From Nitrososphaerota archaeon (GTDB lineage: Archaea; Thermoproteota; Nitrososphaeria; Nitrososphaerales; Gagatemarchaeaceae): a stretch of DNA of 32,034 nt. Positions 1 through 32,034 of this stretch are shown piece after piece. Below the pieces are notes generated by a model that made no database searches, was not told where the DNA came from, and saw only the letters and a list, made by a program, of their open reading frames with translations. The first letter of the stretch is position 1; each line of letters opens with the position of its first letter. The stretch covers positions 1-32,034 of the forward strand of contig JACQFO010000007.1 in assembly GCA_016200025.1 (NCBI GenBank), in the 5' to 3' direction. A program made the position numbers and the translations under genes.

Positions 1-1270
1 GCCCTTCCTCACCCAACCTGCGGGCAGGGTCGCCCGTGCACATTTCCTCGCTTCCCAGGATCGCGTACGAGATGCCGGCCTTGCCGAGGATCTTGGCCAT
101 CGCCTTCGCCACACCCTGCGCCCTCTGGTCGAATGAGGCCACGCACCCCACCCAGAACAGGTACTCCGCGCCGGGGTTGGATGCGAGAGGTGGTATCCCT
201 AGGCCCGCTGCCCAGTCTCCCCTGGTCGACTGCTTCAGGCCGTAGGGGTTCTGGGCCTGCGCGAGGTTCTGGAGCATGCCGGTCTTTTCCCTGTCGAGCT
301 TCGACCTTCCCACGAGCTCACGCCTCAGGTCGTAGACTATGTCGAGGTGCTTGACGCTGACCGGGCAGCTGCTCACGCACGCCCCGCAAGACGTGCAGGA
401 CCACAGTTCGTCCTCATCGACTGCGGACAGCGGGTCTGCGGCCAGCCCCTCCGTACTTGAGAGCAGGCTGAGCTTTCTTACCAGGACTCTTGGAGATAGC
501 GGTCTCCCGGCGGCCGTGGCCGGGCACGCAGCTTCGCAGGCCCCTATCTCCACACAAGAATCGAAGGAGAGATGTTCGTAGGGCTCGAACTCTGAGAGCT
601 TCCCCACGCCGGACTTCACTTCGGCAGCGTCGGCCTTCCCCGATACCACGTCGGCCAGGCTGAAGGGTGCCCGAATGGAGGGGAGGGGTCTGTCGAAGGT
701 GGAGACCAGGTTGACAGTGGGCTTGGCATAGTAGGCCGCCACTAGCATGTTCCTTGCTATGCCGAGGCCCGCCCCATACGTCGAAGCCCCGGCAATCCAA
801 GCGATGACGAGCTCGGAGGCTGTGAGCGCGATGGCGAGCATCAGCACGACCTGGAGCAGAGTGGAGGCGGAGGAGACCCCCTTCTCCACGCGGAGGAGTT
901 CCTTCTCGACCTTCTTGCTCCTGACGAACCGCTGAATCCTCCATACGAAGGCAGCGGCGAGGCCCACGACGAGGGGCAACGAGGCCAGGAGAAGGAGGGG
1001 CTTCAGCAACGGCAGGTACTGCAAGACGGGGTCGAGGACGAAGATGGCGATGGAAAGTCCCACCCCTGCCGCTATGGAGATGTGCATCAGGAAGACGGCG
1101 TCGAAAGTAAGGAGGCGGCGGAGCTCGTCCTTGGTGAGGGCCAGGATCCTTCCGATGCCGAGCGGGACCCCGGCCCTTCTGGCCTGGGAAAGGATCGCAT
1201 ACGAGATTGCAAGGAGGCTCGCGAGAAACCCGCCGTAGGCGACAAGGTAGACTGCCCCCGTGTCCGCCAT
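1..1270 (-). CDS. Membrane-anchored (Fe-S)-binding oxidoreductase, HdrD/GlpC-like with CCG domain. Probable ETF:quinone oxidoreductase partner of EtfAB. The 3' end runs off the window.
   Basis: It is absent from the ORF track because it has no stop inside the window. My minus-strand translation from ATG 1270 reads MADTGAVYLVAYGGFLASLLAISYAILSQ..., with several hydrophobic helices. These are followed by ferredoxin-type motifs CVEIGACEAACP and CTSCGACVSSCP. The C-terminal part reads FWVGCVASFD...EEMCTGDPARRLGEEG, a cysteine-rich CCG-type region, and stays open to position 2. It lies directly downstream of etfBA. Confidence 0.8.
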   Translation of the reverse strand, partial: MADTGAVYLVAYGGFLASLLAISYAILSQARRAGVPLGIGRILALTKDELRRLLTFDAVFLMHISIAAGVGLSIAIFVLDPVLQYLPLLKPLLLLASLPLVVGLAAAFVWRIQRFVRSKKVEKELLRVEKGVSSASTLLQVVLMLAIALTASELVIAWIAGASTYGAGLGIARNMLVAAYYAKPTVNLVSTFDRPLPSIRAPFSLADVVSGKADAAEVKSGVGKLSEFEPYEHLSFDSCVEIGACEAACPATAAGRPLSPRVLVRKLSLLSSTEGLAADPLSAVDEDELWSCTSCGACVSSCPVSVKHLDIVYDLRRELVGRSKLDREKTGMLQNLAQAQNPYGLKQSTRGDWAAGLGIPPLASNPGAEYLFWVGCVASFDQRAQGVAKAMAKILGKAGISYAILGSEEMCTGDPARRLGEEG

Positions 1271-1293
1271 TGAGCGGGACCGAGGTAGGTCGG

Positions 1294-1300
1294 CTTAAAG
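1294..1300 (-). promoter_or_regulatory. Candidate TATA box (CTTTAAG on the minus strand) for the Fe-S oxidoreductase gene
   Basis: It is the only A/T-rich element in the 62-nt etfA/Fe-S spacer. Its centre lies about 27 nt upstream of ATG 1270, which is the archaeal TATA-to-TSS distance and implies a leaderless or near-leaderless mRNA. Confidence 0.4.
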
Positions 1301-1332
1301 ACTTGTTCGGTTCGAATTTTCCAGAAGATGCG

Positions 1333-2274
1333 TCAGGCCCTCTTGGTCCCGGAGAGAGCCGAACTGAGCGCAGGGACGACCTGGTAGAGGTCGCCGACAA
1401 TCCCGTAATCTGAAGACTGGAAGATCGGGGCGTCCTTGTCAGTGTTTATCGCCACTACGATCTTTGAGTCCTTCATGCCCGCCACGTGCTGCAGCTGCCC
1501 CGATATGCCGATTGCGATGTACAAGTCGGGCCGGACGGTCAACCCTGTCAATCCGATGTGATGTTCCTCCGGCAGCCAGCCCAGGTCTGAGGAGAGCGGC
1601 CTCGAGCATCCGAGGGCGCCTCCCATCTGCTTGGCCAGGTCGCCGAGCATGGCCAGGTCTTCCTTCTTCCTAACGCCTCTGCCCGCGGAGACGATCAGCT
1701 TCGCCTGTTTCAGGTCGACGGCCCCGGCCTCCTTCTTGACTCTCCCCGTCCTCCTGGTCGTGCCCGGCAGGTCTCCCACGTCGAACTCCTCCACCCTGTC
1801 CGAGGATCCGGTCCCCCAGGCAAAGAGACCCGGCTTCACGGTGACCACGTTCGGGAACTTGCACTCGATGGTCGCGAGGACCCTTCCTGCGTAGGCGCTT
1901 CTCTCCGCTGTCAGGGTGTCCCCATGGGCGGTAAGTTTGACAGCGTCTGAGATGCAGCCTACCCCGAGCTTGGCAGCCAGCCTAGCCGCGACCTCCCTCC
2001 CGTCCCTGGTGGAACCCACGAGAATCGCAGTCGGCCGGAGCTTCTCGGCGGCCCGGCGAAGGGCCTCGGCCGCAGTTTCAGAGGAGAACCCCGGTCCGGA
2101 CCCGCTCTTCAGGAGCAGCTTGCCCCCCGAAGCTTGGACGGAACCGCGCAGCTGACCCAGCTCTACGACCTCGGACCGGGCTCCCAGCTGGGTGGCTACG
2201 CTCTCCGACGCACCCGAGACCTCGTTGGCTAGGCTTTCGACCTCCGAGTAGGCCCAGACCGCTGGCTCATCCAT
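1333..2274 (-). CDS. etfA: Electron transfer flavoprotein, alpha subunit
   Basis: 313-aa ORF. The C-terminal FAD-binding region ...IAIGISGQLQHVAGMKDSKIVVAINTDKDAPIFQSSDYGIVGDLYQVVPAL is the classic EtfA signature. Its ATG (2274-2272) shares one base with the TGA of etfB. Confidence 0.93.
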   Translation of the reverse strand: MDEPAVWAYSEVESLANEVSGASESVATQLGARSEVVELGQLRGSVQASGGKLLLKSGSGPGFSSETAAEALRRAAEKLRPTAILVGSTRDGREVAARLAAKLGVGCISDAVKLTAHGDTLTAERSAYAGRVLATIECKFPNVVTVKPGLFAWGTGSSDRVEEFDVGDLPGTTRRTGRVKKEAGAVDLKQAKLIVSAGRGVRKKEDLAMLGDLAKQMGGALGCSRPLSSDLGWLPEEHHIGLTGLTVRPDLYIAIGISGQLQHVAGMKDSKIVVAINTDKDAPIFQSSDYGIVGDLYQVVPALSSALSGTKRA

Positions 2275-3035
2275 CAGAGGACGCCTTCCTTTCGCAATGC
2301 ATCAAGAAGCTTCCTCGCAGCGTCGCCGGGGGAACCCTCGATGATCAGGTGCTTCCGGGCGGCCTGCTGTGCGGACATGGAGACGACCGTGGGGGCTGAG
2401 CGGGACTCGGCGCTCCCCGCTTCGTCCGGGCGCCTCTCCTCGATGGGCTTCTTGGCTGCTTGCATTATCTGTATGAGCGTAGGGTATCTTGGCTCGTTGA
2501 TTTCGCTGACGACCGCGATGACGAGGGGCGTCCGGGCCTCGACTGTCTCCACGCTGTCCTCCAGGGCCCTTTCAGCAACAACGCCTCCATCCTTGGCTTC
2601 GACCTTCCTTGCGTAGCCCACGTAGGGCACGCCTAGAAGCTCCGCCAGCATCGGCGGCACCTGGCCAGTGTATGTGTCCGAGGACCCTTCGGAACAGATG
2701 ACGAAGTCGTAGGGCCCGTCCTTGCGGATCGCGTCCGCCAGCCGTCCCGCCGTTCGGAGGGAGTCTCCAGTCGCAGTGCCCGGGATGATCAGGACACCTT
2801 TGTCGGCGCCCATGGCGAGGGCCTCTTTGACCGTCTTCCTTGCCTCCGGCGGTCCCACGGTCAGAATAGTGACTTCTCCTCCCACGGATGAGCGGATCCT
2901 CAGGGCCTCCTCCACCGCGTTCTTGTCGAAGGTGCTCATCTTGTATGCTGCACCTTCAATCAGGGGCCTCCCGCTGGAATCCACCTTGAGCTCCGTCTCG
3001 TCGACCGCGTGCTTCACGCAGACGGCCAGCTTCAT
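2274..3035 (-). CDS. etfB: Electron transfer flavoprotein, beta subunit
   Basis: I trimmed track ORF 2274..3284 to the internal ATG at 3035. MKLAVCVKHAVDETELKVD...NAVEEALRIRS...ALAMGADKGVLI is a canonical EtfB N-terminus. The upstream 83 codons are R/G-rich and overlap the ACAD gene. The ATG overlaps the ACAD stop (ATGA). Confidence 0.92.
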   Translation of the reverse strand: MKLAVCVKHAVDETELKVDSSGRPLIEGAAYKMSTFDKNAVEEALRIRSSVGGEVTILTVGPPEARKTVKEALAMGADKGVLIIPGTATGDSLRTAGRLADAIRKDGPYDFVICSEGSSDTYTGQVPPMLAELLGVPYVGYARKVEAKDGGVVAERALEDSVETVEARTPLVIAVVSEINEPRYPTLIQIMQAAKKPIEERRPDEAGSAESRSAPTVVSMSAQQAARKHLIIEGSPGDAARKLLDALRKEGVL

Positions 3036-4198
3036 GCGGAGCGCGCCAGTTCCCTGCTCGCTATCAGCAGCCGCAGGACCTCTGAAGTACCCTCTCCTAT
3101 TGTCAGGAGGCGGGCGTCCCTCCAGTGCCTGTGAACGTCCTCGGTCGTGTATCCATGCCCGCCGAAGACCTGTATCGCCATGTCGCAGACCCTTACCGCC
3201 ATCTCGGTGGCGAAGACCTTGGCCTGGGCAGCCTCGGAAGAGTACTCCACCGAGCCTTCCCTCGCCCGAGCGGCGTGCATGCACAGGAGCCTTCCAGCCG
3301 TGATGCCTGTCTTCATGTCTGCGATCTTCTCCTTGGTGAGCTGGAAGTCCGAGATGGGCGAGCCGAAGGCCCTGCGCTGTTTGCTGTATGAGAGGGCCTT
3401 GTCATAGGCTGCCCGCGCTACGCCCACGCAGAGCGACCCCATGACTATCCTGCTGCCGCTGAGCATCCTCTTCGCATATTCGAACCCCTGGCCCTCCTCC
3501 CCGACAAGGGCGTCGGCCGGGACCTCGCAGTCGACGAACCTCACCTCCGAGGTCCTGGACCCGCGCATCCCAAGCTTGGGGAGGTCCTCCCCGAAGCTCA
3601 TTCCGGGGTTCGGGCTCTCGACTATGAAGCTCGACGGGCCCTTCTCGGTCGCTGCGAAGACGAAGTAGACATCGGCCTCGCCCGCGTTGGTGATGAAGGC
3701 TTTTGAACCGTTGATCATGTAGCCCCGAGGAGTCTTCTTCGCCTTCGTGGCCATGGTCTTAGCGTCCGAACCAGAGGTGGGTTCCGTGAGGCTGAATGAC
3801 GCGACCTTCTTCCCGGAGATGATGTCGGACACGTATTTCCTCTTCTGGTCTTCGCTGCCAAACTGGAAGATCCCTTCGGCCGCCGTGTTGTGAATCGCGA
3901 CGCTGAGCGCCATGCCAGCGTCCGCGTACCCTGCCAACTCTGCAGCGAGGACATAGACGCCGAAGGGCAACCCGAGGCCCCCGTACTCCTTCGGGTAGCC
4001 GATCTGGCAGAATCCTTGCTCGAGGAGCCGCGCCCTGGTCGAATCCATCTTCGCGGACCCATCGTCGAACTTCTGGGAGAGGGGAAGGACCTTCTCCTCC
4101 ATGAACGCCCCCAGCGCACCGAGCAACTCCGCATAGACTTCGTGCTGGGCGTAGTTGGACTTCAACAGCAGGCGATGCTCGGACGTCAAAAGCACCAT
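3032..4198 (-). CDS. Acyl-CoA dehydrogenase (SCAD/MCAD-like)
   Basis: 388-aa ORF with FSLTEPTSGSDA, the FITNAGEADVYFVFA region and C-terminal RDARLLTIGEGTSEVLRLLIA. A Glu sits at the MCAD-type catalytic-base position (GEGT). The gene is translationally coupled to etfB. Confidence 0.92.
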   Translation of the reverse strand: MVLLTSEHRLLLKSNYAQHEVYAELLGALGAFMEEKVLPLSQKFDDGSAKMDSTRARLLEQGFCQIGYPKEYGGLGLPFGVYVLAAELAGYADAGMALSVAIHNTAAEGIFQFGSEDQKRKYVSDIISGKKVASFSLTEPTSGSDAKTMATKAKKTPRGYMINGSKAFITNAGEADVYFVFAATEKGPSSFIVESPNPGMSFGEDLPKLGMRGSRTSEVRFVDCEVPADALVGEEGQGFEYAKRMLSGSRIVMGSLCVGVARAAYDKALSYSKQRRAFGSPISDFQLTKEKIADMKTGITAGRLLCMHAARAREGSVEYSSEAAQAKVFATEMAVRVCDMAIQVFGGHGYTTEDVHRHWRDARLLTIGEGTSEVLRLLIASRELARSA

Positions 4199-4258
4199 CG
4201 GACTTTCGTGCGCGCCCTCGCTCCGAGTGATTTAATGGTTCTTGTGAGAGATGAGAAA

Positions 4259-4267
4259 TTCTAAAAG
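4259..4267 (+). promoter_or_regulatory. Candidate TATA box (TTCTAAAAG) for the PrpD-family operon
   Basis: An A/T-rich element centred about 27 nt upstream of ATG 4290. This argues for 4290 rather than 4251 as the start. A second A/T element, TTTAAT at 4231-4236, may serve the divergent ACAD-etfBA operon. Confidence 0.4.
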
Positions 4268-4289
4268 AAGAGCCCCCGATGGCGGCCGC

Positions 4290-5672
4290 ATGACACTTGC
4301 CGCCCGCCTGGCCCGTTACGTCCTCTCTCTGAGATATTCCGACCTCGACGCGGGCACGGTGAGGGCGACGAAGGTCAGGGTCATCGATGCGCTGGGGTGC
4401 GCCATAGGGGCCTGCGGGGCGCCGCCCGTCGCCGAAGCCAGGAGGGCCGTCGCTTACATGTCACCAAAGGGGCCGTCTACGATACTTGGGACGGCCAGTT
4501 CGGCGTCCCCGGACCTCGCCGCCTTCGTCAACGGGCTCATGATCAGATACTTCGACTTCAACGATACGTACCTGTCCAAAGAGCCTGCCCATCCGAGCGA
4601 CAATCTTGGTGCGGTCTTCGCGGTCGCAGAGTCAGAGAGGGCCAGCGGGAAGGAGCTCATCGCCGCTGCGGTCGCAGCCTACGAAGTTCAGTGCAGGCTC
4701 TGCGACGCCGCAGATATCAGGCACAGGGGCTGGGACCATGTCAACTACGGGCTCGTTTCTACGCCCCTGGCCTCTGCGAAATTGATGGGGCTTGAGCTGG
4801 GGAAGGCGACGCAGGCGGTGAACATCGCCCTCAACTCCCACATCGCGATGAGGCAGGTGAGGGCAGGCGACCTCTCGATGTGGAAGGGCGCGTCCTTCGC
4901 CAACGCGGCAAGGAACGGCGTCTTCGCCGCGCTCCTGGCCAGGGAAGGGTTCACCGGACCCGCGCCGATCTTCGAAGGCGAGATGGGATTCTTCAAGCAG
5001 GTTTCAGGCCCGTTCAGGCTCGACGTCTCCCGCTTCGGCGGCGGAAGGGTGCCCTACAGGGTCAACGACACCTACATCAAGTTCTGGCCGGCCGAGTACC
5101 ACGCCCAGACAGCGATCTGGGCGGCCCTCGAACTGAGGAAGAAGGTAGAGGACATCGGTTCCATCGCTTCGGTCCTCGTCCAGACCCATGAAGCCGGATA
5201 TACCATACTTGCCGGGAGAGAGAAGTGGAAGCCCAAGACCAAGGAGACTGCGGACCACAGCCTACCGTACATCGTGGGAATGGCACTTGCCAAGGGCATC
5301 ATCGACAACTCGACCTACTCCGAGAAGAACCTGGGGGACCCTCGAAACTTGGGGATGGTCAAGAAAGTCAGGGTGAAAGAAGACCGCAGGCTCACTGCGA
5401 TGTACCCCCTAGGGGGCATGCCGAACAGGGTCACCATCGGCTTCGTCGGTGGCGGATCCGCCTCGGCTGAGGTCGCGGTCCCGAGGGGGCACCCGAAGAA
5501 CCCGATGTCCGTGCGCGAGGTGGAGTCGAAGTTCATGGGCCTCACGAGGAGACAGCTGGGCGAAGACCGTGCCCGGGAAGCCCTGAAGTCGCTGTGGCAG
5601 CTGGAATCCGCGGCGGACATAGGTCGGGTCCTGGGGCTGCTTGACGTCCGCGAAGCCCGCTCAAAGCCTTAA
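4290..5672 (+). CDS. MmgE/PrpD family protein (2-methylcitrate dehydratase-like)
   Basis: MTLAARLARYVLSLRYSDLDAGTVRATKVRVIDALGCAIGA is a typical PrpD-family N-terminus. The length of about 460 aa fits the family. The track ORF begins at 4251; I prefer ATG 4290 because of the TATA spacing. Confidence 0.85.
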   Translation: MTLAARLARYVLSLRYSDLDAGTVRATKVRVIDALGCAIGACGAPPVAEARRAVAYMSPKGPSTILGTASSASPDLAAFVNGLMIRYFDFNDTYLSKEPAHPSDNLGAVFAVAESERASGKELIAAAVAAYEVQCRLCDAADIRHRGWDHVNYGLVSTPLASAKLMGLELGKATQAVNIALNSHIAMRQVRAGDLSMWKGASFANAARNGVFAALLAREGFTGPAPIFEGEMGFFKQVSGPFRLDVSRFGGGRVPYRVNDTYIKFWPAEYHAQTAIWAALELRKKVEDIGSIASVLVQTHEAGYTILAGREKWKPKTKETADHSLPYIVGMALAKGIIDNSTYSEKNLGDPRNLGMVKKVRVKEDRRLTAMYPLGGMPNRVTIGFVGGGSASAEVAVPRGHPKNPMSVREVESKFMGLTRRQLGEDRAREALKSLWQLESAADIGRVLGLLDVREARSKP

Positions 5673-5698
5673 AGCGCGAACGCCGCGCCCGTGCATCG

Positions 5699-6685
5699 AT
5701 GAAGCTAGCGCTCGGCTTCAACCCTGTCATGAGCGCACGGGAGATGGCCGGACTCGCGGTCAAGGCGGAAGCCTTGGGATACGACTCGATGTGGATGCAC
5801 GAGAGCCTCTTCCAACGCGACGTGGTAACCTACATCGCGGCCATGACCTCCGCGACCAAAACGATCCGCGTGGGCTCTGGGATCATGAACACGTTCACTC
5901 GCCACCCGGTGGCCGCTGCCTCGACATTCGCTACGCTCTCCGAGCTGTCCGGAGGAAGGGTCATCTTCGGGCTCGGGCTTGGCAGCTTCCCTACGATCCC
6001 TCTGATAGGACAGCAGATCTTCCCAGTGGAGAAGACTCGTCCCCTCAGAAGGATGAAGGAGTATCTGGAGGTCGTGAGAAGAGTCTGGAGCGGGGAGAAG
6101 GTCGAGTACGAGGGCGAGTTCTTCAAGGTCCACAACCTCACCCTAGGATTCAAGGTCGAGCGCCAGATCCCTGTCTTCCTGGCTTCGATGTCGCCGAAGA
6201 CGCAATCCTACGCGGCGACGGTCGCCGACGGGGTCATCCTATCCCCGGCCCTGAGCACAGTCAAAGTGACGAAGGCCATGATAGGGAACGTCGTTTCTGG
6301 CGAGGCCAGAAGCGGTAGGAAGGTCGAGCGCGCCTCATACATGATGACCTCCGTCGACCCTGACCCGGCCAAGGCGAAGGAGGCGGTCAGGAACTACTAC
6401 TTCTTCGTCTACCAACTTTCCGACGTCGTGAAGCCCGAAGCGCTGCTACCATATGGAGTGACCGAGGTGAGGCTCGCTCCCATGAAGGAGGCTTGGAAGC
6501 GCGGCGACGTGGCTGAGGCGAAACGCCTCATCCCGGACGAAGCGATCGATGCGCTGGCTGTAGTGGGAGACGAAGACCACGTCCGAGACCGCGTCAAAGA
6601 ATATCTGGACGTCGGGGTGACGCTCCCCATTCTCATGCCCATCGGAAACGTAGAGTACGCGATGTCGACGCTGGCGCCTAGGTAA
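5699..6685 (+). CDS. Luciferase-like monooxygenase (LLM) class oxidoreductase, F420- or flavin-dependent
   Basis: 328 aa. MKLALGFNP...LAVKAEALGYDSMWMHESLF...IRVGSGIMNTFTRHP...LSGGRVIFGLGLGS is the LLM/Mer-family pattern. The gene starts 26 nt after the PrpD-family stop. Confidence 0.85.
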   Translation: MKLALGFNPVMSAREMAGLAVKAEALGYDSMWMHESLFQRDVVTYIAAMTSATKTIRVGSGIMNTFTRHPVAAASTFATLSELSGGRVIFGLGLGSFPTIPLIGQQIFPVEKTRPLRRMKEYLEVVRRVWSGEKVEYEGEFFKVHNLTLGFKVERQIPVFLASMSPKTQSYAATVADGVILSPALSTVKVTKAMIGNVVSGEARSGRKVERASYMMTSVDPDPAKAKEAVRNYYFFVYQLSDVVKPEALLPYGVTEVRLAPMKEAWKRGDVAEAKRLIPDEAIDALAVVGDEDHVRDRVKEYLDVGVTLPILMPIGNVEYAMSTLAPR

Positions 6686-7609
6686 GTGCGGACGTTGGGC
6701 GGCGAAAAGGTCCGGCTCATCCCGAGGCTTGTCAGGGCCCAGTTCACTCCTATCATGATAGCCCCGGTGGTCCTTGGGGCTGCCCTGGCATGGCACGTGG
6801 ACGGAGCCTTTTCTCCTTCGCTCTTCCTCCTCGTGGCGCTGGGGGCAGTCTGCCTGCACCTGGCCGCGAACGCCATCGACGACGTCTATGACTACGTGAA
6901 CGGGACGGACGCAGTCGCTGAGAAGATGTTCCCGCCCGACGCGCCGGGATGGAAGCCGATTCCGAGGGGTTCCTTGACCCTCGGGGACGCCTTCAAGGTC
7001 TCGTACATGCTGTACGGTGCTTCACTGGCCATCGGAGCCGCACTCTCTTTTGTCGTAGGATGGTACGCGCTGGCAATAGCGCTGCCCGGAATCATTCTGA
7101 GCTACTTCTACACTGCCCCGCCCCTCCGCCTCGACTACCGTGGGCTCGGGCTGGGCGAGCTCTCGATCCTCCTGGGCTTCGGCCCGATACCCGCACTGGG
7201 GGCCTACTATGTCATGGCGGGCCACCTCTCGGCGCTGCCCGTCCTCGTCGCTGTCCCGACTGGACTCATGACCGTGTCAGTCTTGATCTCCCACGACCAG
7301 ATCTTCTACGATGTGTACCTGCAGTCAGGCAAGAGGTCGCTCACCGTCGTCCTCGGCAGGAGGAGGGCCTCGATCCTCCTGACTCTCCTGGGCGCCGCCG
7401 CCTATTTGATGGTCGCCGCGATGGTCGCAGTCCAGATAGCCCCGACTCTGGGGCTCCTCGCACTCGGGGGCCTTCCGTTGTTCTTCAAGCTGGCGGACCT
7501 CCGCGGGGCCGTCAGGACCCCCCCGGAGTACGGGCGGAGGACCAGCCTTGCGTTCTTGCAGTCGACGATCTTTACGGGTCTCCTGGCCGCAGGACTTGTC
7601 CTTGGCTGA
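6686..7609 (+). CDS. UbiA-superfamily prenyltransferase, MenA-like (1,4-dihydroxy-2-naphthoate polyprenyltransferase-like)
   Basis: 307 aa and polytopic. The first Asp-rich motif is LAANAIDDVYDYVNGTD (N-x3-D-x3-D...G-x-D). The second motif is HDQIFYDVYLQSGKRSLTVVLG. The GTG start immediately follows the TAA of the LLM gene. Confidence 0.8.
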   Translation: MRTLGGEKVRLIPRLVRAQFTPIMIAPVVLGAALAWHVDGAFSPSLFLLVALGAVCLHLAANAIDDVYDYVNGTDAVAEKMFPPDAPGWKPIPRGSLTLGDAFKVSYMLYGASLAIGAALSFVVGWYALAIALPGIILSYFYTAPPLRLDYRGLGLGELSILLGFGPIPALGAYYVMAGHLSALPVLVAVPTGLMTVSVLISHDQIFYDVYLQSGKRSLTVVLGRRRASILLTLLGAAAYLMVAAMVAVQIAPTLGLLALGGLPLFFKLADLRGAVRTPPEYGRRTSLAFLQSTIFTGLLAAGLVLG

Positions 7610-8237
7610 ACCCGCGGCCGGGAACTCGGCAAGATGGAGCGCCGCCCTGGTGGCTGCGGCAGGGGTCTCGATGGTCGGGCTCTTCCTGCTGCCCCCCCGC
7701 TACTTCGTCGTTGGGACCTTCGTTGTGACGTCAGCAATGGCAGCGGCTGCGTACTCGGCCGGGGCCTACGGCAAGCCATCCGTGCTGAAACCCAGGTCCA
7801 TTGCAATCGGATTGCTCTCGGCAGCCCTTCTGTATGGGGTCTTCTACGCGGGCAACGCAGCCATCGTGGCTTTGAAGCCCCTGGGCCTGGACCCAGCCGC
7901 CGAGTCCGCGATCTACGGGCTGATCGCTTCGCCGTCCAACCCCCTCGCGCTGCAGGGCCTCATCCTGCTCTTCGATTCGTTGGGGTACGAGTCGCTCCTC
8001 CGGGGGGTGGTCCAAGCCCGACTCTCGCCTCGCTTGGGAGTGGGCGCCGCCCCGGCGGTCGCGCTCCTCGACGCTGGGCTCCACGCAGCCACCTTCAACC
8101 CGCTTTGGGTGGCGACCACCTTCGTGGCGGACCTGGTCTGGGGCCTGACCTACCGCTATGGCAGAGGCCTCACCGCGAGCACGACGAGCCATTTCGTCTG
8201 GGACGTGGCCATCTTCATCGTGCGCCCAATTACGTAA
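7602..8237 (+). CDS. CPBP family (CAAX protease / Abi) intramembrane metalloprotease
   Basis: A hydrophobic protein with YESLLRGVV (E-x3-R motif), LHAATFN and HFVWD (H-x3-D) motifs. The start is uncertain: TTG 7602, GTG 7650 or ATG 7671. The track ORF start at 7548 would overlap the prenyltransferase gene by 62 nt. Confidence 0.7.
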   Translation: MAEPAAGNSARWSAALVAAAGVSMVGLFLLPPRYFVVGTFVVTSAMAAAAYSAGAYGKPSVLKPRSIAIGLLSAALLYGVFYAGNAAIVALKPLGLDPAAESAIYGLIASPSNPLALQGLILLFDSLGYESLLRGVVQARLSPRLGVGAAPAVALLDAGLHAATFNPLWVATTFVADLVWGLTYRYGRGLTASTTSHFVWDVAIFIVRPIT

Positions 8238-8248
8238 CCCGAGAAACC

Positions 8249-8256
8249 AATAATAT
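8249..8256 (+). promoter_or_regulatory. Candidate TATA box (AATAATAT) for the thiolase-like/AACS/DUF35 operon
   Basis: It is the only A/T-rich stretch in the 43-nt spacer. Its centre is about 28 nt upstream of GTG 8281. Confidence 0.45.
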
Positions 8257-8280
8257 CATCGTCCGTGTGGGACCGACGCC

Positions 8281-9411
8281 GTGGTCGAACGGGTAGAAAT
8301 CATAGGAGTCGGGTTCGAGGGCTTCAGGCCGTCGATAACCGACCTCTCGACCAGGGAGCTGATGTACGAGGCGGCTTCGAAGGCGTACCATGACGCCGGG
8401 GTGGACCCGAGGAAAGACATCGGCTCGTTCATTTCATGCACGGAGGACCTCTGGGAGGGCTGGAGCATAGCTGATGAAATGGTCCCCGACCAACTCGGCG
8501 GAGCTGGGAGGCCGGTCTGCACGGTTCCGGCCGACGGGATCGTGGGCCTCGGGCATGCCATCATGCACATCAGGTCCGGCGTCGCGGACGTCGTCGCGGT
8601 CGAAGCCCACAGCAAGGTGGCCGACGTCCTGGACAAGACCGCGGTCGAGAACCTCGCCCTTGACCCAGTATTTCACAGGGCCACGGGGGCGAATTCCGAT
8701 GTTCTCGCAGGGCTGGAAATGAGCTCGTTCATGGAGGAGACCGGGACGAAGAGAGGGGAACTCAGCCAGGTCGTCAGATCCGCGAAGCGCAAGGCCATGC
8801 GCAACGGACGAGCGAGCTACGGCGCTACGCTGGAGTTGGAGGAGATCGACTCTTCCGAGCCCTTGGCGCTGCCTTTGAGAAGGCTGGACAGGCCCGAGTT
8901 CGCAGAGGCTGCAGTCGTGATAGTACTCGCCTCTGGAAGCTGGGCCAAGAGGCACCGCAAGGACGGCGTATTCATCGATGGGCTGTCGTGGCGCTCTGCG
9001 ACCCCATGGTTCGAGGCGGGCGGCGTCAAGACAGCCAGATACATGCAAGACTCCTACCGGTCCGTGATGAAGCAGTCGGGGCTCAGAGACCTTTCCCAGT
9101 TCGACGTCCTCGAGGTCGACGATTCATACTCCTTCAAGCTGGTTCAGCACCTGATGTCGATGGGAGTGAGCAAGGTAGGAGTCATGGGAATGCTGAAGGA
9201 AGGGACGGCGCTCAACCCGAGCGGAGGCTCACTTGGGACCGGGCATTTGATCGAGGCGACCGGGTCGCACAAGGTCCTGGAATGCGTCCTCCAGGTCAGG
9301 GGAACCGCAGGCGGAAATCAGGCGAAAGGCGTCGGCAGGGCCTTCGCCAGTTCTTGGAGAGGCAACCCGACTGGCGCAGGGGCCGCGATAGCCCTCTCGG
9401 TGGGGAATTGA
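8281..9411 (+). CDS. Thiolase-fold protein, SCP-x/archaeal thiolase-like, paralog A (nucleophilic Cys apparently replaced)
   Basis: 376 aa. VEIIGVGFEGFRP...ELMYEAASKAYHDAGVDP... is a thiolase N-terminus. The C-terminal region is NPSGGSLGTGHLIEATGSHKVLECVLQVRGTAG. Hand alignment to the canonical thiolase in this window puts VPADG where VCGSG is expected. Confidence 0.85.
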   Translation: MVERVEIIGVGFEGFRPSITDLSTRELMYEAASKAYHDAGVDPRKDIGSFISCTEDLWEGWSIADEMVPDQLGGAGRPVCTVPADGIVGLGHAIMHIRSGVADVVAVEAHSKVADVLDKTAVENLALDPVFHRATGANSDVLAGLEMSSFMEETGTKRGELSQVVRSAKRKAMRNGRASYGATLELEEIDSSEPLALPLRRLDRPEFAEAAVVIVLASGSWAKRHRKDGVFIDGLSWRSATPWFEAGGVKTARYMQDSYRSVMKQSGLRDLSQFDVLEVDDSYSFKLVQHLMSMGVSKVGVMGMLKEGTALNPSGGSLGTGHLIEATGSHKVLECVLQVRGTAGGNQAKGVGRAFASSWRGNPTGAGAAIALSVGN

Positions 9412-9415
9412 GGGC

Positions 9416-10573
9416 ATGAGAAGAGTCGCGGTGATAGGCGCCGGCATGACCAAGTTCAGAAGGAGGATGCTGGAGACCGGGAGGGAGCTGTCGTTCGAGG
9501 CGAGCAGGATGGCGCTCGACTCGGCCGGCATGGAGATCAAGGACGTGGAGTCCGTGGTGATGGGAACAGCTCCCGACGCCTTCGACGGGATCCACATGAA
9601 GGGAGACTACCTGATGGACGGGGCGGGCGGCACGGACAAACCGTACAGCAGGGTCTACGTGGGCGGCGGGACAGGGGTCTTCGCACCCGTGGCCGGCTGG
9701 TGGCACGTCGCCTCGGGTCTCTTCGACAGCTGCCTGGTGGTCGGGGAGGAGAAGATGTCCCCCCTTCGCCCCCATCCTCAGTACGCCTTCTGGAGCATCT
9801 TCGACCATACACTCGAAAGGCCCCTGGGCGTCACGCTGCTCTGGATCTTCTCGCTTGAGATGAGGCGGTACATGCACGTCCATGGAGTGACGGAGGAGGA
9901 CATCGCGCTGGTGTCTGTCAAGAACAAGGGGAACGCCATGGACCATCCTTGCGCTCAGCTGCCGGCCCGGATAACGGTCGACGACGTGATGAAGAGCGAA
10001 CCCATATGCCTGCCAGTCAAGAGGCTCGACGTCTCGCCCACCTCTGACGGCGCAGCAGCAGTAATGCTGGTCTCCGAGGAAGTGGCGAGGAAGTACACCG
10101 ACGACCCGGTCTGGGTCGACGGAGTTGGTTGGAACGTCGACACCCAGTATTGGACCAACAGGGACCTGTACTACCCGAGGTATGTCGAGAAGGCAGCGAG
10201 GATGGCCTACAAGATGGCGAAGATCGACAACCCCAGGAAACAAATCGACTTCGCCGAGGTCTACGACCCATTCGATTACAAAGAGCTGCATCACCTGGAG
10301 GGAGTCCTCCTGGCTGACAAGGGGGAAGCCCCGAAGCTCACCCGAGAGGGAGTGACCCAGCGCGACGGGGACCTGCCCGTGAACCCGTCGGGCGGCCTCC
10401 TCGGTGTCGGGAACCCGATCGCTGCCGCCGGGACCATGAAGGTCTGCGAGCTCTTCTGGCAGCTCCGAGGCGAGGCCGGCAAGAGGCAGGTGAAGAAGGA
10501 GGTCAACAGAGGGCTCGCCCAGGCCTGGGGCGACCTGCTGCAGGTGGGGACCGTGATAACGATGAGAAGGTAG
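9416..10573 (+). CDS. Thiolase-fold protein, SCP-x/archaeal thiolase-like, paralog B (nucleophilic Cys and C-terminal His apparently replaced)
   Basis: 385 aa. N-terminus MRRVAVIGAGMTKF...; VGGGTGVFAPVAGWWHVASGLFDSCLVVGEEKMS aligns without gaps to VCGSGLKAV...GGMESMS. The C-terminal NPSGGLLGVGNPIAAAGTMKVCELFWQLRGEAGKRQV has GN where GH is expected. The ATG lies 4 nt after the paralog A stop. Confidence 0.85.
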   Translation: MRRVAVIGAGMTKFRRRMLETGRELSFEASRMALDSAGMEIKDVESVVMGTAPDAFDGIHMKGDYLMDGAGGTDKPYSRVYVGGGTGVFAPVAGWWHVASGLFDSCLVVGEEKMSPLRPHPQYAFWSIFDHTLERPLGVTLLWIFSLEMRRYMHVHGVTEEDIALVSVKNKGNAMDHPCAQLPARITVDDVMKSEPICLPVKRLDVSPTSDGAAAVMLVSEEVARKYTDDPVWVDGVGWNVDTQYWTNRDLYYPRYVEKAARMAYKMAKIDNPRKQIDFAEVYDPFDYKELHHLEGVLLADKGEAPKLTREGVTQRDGDLPVNPSGGLLGVGNPIAAAGTMKVCELFWQLRGEAGKRQVKKEVNRGLAQAWGDLLQVGTVITMRR

Positions 10574-10576
10574 GCC

Positions 10577-12547
10577 TTGGCTTCGGATGGCAAGGCTCCG
10601 CTGTGGGAGCCAGACGAGAAGCGGAAAGCGGAGACGAACGTGGCCCGGTTCGCGGAATCCTTGGGGAAGACTGCGCTCGGCGCCTCGGAGTACGACCAGC
10701 TTTGGAGGTGGTCCGTCGAGGACCTCGAAGGCTTCTGGGGAGCGGTCTGGAGCCATCATCGCCTGAAGTCGAGCGCCCCCTACGCGCGGGTCCTCCGAGA
10801 AAGAAAGATGCCGGGCGCAGTCTGGTTCGAGGGAACCCGTCTGAACTATGCGGAGAGGGTCCTGAACGCGGCCGATGGCCCGGGCCCTGCGCTGATGTCG
10901 CTCAATGAAGCTGGAGAAGTCAGGGAGATGAGCTGGCAGGAGCTCAGGAGACAGGTCTCCTCGGTTGCGGCATGGCTCAAAGACGCGGGCGTTGGCAGGG
11001 GGGACAGGGTCGCGGCCTACGCCTCAAACGTGCCTGAGGCGTTGGTCTCCTTCCTGGCGGCCGCCAGCATCGGGGCCGTCTGGTCTAGTTGTTCTTTGGA
11101 CTTTGGGGCGCCGAGCGTGAAAGACAGGTTCAGCCAGATAGCCCCGAAGGTGCTCGTCGCCTCCACCTCCTACTCCTACGGCGGGAGGCTTTTCGAGAGG
11201 GGCGAAGGAGTTGCTGAAGTGGCGGCATCCCTCCCTTCCCTGGAGAGGACCGTAATCCTACCCGGGGGCCGGGCGCCTTCGTCGCTGAAAGGCGCCGCAG
11301 ACTGGGATGAGCTTCTGGGGCGGGGTTCGGCGCAGACCTTCGAGCAGGTCCCTTTCGACCATCCCCTCTGGATCCTCTACTCGTCATGGACGACGGGCCT
11401 CCCAAAGCCCATTGTGCACGGCCACGGGGGCATACTCGTCGAGCACCTCAAGGCCCTCTCACTTCACAACGACGTCCGCCCCTCCGACCGCTTCTTCTGG
11501 TACACGACGACCGGCTGGATGATGTGGAACTATCTGGTCGGAGGACTGTTACTCGGCGCGACCGTGGTGCTCTACGATGGGAGCCCGTCGTATCCGGATG
11601 CGAACGCCCTGTGGACGCTCGCCGAGAGGACCGGGGCCTCTATTCTCGGGACCAGCGCGGCCCACCTGGGCCTCTGCATGAAGGCCGGGGTTTCACCACG
11701 GAGCACCCACAGGCTGAGTGCCCTGAGATGCATAGGTTCCACCGGGTCGCCCCTTTCTCCCGAGGCCTTCTCCTGGGTCTACGCAGAGGCAAAGGACGAC
11801 GTCTGGCTTGCCTCGATAAGCGGAGGCACCGACCTCTGCACAGCGTTCGTCGGAGGCTGTCCTGTGCTCCCGGTCTACGCAGGGGAGATCCAGTGCAGAT
11901 GCCTGGGGGCGAAGGTGGAGGCCTTCGACGAAAAGGGGGCATCTGTAGTCGGGAAGACCGGCGAGCGCGTCCTCACCGAGCCGTTGCCGAGCATGCCGCT
12001 GTACTTCTGGGGCGACCCCGACGGCGCCCGCTACCGGGAAAGCTACTTCGACGACTTCCCTGGCGTCTGGAGGCATGGGGACTGGTTCGAGGTAACGCCC
12101 AGGGGCACCTGCATCATCCATGGGCGATCGGACGCGACGATAAAGAGGATGGGCGTGCGAATCGGAACCGGCGAGATCTACAGGGTCGTCGAGGCACTGC
12201 CGGAGGTGGCTGACTCCCTGGCCGTCGACCTGGGGAGCGGGGGACAAGGCGACGTGCTCCTCTTCGTCTGCCTGAGGCAAGGGGTGAAGATGGACGATGA
12301 CCTAGAACGGAGAATCAAGGAAAAGGTCAGGAGGGACCTTTCCCCAAGGCACGTCCCGGACAGGGTCGTCGAGGCGCCGAGCATACCGAGGACCATCAAC
12401 GGCAAGAAGTTAGAGGTCCCCATCAAGAGGATCCTCCTGGGGGCTGACCCCATGAAGGCGGTCAACATCGGGTCCCTGGCCGACCCCCAATCGGTCGATT
12501 ACTACTCCAGGCTCGCGAAGACGATCGCGGTAGGTGGAAAAGTTTGA
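10577..12547 (+). CDS. Acetoacetate-CoA ligase (acetoacetyl-CoA synthetase family, AMP-forming)
   Basis: 656 aa. The N-terminal region LWEPDEKRKAETNVARFAESLG...YDQLWRWSVEDLEGFWGAVW is typical of AACS. The P-loop reads YSSWTTGLPKPIVHGHGG. The C-terminal region includes IPRTINGKKLEVPIKR. The TTG start lies 3 nt after the TAG of paralog B. Confidence 0.85.
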   Translation: MASDGKAPLWEPDEKRKAETNVARFAESLGKTALGASEYDQLWRWSVEDLEGFWGAVWSHHRLKSSAPYARVLRERKMPGAVWFEGTRLNYAERVLNAADGPGPALMSLNEAGEVREMSWQELRRQVSSVAAWLKDAGVGRGDRVAAYASNVPEALVSFLAAASIGAVWSSCSLDFGAPSVKDRFSQIAPKVLVASTSYSYGGRLFERGEGVAEVAASLPSLERTVILPGGRAPSSLKGAADWDELLGRGSAQTFEQVPFDHPLWILYSSWTTGLPKPIVHGHGGILVEHLKALSLHNDVRPSDRFFWYTTTGWMMWNYLVGGLLLGATVVLYDGSPSYPDANALWTLAERTGASILGTSAAHLGLCMKAGVSPRSTHRLSALRCIGSTGSPLSPEAFSWVYAEAKDDVWLASISGGTDLCTAFVGGCPVLPVYAGEIQCRCLGAKVEAFDEKGASVVGKTGERVLTEPLPSMPLYFWGDPDGARYRESYFDDFPGVWRHGDWFEVTPRGTCIIHGRSDATIKRMGVRIGTGEIYRVVEALPEVADSLAVDLGSGGQGDVLLFVCLRQGVKMDDDLERRIKEKVRRDLSPRHVPDRVVEAPSIPRTINGKKLEVPIKRILLGADPMKAVNIGSLADPQSVDYYSRLAKTIAVGGKV

Positions 12548-12577
12548 AATGCGCAGGCGGGCGGGAGTGAAGCGGGC

Positions 12578-13087
12578 GTGAGCTCCAGGATAAGGAAGTA
12601 CCCGGGCACGGAGATGGACCTCAAGGAGATTGAGGCCGGCAAGTTCCTGTTCTCAAGCTACGAGACTGTCCTAAGGTATTCGTTCACCTCGGGGGTCGCC
12701 ATCAGCAGGTTCCTCGAAGGGCTCAAGGAAGGACAGCTCTGGGCCAGGGAATGCGACAAGTGCGGCCGCATCCTTATCCCACCGCGCATGTACTGCGAGG
12801 AGGACTTTAGGTCGACGGACAGGTGGGTCCGCGTCCGAGACACAGGGAAGGTGAACACGTATTCAATCAGCTACGTCAACAACGACGCCAGCAGAAGGAG
12901 GACTCCGGTGGTGGTCTCTGTCATAGAGATAGACGGCGCCTCAAAGGGGATGGGCATCCTGCACCTCCTCGGCGAGGTGGACCCGCGAAAGGTGACCGTG
13001 GGGATGAAGGTCGAGGCGGTCTGGAAGCCCAAGAAGGAAAGACGCGGCGCGATAACAGACATCGTGTACTTCAGGCCGAGGCGATGA
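12578..13087 (+). CDS. DUF35 family protein (Zn-ribbon + OB-fold), paralog A
   Basis: 169 aa. The rubredoxin-like ribbon is CDKCGRILIPPRMYCEEDF, with the 4th ligand position Asp rather than Cys. An OB-fold-like C-terminal half follows (GKVNTYS...GMKVEAVWKP). GTG start, with GGAGTGA about 8 nt upstream as a possible SD. ATG 12614 is an alternative start. Confidence 0.8.
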   Translation: MSSRIRKYPGTEMDLKEIEAGKFLFSSYETVLRYSFTSGVAISRFLEGLKEGQLWARECDKCGRILIPPRMYCEEDFRSTDRWVRVRDTGKVNTYSISYVNNDASRRRTPVVVSVIEIDGASKGMGILHLLGEVDPRKVTVGMKVEAVWKPKKERRGAITDIVYFRPRR

Positions 13088-13548
13088 GCATGCCGATGAA
13101 AGAAAGGATCACGAGCGTCGACCGCCAAAGGACCTGGGAAGGCGAGATACCCTTCCACTACGAATACACTGCCGGGGTTTCAGGGGAGAGGTTCCTCCGG
13201 GGCCTGCAGCGCGGGAAGATCCTGGTGCCGAAGTGCGGGAACTGCGGCAGGTCATACCTGCCCCCCAGGGCCTACTGCACCAACTGTTTCCTCGAGATCA
13301 CGTCCTACGTTGAATTGAAGCCCACGGGCAGGGTGTCCGCGCTCGCGGAGAGCCATGTGGATTTCCAGGGGAGGCGCTCGAAGCCCAGGACCTTCGCCTT
13401 CGTCACCTTTGCCGGGGTCACCGGGGGCCTCGTCCATTTCGCAGAAGGGAAAGGACTGCGGATAGGGTCGAGCGTCAGGGCGAAGTTCAAGCCAGCAGCC
13501 AAGAGGAAGGGGACGCTGCTCGACATCGAGACCTTCGTGAAGACCTAG
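13084..13548 (+). CDS. DUF35 family protein (Zn-ribbon + OB-fold), paralog B
   Basis: I trimmed track ORF 12823..13548 to ATG 13084, giving MSMPMKERI.... The complete ribbon is CGNCGRSYLPPRAYCTNCF, followed by GRVSALAESHVD...GSSVRAKFKP. The ATG overlaps the TGA of paralog A (ATGA). Confidence 0.8.
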   Translation: MSMPMKERITSVDRQRTWEGEIPFHYEYTAGVSGERFLRGLQRGKILVPKCGNCGRSYLPPRAYCTNCFLEITSYVELKPTGRVSALAESHVDFQGRRSKPRTFAFVTFAGVTGGLVHFAEGKGLRIGSSVRAKFKPAAKRKGTLLDIETFVKT

Positions 13549-13549
13549 G

Positions 13550-14467
13550 TCATCTGCTGACGGGCGTGAGCCACTTTGAGTATCTCTTGGCTTTGCCGTG
13601 GACTATCGAATCGTACAGCTTCCTTATCTTGTCCGTAATCGGGAAGCCGTTGTACCCCACCTTCCTCCCGTCCACTTCGCGGATCTTGGCGATGCCGACC
13701 GCGGTCCCGCTGAAGAAGAGCTCGTCCGACGTGTAGAGCTCTTCCTTAGTGGAATCGTTCCTGTAGAACTTGATCTTGAGGTCCTGGGCCACCTGGATCA
13801 CCGTGTCCCTCGTTATCCCCCTCAGGATGCCGGAGCTGGCCGGTGGGGTGCTCAGGATGTCGTCCTTCACCCTGAAGATGTTCTCCCCTGGGCCCTCGGC
13901 CACCATGCCGTGGCTGTTCAGCATTATCGCCTCGTCGTATCCGGCCGCGAGCGCTTCCATCTTCGCGAGCGCAGAGTTCGCGTAGTTGGCTGCGCACTTC
14001 GCCTGGATCGGGAGGGCACGGGAATCGATCCTTACCCAGCTGGAGATGGTCGCGCGGACCCCGCCGTCGAGGGCCTTCTGCCCAAGGTAGGGGCCCCACT
14101 CCCATGAAGCGATCGCCACCGCGATCTTGTTCTTGAGCGGGTTGAGCCCCATCTCGCCGTAGCCCGTGTAGGCTATGGGTCGGATGTAACAACTCTTGAC
14201 GCCGTTCTTTCTGACCAGTTCGAGGCACGCCTGGGTCAGCTCTTTGGCAGAGAACCGAAGGTCCATCCTGTAGATCTTCGCGCTGTTCAGGAACCTCTCG
14301 ATGTGCTCCTTGAGCCTGAAGACCGCGGGTCCTTCGGTAGTGGGGAAGCACCTAATCCCTTCGAAGACAGCGTACCCGTAGTGAAGGGCGTGGGTGAGGA
14401 TATGGACCTTCGCCTCATCCCAGTCCACCAGCTTGCCGTCCATCCAAATCTTGGAGAGGGACTTCAA
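13550..14467 (-). CDS. ilvE: Branched-chain amino acid aminotransferase
   Basis: KIWMDGKLVDWDEAKVHILTHALHYGYAVFEGIRCF, ...EEGPGENIF and ...LFFSGTAVGIAKIREVDGR are typical class IV aminotransferase / IlvE motifs. The track ORF starts at TTG 14563, upstream of the TATA element. I prefer TTG 14467 (MKSLSKIWMDG...), with ATG 14443 as an alternative. Confidence 0.88.
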   Translation of the reverse strand: MKSLSKIWMDGKLVDWDEAKVHILTHALHYGYAVFEGIRCFPTTEGPAVFRLKEHIERFLNSAKIYRMDLRFSAKELTQACLELVRKNGVKSCYIRPIAYTGYGEMGLNPLKNKIAVAIASWEWGPYLGQKALDGGVRATISSWVRIDSRALPIQAKCAANYANSALAKMEALAAGYDEAIMLNSHGMVAEGPGENIFRVKDDILSTPPASSGILRGITRDTVIQVAQDLKIKFYRNDSTKEELYTSDELFFSGTAVGIAKIREVDGRKVGYNGFPITDKIRKLYDSIVHGKAKRYSKWLTPVSR

Positions 14468-14530
14468 CAGGTGAGATTCGGGCGAATGGACATGGTATTT
14501 AGGGATACCACTTCGCCGCGCATCGAGCCG

Positions 14531-14538
14531 TTTATTAT
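14531..14538. promoter_or_regulatory. Candidate shared/bidirectional TATA box (TTTATTAT) between ilvE and the thiolase gene
   Basis: It is the only A/T-rich element in the divergent spacer. Its centre is about 28 nt upstream of thiolase ATG 14563, which implies a leaderless mRNA. The same element read on the minus strand (ATAATAAA) lies upstream of ilvE. Confidence 0.5.
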
Positions 14539-14562
14539 CGCCAGTTGTCGACGCCCGGGACA

Positions 14563-15741
14563 ATGCCCGACCCGGTCATCATTTCAGCCTGCAGGACCGC
14601 CATCGGCAAGTTCGGCAAGAGCCTCCTCGGGGTCAGCGCACCCAAGCTCGGGTCCGTAGTCGTAAAGGAGGCCCTGCGCAGGGCGAAGGTTCCCCCCTCC
14701 GACGTGGACGAGCTGCTCTTTGGCAACGTAGTCTCGGCGGGGCTCGGGCAGAATCCGGCGCGCCAGGTTTCGATACAAGCAGGCATTCCTTTCAACGTGG
14801 GTTCTGTCACGATAAACAAAGTCTGCGGGTCGGGCCTCAAAGCGGTAATGCTCGCCGCCCAGTCGATCAAGGCCGGGGACAACGAGATAGTCGTCGCCGG
14901 CGGAATGGAGAGCATGAGCAACGCACCCTACCTGGTAAAGGGGGCTCGATGGGGGATCAAGTTCGGGGACGCGAGGCTCCTCGACGCCATGATAGTCGAC
15001 GGTCTCTGGGACGCGTACCACGGATACCACATGGGGGTCACTGGGGAGATGGTCGCCAAGAAATTCAAGATAAGCAGGAAAGAGGCCGACGAGTTCGCGT
15101 ATTCCAGCCACACCAAGGCCGCCCGCGCATCCAAAGAGGGCGCCTTCGACGATGAAATCGTGAAGGTCGAGATCGAAAGAGAGGACGGGGAGACTCACGA
15201 ATTCGGAACCGACGAATGCGTTCGAGGGGACACCACCATGGAGAAGCTTTCGAAGCTCAAGCCGGTCTTCAAGTCGGGGGGCATCCTCACCGCGGGCAAC
15301 TCTTCACAGCTCAGCGACGGCGCGTCCGCCCTCGTCGTCGCCTCCCAGGAGGCAGCTGACAGAATCGGGGCGAAGCCCATCGCCAGGATAAGGTCCTACG
15401 GAACCGGCGGCCTGGAGCCATCGAGGGTGATGGAGGCCCCGATCCCCGCGACCCGGGCGCTCCTGAAGGCCACCAAGATTACGGTCGACGACCTGGACCT
15501 CTTCGAGCACAACGAAGCCTACTCGACCGCTTCCATCGCGGTCAGACGGGCTCTGGGCGTGGACGAAGCCAAGTTCAACGTGAGCGGCGGCGCGGTTGCT
15601 CTCGGGCATCCCATCGGCTGCAGCGGAGCGAGGGTCCTGACGACCCTGATCTACGGCCTCAAGAGGACCCGGGGGAGGACGGGCCTGGCGACCCTTTGCC
15701 TGGGCGGAGGCAACGCAGTCTCCATGGTCATCGAGAGGTAG
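14563..15741 (+). CDS. Acetyl-CoA C-acetyltransferase (canonical thiolase II)
   Basis: MPDPVIISACRTAIGKFG...; nucleophile motif INKVCGSGLKAV; NEAYS; GGAVALGHPIGCSGARV; C-terminal CLGGGNAVSMVIER. All canonical catalytic residues are present. The track ORF starts at TTG 14545; I prefer ATG 14563. Confidence 0.93.
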   Translation: MPDPVIISACRTAIGKFGKSLLGVSAPKLGSVVVKEALRRAKVPPSDVDELLFGNVVSAGLGQNPARQVSIQAGIPFNVGSVTINKVCGSGLKAVMLAAQSIKAGDNEIVVAGGMESMSNAPYLVKGARWGIKFGDARLLDAMIVDGLWDAYHGYHMGVTGEMVAKKFKISRKEADEFAYSSHTKAARASKEGAFDDEIVKVEIEREDGETHEFGTDECVRGDTTMEKLSKLKPVFKSGGILTAGNSSQLSDGASALVVASQEAADRIGAKPIARIRSYGTGGLEPSRVMEAPIPATRALLKATKITVDDLDLFEHNEAYSTASIAVRRALGVDEAKFNVSGGAVALGHPIGCSGARVLTTLIYGLKRTRGRTGLATLCLGGGNAVSMVIER

Positions 15742-17404
15742 CCTGCTCCTTCAGCTGGCGCCGGAGCACCTTTCCCACCAGGGTCTTGGGGAGGTCCTGG
15801 ACGAAGGCGTAGGTCCTGGGGGCCTTGTAGTTGGCGAGCCTCTCCTTGCAAAACGCCAGCAGCTGCGCCTCGGCTCCCTCCGTAGGGACCCCTTCCTTCA
15901 GTACGACGAAGGCCTTCACCGACTCCCCCCTGTATTCGTCGGGGACCCCGATCACGGCTGCCTCCTTGACCAGCGGACTCTCGAACAGGACTTCTTCCAC
16001 CTCCCGGGGGTAGACCTTGAGGCCTCCGACGTCGACCATGTCCTTTTTCCTGTCGACGATGTACAAGTAACCGTCATCGTCCATCTTCGCGATGTCGCCG
16101 GTGAGCAGCCAGCCGTCGAGCAGGACCAAACCGGTCTCTGCCGGGTTGTTCCAGTAGCCCTTCATCACCTGGGGGCCCTGGATCTCGAGTTCGCCAACCT
16201 CGCCGGTCGCCAGGACTTTCGAGGGGTCGTCGAGATCCACGACGCGGACGTCGGTCGAGGGGAAGGGTATGCCAATGGAGCCTTCCTTGGGCAGCCCCCC
16301 CTGGAAGGGGTTCGTCGACCCGACCGCCGCCGTCTCGGTGAGGCCGTAGCCTTCGACCAGGTTGCCGCCCGTGAGCGCGTTGAACTTCTTCCTTACGGCC
16401 ACGGGCAGGGCCGCCCCGCCGGAGAACGCGACCCTCACGGTCTTCAGGTCGAACTTGGCGACCTCGGGATGGTTGTTGATGGCAACGTACATGGTCGGGA
16501 CTCCGCAGAAGCAGGTGACCCTCTCCTTCTGTATGGTCCGCATTACCTCTTTGAGCTCGAACCTGGGAAGAAGGACGACCCGCCCGCCTGAGAGGAGCGG
16601 CGCGTTGAGGCACGCGGTCATCCCGAAGATGTGGAAGAGCGGCAGGACGGCGAGGGACACGTCGGCACCTGTGAGCGGGAGCGACATGGCCCCGATCGTC
16701 GCAGCTGCCAGCAAGTTGTGGTGGGTCAGCATGGCCCCCTTCGACGTCCCAGTCGTGCCACCGGTGTACTGGAGGACCGCGAGGTCTTCCATTGGGTCGA
16801 TGTGGGCGAACTCCACGAGGGGCCGGGCAGCCTCGACCAGCTCCACGAACCTGTGCGTCTCCCTCCTCCTCAGGTCCTTGACCTTGGCGAGCCCGGCGAG
16901 CCTCCGTTTGATGCCTGGGAGGTAGTCGGTGACGCTCGCGGTAATCACGTGTCTGATGGAGAGCCTCTGGCGACACTTCTCCAGGCTGGAGTAGAGGTCG
17001 TTCCCACGGACGACGTCGTTCGCGGCGACAACGATTGTGCTCCCTGAATCCCTGAGCTGCTGTTCGAGCTCGCGCTCCTTGTAGAGCGGGCTGCAGGGGA
17101 CCGCGACCGCACCAACCTTGAGGATGCCGAAGTACGCGAAAACGAACTGGGGAGTGTTTGGGGAGAAGATGGCCACCCTGTCGCCCTTCTTGACTCCCAG
17201 TCCCACAAGGGATGAAGCGAAGCGAGAGGAGACCTCGTCCACCTGAGAATAGGTCATGGTGCGACCTTGGTACCTAAGGCAGGGCGCCAGGCCGCGCGTC
17301 GACGCGGTCTTCGTCAGGACGGAATGCAACGGCTCCCGGGGGACAGCCGCCTCCTTCGCAAGGTAATCGGGCCAGGACTTGTACCAGAGTCGTTCGGTCT
17401 GCAA
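15728..17404 (-). CDS. AMP-dependent acyl-CoA synthetase (long/medium-chain fatty-acid-CoA ligase, FadD-like)
   Basis: 558 aa. The P-loop is LQYTGGTTGTSKGAMLTHHN. Further motifs are GYGLTET, TGDIAKMDDDGYLYIVDRKKDMV and ...KAPRTYAFVQDLPKTLVGKVLRR. TTG start, with no in-frame ATG nearby. The 3' end overlaps the thiolase gene convergently by 14 nt. Confidence 0.9.
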   Translation of the reverse strand: MQTERLWYKSWPDYLAKEAAVPREPLHSVLTKTASTRGLAPCLRYQGRTMTYSQVDEVSSRFASSLVGLGVKKGDRVAIFSPNTPQFVFAYFGILKVGAVAVPCSPLYKERELEQQLRDSGSTIVVAANDVVRGNDLYSSLEKCRQRLSIRHVITASVTDYLPGIKRRLAGLAKVKDLRRRETHRFVELVEAARPLVEFAHIDPMEDLAVLQYTGGTTGTSKGAMLTHHNLLAAATIGAMSLPLTGADVSLAVLPLFHIFGMTACLNAPLLSGGRVVLLPRFELKEVMRTIQKERVTCFCGVPTMYVAINNHPEVAKFDLKTVRVAFSGGAALPVAVRKKFNALTGGNLVEGYGLTETAAVGSTNPFQGGLPKEGSIGIPFPSTDVRVVDLDDPSKVLATGEVGELEIQGPQVMKGYWNNPAETGLVLLDGWLLTGDIAKMDDDGYLYIVDRKKDMVDVGGLKVYPREVEEVLFESPLVKEAAVIGVPDEYRGESVKAFVVLKEGVPTEGAEAQLLAFCKERLANYKAPRTYAFVQDLPKTLVGKVLRRQLKEQATSR

Positions 17405-17520
17405 GGCTCTGTGCTCTAATCGAAGGGGGTCGTGCCTTAAGGCTTCCCTGAGTCCGACGTTGCTCCGATTGCCTCCTTAGGCTTAAGTATGCAGGGCCTT
17501 CGTTTCAAGCGGAACCCGAT

Positions 17521-18645
17521 TTGGCTGCGGAAACGGAACGATACCTGGTCCTCTGCGTCGACAGGGACGACGACCTCGGCGTCAAGACAAAGCTCGAGAC
17601 GCCCGTGGTAGGAAGGGCCGCGGTCCTCGCTGCCGGCACCAGCCTCGCGCTGGCGGACCCGGAAGAAGCGGACGCCAATGCCATCTTCTCAGCGGTCAAA
17701 AAGTACGACGAGCTGACTCGCGCCGGGACCCTCTGCGAGGTCGCGGTGGTCTGCGGCGAGTCCAACAGGGGCTTCGAGGCCGACCGGAGGGTGGGGAAGG
17801 AGGTCGCCCAGGTGCTTGGTTCATCGCAATATGCGGGCGTCATCCTAGTCTCGGACGGAGGGGAGGACGAACAGGTCATTCCGATAATCCAGAGCATGAG
17901 GCCCATCGTCTCCGTCCAGAGGGTCACTGTAAAGCACAGCCAGACCGTGGAAGAGACGTACCAGGTCCTAGGAAGATACCTGAGGATGCTGGTCTTCGAC
18001 CCGCACTACTCAAAGTGGAGCCTTGGAGTCCCAGGCCTGATCTTCATACTTGCGGGGATCCTGATAGTCTCTCAGCACACCTTCGAAGCTGAGCTTGCTG
18101 CGCTGCTGGTCCTTGGCGGGGCCTTCTTCATCCGAGGGTTCAACATCGACCGCACCGTGGCCGGACTCCTGCAAAGGGGGCCGACGGGCTACATCAGGCT
18201 CTTCACCATGGTCGCCAGCGTGCTGATCGTCCTCGCCGGGGTCATCAGCGGGTACGGCAGCATGGTGAGCCAGGCGCAGGACTACGTCAGAGCGGTCGTC
18301 TCCGAGCCCGGGGCGCTCTTCGTCTATGGGGCTACGCTGGCCGGATATCTGATCAACGGCAGCCTTGCGCTGGTCTGGACCGGAATCGCGATCTATGCAA
18401 TGGGGGCGCTGCTCTCCCACATAGCCAGAGACAGCGTCCTGTGGAAGCGCGACGGGTTCGTGCTGGCCATGCTCGCGATCCTCTACCTCCCAGTAAGGAC
18501 CTTCTCCGAGTTCCTGATCAGGGGGACGACGGAATCGACCTTCCTTCTGATCTCCTACGTCCTGATCGGGCTCGCGGCGATCTTCGCCCTGACCACGACC
18601 ATCTACCCCAGGGTCAGGCCGAAGGCCGGGTCAGAACCGGAGTAG
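17521..18645 (+). CDS. DUF373-like archaeal integral membrane protein
   Basis: 374 aa. The N-terminal soluble domain reads RYLVLCVDRDDDLGVKTKLETPVVGR...LADPEEADANAIFSAVKKYDEL, which I recognise as the DUF373 pattern. About six hydrophobic helices follow. TTG start. The stop lies 3 nt before uppS. Confidence 0.6.
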   Translation: MAAETERYLVLCVDRDDDLGVKTKLETPVVGRAAVLAAGTSLALADPEEADANAIFSAVKKYDELTRAGTLCEVAVVCGESNRGFEADRRVGKEVAQVLGSSQYAGVILVSDGGEDEQVIPIIQSMRPIVSVQRVTVKHSQTVEETYQVLGRYLRMLVFDPHYSKWSLGVPGLIFILAGILIVSQHTFEAELAALLVLGGAFFIRGFNIDRTVAGLLQRGPTGYIRLFTMVASVLIVLAGVISGYGSMVSQAQDYVRAVVSEPGALFVYGATLAGYLINGSLALVWTGIAIYAMGALLSHIARDSVLWKRDGFVLAMLAILYLPVRTFSEFLIRGTTESTFLLISYVLIGLAAIFALTTTIYPRVRPKAGSEPE

Positions 18646-18648
18646 CTC

Positions 18649-19431
18649 ATGCTGGAATCCGCGCTTCGCCTACTCGGCGTATACAGAGTCTACGAAGGGA
18701 GACTGAAGTCCCAGATCGAAGGCGACGAGAGGCCGTCGCACATAGGCATCATACTCGACGGGAACAGGAGATGGGCGGCAAGCCAGGGGATGACCCAGGG
18801 ACTCGGGCACGAGCAGGGAGCGAACAGGGCGGAGGAGCTCCTGGACTGGTGCCACGAGCTGAAGGTCAGGACGGTCACCCTCTACGTCCTGTCCACTGAG
18901 AACCTCGACAGGTCCCCGGAGGAGCTGAAAGTTCTCTTCGAACTCATTGAAGGCAGGCTCGCGAGGCTCCTGACGGATGAGCGGATCACGAGGTACAAGG
19001 TAAGGGTGCGGGCCATCGGGCAGCTCGACCTTCTCCCGCAATCCATCACGGACCTCCTAACCGCCATAGAGAAGAAGACCGCGACCTTCGACGAGCACTA
19101 CCTTAACATCGCAGTCGCCTATGGAGGGCGGGCCGAGATCACGGACATGGTCAGGTCGGTGGCCCAGGACGTCAGGAGCGGCAAGCTCAACCCCGAGGAG
19201 GTCAATGAAGACACCATATCCAAGCGCCTCTACACGTCCTACCTCCCCAACCAGGAACCGGACCTGATAATCAGGACCTCCGGCGAAGAGAGGATGAGCG
19301 GATTCCTGCTTTGGCAGGGGGCCTACTCGGAGCTCGTCTTCATGGACGTCTTCTGGCCCGCCTTCCGGTTCATCGACCTGCTGCGCGCCATCAGGACATA
19401 TCAGAAACGAAGGCGAAGGCACGGAAAGTAG
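18649..19431 (+). CDS. uppS: Undecaprenyl/polyprenyl diphosphate synthase (cis-prenyltransferase)
   Basis: 260 aa. PSHIGIILDGNRRWA, TVTLYVLSTENLDRS, AVAYGGRAEI, DLIIRTSGEERMSGFLLWQGAYSELVF and RRHGK are canonical UPPS motifs. Confidence 0.93.
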   Translation: MLESALRLLGVYRVYEGRLKSQIEGDERPSHIGIILDGNRRWAASQGMTQGLGHEQGANRAEELLDWCHELKVRTVTLYVLSTENLDRSPEELKVLFELIEGRLARLLTDERITRYKVRVRAIGQLDLLPQSITDLLTAIEKKTATFDEHYLNIAVAYGGRAEITDMVRSVAQDVRSGKLNPEEVNEDTISKRLYTSYLPNQEPDLIIRTSGEERMSGFLLWQGAYSELVFMDVFWPAFRFIDLLRAIRTYQKRRRRHGK

Positions 19432-19439
19432 CGCAAATC

Positions 19440-19447
19440 GTTATAAC
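19440..19447 (+). promoter_or_regulatory. Candidate TATA box (GTTATAAC) for the small K/E-rich protein gene
   Basis: It is centred about 29 nt upstream of TTG 19473 and lies just after the uppS stop. Confidence 0.35.
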
Positions 19448-19472
19448 CGATGGAACGAGTGGGGTCGCCAAG

Positions 19473-19910
19473 TTGAAAGTCAGCCTGGGGACCCTGAAGA
19501 ACAAGGGCGACGAGTTGGTTGCGTTCCTGGAGCCCCGGGTCGGCGCGAAGCCCTCCCTCTCAGGAGACACCATCGAGCTGGACGACGGGAGCCTGAGGCA
19601 GGGCGTCCGCCCGAGGCAGGTCAAGACTTACATCAAGAGGTTCCTCTACATGAACGGGGTCAGGAAGAACTACAGGGTCTTCGTTTCGGGGAAGGACCTC
19701 ACGCTACAAGAGATAGAGCTGGGCGGGAAGAAGGAGGAGGAGAAGGAATCTCCAAAGGCGGAAGCACCAGAGGCCCTGCCCACAAAGGAACCGGAGGCCG
19801 CCGAAGCGGAGGCGAAGCCTGAGGATGAGACGGGCGAGATGAAGGCAAAGCCGAAGAAAGCAGCAGCGAAGAAGCCCAAGGCAAAGAAGAAGCCCGAAGC
19901 CGAGTCCTAG
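19473..19910 (+). CDS. Small protein with a possible ribosomal protein L22e-like domain and a K/E/A/P-rich low-complexity tail
   Basis: I trimmed track ORF 19311..19910, whose 5' part overlaps uppS, to TTG 19473. The product begins MKVSLGTLKNKGDELVAFLEPRVGAKP...VKTYIKRFLYMNGVRKNYRVFVSGKDLTLQEIE. A tail KKEEEKESPKAEAPEA...KPKKAAAKKPKAKKKPEAES follows. The core resembles eukaryotic L22e (KKYLKKNNLRDWLRVV) by eye only. Confidence 0.55.
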   Translation: MKVSLGTLKNKGDELVAFLEPRVGAKPSLSGDTIELDDGSLRQGVRPRQVKTYIKRFLYMNGVRKNYRVFVSGKDLTLQEIELGGKKEEEKESPKAEAPEALPTKEPEAAEAEAKPEDETGEMKAKPKKAAAKKPKAKKKPEAES

Positions 19911-20341
19911 GCCTTTCTCTGACCGCGGGCGCCCCGTGCCCTCTTCAGCCTTTTGGCCCTGAGCAGCGCCCTGAGATAATTCCTCGACTCGCGGAGCTCT
20001 TTGAGAGCCTGCTTGAAGTCCCCGGCAGCGAAGCTCGCGGACCCCCGTCGGAGATTCTTGAGCGAGAATTGGAGCGCCTGCCTCTCGTCCGGTACCGAGT
20101 ACGCCCGGATCTTGATGAACCTCCCTGGATTCTCCTCGTCGATCTCCACCCGGATGAAGACGATGGACTTCTCTAAGTCCACGTAGGAGCGCCACATCGA
20201 ACGGAGCTGTGCTGCGTCTGGCTCCCCCGAGATCGCGGACGCGAGCGATTCGAGTCTGGTCTCCGCGTCCTTCAGATCGGCCGCAGTCTCCCCTCTCCAG
20301 TCGCTCACGCCGGGAGTCGAGCCGGCCCGCCTTTTAGACAC
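19907..20341 (-). CDS. Hypothetical protein, predicted helical with a basic C-terminal tail
   Basis: The track ORF 19907..20380 has a GTG start. It shows coding-like composition: ...LKDAETRLESLASAISGEPDAAQLRSMWRSYVDLEKSIVFIRVEIDEENPGRFIKIRAY...RAKRLKRARGARGQRKA. I prefer GTG 20341 because GTG 20380 lies upstream of the TATA element. No family recognised. Confidence 0.55.
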   Translation of the reverse strand: MSKRRAGSTPGVSDWRGETAADLKDAETRLESLASAISGEPDAAQLRSMWRSYVDLEKSIVFIRVEIDEENPGRFIKIRAYSVPDERQALQFSLKNLRRGSASFAAGDFKQALKELRESRNYLRALLRAKRLKRARGARGQRKA

Positions 20342-20348
20342 CGGCCGG

Positions 20349-20367
20349 GGTTGAACATCGTTCAACC
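20349..20367. promoter_or_regulatory. Perfect 8-bp inverted repeat GGTTGAAC-ATC-GTTCAACC (candidate transcription-factor operator)
   Basis: Read directly from the sequence. It abuts the TATA-like element at 20367-20374. For the plus-strand gene it sits at the BRE position. For the minus-strand gene it sits between the TATA box and the start. Confidence 0.5.
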
Positions 20368-20374
20368 TTATATC
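20367..20374. promoter_or_regulatory. Candidate shared/bidirectional TATA box (CTTATATC)
   Basis: It is centred about 29 nt upstream of TTG 20400 on the plus strand and about 30 nt upstream of GTG 20341 on the minus strand. Confidence 0.45.
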
Positions 20375-20399
20375 GGGCACGGGAGCGGGACGGCTTCAC

Positions 20400-21080
20400 T
20401 TGCCGAAGAAGACCGAGCCGAAGATTGGTGGCGCATGCTTTGTCAAGCTGAACTCTCTCGTGGAGCTCGGCAGGCTCTCCTGCGCACTCGAGAGGGCACC
20501 GTTCCCGCTCTTCGCGTTCAAGCACGACGGCGCCACGAGGATCGCGGCCCAGGCCGACCTCTACATGGGGACGCCGGTCTTCTACTTCTTCGACGCGGAC
20601 AAGACGGGAGAGTTCCTCGCCTACAGGAACTCGGGCGACGGAGAGGAAGTGCAGCTGGTCTCTGCGGCCAACAACGCGACCTATCTCTACGCTCCGGTCA
20701 TCAGGGTCGCCAAGATGCCCCCGTCCCTCTCCCCCAAGGAGGACTTTCGGGACAAGTTCATGTCGGTCGAGGTGATGGACCTTCCCAGCCTCGTGAAGGT
20801 CGGGACCTACAAGATGCTCTTCGAGGAGCCCCCGCTGCCTCTTTTCGCCTTCAAGAACGGCTCATGGTGGGTCATAGGAACCTTCGCAAGGATTGACGAC
20901 TACGAGGAAGCGTCGATCTTCTTCTACACCCGCACCGAGGAGCCGCCCGGTTCGGGCTTCGTGAAGTACGCCCCGGACAAGATCTCGGAGACTGCCTTTG
21001 TCACCAGGACGGACGAGCACGGGTACTACTACATCAAGGTCGTCAAGTTGGACGTCCCCCATCCCCTAGTCCAGTTCTGA
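20400..21080 (+). CDS. Hypothetical protein built from two tandem copies of an unrecognised ~100-aa module
   Basis: 226 aa. Repeat 1 is ...ALERAPFPLFAFKHDGATRIAAQADLYMGTPVFYFF...FLAYRNSG...YLYAPVIRVAKMP. Repeat 2 is ...MLFEEPPLPLFAFKNGSWWVIGTFARIDDYEEASIFFY...FVKYAPDK...YYYIKVVKLDVP. TTG start. Confidence 0.6.
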   Translation: MPKKTEPKIGGACFVKLNSLVELGRLSCALERAPFPLFAFKHDGATRIAAQADLYMGTPVFYFFDADKTGEFLAYRNSGDGEEVQLVSAANNATYLYAPVIRVAKMPPSLSPKEDFRDKFMSVEVMDLPSLVKVGTYKMLFEEPPLPLFAFKNGSWWVIGTFARIDDYEEASIFFYTRTEEPPGSGFVKYAPDKISETAFVTRTDEHGYYYIKVVKLDVPHPLVQF

Positions 21081-21500
21081 CTGACGCCGCGGGTTGCCGC
21101 CGAGGAAGCTCTCAGCCTGGACTAGTATGGACCTCGAGTTGTCGTAGGAGGCCCTCACCATCGCCTGCTGATAGGGAAACCACCCGAAGCCCTGGTGCTC
21201 GAAGGAGATCTTCACGTCGTCGGTCAGCGTGCGCGCGAGGAAGTAGGTCACCTTCTTGTGGACGTTCTTTCCCTCCCTGCGGTAGTAGTATTCTATGATT
21301 CGCTTGAATCCGGGCACTATGTCTATGTCCTTCAGAGCCGTCTCCTCGCCGACCTCCCTCATCACTGTCTCGAGCTCGTTCTCGCCCTTCTCCATGTTCC
21401 CCTTCGGGAAGTCCAGCCTCCCTGCGTTCATGAGGAGGAGGTACTTCCTTCCCTCGGGCTTCTCGATGAAAACGACCGCCCCGGCGGAGCGCTCCTCCAT
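21066..21500 (-). CDS. Nudix hydrolase
   Basis: I trimmed track ORF 21066..21635 to ATG 21500 (MEERSAGAVVF...). The Nudix box is GNMEKGENELETVMREVGEETAL (G-x5-E-x7-REUxEExGU). The product is about 144 aa. Confidence 0.88.
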   Translation of the reverse strand: MEERSAGAVVFIEKPEGRKYLLLMNAGRLDFPKGNMEKGENELETVMREVGEETALKDIDIVPGFKRIIEYYYRREGKNVHKKVTYFLARTLTDDVKISFEHQGFGWFPYQQAMVRASYDNSRSILVQAESFLGGNPRRQSELD

Positions 21501-21563
21501 GCATCGGTTTCGAAGGAGTCCGATTATTAGGATTCCGCAGCGCCTGCGCCTGAGACCGAACGG

Positions 21564-21571
21564 TTTAATAT
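21564..21571 (+). promoter_or_regulatory. Candidate TATA box (TTTAATAT) for the inositol-3-phosphate synthase gene
   Basis: It lies in an A/T-rich spacer and is centred about 30 nt upstream of TTG 21598. A further A/T element, ATTATTA at 21533-21539, may serve the divergent Nudix gene. Confidence 0.45.
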
Positions 21572-21597
21572 CCAATTTTATGCCCATATAATTCGAC

Positions 21598-22659
21598 TTG
21601 GCGAAGATCAAGGTCGCAATCGCAGGGGTGGGCAACTGCGCATCGGCCCTGCTTCAGGGAGTCACGTACTACTCGGAGAGAGGCCCGGACGAGGGGCTCA
21701 CATACTGGAAGGTGGGGAGCTATACTCCCGAGGACATCGAGTTCGTGGCCGCGTTCGACGTCTCAGCGAAGAAGGTGGGGAAGGACCTCTCGCAGGCCAT
21801 CTTTCAGGGACCCAACAACACCCAGAAGATCGCGGACGTCCCGAAGACCGGCGTCGTGGTCAAGAAGGGCCCGGTGCTCGACGGCATAGGAAAGTACCTC
21901 AAGGAGGTCGTCCCGCTGTCTGCCAAGAGCGAGGAGGACGTCGTGGAGGAGCTCGACAGGTCGGGGGCCGAGATTCTCGTCAACTATCTGCCCGTGGGCA
22001 GCACGGCGGCCTCGCACCGCTATGCGGAATGCGCCATCGAATCGGGGGCGGCTTTCGTGAACGCCATACCCGTCTTTATTGCCTCGGACGCCAGCTGGGC
22101 GTCTCGCTTCGCAAAGGCGAAACTGCCGGTCGCGGGCGACGACGTGATGAGCCAGGTGGGCGCGACCGTCCTCCACAAGACGCTGGTCAAGATGGCCATC
22201 GACAGGGGGGTCAAGGTCGACGAGACCTACCAGTTGAACATCGTGGGAGACACCGACTTCCTCAACATGCTGGAGGAGAGCAGGCTAAAGGACAAGCGCG
22301 AGAGCAAGACCAGCGCAGTCAGGGCGATGTCGCCCTACGAGGTGCCCACCAGGATAGGGCCCAGCGACTACGTCCCGTTCCTGGCCAACGACAAGGTCTG
22401 CTACATATGGCTGAAGGGGAGATACTTCGGGGGGACGACGGTGAAGATGGACGTGAAGCTGCACGTAGTCGACGCCTACGACAGCGGAGGTGTGATGGTC
22501 GACGCGATAAGAGGCACGAAGATAGCCCTGGACAGGGGGGTGTCGGGGCAGCTGACGAGCCTTTCCGCTTTCTGTTTCAAGCATCCGCCCGTCCAGATGC
22601 CCTATCCTGCGGCAAAGGCAGCCTTCGAAGACTTCACTTCTGGGCAGCTTGAACGCTGA
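21598..22659 (+). CDS. ino1: Inositol-3-phosphate synthase (myo-inositol-1-phosphate synthase, Ino1 type)
   Basis: 353 aa. KVAIAGVGNCASALLQGVTYY is the Rossmann motif characteristic of the short Ino1 type, and LPVAGDDVMSQVGATV... is also present. TTG 21598 is the only start-type codon after the in-frame TAA at 21589-21591 that retains this motif. Confidence 0.9.
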   Translation: MAKIKVAIAGVGNCASALLQGVTYYSERGPDEGLTYWKVGSYTPEDIEFVAAFDVSAKKVGKDLSQAIFQGPNNTQKIADVPKTGVVVKKGPVLDGIGKYLKEVVPLSAKSEEDVVEELDRSGAEILVNYLPVGSTAASHRYAECAIESGAAFVNAIPVFIASDASWASRFAKAKLPVAGDDVMSQVGATVLHKTLVKMAIDRGVKVDETYQLNIVGDTDFLNMLEESRLKDKRESKTSAVRAMSPYEVPTRIGPSDYVPFLANDKVCYIWLKGRYFGGTTVKMDVKLHVVDAYDSGGVMVDAIRGTKIALDRGVSGQLTSLSAFCFKHPPVQMPYPAAKAAFEDFTSGQLER

Positions 22660-23797
22660 CGCTCGCGGCCCTTCTGACGTAGAAGGCCGTGGCCAGGAGG
22701 ACCACCAGCACAATCCCAGTGGGGATGATATAGCGGGTGGTGACGTCCTCGCCTATCGCGATGCCCTTTGAAGGGACCTTTCCGTTGACGGTGGCTCCCT
22801 GGTAGACGAAGGTCAGCTTCGCCTTCTCGAAGGGCACTGCTATGCCCGAACTCGCGCCCGCGGTCGAGGTCGCCGTTGCGGCGCTTCCGGCGGCGATGGA
22901 ACCAAAGCTGACGGTGAGGACCCCTGAGTTCAGAGAGGCGTTTTCCAGCTCAGTGAGGCTTAGGCCGGCGGGCAAGGGCAGTGTGAAGAGCACAGACGAG
23001 ACGTTAGCCGCGGAAGGGTTGCTTATCCTCACGGAGATCGTGAAAGGCTTCCCCTCGGTGGGGCTCGCGGGCACAGTGGTTATCGACGCCGACAGTGGCT
23101 GGTAGACCGTCACGTTGGGGCCGGGGCCCCGAACTGAGAAGGATGTCGAGCTGAAGTAGAAGTTGGAGAAGACCTCCGAGCTGGGCAGCGTGCCGAAGGT
23201 CGTCGAGGAGGCGAGGACCCCATAGTGGAACGAAAGGCCCGCACCTGGAGCGACAAGCCGCGAGGTGTTGGAGGCCGCGGACCCTGTGAGTGTGTCGAAG
23301 CTATCCACGATGGCGGACACGGTCGCATTGTGTATCCCAAAGGGGCCCGAATTGGTCGCCATGACGGTGACCGTGGAGGTCATTCCGGCGAAGAGTTCGG
23401 AGGGCTGGTACTGCTTGGAGAAGAGGAATCCTGTGGGCATGCCGACGGGGTTGGACCATCCCGAGATGTTGTTGCCTGCCGAAGTCTCCTGATACGAGAA
23501 CGGCGGGATTACGTAATTCCTGGGGGTCGTGACATTGACTTTCATGTAGGCGTACTTCGTGGTGGAGGCGGCGATCGACGTGTGGTTTATCGAGACGACG
23601 CCTGCGGCGCAGGTGATTCCAGTCCCGTTGGTGATGCCGCAACCGAGGCCCGCTGGCAGTGTGCCCCGGGAGAGGAACGAAGTGACCTCGGCGAGCCCGA
23701 TGTTAGTGACCTTGAACGTAAAGTCAACGCCGGTGCCGCCTGAAGCAATGGGAGTCATGACAAGAGACGAGACGAGCGTTGCGTACCCGACCCTCAT
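22634..23797 (-). CDS. Surface glycoprotein, C-terminal portion with membrane anchor (probably the continuation of ORF 23918..25354)
   Basis: 387-aa S/T/N/G-rich ORF with repeated Ig-like/CARDB-like strands (TFKVTNIG, TVTVMATNSGPFGIHNATV, PFTISVRISNPSAANVSSVLF). The C-terminal TM helix plus basic tail is IIPTGIVLVVLLATAFYVRRAAS. It is in the same frame as the upstream ORF. The coding-like sequence continues upstream to 23917 with no further stop. Confidence 0.75.
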   Translation of the reverse strand: MRVGYATLVSSLVMTPIASGGTGVDFTFKVTNIGLAEVTSFLSRGTLPAGLGCGITNGTGITCAAGVVSINHTSIAASTTKYAYMKVNVTTPRNYVIPPFSYQETSAGNNISGWSNPVGMPTGFLFSKQYQPSELFAGMTSTVTVMATNSGPFGIHNATVSAIVDSFDTLTGSAASNTSRLVAPGAGLSFHYGVLASSTTFGTLPSSEVFSNFYFSSTSFSVRGPGPNVTVYQPLSASITTVPASPTEGKPFTISVRISNPSAANVSSVLFTLPLPAGLSLTELENASLNSGVLTVSFGSIAAGSAATATSTAGASSGIAVPFEKAKLTFVYQGATVNGKVPSKGIAIGEDVTTRYIIPTGIVLVVLLATAFYVRRAASVSVQAAQK

Positions 23798-23917
23798 CGA
23801 GACGTGAGAGAAGACCTCGGCGAAGGTGTTCGTCGAAGCGTTGTACTGGACCCCGTTGGGGTTCTTGTAGCTGACGTCGTAGGTCTTCGACAGGTTGATT
23901 CCGAGGAGCCCCTGGGC

Positions 23918-23920
23918 CTA
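23918..23920 (-). other. Single in-frame TAG separating the two halves of the surface-protein reading frame
   Basis: The plus strand reads cta at 23918-23920. 25354 minus 23797 is 1557, which is 3 x 519, so the two ORFs share a frame. The 40 intervening codons translate as AQGLLGINLSKTYDVSYKNPNGVQYNASTNTFAEVFSHVS with no other stop. Confidence 0.9.
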
Positions 23921-25354
23921 CTCCGTGACCTCGACCGTGGCTGAGCCTCCGTTCGCCGCCAGCCCGCTGACGTCCTGTCCTGCAACTACGACCGAGGACG
24001 CCGCGAAGGTTCCCACGTTGGTCGCGATCACCTTGACCTTCTGCTCGGCCCCGACGACCTTGCCGTATCCTCCGAGGGGTACTACCCGCGCGTAGACGAC
24101 GGCGTCATCTGCGCCGAGCGAAAGGGGAATGGCGTTGAGGGAAGAGTGTCCCTGGCTCGTGAGCTGCCCGACCTTGAAGGAGTAGCCCACCGCGATGGCT
24201 GGAATCGTGATCCTTTGCGAGGCACTCCCATTGAAATGGAGGGTGTAGACTGGGGTGAGCCGGACTCCGGCCGCCATGCTTGGATTTGAGAAGGTCGAAT
24301 TGCCGCTCACCAGGGTGAATTGGTTCGAGCTCTTCCACCAGTCGTCGGCGAAGGACACGCTCTGCAGGGCGGTGTCGTTGGACAGGTTCGAAAGCGAAAT
24401 CGTCACGGAAAGGTTGTCCCCTGCGTGGAGGACGCCCGTGTTCACGGTCCTGTAGGCGAGGAGAAGGGCGGGCTGTTGCATTGCCGTAACGTTGAGCCTG
24501 TAGATGTGCTCTCTGGGCGCCACGGTCAGAGTGTAGGAGCCCATGAAGGCGGCCCGGTCGTTGTTCACAGTCGCGGGGTCTGACGAGTTGATCAGGCCGT
24601 CAAGGAACTTTATTGCAATGCTGGAAGACGTGCTGCGGTTCGAAGCCTGGAGCGAAGTTATCGTGGAACCGAAGTAGTTGAGGATGCTCGGCCTCTTCGT
24701 AGTCGCGTCAATGGCTGTCGCCGTTATCGAGCCGACAACAAGCGAGTGGTTGAACCCAGACCCGGCCCTCACGCCTCCAAGGACGATGACCGGAGAAGCA
24801 GTGCCGATCCACCCCGACGAGGTGATCGCATTGGCAAACCCCCCTGCCCCTGTGGGCAAGAACGTAAGGAGGGTCCTGGGCACGATCGTGTCGAAGGACA
24901 CCGGGCTGTAGAAGGTGTAGGAGCCTGTATCGTTCGAGAACGAGACGAAGGCCGAGAGCAGATACGAATCAAGGCCCCGGGCCGCAGCGGCTGCAGATGA
25001 GAACGAGTCTGCCCCGACAGTGAGGAAGAGACCTTGGGAGGGGATGAAGGGCGTAGGGAGCAGGTCGTACCCCGACGGCCCGAAGAGCTGGAAGTCGGAC
25101 TTCCACGCCGTCGTCTTGATCGCTGTGACGTTGTACCAGCTGAGGCCCGGGACGGATTCGAGGGTAGAGAGCCTGGACGACCCGTTGACGTTCCCCATGG
25201 TGAGGTACCAAAGGGCGTCGGAGCCTGCTATGGAGATCGACAGCTTCTCTGAGTATGTCGTCGAAGCGACCGACACTTGAAGAGGGACCGCGGCCAAGAC
25301 CATCAGGGCCAGAACGAAGAGGCCAAGGAACTGAGAACGCTGCAATCGATTCAC
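23918..25354 (-). CDS. Surface glycoprotein, N-terminal portion with signal peptide
   Basis: 478 aa. GTG start. The signal-peptide-like N-terminus is MNRLQRSQFLGLFVLALMVLAAVPLQVSVAS. The body is S/T/N-rich with 12 N-x-S/T sequons and ends ...SATVEVTE-TAG. Confidence 0.8.
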   Translation of the reverse strand: MNRLQRSQFLGLFVLALMVLAAVPLQVSVASTTYSEKLSISIAGSDALWYLTMGNVNGSSRLSTLESVPGLSWYNVTAIKTTAWKSDFQLFGPSGYDLLPTPFIPSQGLFLTVGADSFSSAAAAARGLDSYLLSAFVSFSNDTGSYTFYSPVSFDTIVPRTLLTFLPTGAGGFANAITSSGWIGTASPVIVLGGVRAGSGFNHSLVVGSITATAIDATTKRPSILNYFGSTITSLQASNRSTSSSIAIKFLDGLINSSDPATVNNDRAAFMGSYTLTVAPREHIYRLNVTAMQQPALLLAYRTVNTGVLHAGDNLSVTISLSNLSNDTALQSVSFADDWWKSSNQFTLVSGNSTFSNPSMAAGVRLTPVYTLHFNGSASQRITIPAIAVGYSFKVGQLTSQGHSSLNAIPLSLGADDAVVYARVVPLGGYGKVVGAEQKVKVIATNVGTFAASSVVVAGQDVSGLAANGGSATVEVTE

Positions 25355-25373
25355 CGCAGGCCGACCGTTTTGC

Positions 25374-25381
25374 CTATAAAA
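25374..25381 (-). promoter_or_regulatory. Candidate TATA box (TTTTATAG on the minus strand) for the surface-protein gene
   Basis: It is a close match to the archaeal TATA consensus, centred about 24 nt upstream of GTG 25354. It lies in the 42-nt spacer after the radA stop. Confidence 0.55.
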
Positions 25382-25396
25382 CCCTTGATTAGATTC

Positions 25397-26389
25397 CTAC
25401 TTCTTTCTCGGCGAGTCCTCGGATGGGTCGTCGACCCCCTTCTCGTTCAGCATGAAGACCGCGTCTCTTTCCGGATGGTAGGGGCTGTCGACCATCCTTG
25501 CGATGCGGTTCTTGGCTGCCTTCCTGAGGTAGAGCCTGTAGGTGCTGGTGTGCGCCACTACATGGCCGCCCGTCGGCCTCGTGGGGTCGCCGAAGAAGGA
25601 GTCAGGAGCCGCCTGCACCTGGTTCGTCACCACCACGGCCACGTTGTAGATCTCCGCAGTCCTGAGGAGCTGATGCATGAACCTGTTGAGCCTCTGCTGC
25701 CTCTCTGAGAGGGTCCCACGGCCAACGAACTCGGCCCTGTAGTGGGCGACGGCGCTGTCCAGTATGACAAGCTTGACCTTGTTGGGCTCGATGACCCTGC
25801 CGAGGTCTTTCACAATGAGCTCCTGGTGGGCGCTGTTGTAGGCCCGTGCGACCGTGATCCTCGAAAGGACCTTATCCGAGTCGAAGTCCCTGGCCTCGGC
25901 AATCTCTGCGATGCGCTCCGGCCGGAAAGTCCCCTCGGTATCGATGTATACCGCGCCTCCGTCGAGCCCGCCTTGGCTCCTTTCTGCCTGGACCATCACG
26001 CAGAGGGTGTGGCAGATCTGGCTCTTCCCGCTGCCGAATTCGCCGTAGAACTCGGTCATCGCCCAGGTCTCGATGCCCCCGCCGAGGAGGTCGTCCAGGT
26101 TCTTCGACCCGGTCGATATCCTGTCGATGGCCTTCCTCTTGACGAGGAGGTCTGCCGCGTTTATGAAATCAGGCTCCAGGCGCTTCAGCTCCACGAGCTT
26201 CTTCCTCGCCTTGTTGTTCAGCTCCACCGCCTTCGACACGTCGATGTCCACCGCGTCGGCGATGTCCATGGGCCCGGCTGTGGCCAGGTCTAGTATCGTC
26301 TCTATTCCTGCATCGTTCAACTTCTGCTTTGTTGCTGGGCCTACGCCGGGGAGGGAGTCGAGCTCAAGGTCCTCTTGCGTCTCCGTCAA
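25397..26389 (-). CDS. radA: DNA repair and recombination protein RadA
   Basis: I trimmed track ORF 25397..26836 to TTG 26389 (MTETQEDLELDSLPGVGPATKQKLNDAGIETILDLA...). This N-terminus is the HhH domain. Walker A is GEFGSGKSQICHTL. Further motifs are VYIDTEGTFRPERI and LVILDS. About 330 aa. The upstream part of the track ORF overlaps asnS out of frame. Confidence 0.93.
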   Translation of the reverse strand: MTETQEDLELDSLPGVGPATKQKLNDAGIETILDLATAGPMDIADAVDIDVSKAVELNNKARKKLVELKRLEPDFINAADLLVKRKAIDRISTGSKNLDDLLGGGIETWAMTEFYGEFGSGKSQICHTLCVMVQAERSQGGLDGGAVYIDTEGTFRPERIAEIAEARDFDSDKVLSRITVARAYNSAHQELIVKDLGRVIEPNKVKLVILDSAVAHYRAEFVGRGTLSERQQRLNRFMHQLLRTAEIYNVAVVVTNQVQAAPDSFFGDPTRPTGGHVVAHTSTYRLYLRKAAKNRIARMVDSPYHPERDAVFMLNEKGVDDPSEDSPRKK

Positions 26390-26400
26390 CGTTTCACGCG

Positions 26401-26406
26401 ACCTCC
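26401..26406 (-). promoter_or_regulatory. Shine-Dalgarno-like GGAGGT upstream of radA
   Basis: The minus strand reads AAAGGAGGTCGCGTGAAACG-TTG. The SD ends 11 nt before the TTG start, inside the 38-nt asnS-radA spacer. This suggests co-transcription with asnS. Confidence 0.5.
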
Positions 26407-26427
26407 TTTGGCCTAGATAAGCATGAC

Positions 26428-27732
26428 CTAGGGAGAGATCCGTGAAACTGTCCTGGGGAACAGACTCGCCGACCTGATGTGTTTCAGGCCTGCTATCCAC
26501 CTCGTGGACCTCTCGACGCCTATCCCGAATCCCGAATGGGGAGGCATGCCGAACTTCCTGAGCTCCAGGTACCACTCGAAGGACTCGGCGGGAAGGTCCT
26601 GCTTCGAGATCCTGTCGATGAGCTGACGGTGGTCGTGGATCCTCTGGCCCCCGGTCGCCAGCTCGCCGAACCCCTCGGGGGCGATGAGGTCGGCGGACTT
26701 CGTGACCTTGGGTCTGTCCGCGTAGGTCATGTGGTAGAAGCTCCTGGCCGCGAGAGGGTAGTCTGTGACGAAGAACGGCGACTCCTGCGACTTGCTTATG
26801 GCTCGCTCGGCTTCCGTGGGGATGTCGTCCCCCCATTCGAAGCCAAGGCCCTTCTTGTCCGCGAAGTCCCTCGCCTCGTCGTAGGACATCCTCGGGAACG
26901 GGAGGGCCGGCTGCCGGAGGGTCCTTCCTAGGACCTCCAGCTCTGCCTTCCTTCTCTCAAGGACTCTCTCGACCATCATTGTGACCAGGCCCTCCTGGAC
27001 CTTCAGGTTGTCCGTCTGTTCGGCGAAGGCCTGCTCGGCCTCGATCATCCAGAATTCGGTCAGGTGCTTCGAGGTCTTTGACTTCTCGGCCCGGAACGCG
27101 GGCTGGAAGATCCAGACCTTCTGCAGCGCCGGGAGCGCCGCCTCTTCGTAGAACTGCGCGCTCTGGCTCAGGTTGACCTTCTTGCCAAAGTAGTCCACTG
27201 AGAAGAGCGTCGACCCACCCTCGACTGCAGCCTGCACGAAGGTGGGCGCGCTGATCAGATGGAACCCGTTCTCTCTGAAGTAGTCGAAGGCGGCGCCGAT
27301 CACTTCTGCCCTTATTCGCATGGACGCGATCGCCTTGGGGCCCCTGATGCTGAGGTGTCGTTTGTCGAAGAGGTAGGAAGCCGACTTCACCGCGGTCTTG
27401 GTTATCGGCCAGCTTTCAGCCAGGGAGACTATCTCGAACTCGGCTGCGGAAATCTCCTTCCCTCCCGGGGCCCTGCGGTCTTCCTTCACCGTCCCCCTTA
27501 CTACGACCGCTGATTCTCTGGTGGCCTTCCTGATCGCTTCGAAAGCAGACTCCTCGGCCACGCCCTTCTTCGCCGAGACTTGGACGTACCCGGAGCCGTC
27601 CCTGATGACCGCGAAGACCAGCCCGCCCACCGCGTGTTTCCGGGCGACCCAGCCCCTGACCTCCACCTCGGGCCCCGAACTCCCCATGAGTACCTCGGCG
27701 GCGCCCGAGACCTTGAACCCAGCCCCTTTCAT
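26428..27732 (-). CDS. asnS: Asparagine--tRNA ligase (class IIb; AspRS not fully excluded)
   Basis: 434 aa. The N-terminal OB domain is VEVRGWVARKHAVGGLVFAVIRDGSGYVQV. Motif 2 is FRAEKSKTSKHLTEFWMIEAEQAF, where E-x-E rather than D-x-E favours AsnRS. Motif 3 is MPPHSGFGIGVERSTRWIAGLKHIRSASLFPR. Confidence 0.8.
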   Translation of the reverse strand: MKGAGFKVSGAAEVLMGSSGPEVEVRGWVARKHAVGGLVFAVIRDGSGYVQVSAKKGVAEESAFEAIRKATRESAVVVRGTVKEDRRAPGGKEISAAEFEIVSLAESWPITKTAVKSASYLFDKRHLSIRGPKAIASMRIRAEVIGAAFDYFRENGFHLISAPTFVQAAVEGGSTLFSVDYFGKKVNLSQSAQFYEEAALPALQKVWIFQPAFRAEKSKTSKHLTEFWMIEAEQAFAEQTDNLKVQEGLVTMMVERVLERRKAELEVLGRTLRQPALPFPRMSYDEARDFADKKGLGFEWGDDIPTEAERAISKSQESPFFVTDYPLAARSFYHMTYADRPKVTKSADLIAPEGFGELATGGQRIHDHRQLIDRISKQDLPAESFEWYLELRKFGMPPHSGFGIGVERSTRWIAGLKHIRSASLFPRTVSRISP

Positions 27733-27755
27733 GGAGGGTGGCTCGCGTCTCTGAT

Positions 27756-27764
27756 GCTAAAAGC
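27756..27764 (-). promoter_or_regulatory. Candidate TATA box (GCTTTTAGC on the minus strand) for asnS-radA
   Basis: It is centred about 28 nt upstream of ATG 27732. Confidence 0.4.
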
Positions 27765-27783
27765 ATGATGCGAACCGGCCAAG

Positions 27784-27792
27784 GGTTAAAGG
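27784..27792 (+). promoter_or_regulatory. Candidate TATA box (GGTTAAAGG) for the ThiI-like gene
   Basis: It is centred about 29 nt upstream of TTG 27817. Confidence 0.35.
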
Positions 27793-27816
27793 CGCGGGCA
27801 GAAGGCGCGAAAGCAG

Positions 27817-28830
27817 TTGGGCCCTCGGAGGACTGCGATTGTTCGATGGACGGGGAGAGGAAGCCTCGAATCTCTGGCCGGCTCGGTCCGCAGGGTCCTT
27901 GGCGCCGCGGGGGTCAGGGCAAGAGTCCGGGTCGTCGGAGGCTCGATACTTGTTCAGTGGCAGGACCCTGTGGCAGTCGTCGCAATGTTCAGGCGGATGC
28001 CGGGGGTCGCCTGGCTGGCAGTAGGGGAGTCAGGTTCTGGATTCCGCGAGCTACTAGTGACCGGCTCGGCGCTCGCACGGAGGTACCTCCGCCGCGGCGA
28101 TGGATTCGTGGTCAAGCCGGAAGCGACTGGTCGGACACTCGCGTCTGACCTGGGCGGGGCCATGACATCGGCGATCTTGGAAGCCGTGAAGGGGTCCAGG
28201 GTGAGGGAGGACAAGCCGAAGGTCATGTTCAGGGCAGCCTTGGACGGAACAGTCGGCGCTGTGGGAGTCGAGATATCCGAGGGGCCCGGGGGGACGGCCT
28301 CAGGCAGAGACGAGGCGTCGTGTCTTGTATCGGGGGGGAGGCACAGCTCTGTCGTCGCATGGATGTCCCTGCTTTCCGGCCTGCGGGTGAAGCTGGTGCA
28401 CGCGAAGAGCGACGACGCGAGCCTCCTCGCAGTCGCAAAGCTCTACTCCGAGCTGTCTCACCGCGTCGACCCCTCGTTCCTTTCGCTCGAGGTCATTGAC
28501 TCCCGTTCCCCTGCCTCGGCCCTATCGGCGTGGAGCCGGAAAGGGGGAGTGGCGTTCGGAGGCTTTCACGCTGGCTGCAGTCCGATTCCTCGCTCTTTGG
28601 GCCGGAAGGTTGGCGGGCCGCTCCTAGTCCTGTCCGAGGAGAAGTACCTCGAGGAGTACGCGGACCTTTCCCTGAAGGAGTACGCAAGCAAAATGGACTG
28701 GGCAGAGAGGGGACCGGACCGCGTCAGGACGCTCGCGTTCGGGGGCAAGAGGGCCGACGTCAGCGACGTTCTGGACGGGCTGAAGCCGCAGCGGACTCCA
28801 GGGTCCGCACGACCTCGTCCTTCGCGTTGA
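27817..28830 (+). CDS. ThiI-like THUMP + PP-loop domain protein with a degenerate PP-loop
   Basis: 337 aa. A THUMP-like region (GDGFVVKPEATGRTLASDLGGAMTSAI...KPKVMFRAAL) is followed by GPGGTASGRDEASCLVSGGRHSSVVAWMSLLSGLRVKLVH. This aligns to the ThiI pattern G-GGLP-G..G..L-LSGGIDSPVA, but SGGxDS reads SGGRHS here. TTG start. The 3' end overlaps the convergent glycosyltransferase gene by 71 nt. Confidence 0.6.
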   Translation: MGPRRTAIVRWTGRGSLESLAGSVRRVLGAAGVRARVRVVGGSILVQWQDPVAVVAMFRRMPGVAWLAVGESGSGFRELLVTGSALARRYLRRGDGFVVKPEATGRTLASDLGGAMTSAILEAVKGSRVREDKPKVMFRAALDGTVGAVGVEISEGPGGTASGRDEASCLVSGGRHSSVVAWMSLLSGLRVKLVHAKSDDASLLAVAKLYSELSHRVDPSFLSLEVIDSRSPASALSAWSRKGGVAFGGFHAGCSPIPRSLGRKVGGPLLVLSEEKYLEEYADLSLKEYASKMDWAERGPDRVRTLAFGGKRADVSDVLDGLKPQRTPGSARPRPSR

Positions 28831-29929
28831 AGCCGGAGGCCCAGGCGCCGAGGCGCCTCGCACTCTCGCCGAACCCTCCGTCCACCAGGGCCCCGAGTGA
28901 CTCCCGGAGGCTCTCCAGTGCCAGGCGCTCCTGAGGGAGCACGATCGAGACGCCCAGCCTGGCAGCTTTCTCTGCGTTCCCCTCCTGCTCGGGTTGCCTT
29001 GGGATGGGGATGATGAGGGAGGGCTTCCCCGAGGCTATCGTCTGACCGATCGTCCCGTGTCCCGCGCGCGAAATGATGGCGTCGCAAGCAGCGAAATAAT
29101 ATTCAGATATGCCGCACCAGGAGTAATACCATCCTCCTGCAAATGGAGTAGCGCCTCCGTCCGCCGACGGGTTCCCGCCTGAAACCACGAAGACGAACCT
29201 GTCCGACAGGCGTCCCGCGAGGTCGAGCGCCTGCTTCACGAGGCCCGCGCGGGTCTGCGGTGGCCCGGAGACCTGCCAGAAGACCTTCACCCGGGGGTCC
29301 TTCGCGAAACCCCTGCCGGCGGCGTCGGGCACTCCCTTCCCGGACGGAGTAAGGAACCAGACGTACCTAGTCTTCTCCACGTTGCTGCCCCATAGGTTCT
29401 TCTCGCTGATGGTGTAGGGGGGAGGCAGGTCGGGGAGCAGGACTTCGTCGCTGAATTCCCAGAGCTTTCCCATGCCTGAAGAGGTGCCCACCGAGAGGAG
29501 CCTGGCCGGGGCCCCCTGCCCGCCGTGGGAGCTCGTGAGGTTCAATTGGTTCAGGACCGTGACCGTGGGCAGGCGAAGGATCCTTGCTGCGAGGACCGTG
29601 GAGAGCGCCGAGTCGCTTAGGACGACGCCGGGGCCGAACTTTTGGATGTGCGAGACCTCCAACTCCACCTGGTGGTAGGTGCGCGCCAGGATCCAGGGCG
29701 ACGAGACGAGCGTCTGCTTCATGGCGAATTCTCCTGTGGCGGAGTACTTGACGTCGGCCAGCGGGAGCCTATTGCACCGATAGCCCCTGGCCTCTATCAT
29801 GGTCGCCACCTCCCCAGAAGAAGACATCTCGACCTCCCAGCCGCGGTCGCGGAGGGCCCCTGCCACTTCGAGCATCCGGCTCGCGTGCCCGAGCCCCGAC
29901 CCGAAGCATCCTATGTAGACCCTGGGCAT
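28760..29929 (-). CDS. GT-B fold glycosyltransferase (GT1/GT28, MurG / MJ1255-like)
   Basis: I trimmed track ORF 28760..29983 to ATG 29929, which lies 2 nt after the AMMECR1 stop. The N-terminus is MPRVYIGCFGSGLGHASRMLEVAGALRDRGWEV. The C-terminal nucleotide-sugar motif is AIISRAGHGTIGQTIASGKPSLIIPIPRQPEQEGNAEKAARLG. Confidence 0.82.
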   Translation of the reverse strand: MPRVYIGCFGSGLGHASRMLEVAGALRDRGWEVEMSSSGEVATMIEARGYRCNRLPLADVKYSATGEFAMKQTLVSSPWILARTYHQVELEVSHIQKFGPGVVLSDSALSTVLAARILRLPTVTVLNQLNLTSSHGGQGAPARLLSVGTSSGMGKLWEFSDEVLLPDLPPPYTISEKNLWGSNVEKTRYVWFLTPSGKGVPDAAGRGFAKDPRVKVFWQVSGPPQTRAGLVKQALDLAGRLSDRFVFVVSGGNPSADGGATPFAGGWYYSWCGISEYYFAACDAIISRAGHGTIGQTIASGKPSLIIPIPRQPEQEGNAEKAARLGVSIVLPQERLALESLRESLGALVDGGFGESARRLGAWASGFNAKDEVVRTLESAAASARPERR

Positions 29930-29930
29930 C

Positions 29931-30533
29931 TCAGGACTCCCTCGTATCTGCCCTGACGCTCCCGCCCGGGGTTTCCTCGCCAAAGATTTCGGCCTGGTAG
30001 ACCTGCACCTCCGTGCCCTCGGCCAGCCAAGCTTCCGGGGGCAGGCCGGCCTTGATGCAGGCCTGGGAAAGGAATTCCTGTGGGCCCATCCCGAAATCGG
30101 TCGCCACCTGGGGTAGGAGGAGGCCGCTCGCTCCGCGACTACTAATGATAAGCCCGTCGATGCCGATCCTCACCAGGGAAGGAAGGTCCGTCCTCATCTC
30201 CGGTTCCAATTCCTGTGGAGGGGTCAGTATGCTGACTTCTACTACGACGGAGTCCAGCTCGGCAGCGGTGATAGGGGGGAAACGCGGATCCTCCGAGGCC
30301 GCGGCGAGAGCAGCTTCTACTATCGCGTCTCCCAGCTTCTTGACTGGATAGGGGAAGCCTATGCAGCCCCTGAGGCCATCTGGAGCGCGGGAGCCAGTGT
30401 AGAAAGTGACGAAGGCCCCGCGGAGCTCGGAGAACGGCCCCTGTTCCCACGACCTAGGTGCTGGAGAAGTCCCACGGACTCTGTGCACGAGGGAGGCCCT
30501 TGCGAGGTCGACAGCGGCCCTGCCTTCGTCCAT
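29931..30533 (-). CDS. AMMECR1 domain protein
   Basis: The LRGCIGFPYPVKKLGDAIVEAALAAASEDPRFPP signature is present, together with GIDGLIISSRGASGLLLPQVA. I prefer ATG 30533 (MDEGRAAVDLARASL...). The track ORF starts at 30572. Confidence 0.88.
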   Translation of the reverse strand: MDEGRAAVDLARASLVHRVRGTSPAPRSWEQGPFSELRGAFVTFYTGSRAPDGLRGCIGFPYPVKKLGDAIVEAALAAASEDPRFPPITAAELDSVVVEVSILTPPQELEPEMRTDLPSLVRIGIDGLIISSRGASGLLLPQVATDFGMGPQEFLSQACIKAGLPPEAWLAEGTEVQVYQAEIFGEETPGGSVRADTRES

Positions 30534-31038
30534 CGACAACCGTCTCTGCATTCTGCCTGAGGCGCCTTTCAAGCGACCTTAACTTTTTCCAGTGGCTTCC
30601 CTTCCAGTAGACGCGCCCGCAGTCTACACAGCGGTGGAACAGACGATGCCTTCGTTTGACTTCGGGGGGGACATGTGCGGACGCCTCGGACCTTTTCAGC
30701 ACGACCAGGGGTCCGTTGCAAACGGAACAGCGGGAGACCCCGCGGACGAGACGTATGGACGAGGCGAGCGCCCCGCCGACCACCGAGGTGAGCCTGGCGG
30801 CGTCGTTGTCGCCCACTACGAGCACGGACAGCATGCCGTCAGCTCTGGCCTTCAAGTAGAGCGATCGGTCGGCCGTGAGTGCCAGCCTGCGCTCCCTCCT
30901 CGCCAGTCTCAGAAAGTCAGGGTCGGAGCCCGAACGATAGTACTCGGTGTCGAAGCCGAGGGCGCGCAGCTTGCGGGCGAGAGAACCCAGCATCGCGTCG
31001 GCCAGGAGCTTCCGTGCGACTCCAGCCTTGTGAGCCAT
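30454..31038 (-). CDS. Mut7-C (DUF82) PIN-like RNase domain protein with C-terminal Zn ribbon
   Basis: 194 aa. LLADAMLGSLARKLRALGFDTEY...LALTADRSL...RCSVCNGPL...FHRCVDCGRVYWKGSHW is the Mut7-C pattern. The 3' tail overlaps the AMMECR1 start by about 80 nt. Confidence 0.85.
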   Translation of the reverse strand: MAHKAGVARKLLADAMLGSLARKLRALGFDTEYYRSGSDPDFLRLARRERRLALTADRSLYLKARADGMLSVLVVGDNDAARLTSVVGGALASSIRLVRGVSRCSVCNGPLVVLKRSEASAHVPPEVKRRHRLFHRCVDCGRVYWKGSHWKKLRSLERRLRQNAETVVDGRRQGRCRPRKGLPRAQSPWDFSST

Positions 31039-31056
31039 CTCAACTTTGTCGGCGAG

Positions 31057-32034
31057 CTACCGCGTGGTTTCCGCAGTCTTCACTGCCATGTAGAGCTTCT
31101 TCGCCGAGGAAGTCTTCTCGAAGTGCACCCGTATGGGGGAGATGATGGAGTCGAGGGCGTCTGCGACTCCCCTCTTGAGGTCGGCGGGATGAAGGGTTCC
31201 ACCCCGGAAGGCCAGTTCCATCTCGTCGTAGCTCGTGAATTCGACCTTGCCGCCGAACTTCTCCGGTCGCTCCACGGAGAGCGACTTCTGTTTCCTGAAG
31301 ATGATGTACTTGGAGTACTCCATGGGGGCGTTGCCCTCAACGACCTTGGCTGGACAATAGGCGGAGTTCACCTTCTTCGCTATCTCCTCCCTGCTGTCGT
31401 GGACGAAGATCGCGGTCTCCGGCCTGCTCTTGCTCATCTTGCTCGCTATTTGGGAATCCAGGGTCCTGTTCTCATCGTACCCCTCCGCCTCCTTCTTCCC
31501 TCCAAGGCCGATGAGCATGTGGTGGTGCACTGCGACGGGCTTCTTCCACTTCATTTTGTCCGCAATCTCCCTGGCCAGGATGTTGGCACGCCTCTGGTCG
31601 AGGCCCAGTTGGCAGATGTCGACGTCGAGCCAGAAGATGTCGGCGACCTGCATCATTGGATAGAAGAGCTGGGCAGTCTGGATCAGGTCCTTGGTGGTGC
31701 GGCCCATGATCGTGAGTGCACGCTGGGTCCTGGCCAACGTGGCGTTCTGCGCGACTGTCACGACCCTCTTCCAGTACTCCTCGTCCTTGGCAGCGTCGCT
31801 CGTCCAGAGCACTTCCACCTTGCTCATGTCAACGCCCGCCGCGCGCCAGACCTCGATGAAGTACTTCCCCACCTCCTGGATGGTCGCGAGGTCCCCGCCC
31901 ATCTTGTTGTTGACCCAGCCGAACCAGTCGGCTATCCAGAGCTTCATCTTCACGCCCGCCTTCAGCATGTCCTCCACCAGGATGGGGCGCAGGACCCCGA
32001 ATGGAAGGTGCGCAAGGCCGCTGGGTTCGAAGCC
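31057..32034 (-). CDS. tyrS: Tyrosine--tRNA ligase, archaeal type (5' end beyond the window)
   Basis: The frame stays open to the window edge. Minus-strand translation from 32034 gives GFEPSGLAHLPFGVLRPILVEDMLKAG.... Further on are YPMMQVADI, the KMSKS motif, AYCPAKVVEGN and ERPEKFGGKVEFTSYDEMELAFRGGTLHPADLKRGVADALDSIISPIR. These closely parallel M. jannaschii TyrRS. Confidence 0.9.
   Translation of the reverse strand, partial: GFEPSGLAHLPFGVLRPILVEDMLKAGVKMKLWIADWFGWVNNKMGGDLATIQEVGKYFIEVWRAAGVDMSKVEVLWTSDAAKDEEYWKRVVTVAQNATLARTQRALTIMGRTTKDLIQTAQLFYPMMQVADIFWLDVDICQLGLDQRRANILAREIADKMKWKKPVAVHHHMLIGLGGKKEAEGYDENRTLDSQIASKMSKSRPETAIFVHDSREEIAKKVNSAYCPAKVVEGNAPMEYSKYIIFRKQKSLSVERPEKFGGKVEFTSYDEMELAFRGGTLHPADLKRGVADALDSIISPIRVHFEKTSSAKKLYMAVKTAETTR

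Follow-up and report, generated by a model that had tools for sequence, protein, structure and literature searches.

Thiolase folds without the nucleophilic cysteine are known from the steroid side-chain aldolases Ltp2-ChsH2(DUF35) of Thermomonospora curvata (PDB 6OK1) and Sal-Shy(DUF35) of Comamonas testosteroni, in which an SCP2-type fold is bound by a DUF35 domain and glycine occupies the nucleophile position of both CtSal and Ltp2 (PMC12329534). In their pathways an acyl-CoA dehydrogenase and a hydratase come first, and the retro-aldol cleavage that these enzymes then carry out yields acetyl- or propionyl-CoA (PMC12329534). Passages of PMC10832528 that cite Wilbrink 2012 describe Ltp3 and Ltp4 of actinobacterial sterol catabolism as adjacent paralogous thiolase-like "lipid-transfer proteins", proposed to be aldol-lyases that remove a propionyl-CoA branch from a carboxylated, hydrated side chain by a reaction analogous to that of HMG-CoA lyase. 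SSO2064 of Sulfolobus, the first DUF35 structure, was determined without partners in a structural-genomics effort; passages of PMC2954200 propose for it a general acyl-CoA-binding role and contain no mention of SSO2061-2063, of Cys-less partners or of a four-gene unit.

We analyzed a 32,034-nt stretch of archaeal DNA (the window), in which five genes, all in one direction, span positions 8281 to 13548. ORFs read from the sequence gave the same coordinates and tight packing as the first-pass annotation, with intergenic distances of 4, 3 and 30 nt and one 4-nt ATGA overlap. The TATA-like box that it had placed before the operon was also located, 25-32 nt 5′ of the GTG start of the first gene and inside a 43-nt spacer that begins after the stop (8237) of the upstream Rce1-like gene. 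The operon and its context comprise the following features:

8249-8256, + strand: AATAATAT, TATA-box-like motif read directly from the sequence, putative promoter element
8281-9411, + strand: paralog A, thiolase-fold, PRK06066-like, GTG start, 376 aa
9416-10573, + strand: paralog B, thiolase-fold, PRK06065 family, 385 aa
10577-12547, + strand: acetoacetate-CoA ligase (AMP-forming, ACS family), TTG start, 656 aa, between B and DUF35-1
12578-13087, + strand: DUF35-1, N-terminal helix, zinc ribbon and OB fold, 169 aa
13084-13548, + strand: DUF35-2, zinc ribbon and OB fold, 154 aa, start in the ATGA overlap
13550-14563, − strand: branched-chain amino-acid aminotransferase (BCAT, class IV), convergent with the operon
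14545-15741, + strand: canonical acetyl-CoA C-acetyltransferase, catalytic motifs complete (Thiolase_N 322 bits, TIGR01930 454 bits)
3032-4198, − strand: acyl-CoA dehydrogenase, context gene
2274-3284 and 1333-2274, − strand: electron-transfer flavoprotein beta and alpha subunits, context genes

Profile searches matched Thiolase_N and Thiolase_C_1 to both paralogs, which are already covered by NCBIfam models: B scores 680 bits against NF004721/PRK06065 (cut-off 455), and the top match of A, NF004722/PRK06066, reaches 377 bits, under its cut-off of 516. Database annotation of the A and B genes reads acetyl-CoA acetyltransferase. The ligase scores 824 bits against TIGR01217 (cut-off 521) and 937 bits against NF002937. 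Both DUF35 proteins match zf-ChsH2 and OB_ChsH2_C; DUF35-1, whose zinc ligands in the window are C59, C62, C73 and Asp76, is the ortholog of the first of two DUF35 proteins in 80 loci. DUF35-2 is the ortholog of SSO2064 (3irb, E 1e-21). A 94%-identical SSO2064 ortholog ends the gene row ACAD-A-B-D1-D2 in Sulfolobus sp. E5-1-F, where B shares 64% identity with its counterpart in the window, and D1 and D2 (first and second DUF35) are reciprocal best matches. On this sequence comparison, the structure PDB 3IRB (SSO2064) shows the second DUF35 subunit of the same unit.

Catalytic residues were checked by phmmer alignments to the solved thiolases 6esq, 7yvy, 6hsj and 7pxp_C, by a search of an A-family profile (23 sequences) against the PDB, and by alignment with 35 canonical thiolase representatives. 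Pairwise and profile alignments place Pro83 of A and Gly84 of B at the position of the nucleophilic cysteine. The equivalent of HDCF is D280-D-S-Y (DDSY) in A and Y283-D-P-F (YDPF) in B, and the GHP histidine is retained as H322 in the window's A and is Asn333 in B. The first-pass assignments of Pro and Gly for Cys, and of His in A and Asn in B, are thereby upheld, and both paralogs are non-canonical. The alternative nucleophile that it had put up for testing, a cysteine placed two residues upstream in A (VCTVP), is C80; among 76 orthologs this position varies, with C in 31, F in 19 and H in 13, and alignment revealed an invariant cysteine in neither family. The nucleophile position itself varies among A orthologs (S/P/C/T/G/A); cysteine occurs there in 13 of the 76, mainly in Archaeoglobi, within a pattern C-D-R-N that is without the His, Cys and His partners. 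Near-invariant polar residues of A are D85, E108-x-H110-x-K112, D281 and R360. B keeps invariant G83-G84-x-T86-G87, E111-E112-K-M-S115, Y283-D-P-F-D-Y-K-E-L-H-H293, G332-N333-P-I335 and W371-G-D373, with Thr86, Ser100 and Ser115 all invariant.

Conservation of the gene order in relatives, on which the first-pass annotation had staked its reading, is extensive. The true unit is a four-gene cassette, A-B-DUF35-DUF35 (A-B-D1-D2), found widely among archaea and bacteria. Of 85 loci from Nitrososphaerota, Bathyarchaeia, Asgard, Archaeoglobi, Sulfolobus, Chloroflexota, Actinomycetota, WOR-3 and Spirochaetota, 67 carry all four genes, separated by median gaps of 6, 7.5 and 3 nt, and relatives of B are encoded in at least 590 species genomes. 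Recurrence in dozens of species-level genomes puts this order far outside what chance would give; its breadth across two domains is what is new here. One relative has an A-B pair without DUF35 or ligase alongside. The ligase gene lies between B and DUF35-1 only in the window and in loci L004, L006, L009, L010, L011 and L014, and is a lineage-specific insertion in a single Nitrososphaerales subclade; therefore, the function of the complex is not definable by acetoacetate alone.

The two paralogs evolve unequally. Mean pairwise identity over the same 67 loci is 70.3% for B, 50.7% for A, 52.6% for D1 and 40.6% for D2, and in the same relatives B is up to 94% identical where A is up to 75%. Positions conserved at 95% or more number 156 of 385 in B, covering every rebuilt active-site loop, and 34 of 376 in A. 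By these measures B is a strongly constrained subunit and A its fast-evolving partner. A is probably an accessory or non-catalytic partner subunit, though it may not be passive given its own near-invariant polar residues. Strict co-occurrence of the A, B and DUF35 genes across loci, and a natural B-D1-D2 fusion (P0242) with the A gene just before it on a bacterial contig, support the heteromeric A/B/DUF35 complex that had been proposed from the window.

The commonest neighbor of the cassette is an acyl-CoA dehydrogenase (35 of 84 loci), followed directly by an enoyl-CoA hydratase in Geoglobus acetivorans and L051; hydratase genes adjoin the cassette in only about seven loci and aldehyde-handling genes in about three. 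A Hodarchaeota locus continues with aldehyde:ferredoxin oxidoreductase and Fe-alcohol dehydrogenase. CoA-transferase pairs lie near the cassette in Archaeoglobus and near a 46% relative (L090), and ACS-type ligases in Thermoplasmatota and Sulfolobus; acetoacetate-type activating enzymes accompany the cassette or the 46%-identical relative in three lineages. BCAT adjoins the operon in Nitrososphaerales, an adjacency conserved in ligase-containing relatives, and 2-oxoacid:ferredoxin oxidoreductase adjoins the cassette in Sulfolobus, so that one or the other is found in two lineages. In Bathyarchaeia a canonical Cys/HDCF/GHP thiolase-DUF35 pair lies directly beside the cassette, and the two are therefore non-redundant. 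Among the best 25 of 109 Pfam families for 86 operon-adjacent proteins, there was no 3-hydroxyacyl-CoA dehydrogenase family and no HMG-CoA synthase with the cassette; neither methylcrotonyl-CoA carboxylase nor methylglutaconyl-CoA hydratase is encoded nearby.

With somewhat less than even confidence, we propose that the cassette encodes a four-subunit, non-thiolytic 3-hydroxyacyl-CoA lyase of aldol type, with B as catalytic subunit, serving short or branched acyl-CoA catabolism. A and B would form a heterodimer in which a separate DUF35 zinc-ribbon/OB-fold protein clamps each subunit, as known from other complexes of DUF35 with thiolase folds. Such a complex would be unable to act as a thiolase because it has no nucleophilic or acid/base cysteine and no His pair. 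B retains the thioester-binding loops, and its active site appears rebuilt around the invariant Gly84, Tyr283 and Asn333; it may bind a short acyl-CoA, stabilize an enolate and form or break a C-C bond in an aldol or retro-aldol reaction, splitting a 3-hydroxyacyl-CoA into a carbonyl compound and acetyl- or propionyl-CoA with Tyr283 as the base, as in Ltp2/Sal. The aldol-type chemistry first suggested for the operon is supported by glycine at the nucleophile position of B and by tyrosine at the position of the Ltp2/Sal catalytic Tyr; against it, B is without the general acid of both characterized aldolase types (Pro285, Asn333). The small number of loci with adjoining hydratase or aldehyde-handling genes, the confinement of the ligase to one subclade and the lack of nearby methylcrotonyl-CoA carboxylase and methylglutaconyl-CoA hydratase genes also speak against the proposal, and the missing 3-hydroxyacyl-CoA dehydrogenase among the best 25 neighbor families speaks for it. 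The setting would be a β-oxidation-like breakdown of short or branched acids, in which an acid activated by a ligase or CoA-transferase is desaturated by the neighboring acyl-CoA dehydrogenase and hydrated, and the complex cleaves the product when no dehydrogenase-plus-thiolase route is available. In the Nitrososphaerales lineage, the inserted ligase would fit a cleavage releasing acetoacetate, a plausible HMG-CoA-lyase-like step; re-activated by the ligase to acetoacetyl-CoA, this product would then be split by the canonical thiolase encoded alongside.

Tyr283 and Asn333 could serve another chemistry. His/His or His/Asn pairs form the oxyanion hole of condensing enzymes, and the two residues of B sit exactly at both oxyanion-hole positions of thiolase-fold enzymes, as would suit an enzyme that forms an enolate without aldol chemistry, such as a decarboxylase acting on malonyl-, methylmalonyl- or 3-oxoacyl-CoA. 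Split methylmalonyl-CoA-mutase-type genes with MeaB flank the cassette, or are a few kb away at most, in Bathyarchaeia, a deltaproteobacterium and Archaeoglobaceae, but just 6 of 84 loci have the mutase next to the cassette. TbSLP, the SCP2-thiolase-like protein of Trypanosoma brucei and a related YDCF protein, weakly decarboxylates malonyl-CoA (PMC12329534); the activity, however, is very low, and the authors now suspect that the protein functions as an aldolase. A decarboxylase, which leaves the acyl-CoA dehydrogenase, hydratase, acetoacetate-ligase and CoA-transferase neighbors unexplained, seems unlikely to us.

We consider it quite unlikely that A and B are pseudoenzymes and the A/B/DUF35 assembly a non-catalytic acyl-CoA-binding scaffold that organizes or channels between ligase, dehydrogenase and thiolase. 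The canonical catalytic residues are all gone, the ligase gene lies inside the operon in the window's lineage, and DUF35 proteins are known scaffolds recruiting further enzymes (10.1101/2024.07.05.601840; PMC12329534). However, a scaffold hardly explains 70% mean identity of B across archaea and bacteria with invariants clustered in former active-site loops; the partner enzymes differ by lineage whereas the cassette is constant, and in the relative with A-B alone neither DUF35 nor ligase adjoins. Very improbable is a thiolase or acyltransferase with an unconventional nucleophile, be it the invariant Thr86 or a serine of B (Ser100 and Ser115 are invariant), or the cysteine of some A orthologs, even if it would agree with the database label. 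The Cys-bearing A orthologs are without partner residues at a freely variable position, we know of no oxygen-nucleophile thiolase, and canonical thiolases that adjoin the cassette, both in the window and in Bathyarchaeia, argue for a different job.

The lyase that we favor would differ from each described system. Of the solved structures, the thiolase of the DUF35-thiolase complex 6esq is one of those most closely related to A and B (A-family profile against 6esq_A, 2e-49; B, 1e-41), with 7yvy closer to B. The genes of such complexes are operonic, like those of the cassette, and DUF35 clamps or scaffolds; but their thiolases are catalytic homodimers that keep CxS, HDxF and GHx, whereas A and B lack the catalytic set. 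They recruit HMG-CoA synthase, or reductase and dehydratase, and the cassette is without HMG-CoA synthase among those best 25 of 109 neighbor families. TbSLP, matched through the kinetoplastid chains 4BI9/4BIA at only 1e-23 to B, resembles B in its missing nucleophile and its YDxF-type motif (YDCF), but is eukaryotic, has no DUF35 partner and keeps the Cys of the motif. Ltp3/Ltp4 and A/B are alike as pairs of adjacent paralogous thiolase-like proteins; the function of the former is assigned from genetics only, their substrates are steroids, and the PMC10832528 passages describe no DUF35 gene pair with them. They are also distant, NCBIfam lipid-transfer-protein models giving B 87-190 bits versus 680 for PRK06065.

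Ltp2, Sal and B share a Cys-less thiolase fold, glycine at the nucleophile position and the tyrosine of YDxF replacing HDCF (PMC12329534). In the alignment to TcLtp2 (6ok1), residues 4-332 of B correspond to 8-343 of Ltp2, and by alignment offsets Tyr283 of B equals the catalytic base Tyr294. Pro285 of B takes the place of Cys304 in Sal and His296 in Ltp2, and its Asn333 that of Tyr344 in Ltp2; with the acid residues of both aldolase types missing, membership of B in the Ltp2/Sal group was rejected. Archaeal thiolases match B better in sequence (7yvy, 4e-49) than Ltp2 does (4e-20), and therefore the resemblance to Ltp2 would be convergent and confined to two positions. Ltp2 and Sal are homodimers whose DUF35, of one kind only, is part of a hydratase fusion, in a steroid context, whereas the cassette combines two paralogs with two free-standing DUF35 proteins in a context of short-chain or amino-acid metabolism in archaea and anaerobic bacteria.

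The segment from 8281 to 13548 holds five ORFs, all in one direction:

8281-9411, A: thiolase-fold protein (Pfam/NCBIfam), 376 aa, GTG start
9416-10573, B: thiolase-fold protein (Pfam/NCBIfam), 385 aa
10577-12547, AMP-forming ligase: predicted acetoacetate-CoA ligase, 656 aa (TIGR01217, 824 bits against an equivalog cut-off of 521; NF002937, 937 bits)
12578-13087, DUF35-1 (D1): zinc ribbon and OB fold
13084-13548, DUF35-2 (D2): zinc ribbon and OB fold

Spacers of 4, 3 and 30 nt separate the first four genes, an ATGA overlap joins DUF35-1 to DUF35-2, and a AATAATAT motif lies 25-32 nt upstream of the GTG of A. The thiolase fold of A and B is predicted from Pfam matches to Thiolase_N and Thiolase_C_1 and from the PDB matches 7yvy and 6esq. 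B scores 680 bits on NF004721 (PRK06065), above the cut-off of 455, and the name of that family, 'thiolase domain-containing protein', has no function in it; A reaches 377 bits on NF004722 (PRK06066), under the cut-off of 516, but this is still its top family, the runner-up scoring 149 bits. The substrate specificity of the ligase is predicted from the two models listed. DUF35-1 exceeds the cut-offs of both zf-ChsH2 and OB_ChsH2_C, while in DUF35-2 the ribbon does so and the OB domain falls below (19.4 vs 27.1), although a match to 3irb (1e-21) spans both domains. The nearest relatives are found in Nitrososphaerales metagenome genomes.

The operon is surrounded by genes for an electron-transfer flavoprotein, an acyl-CoA dehydrogenase, a fully canonical thiolase, a long-chain-type acyl-CoA ligase and a branched-chain aminotransferase (BCAT), the last being convergent with it. 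Immediately upstream (4251-8237) is a block coding for a PrpD-like protein, an F420-type luciferase-like oxidoreductase, a UbiA prenyltransferase and an Rce1-like CAAX protease; the same four-gene block keeps its synteny in CP066694.1 (locus L004, 6023-9958), a closed 1.5-Mb genome where A is only 71% identical. A 487-aa antisense ORF (9296-10759, minus strand) stretches from the end of A across the whole of B into the beginning of the ligase gene. Comparable antisense ORFs recur at other high-GC loci and surface as 'conserved' clusters; since they are conserved merely by shadowing conserved genes, they are artefacts of GC-rich coding sequence. Further along the window, two large minus-strand ORFs (22634-25354) with DUF11/CARDB and TRAP-beta-like domains likely encode surface or S-layer-associated proteins unrelated to the operon. 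The RadA/Rad51 ORF (25397-26836, minus strand, 479 aa), whose recombinase domain begins at residue 233, overlaps a neighbouring class II tRNA-synthetase ORF (26428-27732), so its listed start is probably over-extended.

The active-site residues of A and B were placed using phmmer alignments to the solved archaeal and SCP2-type thiolases 6esq, 7yvy, 6hsj and 7pxp_C, with the motifs named CxS, HDxF and GHx after PMC12960953. The position of the nucleophilic cysteine (CxS) is occupied by Pro83 in A and Gly84 in B; it is Cys in 35/35 canonical representatives and Gly in 85/85 B orthologs. At the HDxF position, which supplies a His and the acid/base Cys (HDCF), A reads DDSY and B reads YDPF, the latter invariant in the 85 B orthologs. 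The GHx/GHP histidine is replaced by an invariant Asn333 in B and is retained as His322 in the A protein of the window, the A family as a whole having N in 25, H in 21 and Y in 21 sequences. The three positions are C, H and H in all 35 canonical representatives, versus G, Y and N in B. A profile built from 23 A-family sequences retrieves 6esq_A at 2e-49 and leaves the residue register unchanged. The first-pass annotation had aligned both paralogs by hand and found no nucleophilic cysteine in either; this is correct, as phmmer, the A-family profile and the canonical set all give the same register, and the Cys two residues upstream of the nucleophile position in A (Cys80) is unconserved. No Cys is invariant in the A or the B family. 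Rescue of thiolase activity by Cys80, or by the Cys that Archaeoglobi A proteins carry at the nucleophile position, was rejected: neither position is constant, and partner residues are missing, all of them in the Archaeoglobi proteins. This pattern shows that genes of the PRK06065/PRK06066 type, judged from their predicted active sites, cannot be thiolases. An AlphaFold2 model of B built on a 20-sequence alignment (82-94% identical) was discarded for its pLDDT of 35.

At least 590 relatives of B came up in a pattern scan that used a single genome for each species. The best 80 of these at least 590 share 66-94% identity with B and are hosted by archaea (Nitrososphaerota, Bathyarchaeia, Asgard lineages, Archaeoglobi, Thermoplasmatota and Geoarchaeota) and by bacteria (Chloroflexota, Actinomycetota, WOR-3, Deltaproteobacteria, Spirochaetota and Krumholzibacteriota). 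A, B, D1 and D2 are complete and in this order at 67 of 85 loci, most of the others being cut by contig ends, and two DUF35 genes follow B in 74; B was located by tblastn where long antisense ORFs in high-GC loci obscured the ORF calls. Median gaps within the cassette are 6, 7.5 and 3 nt. The gene order proposed for a five-gene operon is thus kept in relatives, but the core unit comprises four genes, the ligase being inserted between B and D1 solely in the window and in six close relatives. Direct support for A, B, D1 and D2 acting together comes from a bacterial contig (JBJNVZ010003167.1, locus L008, 2585-4780), in which a single 731-aa protein combines B, D1 and D2 and is preceded by an A-type gene. 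The second zinc ribbon of this fusion is degenerate (WCDE...FCENG).

In Sulfolobus sp. E5-1-F, the order is acyl-CoA dehydrogenase-A-B-D1-D2, with a B protein 64% identical to that of the window and D1 and D2 as reciprocal best matches; the D2 protein of this strain shares 94% identity with SSO2064, the structure of which is PDB 3IRB. A tblastn search of PLSDB plasmids with B returned no orthologous cassette, all matches being paralogs that share less than 40% identity. One Nitrososphaerales locus (L001, GCA_037025065.1, 5269-11158; B 85% identical) carries A and B alone, the DUF35 and ligase genes being absent from it, and upstream lie biotin-protein ligase, LamB/YcsF, CT_C_D and CT_A_B genes (5-oxoprolinase/allophanate-hydrolase-like). 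A sister cassette 46% identical to B (L090, 490-4998) has two CoA-transferase subunit genes, one DUF35 gene only and an enoyl-CoA hydratase gene; its A-like protein carries YDNY and GNP, and its B-like protein YDPF and GNPI. Heteromeric Cys-less pairs seem to form a larger superfamily, as judged from this cassette and the motif table.

Conservation of the four proteins, compared over the same 67 loci, is unequal.

Table. Conservation of the cassette proteins over 67 loci (protein; mean pairwise identity; positions at least 95% conserved)
B; 70.3%; 156/385
A; 50.7%; 34/376
D1; 52.6%; 23/169
D2; 40.6%; 13/154

The invariant residues of B concentrate in the former active-site loops (GGxTG, EEKMS, YDPFDYKELHH, GNPI and WGD). 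A and B are clear paralogs by profile comparison (hhalign probability 100%, 28% identity), and the old catalytic positions of A drift (S/P/C/T/G/A for the nucleophile, N/H/Y for GHP). A nevertheless retains a polar set of its own (D85, E108-x-H110-x-K112, D281 and R360), and may for this reason contribute to a composite site instead of being inert. The ribbon ligands of DUF35-1 in the window are C59, C62, C73 and D76, with Asp as the fourth zinc ligand; residue 76 is also Asp in 3 other orthologs and is Cys in 76/80. DUF35-2 has the same Cys-to-Asp swap in 11/74 orthologs.

The sole frequent neighbour of the cassette is an acyl-CoA dehydrogenase gene (35 of 84 loci), often straight after D2. 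The remaining neighbours are lineage-specific yet thematically consistent: an enoyl-CoA hydratase after the dehydrogenase and a short-chain fatty-acid transporter upstream in Geoglobus acetivorans, CoA-transferase pairs in Archaeoglobus and in the 46%-identical sister cassette, ACS-type ligases in Thermoplasmatota and Sulfolobus, split methylmalonyl-CoA-mutase-type genes at six loci, aldehyde:ferredoxin oxidoreductase with Fe-alcohol dehydrogenase at a Hodarchaeota locus, 2-oxoacid:ferredoxin oxidoreductase beside the Sulfolobus cassette and BCAT beside that of Nitrososphaerales. At six Bathyarchaeia loci (L025, L026, L031, L032, L037 and L038), the adjacent upstream genes are divergent and code for a canonical thiolase (ACASS, HDCF, GHP) and a DUF35 protein of its own. 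Three of these (L025, L037 and L038) also have a split methylmalonyl-CoA-mutase-type set with MeaB downstream, immediately after D2 in L025 only. NCBIfam assigns no substrate to the neighbouring acyl-CoA dehydrogenases or to the Archaeoglobus CoA-transferases. In S. acidocaldarius, saci_2231-2235 are reported to be upregulated under nutrient excess and to have lower levels on xylose alone than with NZ-amine added (PMC11486757); by annotation alone, their order is that of the cassette.

The most economical reading is that the complex would be a heteromeric, DUF35-clamped, non-thiolytic C-C lyase. Its substrate could be a short or branched 3-hydroxyacyl-CoA, putatively supplied by the neighbouring dehydrogenase and a hydratase. 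In the lineage of the window, an HMG-CoA-lyase-like cleavage releasing acetoacetate would fit the inserted acetoacetate ligase and the adjacent canonical thiolase; against it, neither a carboxylase nor a methylglutaconyl-CoA hydratase was found near the operon. The conservation pattern and the neighbours agree less well with a decarboxylase, a scaffold pseudoenzyme or an unconventional thiolase than with a lyase. We consider a broader claim rather doubtful, namely that A-B-DUF35-DUF35 is an unrecognised, ancient and widespread 3-hydroxyacyl-CoA lyase. Such an enzyme would allow cysteine-free, dehydrogenase-independent shortening of short or beta-branched acyl-CoAs in archaea and many anaerobic bacteria, candidate reactions being the cleavage of HMG-CoA to acetoacetate and acetyl-CoA and of 3-hydroxyisovaleryl-CoA to acetone and acetyl-CoA. 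It would be a non-homologous replacement of HMG-CoA lyase in leucine or isovalerate catabolism, and its composite heterodimeric active site would have arisen apart from the steroid aldolases.

Hundreds of these genes carry the label 'acetyl-CoA acetyltransferase' from genome pipelines, and metabolic reconstructions for Asgard, Bathyarchaeia, Thaumarchaeota, Archaeoglobi and Chloroflexota score them as thiolases of beta-oxidation, butyrate or mevalonate pathways. NCBIfam models without function are already known for both families. What is new is a predicted DUF35-thiolase-fold complex that combines a pair of Cys-less paralogs with a pair of DUF35 subunits, is spread unusually widely and is under strong constraint. 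Our literature search found no paper on the A/B family, and no solved structure is nearer to B than 4e-49; given that the presumed catalytic subunit, B, is about 70% identical across two domains, this represents a substantial gap in central acyl-CoA metabolism. A lyase would account for the handling of branched acyl-CoAs in organisms that have no recognisable HMG-CoA lyase or related enzymes, and would constitute a second, independent origin of thiolase-fold aldolase chemistry. Sulfolobus, of which one subunit has already been crystallised (3IRB), and Geoglobus acetivorans are tractable hosts.

Paired thiolase-like aldol-lyases acting on branched substrates have a precedent in Ltp3/Ltp4 (PMC10832528). 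A PhlABC-like or HMGCS-containing complex was rejected, as no HMG-CoA-synthase-fold gene occurs in the window operon, in the recurrent neighbour clusters or among the 25 families listed for 86 operon-adjacent proteins. Among solved structures, A is closest to SCP2-type and archaeal thiolases, and its only matches to KASIII-annotated PDB entries are far weaker (9vbo_E, 1e-24; 1zow_A, 7e-4). In the steroid side-chain aldolases Ltp2 and Sal, a thiolase fold that lacks the Cys is partnered by DUF35; the nucleophile position is Gly, and the catalytic Tyr lies in YDHF/YDCY. Ltp2 has Tyr344 as its general acid, Sal the Cys of the motif (Cys304) (PMC12329534). Alignment of B with the Ltp2 structure 6ok1 (B 4-332 to Ltp2 8-343) places Tyr283 on Tyr294 and Asn333 on Tyr344. 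B accordingly shares Gly84 and the YDxF/Y Tyr base (Tyr283) with these enzymes but has neither acid, the corresponding residues being Asn333 and Pro285, both invariant. B is also nearer to archaeal thiolases (4e-49) than to Ltp2 (4e-20). On these alignments, its likeness to Ltp2 and Sal is convergent, and B would be aldolase-like at best, outside the Ltp2/Sal family.

What the first reader, a model, noticed from the sequence alone, without database searches (positions are those of the whole stretch)
22634..25354. A ~906-codon surface-glycoprotein reading frame interrupted by one in-frame TAG
ORF 23918..25354 has a signal peptide and no membrane anchor. ORF 22634..23797 has no convincing signal peptide or promoter, but does have a C-terminal TM helix and basic tail. 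The two ORFs are in the same frame. The 40 codons between them are open and have the same S/T/N-rich composition. So the only interruption is the TAG at 23918-23920 (...VEVTE-TAG-AQGLLGINLSK...). The merged product has the standard archaeal S-layer/surface-protein layout. That layout is a signal peptide, repeated Ig-like/CARDB-like strands, 23 N-x-S/T sequons by my count and a C-terminal anchor. Possible explanations are a recent nonsense mutation (pseudogene or truncated secreted form), a sequencing or population variant, or regulated stop-codon readthrough. Readthrough would yield both a soluble 478-aa form and an anchored full-length form.
Basis: seen in the sequence. Interest (0 to 1): 0.68.

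Follow-up and report, generated by a model that had tools for sequence, protein, structure and literature searches.

The report
Surface-protein gene cut by one nonsense codon
A conserved ~906-residue membrane-anchored surface glycoprotein gene of a soil-type Nitrososphaerota archaeon carries one premature TAG, where relatives have a serine codon; this is an ordinary, recent nonsense change (or an assembly error), not a recoding signal.

Summary
On the minus strand, 25354->22634 is one 906-codon frame broken only by TAG at 23918-23920. It has a signal peptide, 23 N-x-S/T sequons (10.2 +/- 2.8 expected) and a C-terminal TM helix.

It is one ancestral gene:
- More than 120 orthologs are single ~900-aa proteins covering 97-100% of the merged frame.
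- Ten loci share the order AsxRS-RadA-[gene]-Ino1P synthase and a conserved TATA promoter.
- None of the loci that reach the site has a stop there. The column is Ser 26, Thr 11, Ala 3, Met 1, with TCN codons, so TCG->TAG by one C->A change is the simplest origin.

Programmed readthrough or pyrrolysine is not supported:
- TAG ends 12 of 30 other genes in the window, at full-length Pfam ends.
- Two of those terminators share the TAG-GCC context.
- Four in-frame TAG-only gene junctions would give fusion proteins if TAG were read through.
- The 3' RNA is unstructured.
- The TAG lies inside a beta-sandwich, not at a domain boundary.

The downstream half keeps 38/38 invariant residues, so the event is recent or an artefact. 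No reads or close strains were available to separate the two.

The S-layer label is unproven. The N-terminal domain resembles eukaryotic PIG-T in fold only.

The parts
25373..25383 (-). BRE/TATA-type promoter element GGTTTTATAGG, about 26 nt upstream of the GTG start and directly after the RadA stop
   Evidence: One of only two A/T-only hexamer sites on this strand in 22634-25500; the other is AATAAA inside the coding region at 24614. The motif ACGGTTTTATAGG is conserved at the same place in 7 orthologous loci.
25352..25354 (-). GTG start codon of the ancestral full-length gene
   Evidence: First start after the upstream stop. The N-terminus aligns with ortholog N-termini at 97-100% coverage.
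25265..25354 (-). Signal peptide (residues 1-30)
   Evidence: Strongest hydrophobic segment, residues 7-30. AF2 helix 3-21, followed by a low-confidence linker.
24500..25261 (-). N-terminal alpha/beta domain (residues 32-285) with a PIG-T-like fold
   Evidence: AF2 pLDDT 88.6, pTM 0.86. Foldseek top hits are 7w72_T and 8imx_T (PIG-T), E 5e-9, TMq 0.57, with the next hits at TM 0.23. No sequence-level match.
24239..24490 (-). TRAP_beta-like beta-sandwich (residues 289-372)
   Evidence: Pfam PF05753, 26.1 bits against a cutoff of 22.4. 34 of 42 family members match, best E 7e-14.
23819..24055 (-). DUF11-type beta-sandwich (residues ~434-512) that contains the premature stop
   Evidence: DUF11 matches in orthologs P0017 and P0013 map to window residues 434-512 and 437-509. 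AF2 strands 439-477 precede the stop and strands 488-513 follow it.
23918..23920 (-). Premature in-frame TAG (codon 479), which replaces an ancestral Ser codon, most likely TCG
   Evidence: The ortholog column is S26/T11/A3/M1 with no gap. Ortholog codons are TCA, TCG, TCT x3 and ATG; TCG is the commonest Ser codon in this gene at 45/121.
23795..23797 (-). ATG of the annotated downstream 387-aa ORF. It is an internal, nearly invariant Met (M520) of the family, not a start site.
   Evidence: M520 is nearly invariant in alignment A1. No A/T-rich promoter-like element lies between the TAG and this ATG. The public annotation nevertheless calls this ORF as a protein (P0143).
23171..23416 (-). CARDB-like beta-sandwich (residues ~647-728)
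   Evidence: Weak CARDB hit in the window protein. Significant hits in orthologs map to window residues 648-728.
22850..23083 (-). DUF11 beta-sandwich (residues 758-835)
   Evidence: Pfam PF01345, 41 bits against a cutoff of 24.6.
22664..22744 (-). C-terminal transmembrane helix (residues 871-897) followed by a short basic tail
   Evidence: Hydrophobic segment 875-894. AF2 helix 871-897. Y892 and R894 are invariant.
22634..22636 (-). Natural TGA stop of the full-length gene
   Evidence: Ortholog C-termini align to the last residue, and K906 is nearly invariant.

Best explanation
One ancestral gene for a ~906-aa type-I membrane glycoprotein has suffered a single-base nonsense substitution at codon 479. 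The protein consists of a signal peptide, a PIG-T-like N-domain, about five Ig-like beta-sandwiches, a C-terminal TM anchor and a short basic tail. The substitution is most simply Ser TCG -> TAG, which is C->A on the coding strand and G->T on the + strand.

TAG is a normal, efficient terminator in this organism. Translation from the single conserved promoter and GTG start therefore ends at residue 478. The product is secreted and unanchored, and it stops in the middle of a beta-sandwich, so it is probably unstable or non-functional. The downstream 427 codons are not independently expressed in any useful way: they have no promoter, the first start codon is 40 codons downstream at a conserved internal Met, and there is no signal peptide.

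The downstream half shows no detectable decay, so the mutation is very recent. It is either fixed in, or a majority allele of, the population behind this metagenome-assembled contig.

Shown: single-gene ancestry, a sense codon in relatives, TAG used as a terminator, the position inside a domain, and the absence of decay. Inferred: that the change is a real mutation rather than a consensus error, and the fate of the truncated product.
For: Single-gene ancestry:
- More than 120 orthologs of 882-948 aa cover 97-100% of the merged frame; none of those listed is split.
- The exhaustive profile search finds mostly ~880-920-aa proteins.
- The order AsxRS-RadA-[gene]-Ino1P-NUDIX is kept in the related loci. 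In every locus that holds both halves, they abut with exactly one sense codon between them.
- The TAG column is ungapped: S26/T11/A3/M1. Ortholog codons are TCA, TCG, TCT and ATG. TCG is the gene's commonest Ser codon.
- There is one conserved promoter, ACGGTTTTATAGG, upstream of the first ORF only.

TAG as a terminator:
- 12 of 30 other genes end in TAG, at the ends of their Pfam profiles.
- The identical TAG-GCC context occurs at two genuine terminators.

Recency and sequence quality:
- The downstream half keeps 38/38 invariant and 92/105 >=90%-conserved columns, against 134/144 upstream (Fisher p = 0.18).
- Its C/N identity ratio is 0.896, against 0.887 among orthologs.
- All ~29 other genes on the contig look intact, which argues against a generally error-ridden sequence.
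Against: - No reads, and no strain at >=90% identity, could be found. A consensus or sequencing error, or a minority allele captured by the assembler, cannot be excluded. C>A/G>T is also a known oxidative-damage artefact class in sequencing libraries (my own knowledge).
- The gene is conserved as a single-copy syntenic gene across the clade, so its loss might be expected to be costly. That slightly favours an artefact or a transient allele.
- The window sequence has the lowest C-half-minus-N-half conservation of the 42 sequences (-0.054, next lowest -0.048). This is a faint, non-significant hint that the mutation might not be brand new.
Confidence: 0.62

Rival explanations
1. Assembly, sequencing or consensus artefact. 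The organism's gene is intact (TCG Ser at codon 479), and the TAG is a miscalled base or a minority variant that the metagenome assembler placed in the consensus.
For: - The window is an entire 32,034-bp MAG contig from NCBI.
- It is a single-base change with the downstream half fully preserved: 38/38 invariant residues and no indels.
- The gene is otherwise universally intact in relatives.
- A second split copy, in a short automatic assembly (L011), is a +/-1 slip in a G6 run. That looks like an error and shows such artefacts do occur in this family's records.
Against: - About 29 other genes on the contig show no frameshift or premature stop, so the per-base error rate is low.
- Substitution errors in short-read consensus are rare, and only about 2.7% of possible substitutions in this region create a stop.
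- Genuine nonsense alleles are common in natural populations (my own knowledge).
Confidence: 0.25
2. Recoding. The UAG is decoded some of the time, by regulated near-cognate readthrough, a suppressor tRNA or pyrrolysine. This would yield both a 478-aa secreted form and a 906-aa anchored form.
For: - The frame stays perfectly open and conserved after the TAG.
- PylRS has been reported in one Nitrososphaeria MAG (PMC9630628), so taxonomy alone does not exclude Pyl.
- Reviews note that some interrupted archaeal genes are nevertheless expressed (PMC8211752).
Against: - No ortholog has a stop at this column. The residue there is variable (S/T/A/M, and K in L011), not a conserved special position.
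- TAG terminates 40% of genes in the window, against 1.6-11.3% in Pyl-decoding archaea (PMC4153887).
- General UAG suppression would fuse RadA to this protein, thiolase to acyl-CoA synthetase, DUF373 to UppS and the aaRS to Mut7-C, because only a TAG separates each pair in frame.
- The internal TAG has the same TAG-GCC context as genuine terminators.
- The 131 nt downstream fold no better than shuffles, z = +0.68.
- The window contains no tRNA and no Rfam element.
- The stop lies inside a beta-sandwich, so the short form would be a broken domain.
- Demonstrated archaeal recoding is limited to Sec, Pyl and one -1 frameshift (PMC8037382 abstract).
Confidence: 0.04
3. Two genuine genes. A secreted N-terminal protein and a separately initiated membrane-anchored C-terminal protein (from ATG 23797 or by reinitiation) together replace the single-chain protein.
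For: - The public annotation calls the 387-aa ORF as a protein (P0143).
- Another contig (L011) also carries the gene as two overlapping ORFs.
Against: - ATG 23797 encodes a nearly invariant internal Met.
- There is no promoter-like element or alternative start in the 40 codons after the TAG.
- The downstream product would lack a signal peptide, so its Ig domains and 11 sequons could not reach the outside.
- The break is mid-domain.
- The L011 split is a homopolymer frameshift at a different position, and its 'start' is merely the first TTG after the shift.
- The great majority of homologs are single genes.
Confidence: 0.03

Closest known systems
Unitary pseudogene or truncation allele created by a point nonsense mutation in a prokaryotic surface protein gene
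   Same: A single-base change from a sense codon that relatives retain. It is an otherwise intact ORF with an intact promoter. The downstream part has no start signals of its own and has not decayed. The gene encodes an exposed envelope protein that evolves fast: 50-61% identity where the neighbouring RadA is 90-93%.
   Different: Nothing structural. What is unknown is whether the allele is fixed, polymorphic or an artefact, and whether it was selected (for example escape from a virus or predator that uses the protein as a receptor, which is speculation).
Archaeal S-layer and cell-surface glycoproteins (for example Haloferax csg, Sulfolobus SlaA/SlaB, Nitrosopumilus NmSLP)
   Same: A signal peptide, many N-glycosylation sequons (23, about 2.3 times expectation), strings of Ig-like beta-sandwich domains, and a C-terminal TM anchor with a short basic tail.
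   Different: - No sequence match to any PDB chain, even at E <= 1-10.
- No S-layer protein among the top 50 fold matches.
- The family is unusually well conserved for a lattice protein (mean column identity 61%, 94 invariant columns) and has a distinctive conserved N-terminal domain.
- Lattice formation was not tested.
Pyrrolysine-encoding UAG in methylamine methyltransferase genes (Methanosarcinales, Methanomassiliicoccales)
   Same: An in-frame UAG within a conserved ORF in an archaeon.
   Different: - In those genes the UAG is conserved across orthologs, and their genomes avoid TAG as a stop (1.6-11.3%; PMC4153887).
- Here the UAG is unique to one contig, the column is Ser/Thr/Ala, TAG is 40% of stops, and no Pyl machinery or 3' structure is seen.
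PIG-T / Gpi16, the scaffold subunit of the eukaryotic GPI transamidase (PDB 7w72_T, 8imx_T)
   Same: A type-I membrane topology: signal peptide, large lumenal or extracellular beta-rich ectodomain, a single C-terminal TM helix and a short tail. The N-terminal 254-aa domain superposes on PIG-T with Foldseek E 5e-9, probability 1.00 and TMq 0.57, well separated from all other hits. The full-length model also picks up 7w72_T.
   Different: - 12-13% identity, no Pfam Gpi16 hit, and no profile-to-sequence hit even at E <= 10.
- The archaeal protein carries about four additional Ig-like domains.
- No partner subunits (PIG-K, GPAA1, PIG-S, PIG-U) were looked for.
- This is a fold resemblance, not demonstrated homology or shared function.
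TRAP-beta (SSR2), DUF11 and CARDB beta-sandwich domain families
   Same: Pfam matches above the gathering score in the window protein: TRAP_beta 26.1 bits against 22.4, and DUF11 41 bits against 24.6. Most family members match as well.
   Different: These are generic Ig-like modules. The matches describe domain type and say nothing about function as a translocon component.

Membership tests
Single gene disrupted by a nonsense mutation (unitary pseudogene or truncation allele) | Both fragments are collinear with one uninterrupted gene in relatives, in conserved synteny | tested here: met
   more than 120 full-length orthologs, and related loci with the same neighbours. In every locus that holds both halves, they abut with one sense codon between them.
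Single gene disrupted by a nonsense mutation (unitary pseudogene or truncation allele) | The premature stop is one mutational step from the sense codon found in relatives | tested here: met
   Ser in 26/41 orthologs, TCN codons in five of six loci (the sixth has ATG), and TCG is the commonest Ser codon in the gene.
Single gene disrupted by a nonsense mutation (unitary pseudogene or truncation allele) | The stop codon is a functional terminator in this organism | tested here: met
   12 of 30 genes end in TAG at complete Pfam profile ends, and two genuine terminators have the same TAG-GCC context.
Single gene disrupted by a nonsense mutation (unitary pseudogene or truncation allele) | Relaxed constraint (extra substitutions, indels, further stops) downstream of the lesion | tested here: not met
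   38/38 invariant columns kept, no further stop or frameshift, and an N-versus-C difference that is not significant (p = 0.18). This means the lesion is very recent or not real. It does not contradict the lesion itself.
Single gene disrupted by a nonsense mutation (unitary pseudogene or truncation allele) | The variant is real in the reads or the population | not testable with these tools
   No reads are available. No relative at >=90% identity exists in any collection.
Pyrrolysine (UAG) recoding | pylT and pylS-pylBCD present in the genome | not testable with these tools
   Only a 32-kb contig is available. It holds no tRNA, no Rfam match and no Pyl gene among its ~30 genes.
Pyrrolysine (UAG) recoding | TAG avoided as a terminator | tested here: not met
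   12/30 = 40% TAG stops, against 1.6-11.3% in Pyl-decoding archaea (PMC4153887).
Pyrrolysine (UAG) recoding | The in-frame UAG is conserved in orthologs | tested here: not met
   No stop at this column in 41 aligned orthologs or in any of the fetched loci that reach it.
Programmed stop-codon readthrough | A leaky stop context and/or a stimulatory 3' RNA structure | tested here: not met
   The context is identical to genuine terminators. The downstream 131 nt give z = +0.68 against shuffles.
Programmed stop-codon readthrough | The stop lies where both the short and the long product are complete folded units | tested here: not met
   The TAG lies inside the DUF11-type sandwich spanning residues ~434-512, with strands on both sides.
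Archaeal S-layer protein | Secretion signal, dense N-glycosylation sequons and a C-terminal membrane anchor | tested here: met
Archaeal S-layer protein | Homology to a characterised S-layer protein family | tested here: not met
   No PDB sequence hit. No S-layer entry in the top 50 fold matches. No S-layer Pfam or NCBIfam family.
Archaeal S-layer protein | Forms the 2-D lattice and is the dominant envelope protein | not testable with these tools
   Needs microscopy or proteomics.
PIG-T / Gpi16 | The fold of the lumenal domain | tested here: met
   N-domain model against 7w72_T and 8imx_T: E 5e-9 and 1e-8, TMq 0.57 and 0.56. The next hit is at E 1.7e-4 with TM 0.23.
PIG-T / Gpi16 | Sequence or profile similarity (Pfam Gpi16, PDB chains) | tested here: not met
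   no hit, even at E <= 10.
PIG-T / Gpi16 | Co-occurrence with the catalytic partner PIG-K/Gpi8 and the other GPI-transamidase subunits | not tested

The most novel reading that the evidence does not exclude
The UAG at codon 479 is decoded at a biologically meaningful rate in this Nitrososphaerota lineage, for example by a regulated Pyl or suppressor system like the PylRS reported in one Nitrososphaeria MAG. One gene would then yield a shed 478-aa form and a membrane-anchored 906-aa form. This would be the first non-methyltransferase, non-Sec readthrough isoform switch in an archaeal envelope protein.
Probability: 0.03. Interest if true: 0.75.

Novelty: already known. Interest (0 to 1): 0.15.

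Why it matters
As a recoding candidate it does not hold up. Its practical value is for annotation. The two deposited ORFs (one is in NCBI as a 387-aa protein) should be merged and flagged as one disrupted gene, and the TAG should not be taken as evidence of an altered code in this clade.

If the mutation is real, it is a snapshot of very recent loss, or loss of anchoring, of a clade-wide conserved envelope glycoprotein in a natural population. That is the kind of change expected under virus or predator pressure on surface receptors, but this remains conjecture.

The more interesting by-product is the family itself. It is a conserved, syntenic, ~900-aa type-I membrane glycoprotein of non-marine Nitrososphaerota, and its N-terminal domain has a PIG-T-like fold. 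That may deserve a study of its own.

Tried and rejected
- **Global TAG reassignment.** This was prompted by five same-frame TAG-only ORF junctions. It was rejected because each junction separates complete, unrelated genes that end at full Pfam profile ends.
- **Source contig, other assemblies or strain variants.** I tried exact-product look-ups of both ORFs and both neighbours, a genome-collection scan (best 54% identity), a metagenome scan (best 57%) and a cluster look-up (singleton). Nothing at >=90% identity exists, so the variant question stays open.
- **Recurrent break point.** Fragments P0140, P0145 and P0168 end or start within about 16 residues of the TAG column. On inspection, L011 is a +/-1 frameshift in a G6 run, and P0145's apparent start at the TAG column is just the first TTG after the shift. 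L012 is a distant 1.9-kb contig with an unresolvable tail. This gives no evidence for a conserved split or a hotspot mechanism.
- **PYLIS-like or readthrough-stimulating RNA.** None was found. Rfam found nothing in the window.
- **Sequence-level homology of the family to any solved structure, including PIG-T and S-layer proteins.** None was found. NCBIfam adds only a sub-threshold DUF11 repeat.
- **dN/dS across the lesion.** Not attempted, because the nearest relative is only 58% identical and synonymous sites would be saturated. Retention of conserved columns was used instead.
- **Bacterial sigma-70 promoter scan.** Not used, because it does not apply to archaea. A/T-rich hexamer mapping and cross-locus conservation were used instead.

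Full report
**1. Observation**

On the minus strand, the frame from GTG 25354 to TGA 22634-22636 is 907 codons long. It has one internal stop, TAG at 23918-23920 (codon 479), in the context ...ATVEVTE*AQGLLGINLSK....

- The upstream ORF (478 aa) begins with the strongest hydrophobic segment in the protein, residues 7-30.
- The only other hydrophobic segment is residues 875-894 at the C-terminus, followed by YVRRAASVSVQAAQK.
- There are 23 N-x-S/T sequons, 12 before and 11 after the stop. Composition-matched shuffles give 10.2 +/- 2.8.
- The 40 codons between the TAG and the ATG of the annotated downstream ORF (23797) are open.

**2. Is TAG a stop in this organism?**

The frame map showed four more pairs of high-GC3 ORFs joined in frame by nothing but a TAG:
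- 9392-10573 | 10574-12547
- 17452-18645 | 18646-19431
- 31057-32034 | 30454-31056
- RadA 25397-26956 | this gene

That raised the possibility of a reassigned TAG. Pfam shows the opposite. Each pair consists of two complete, unrelated genes: SCP-x-type thiolase | acyl-CoA synthetase, DUF373 | undecaprenyl-diphosphate synthase, class-I W/Y tRNA synthetase | Mut7-C RNase, and RadA | surface protein. The TAG-terminated genes run to the last positions of their profiles (Thiolase_C 123/123, Prenyltransf 219/219, Rad51 244/244, tRNA-synt_2 307/308, DUF373 334/335).

Among the 30 other genes in the window, stop usage is TGA 15, TAG 12 and TAA 3. That is 40% TAG. The published figures for Pyl-decoding archaea are 1.6% (Ca. 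M. alvus), about 4-5% (Methanosarcina) and 11.3% (M. luminyensis) (PMC4153887).

Any general suppression of UAG would fuse RadA to the signal peptide of this protein and create three other chimeras. The internal TAG is followed by GCC, exactly as at two genuine terminators (thiolase-like 2 and the ORF ending at 19910).

**3. One gene or two?**

A search with the merged frame returned more than 120 proteins of 882-948 aa, 49-58% identical, covering 97-100% of the query. One further hit is 853 aa at 94% coverage. All named hits come from Nitrososphaerota/'Thaumarchaeota' MAGs. An exhaustive profile search of 1.84 billion representatives found 211 homologs, 88 of them at E <= 1e-30 and most 880-920 aa long.

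The closest relative is in the complete 1.5-Mb genome CP066694 (P0001, locus L009). Its neighbourhood is collinear with the window: W/Y-RS, Mut7-C, AMMECR1, glycosyltransferase, hypothetical, Asn/Asp-RS, RadA, the 907-aa gene, a convergent myo-inositol-1-phosphate synthase, NUDIX, UppS. The other nine fetched loci show the same core order as far as each contig extends. Wherever both halves are present, they abut with exactly one codon between them.

The element ACGGTTTTATAGG lies directly after the RadA stop, about 26-36 nt before the start codon, in the window (25373-25383) and in seven orthologous loci. Apart from an AATAAA inside the coding region at 24614, it is the only A/T-only hexamer site on this strand across the gene. 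Nothing comparable precedes the downstream ORF. That ORF's ATG encodes M520, a nearly invariant internal residue of the family. The two ORFs are therefore one ancestral gene with one promoter.

**4. What was at codon 479?**

In the 42-sequence alignment the TAG column is ungapped. It reads Ser in 26, Thr in 11, Ala in 3 and Met in 1 ortholog. The nearest relative reads VDVVE-S-AQGLTG against the window's VEVTE-*-AQGLLG.

At the DNA level the orthologs use TCA, TCG, TCT (three times) and ATG. TCG is the commonest Ser codon in the window gene, at 45 of 121. A single C->A transversion, TCG->TAG, is the most parsimonious origin.

**5. Age of the lesion**

The downstream half is not decaying.
- Its identity to orthologs relative to the upstream half is 0.896, the same as among the orthologs themselves (0.887).
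- It keeps 38 of 38 columns that are invariant in the orthologs, and 92 of 105 that are >=90% conserved. The upstream half keeps 56 of 56 and 134 of 144. The difference is not significant (Fisher p = 0.18), although the window sequence is the most extreme of the 42.
- There is no further stop or frameshift in the 427 downstream codons. About 2.7% of possible substitutions there would create a stop, so an open frame is only informative beyond roughly 5-10% neutral divergence.

The lesion is therefore very recent, or it is not real.

**6. Tests for programmed readthrough**

- No relative carries a stop at the site.
- The 131 nt from just upstream of the TAG into the downstream region fold no better than dinucleotide shuffles (z = +0.68).
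- The contig holds no tRNA and no Rfam family.
- The AlphaFold model (mean pLDDT 84) places strands 439-477 before the stop and strands 488-513 after it.
- DUF11 matches in orthologs P0017 and P0013 map to window residues 434-512.

The stop therefore cuts a beta-sandwich in half. The 478-aa product would not be a tidy soluble isoform.

From the literature: archaeal recoding has been demonstrated only for Sec, Pyl and the -1 frameshift of fucA1 (PMC8037382 abstract; see also the review PMC8211752). A PylRS has been reported in one Nitrososphaeria MAG (PMC9630628). I therefore do not exclude Pyl on taxonomy alone. The codon-usage and conservation evidence makes it very unlikely here.

**7. Real mutation or artefact?**

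The cluster look-up shows that the window's 387-aa ORF is deposited in NCBI as a protein. It is a singleton at 90% identity and sits on a contig of 32,034 bp, so the window is a whole MAG contig.

No independent assembly or close strain could be found by any route. About 29 other genes on the contig are intact, so the sequence is not generally error-ridden.

On priors (my own judgement), genuine nonsense alleles outnumber consensus substitution errors that happen to create stops. I give about 0.6 to a real recent mutation or polymorphism and about 0.25 to an artefact. Only the reads can decide.

**8. Other disrupted copies**

The profile search turned up fragments that at first suggested a recurrent break point. 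P0140 (473 aa) and P0145 (429 aa) are adjacent on a 3.2-kb Logan contig, L011.

Three-frame translation shows a +/-1 shift inside a G6 run (CAGAAGGGGGGCTTCC), 16 codons upstream of the TAG column. P0145's 'start' next to that column is simply the first TTG after the shift.

L012 is a distant member (31% identity) on a 1.9-kb contig. Its N-terminal half is followed by an unrelated 40-aa tail, and the junction cannot be resolved.

These are independent lesions or artefacts of a different kind. They are not evidence for a conserved two-gene arrangement.

**9. What the protein is**

Pfam finds TRAP_beta (289-372), DUF11 (758-835) and weak CARDB in the window protein, and the same families across most members.

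The full model consists of:
- a signal peptide;
- an alpha/beta N-domain (~34-280);
- about five beta-sandwiches;
- a TM helix (871-897).

Whole-chain Foldseek hits are generic multi-Ig proteins with TM-scores of 0.1-0.2.

Modelled alone, the N-domain reaches pLDDT 88.6 and pTM 0.86. It matches PIG-T of the human GPI transamidase (7w72_T and 8imx_T; E 5e-9 and 1e-8; TMq 0.57 and 0.56). The next hits are at E 1.7e-4 and TM 0.23. No sequence-level signal supports this, and the searched literature does not link PIG-T to archaea. I therefore report it as a fold resemblance only.

No solved S-layer protein matches by sequence or appears among the top fold hits. 'S-layer protein' remains a guess. 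'Conserved type-I membrane-anchored surface glycoprotein' is what the data show.

The protein evolves much faster than its neighbours: 50-61% identity against RadA's 90-93%. That fits surface exposure.

**10. Verdict**

The exciting option, regulated readthrough, is not supported.

This is an ordinary one-base nonsense disruption, or a miscall, of a conserved envelope-protein gene. The deposited two-ORF annotation should be merged and flagged as one disrupted gene.

Interest is low (0.15). The kind of feature is already known.

Noticed in passing
window 24500-25261 (-), residues 32-285 of the merged protein: The conserved N-terminal domain of this Nitrososphaerota family has a fold whose only strong PDB matches are PIG-T, the scaffold subunit of the eukaryotic GPI transamidase (7w72_T and 8imx_T; E ~5e-9, TMq 0.57; next hit TM 0.23). 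The overall type-I topology also matches PIG-T. There is no sequence-level support, and no paper in the searched library links PIG-T to archaea.
   Followed up: partly
window 10571-10573, 18643-18645, 25397-25399, 31057-31059: Four pairs of complete, unrelated genes are joined in the same frame by a single TAG with no other stop between them: thiolase|acyl-CoA synthetase, DUF373|UppS, RadA|surface protein, W/Y-tRNA synthetase|Mut7-C. This shows very tight packing. It also means any UAG suppression would create fusion proteins.
   Followed up: yes
L011:1640-1730 (Logan ERR10755942 contig, 3179 bp): A second organism's copy of the same gene is split into overlapping 473-aa and 429-aa ORFs by a +/-1 frameshift in a G6 homopolymer, 16 codons upstream of the column where the window has its TAG. 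This could be an assembly error or an independent disruption.
   Followed up: partly
L012:151-1710 (GCA_052916065.1, contig JBLFKV010131783.1): A distant family member (31% identity) matches only the N-terminal half (profile positions 5-462). It then continues with an unrelated 40-aa tail and a stop, and no family sequence follows in any frame. This could be a truncated paralogue, a chimeric contig or a frameshift.
   Followed up: partly
window 21598-22659 (+) and all fetched loci that extend past the gene's 3' end: The surface-protein gene is always convergent with, and overlaps by about 25 nt, a myo-inositol-1-phosphate synthase gene. RadA is always immediately upstream. This synteny is conserved across relatives that are only 50-60% identical in the surface protein. 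It is not known whether the inositol link means anything, given the PIG-T-like fold.
   Followed up: no
window 1333-17476: A dense block of fatty-acid or acyl-CoA metabolism genes: ETF alpha and beta, acyl-CoA dehydrogenase, three thiolase-family genes, two AMP-forming acyl-CoA synthetases, two ChsH2/DUF35-type OB-fold zinc-ribbon proteins, MmgE/PrpD, and a luciferase-like monooxygenase. This suggests a heterotrophic, non-ammonia-oxidising Nitrososphaerota lineage.
   Followed up: no
window 22634-23797 (-): The downstream fragment is deposited in NCBI as a stand-alone 387-aa protein (P0143, a singleton cluster). It starts at a conserved internal Met. This is an annotation artefact of the premature stop.
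   Followed up: yes
window 23725-23733 (-), residues 542-544: The window sequence has lost an N-x-T sequon that is otherwise conserved. The consensus is N-L-T, with N in 39/41 and T in 39/41 orthologs; the window reads G-V-D. This is one of nine lineage-specific changes at >=90%-conserved C-half positions that are not shared with the closest relative.
   Followed up: no
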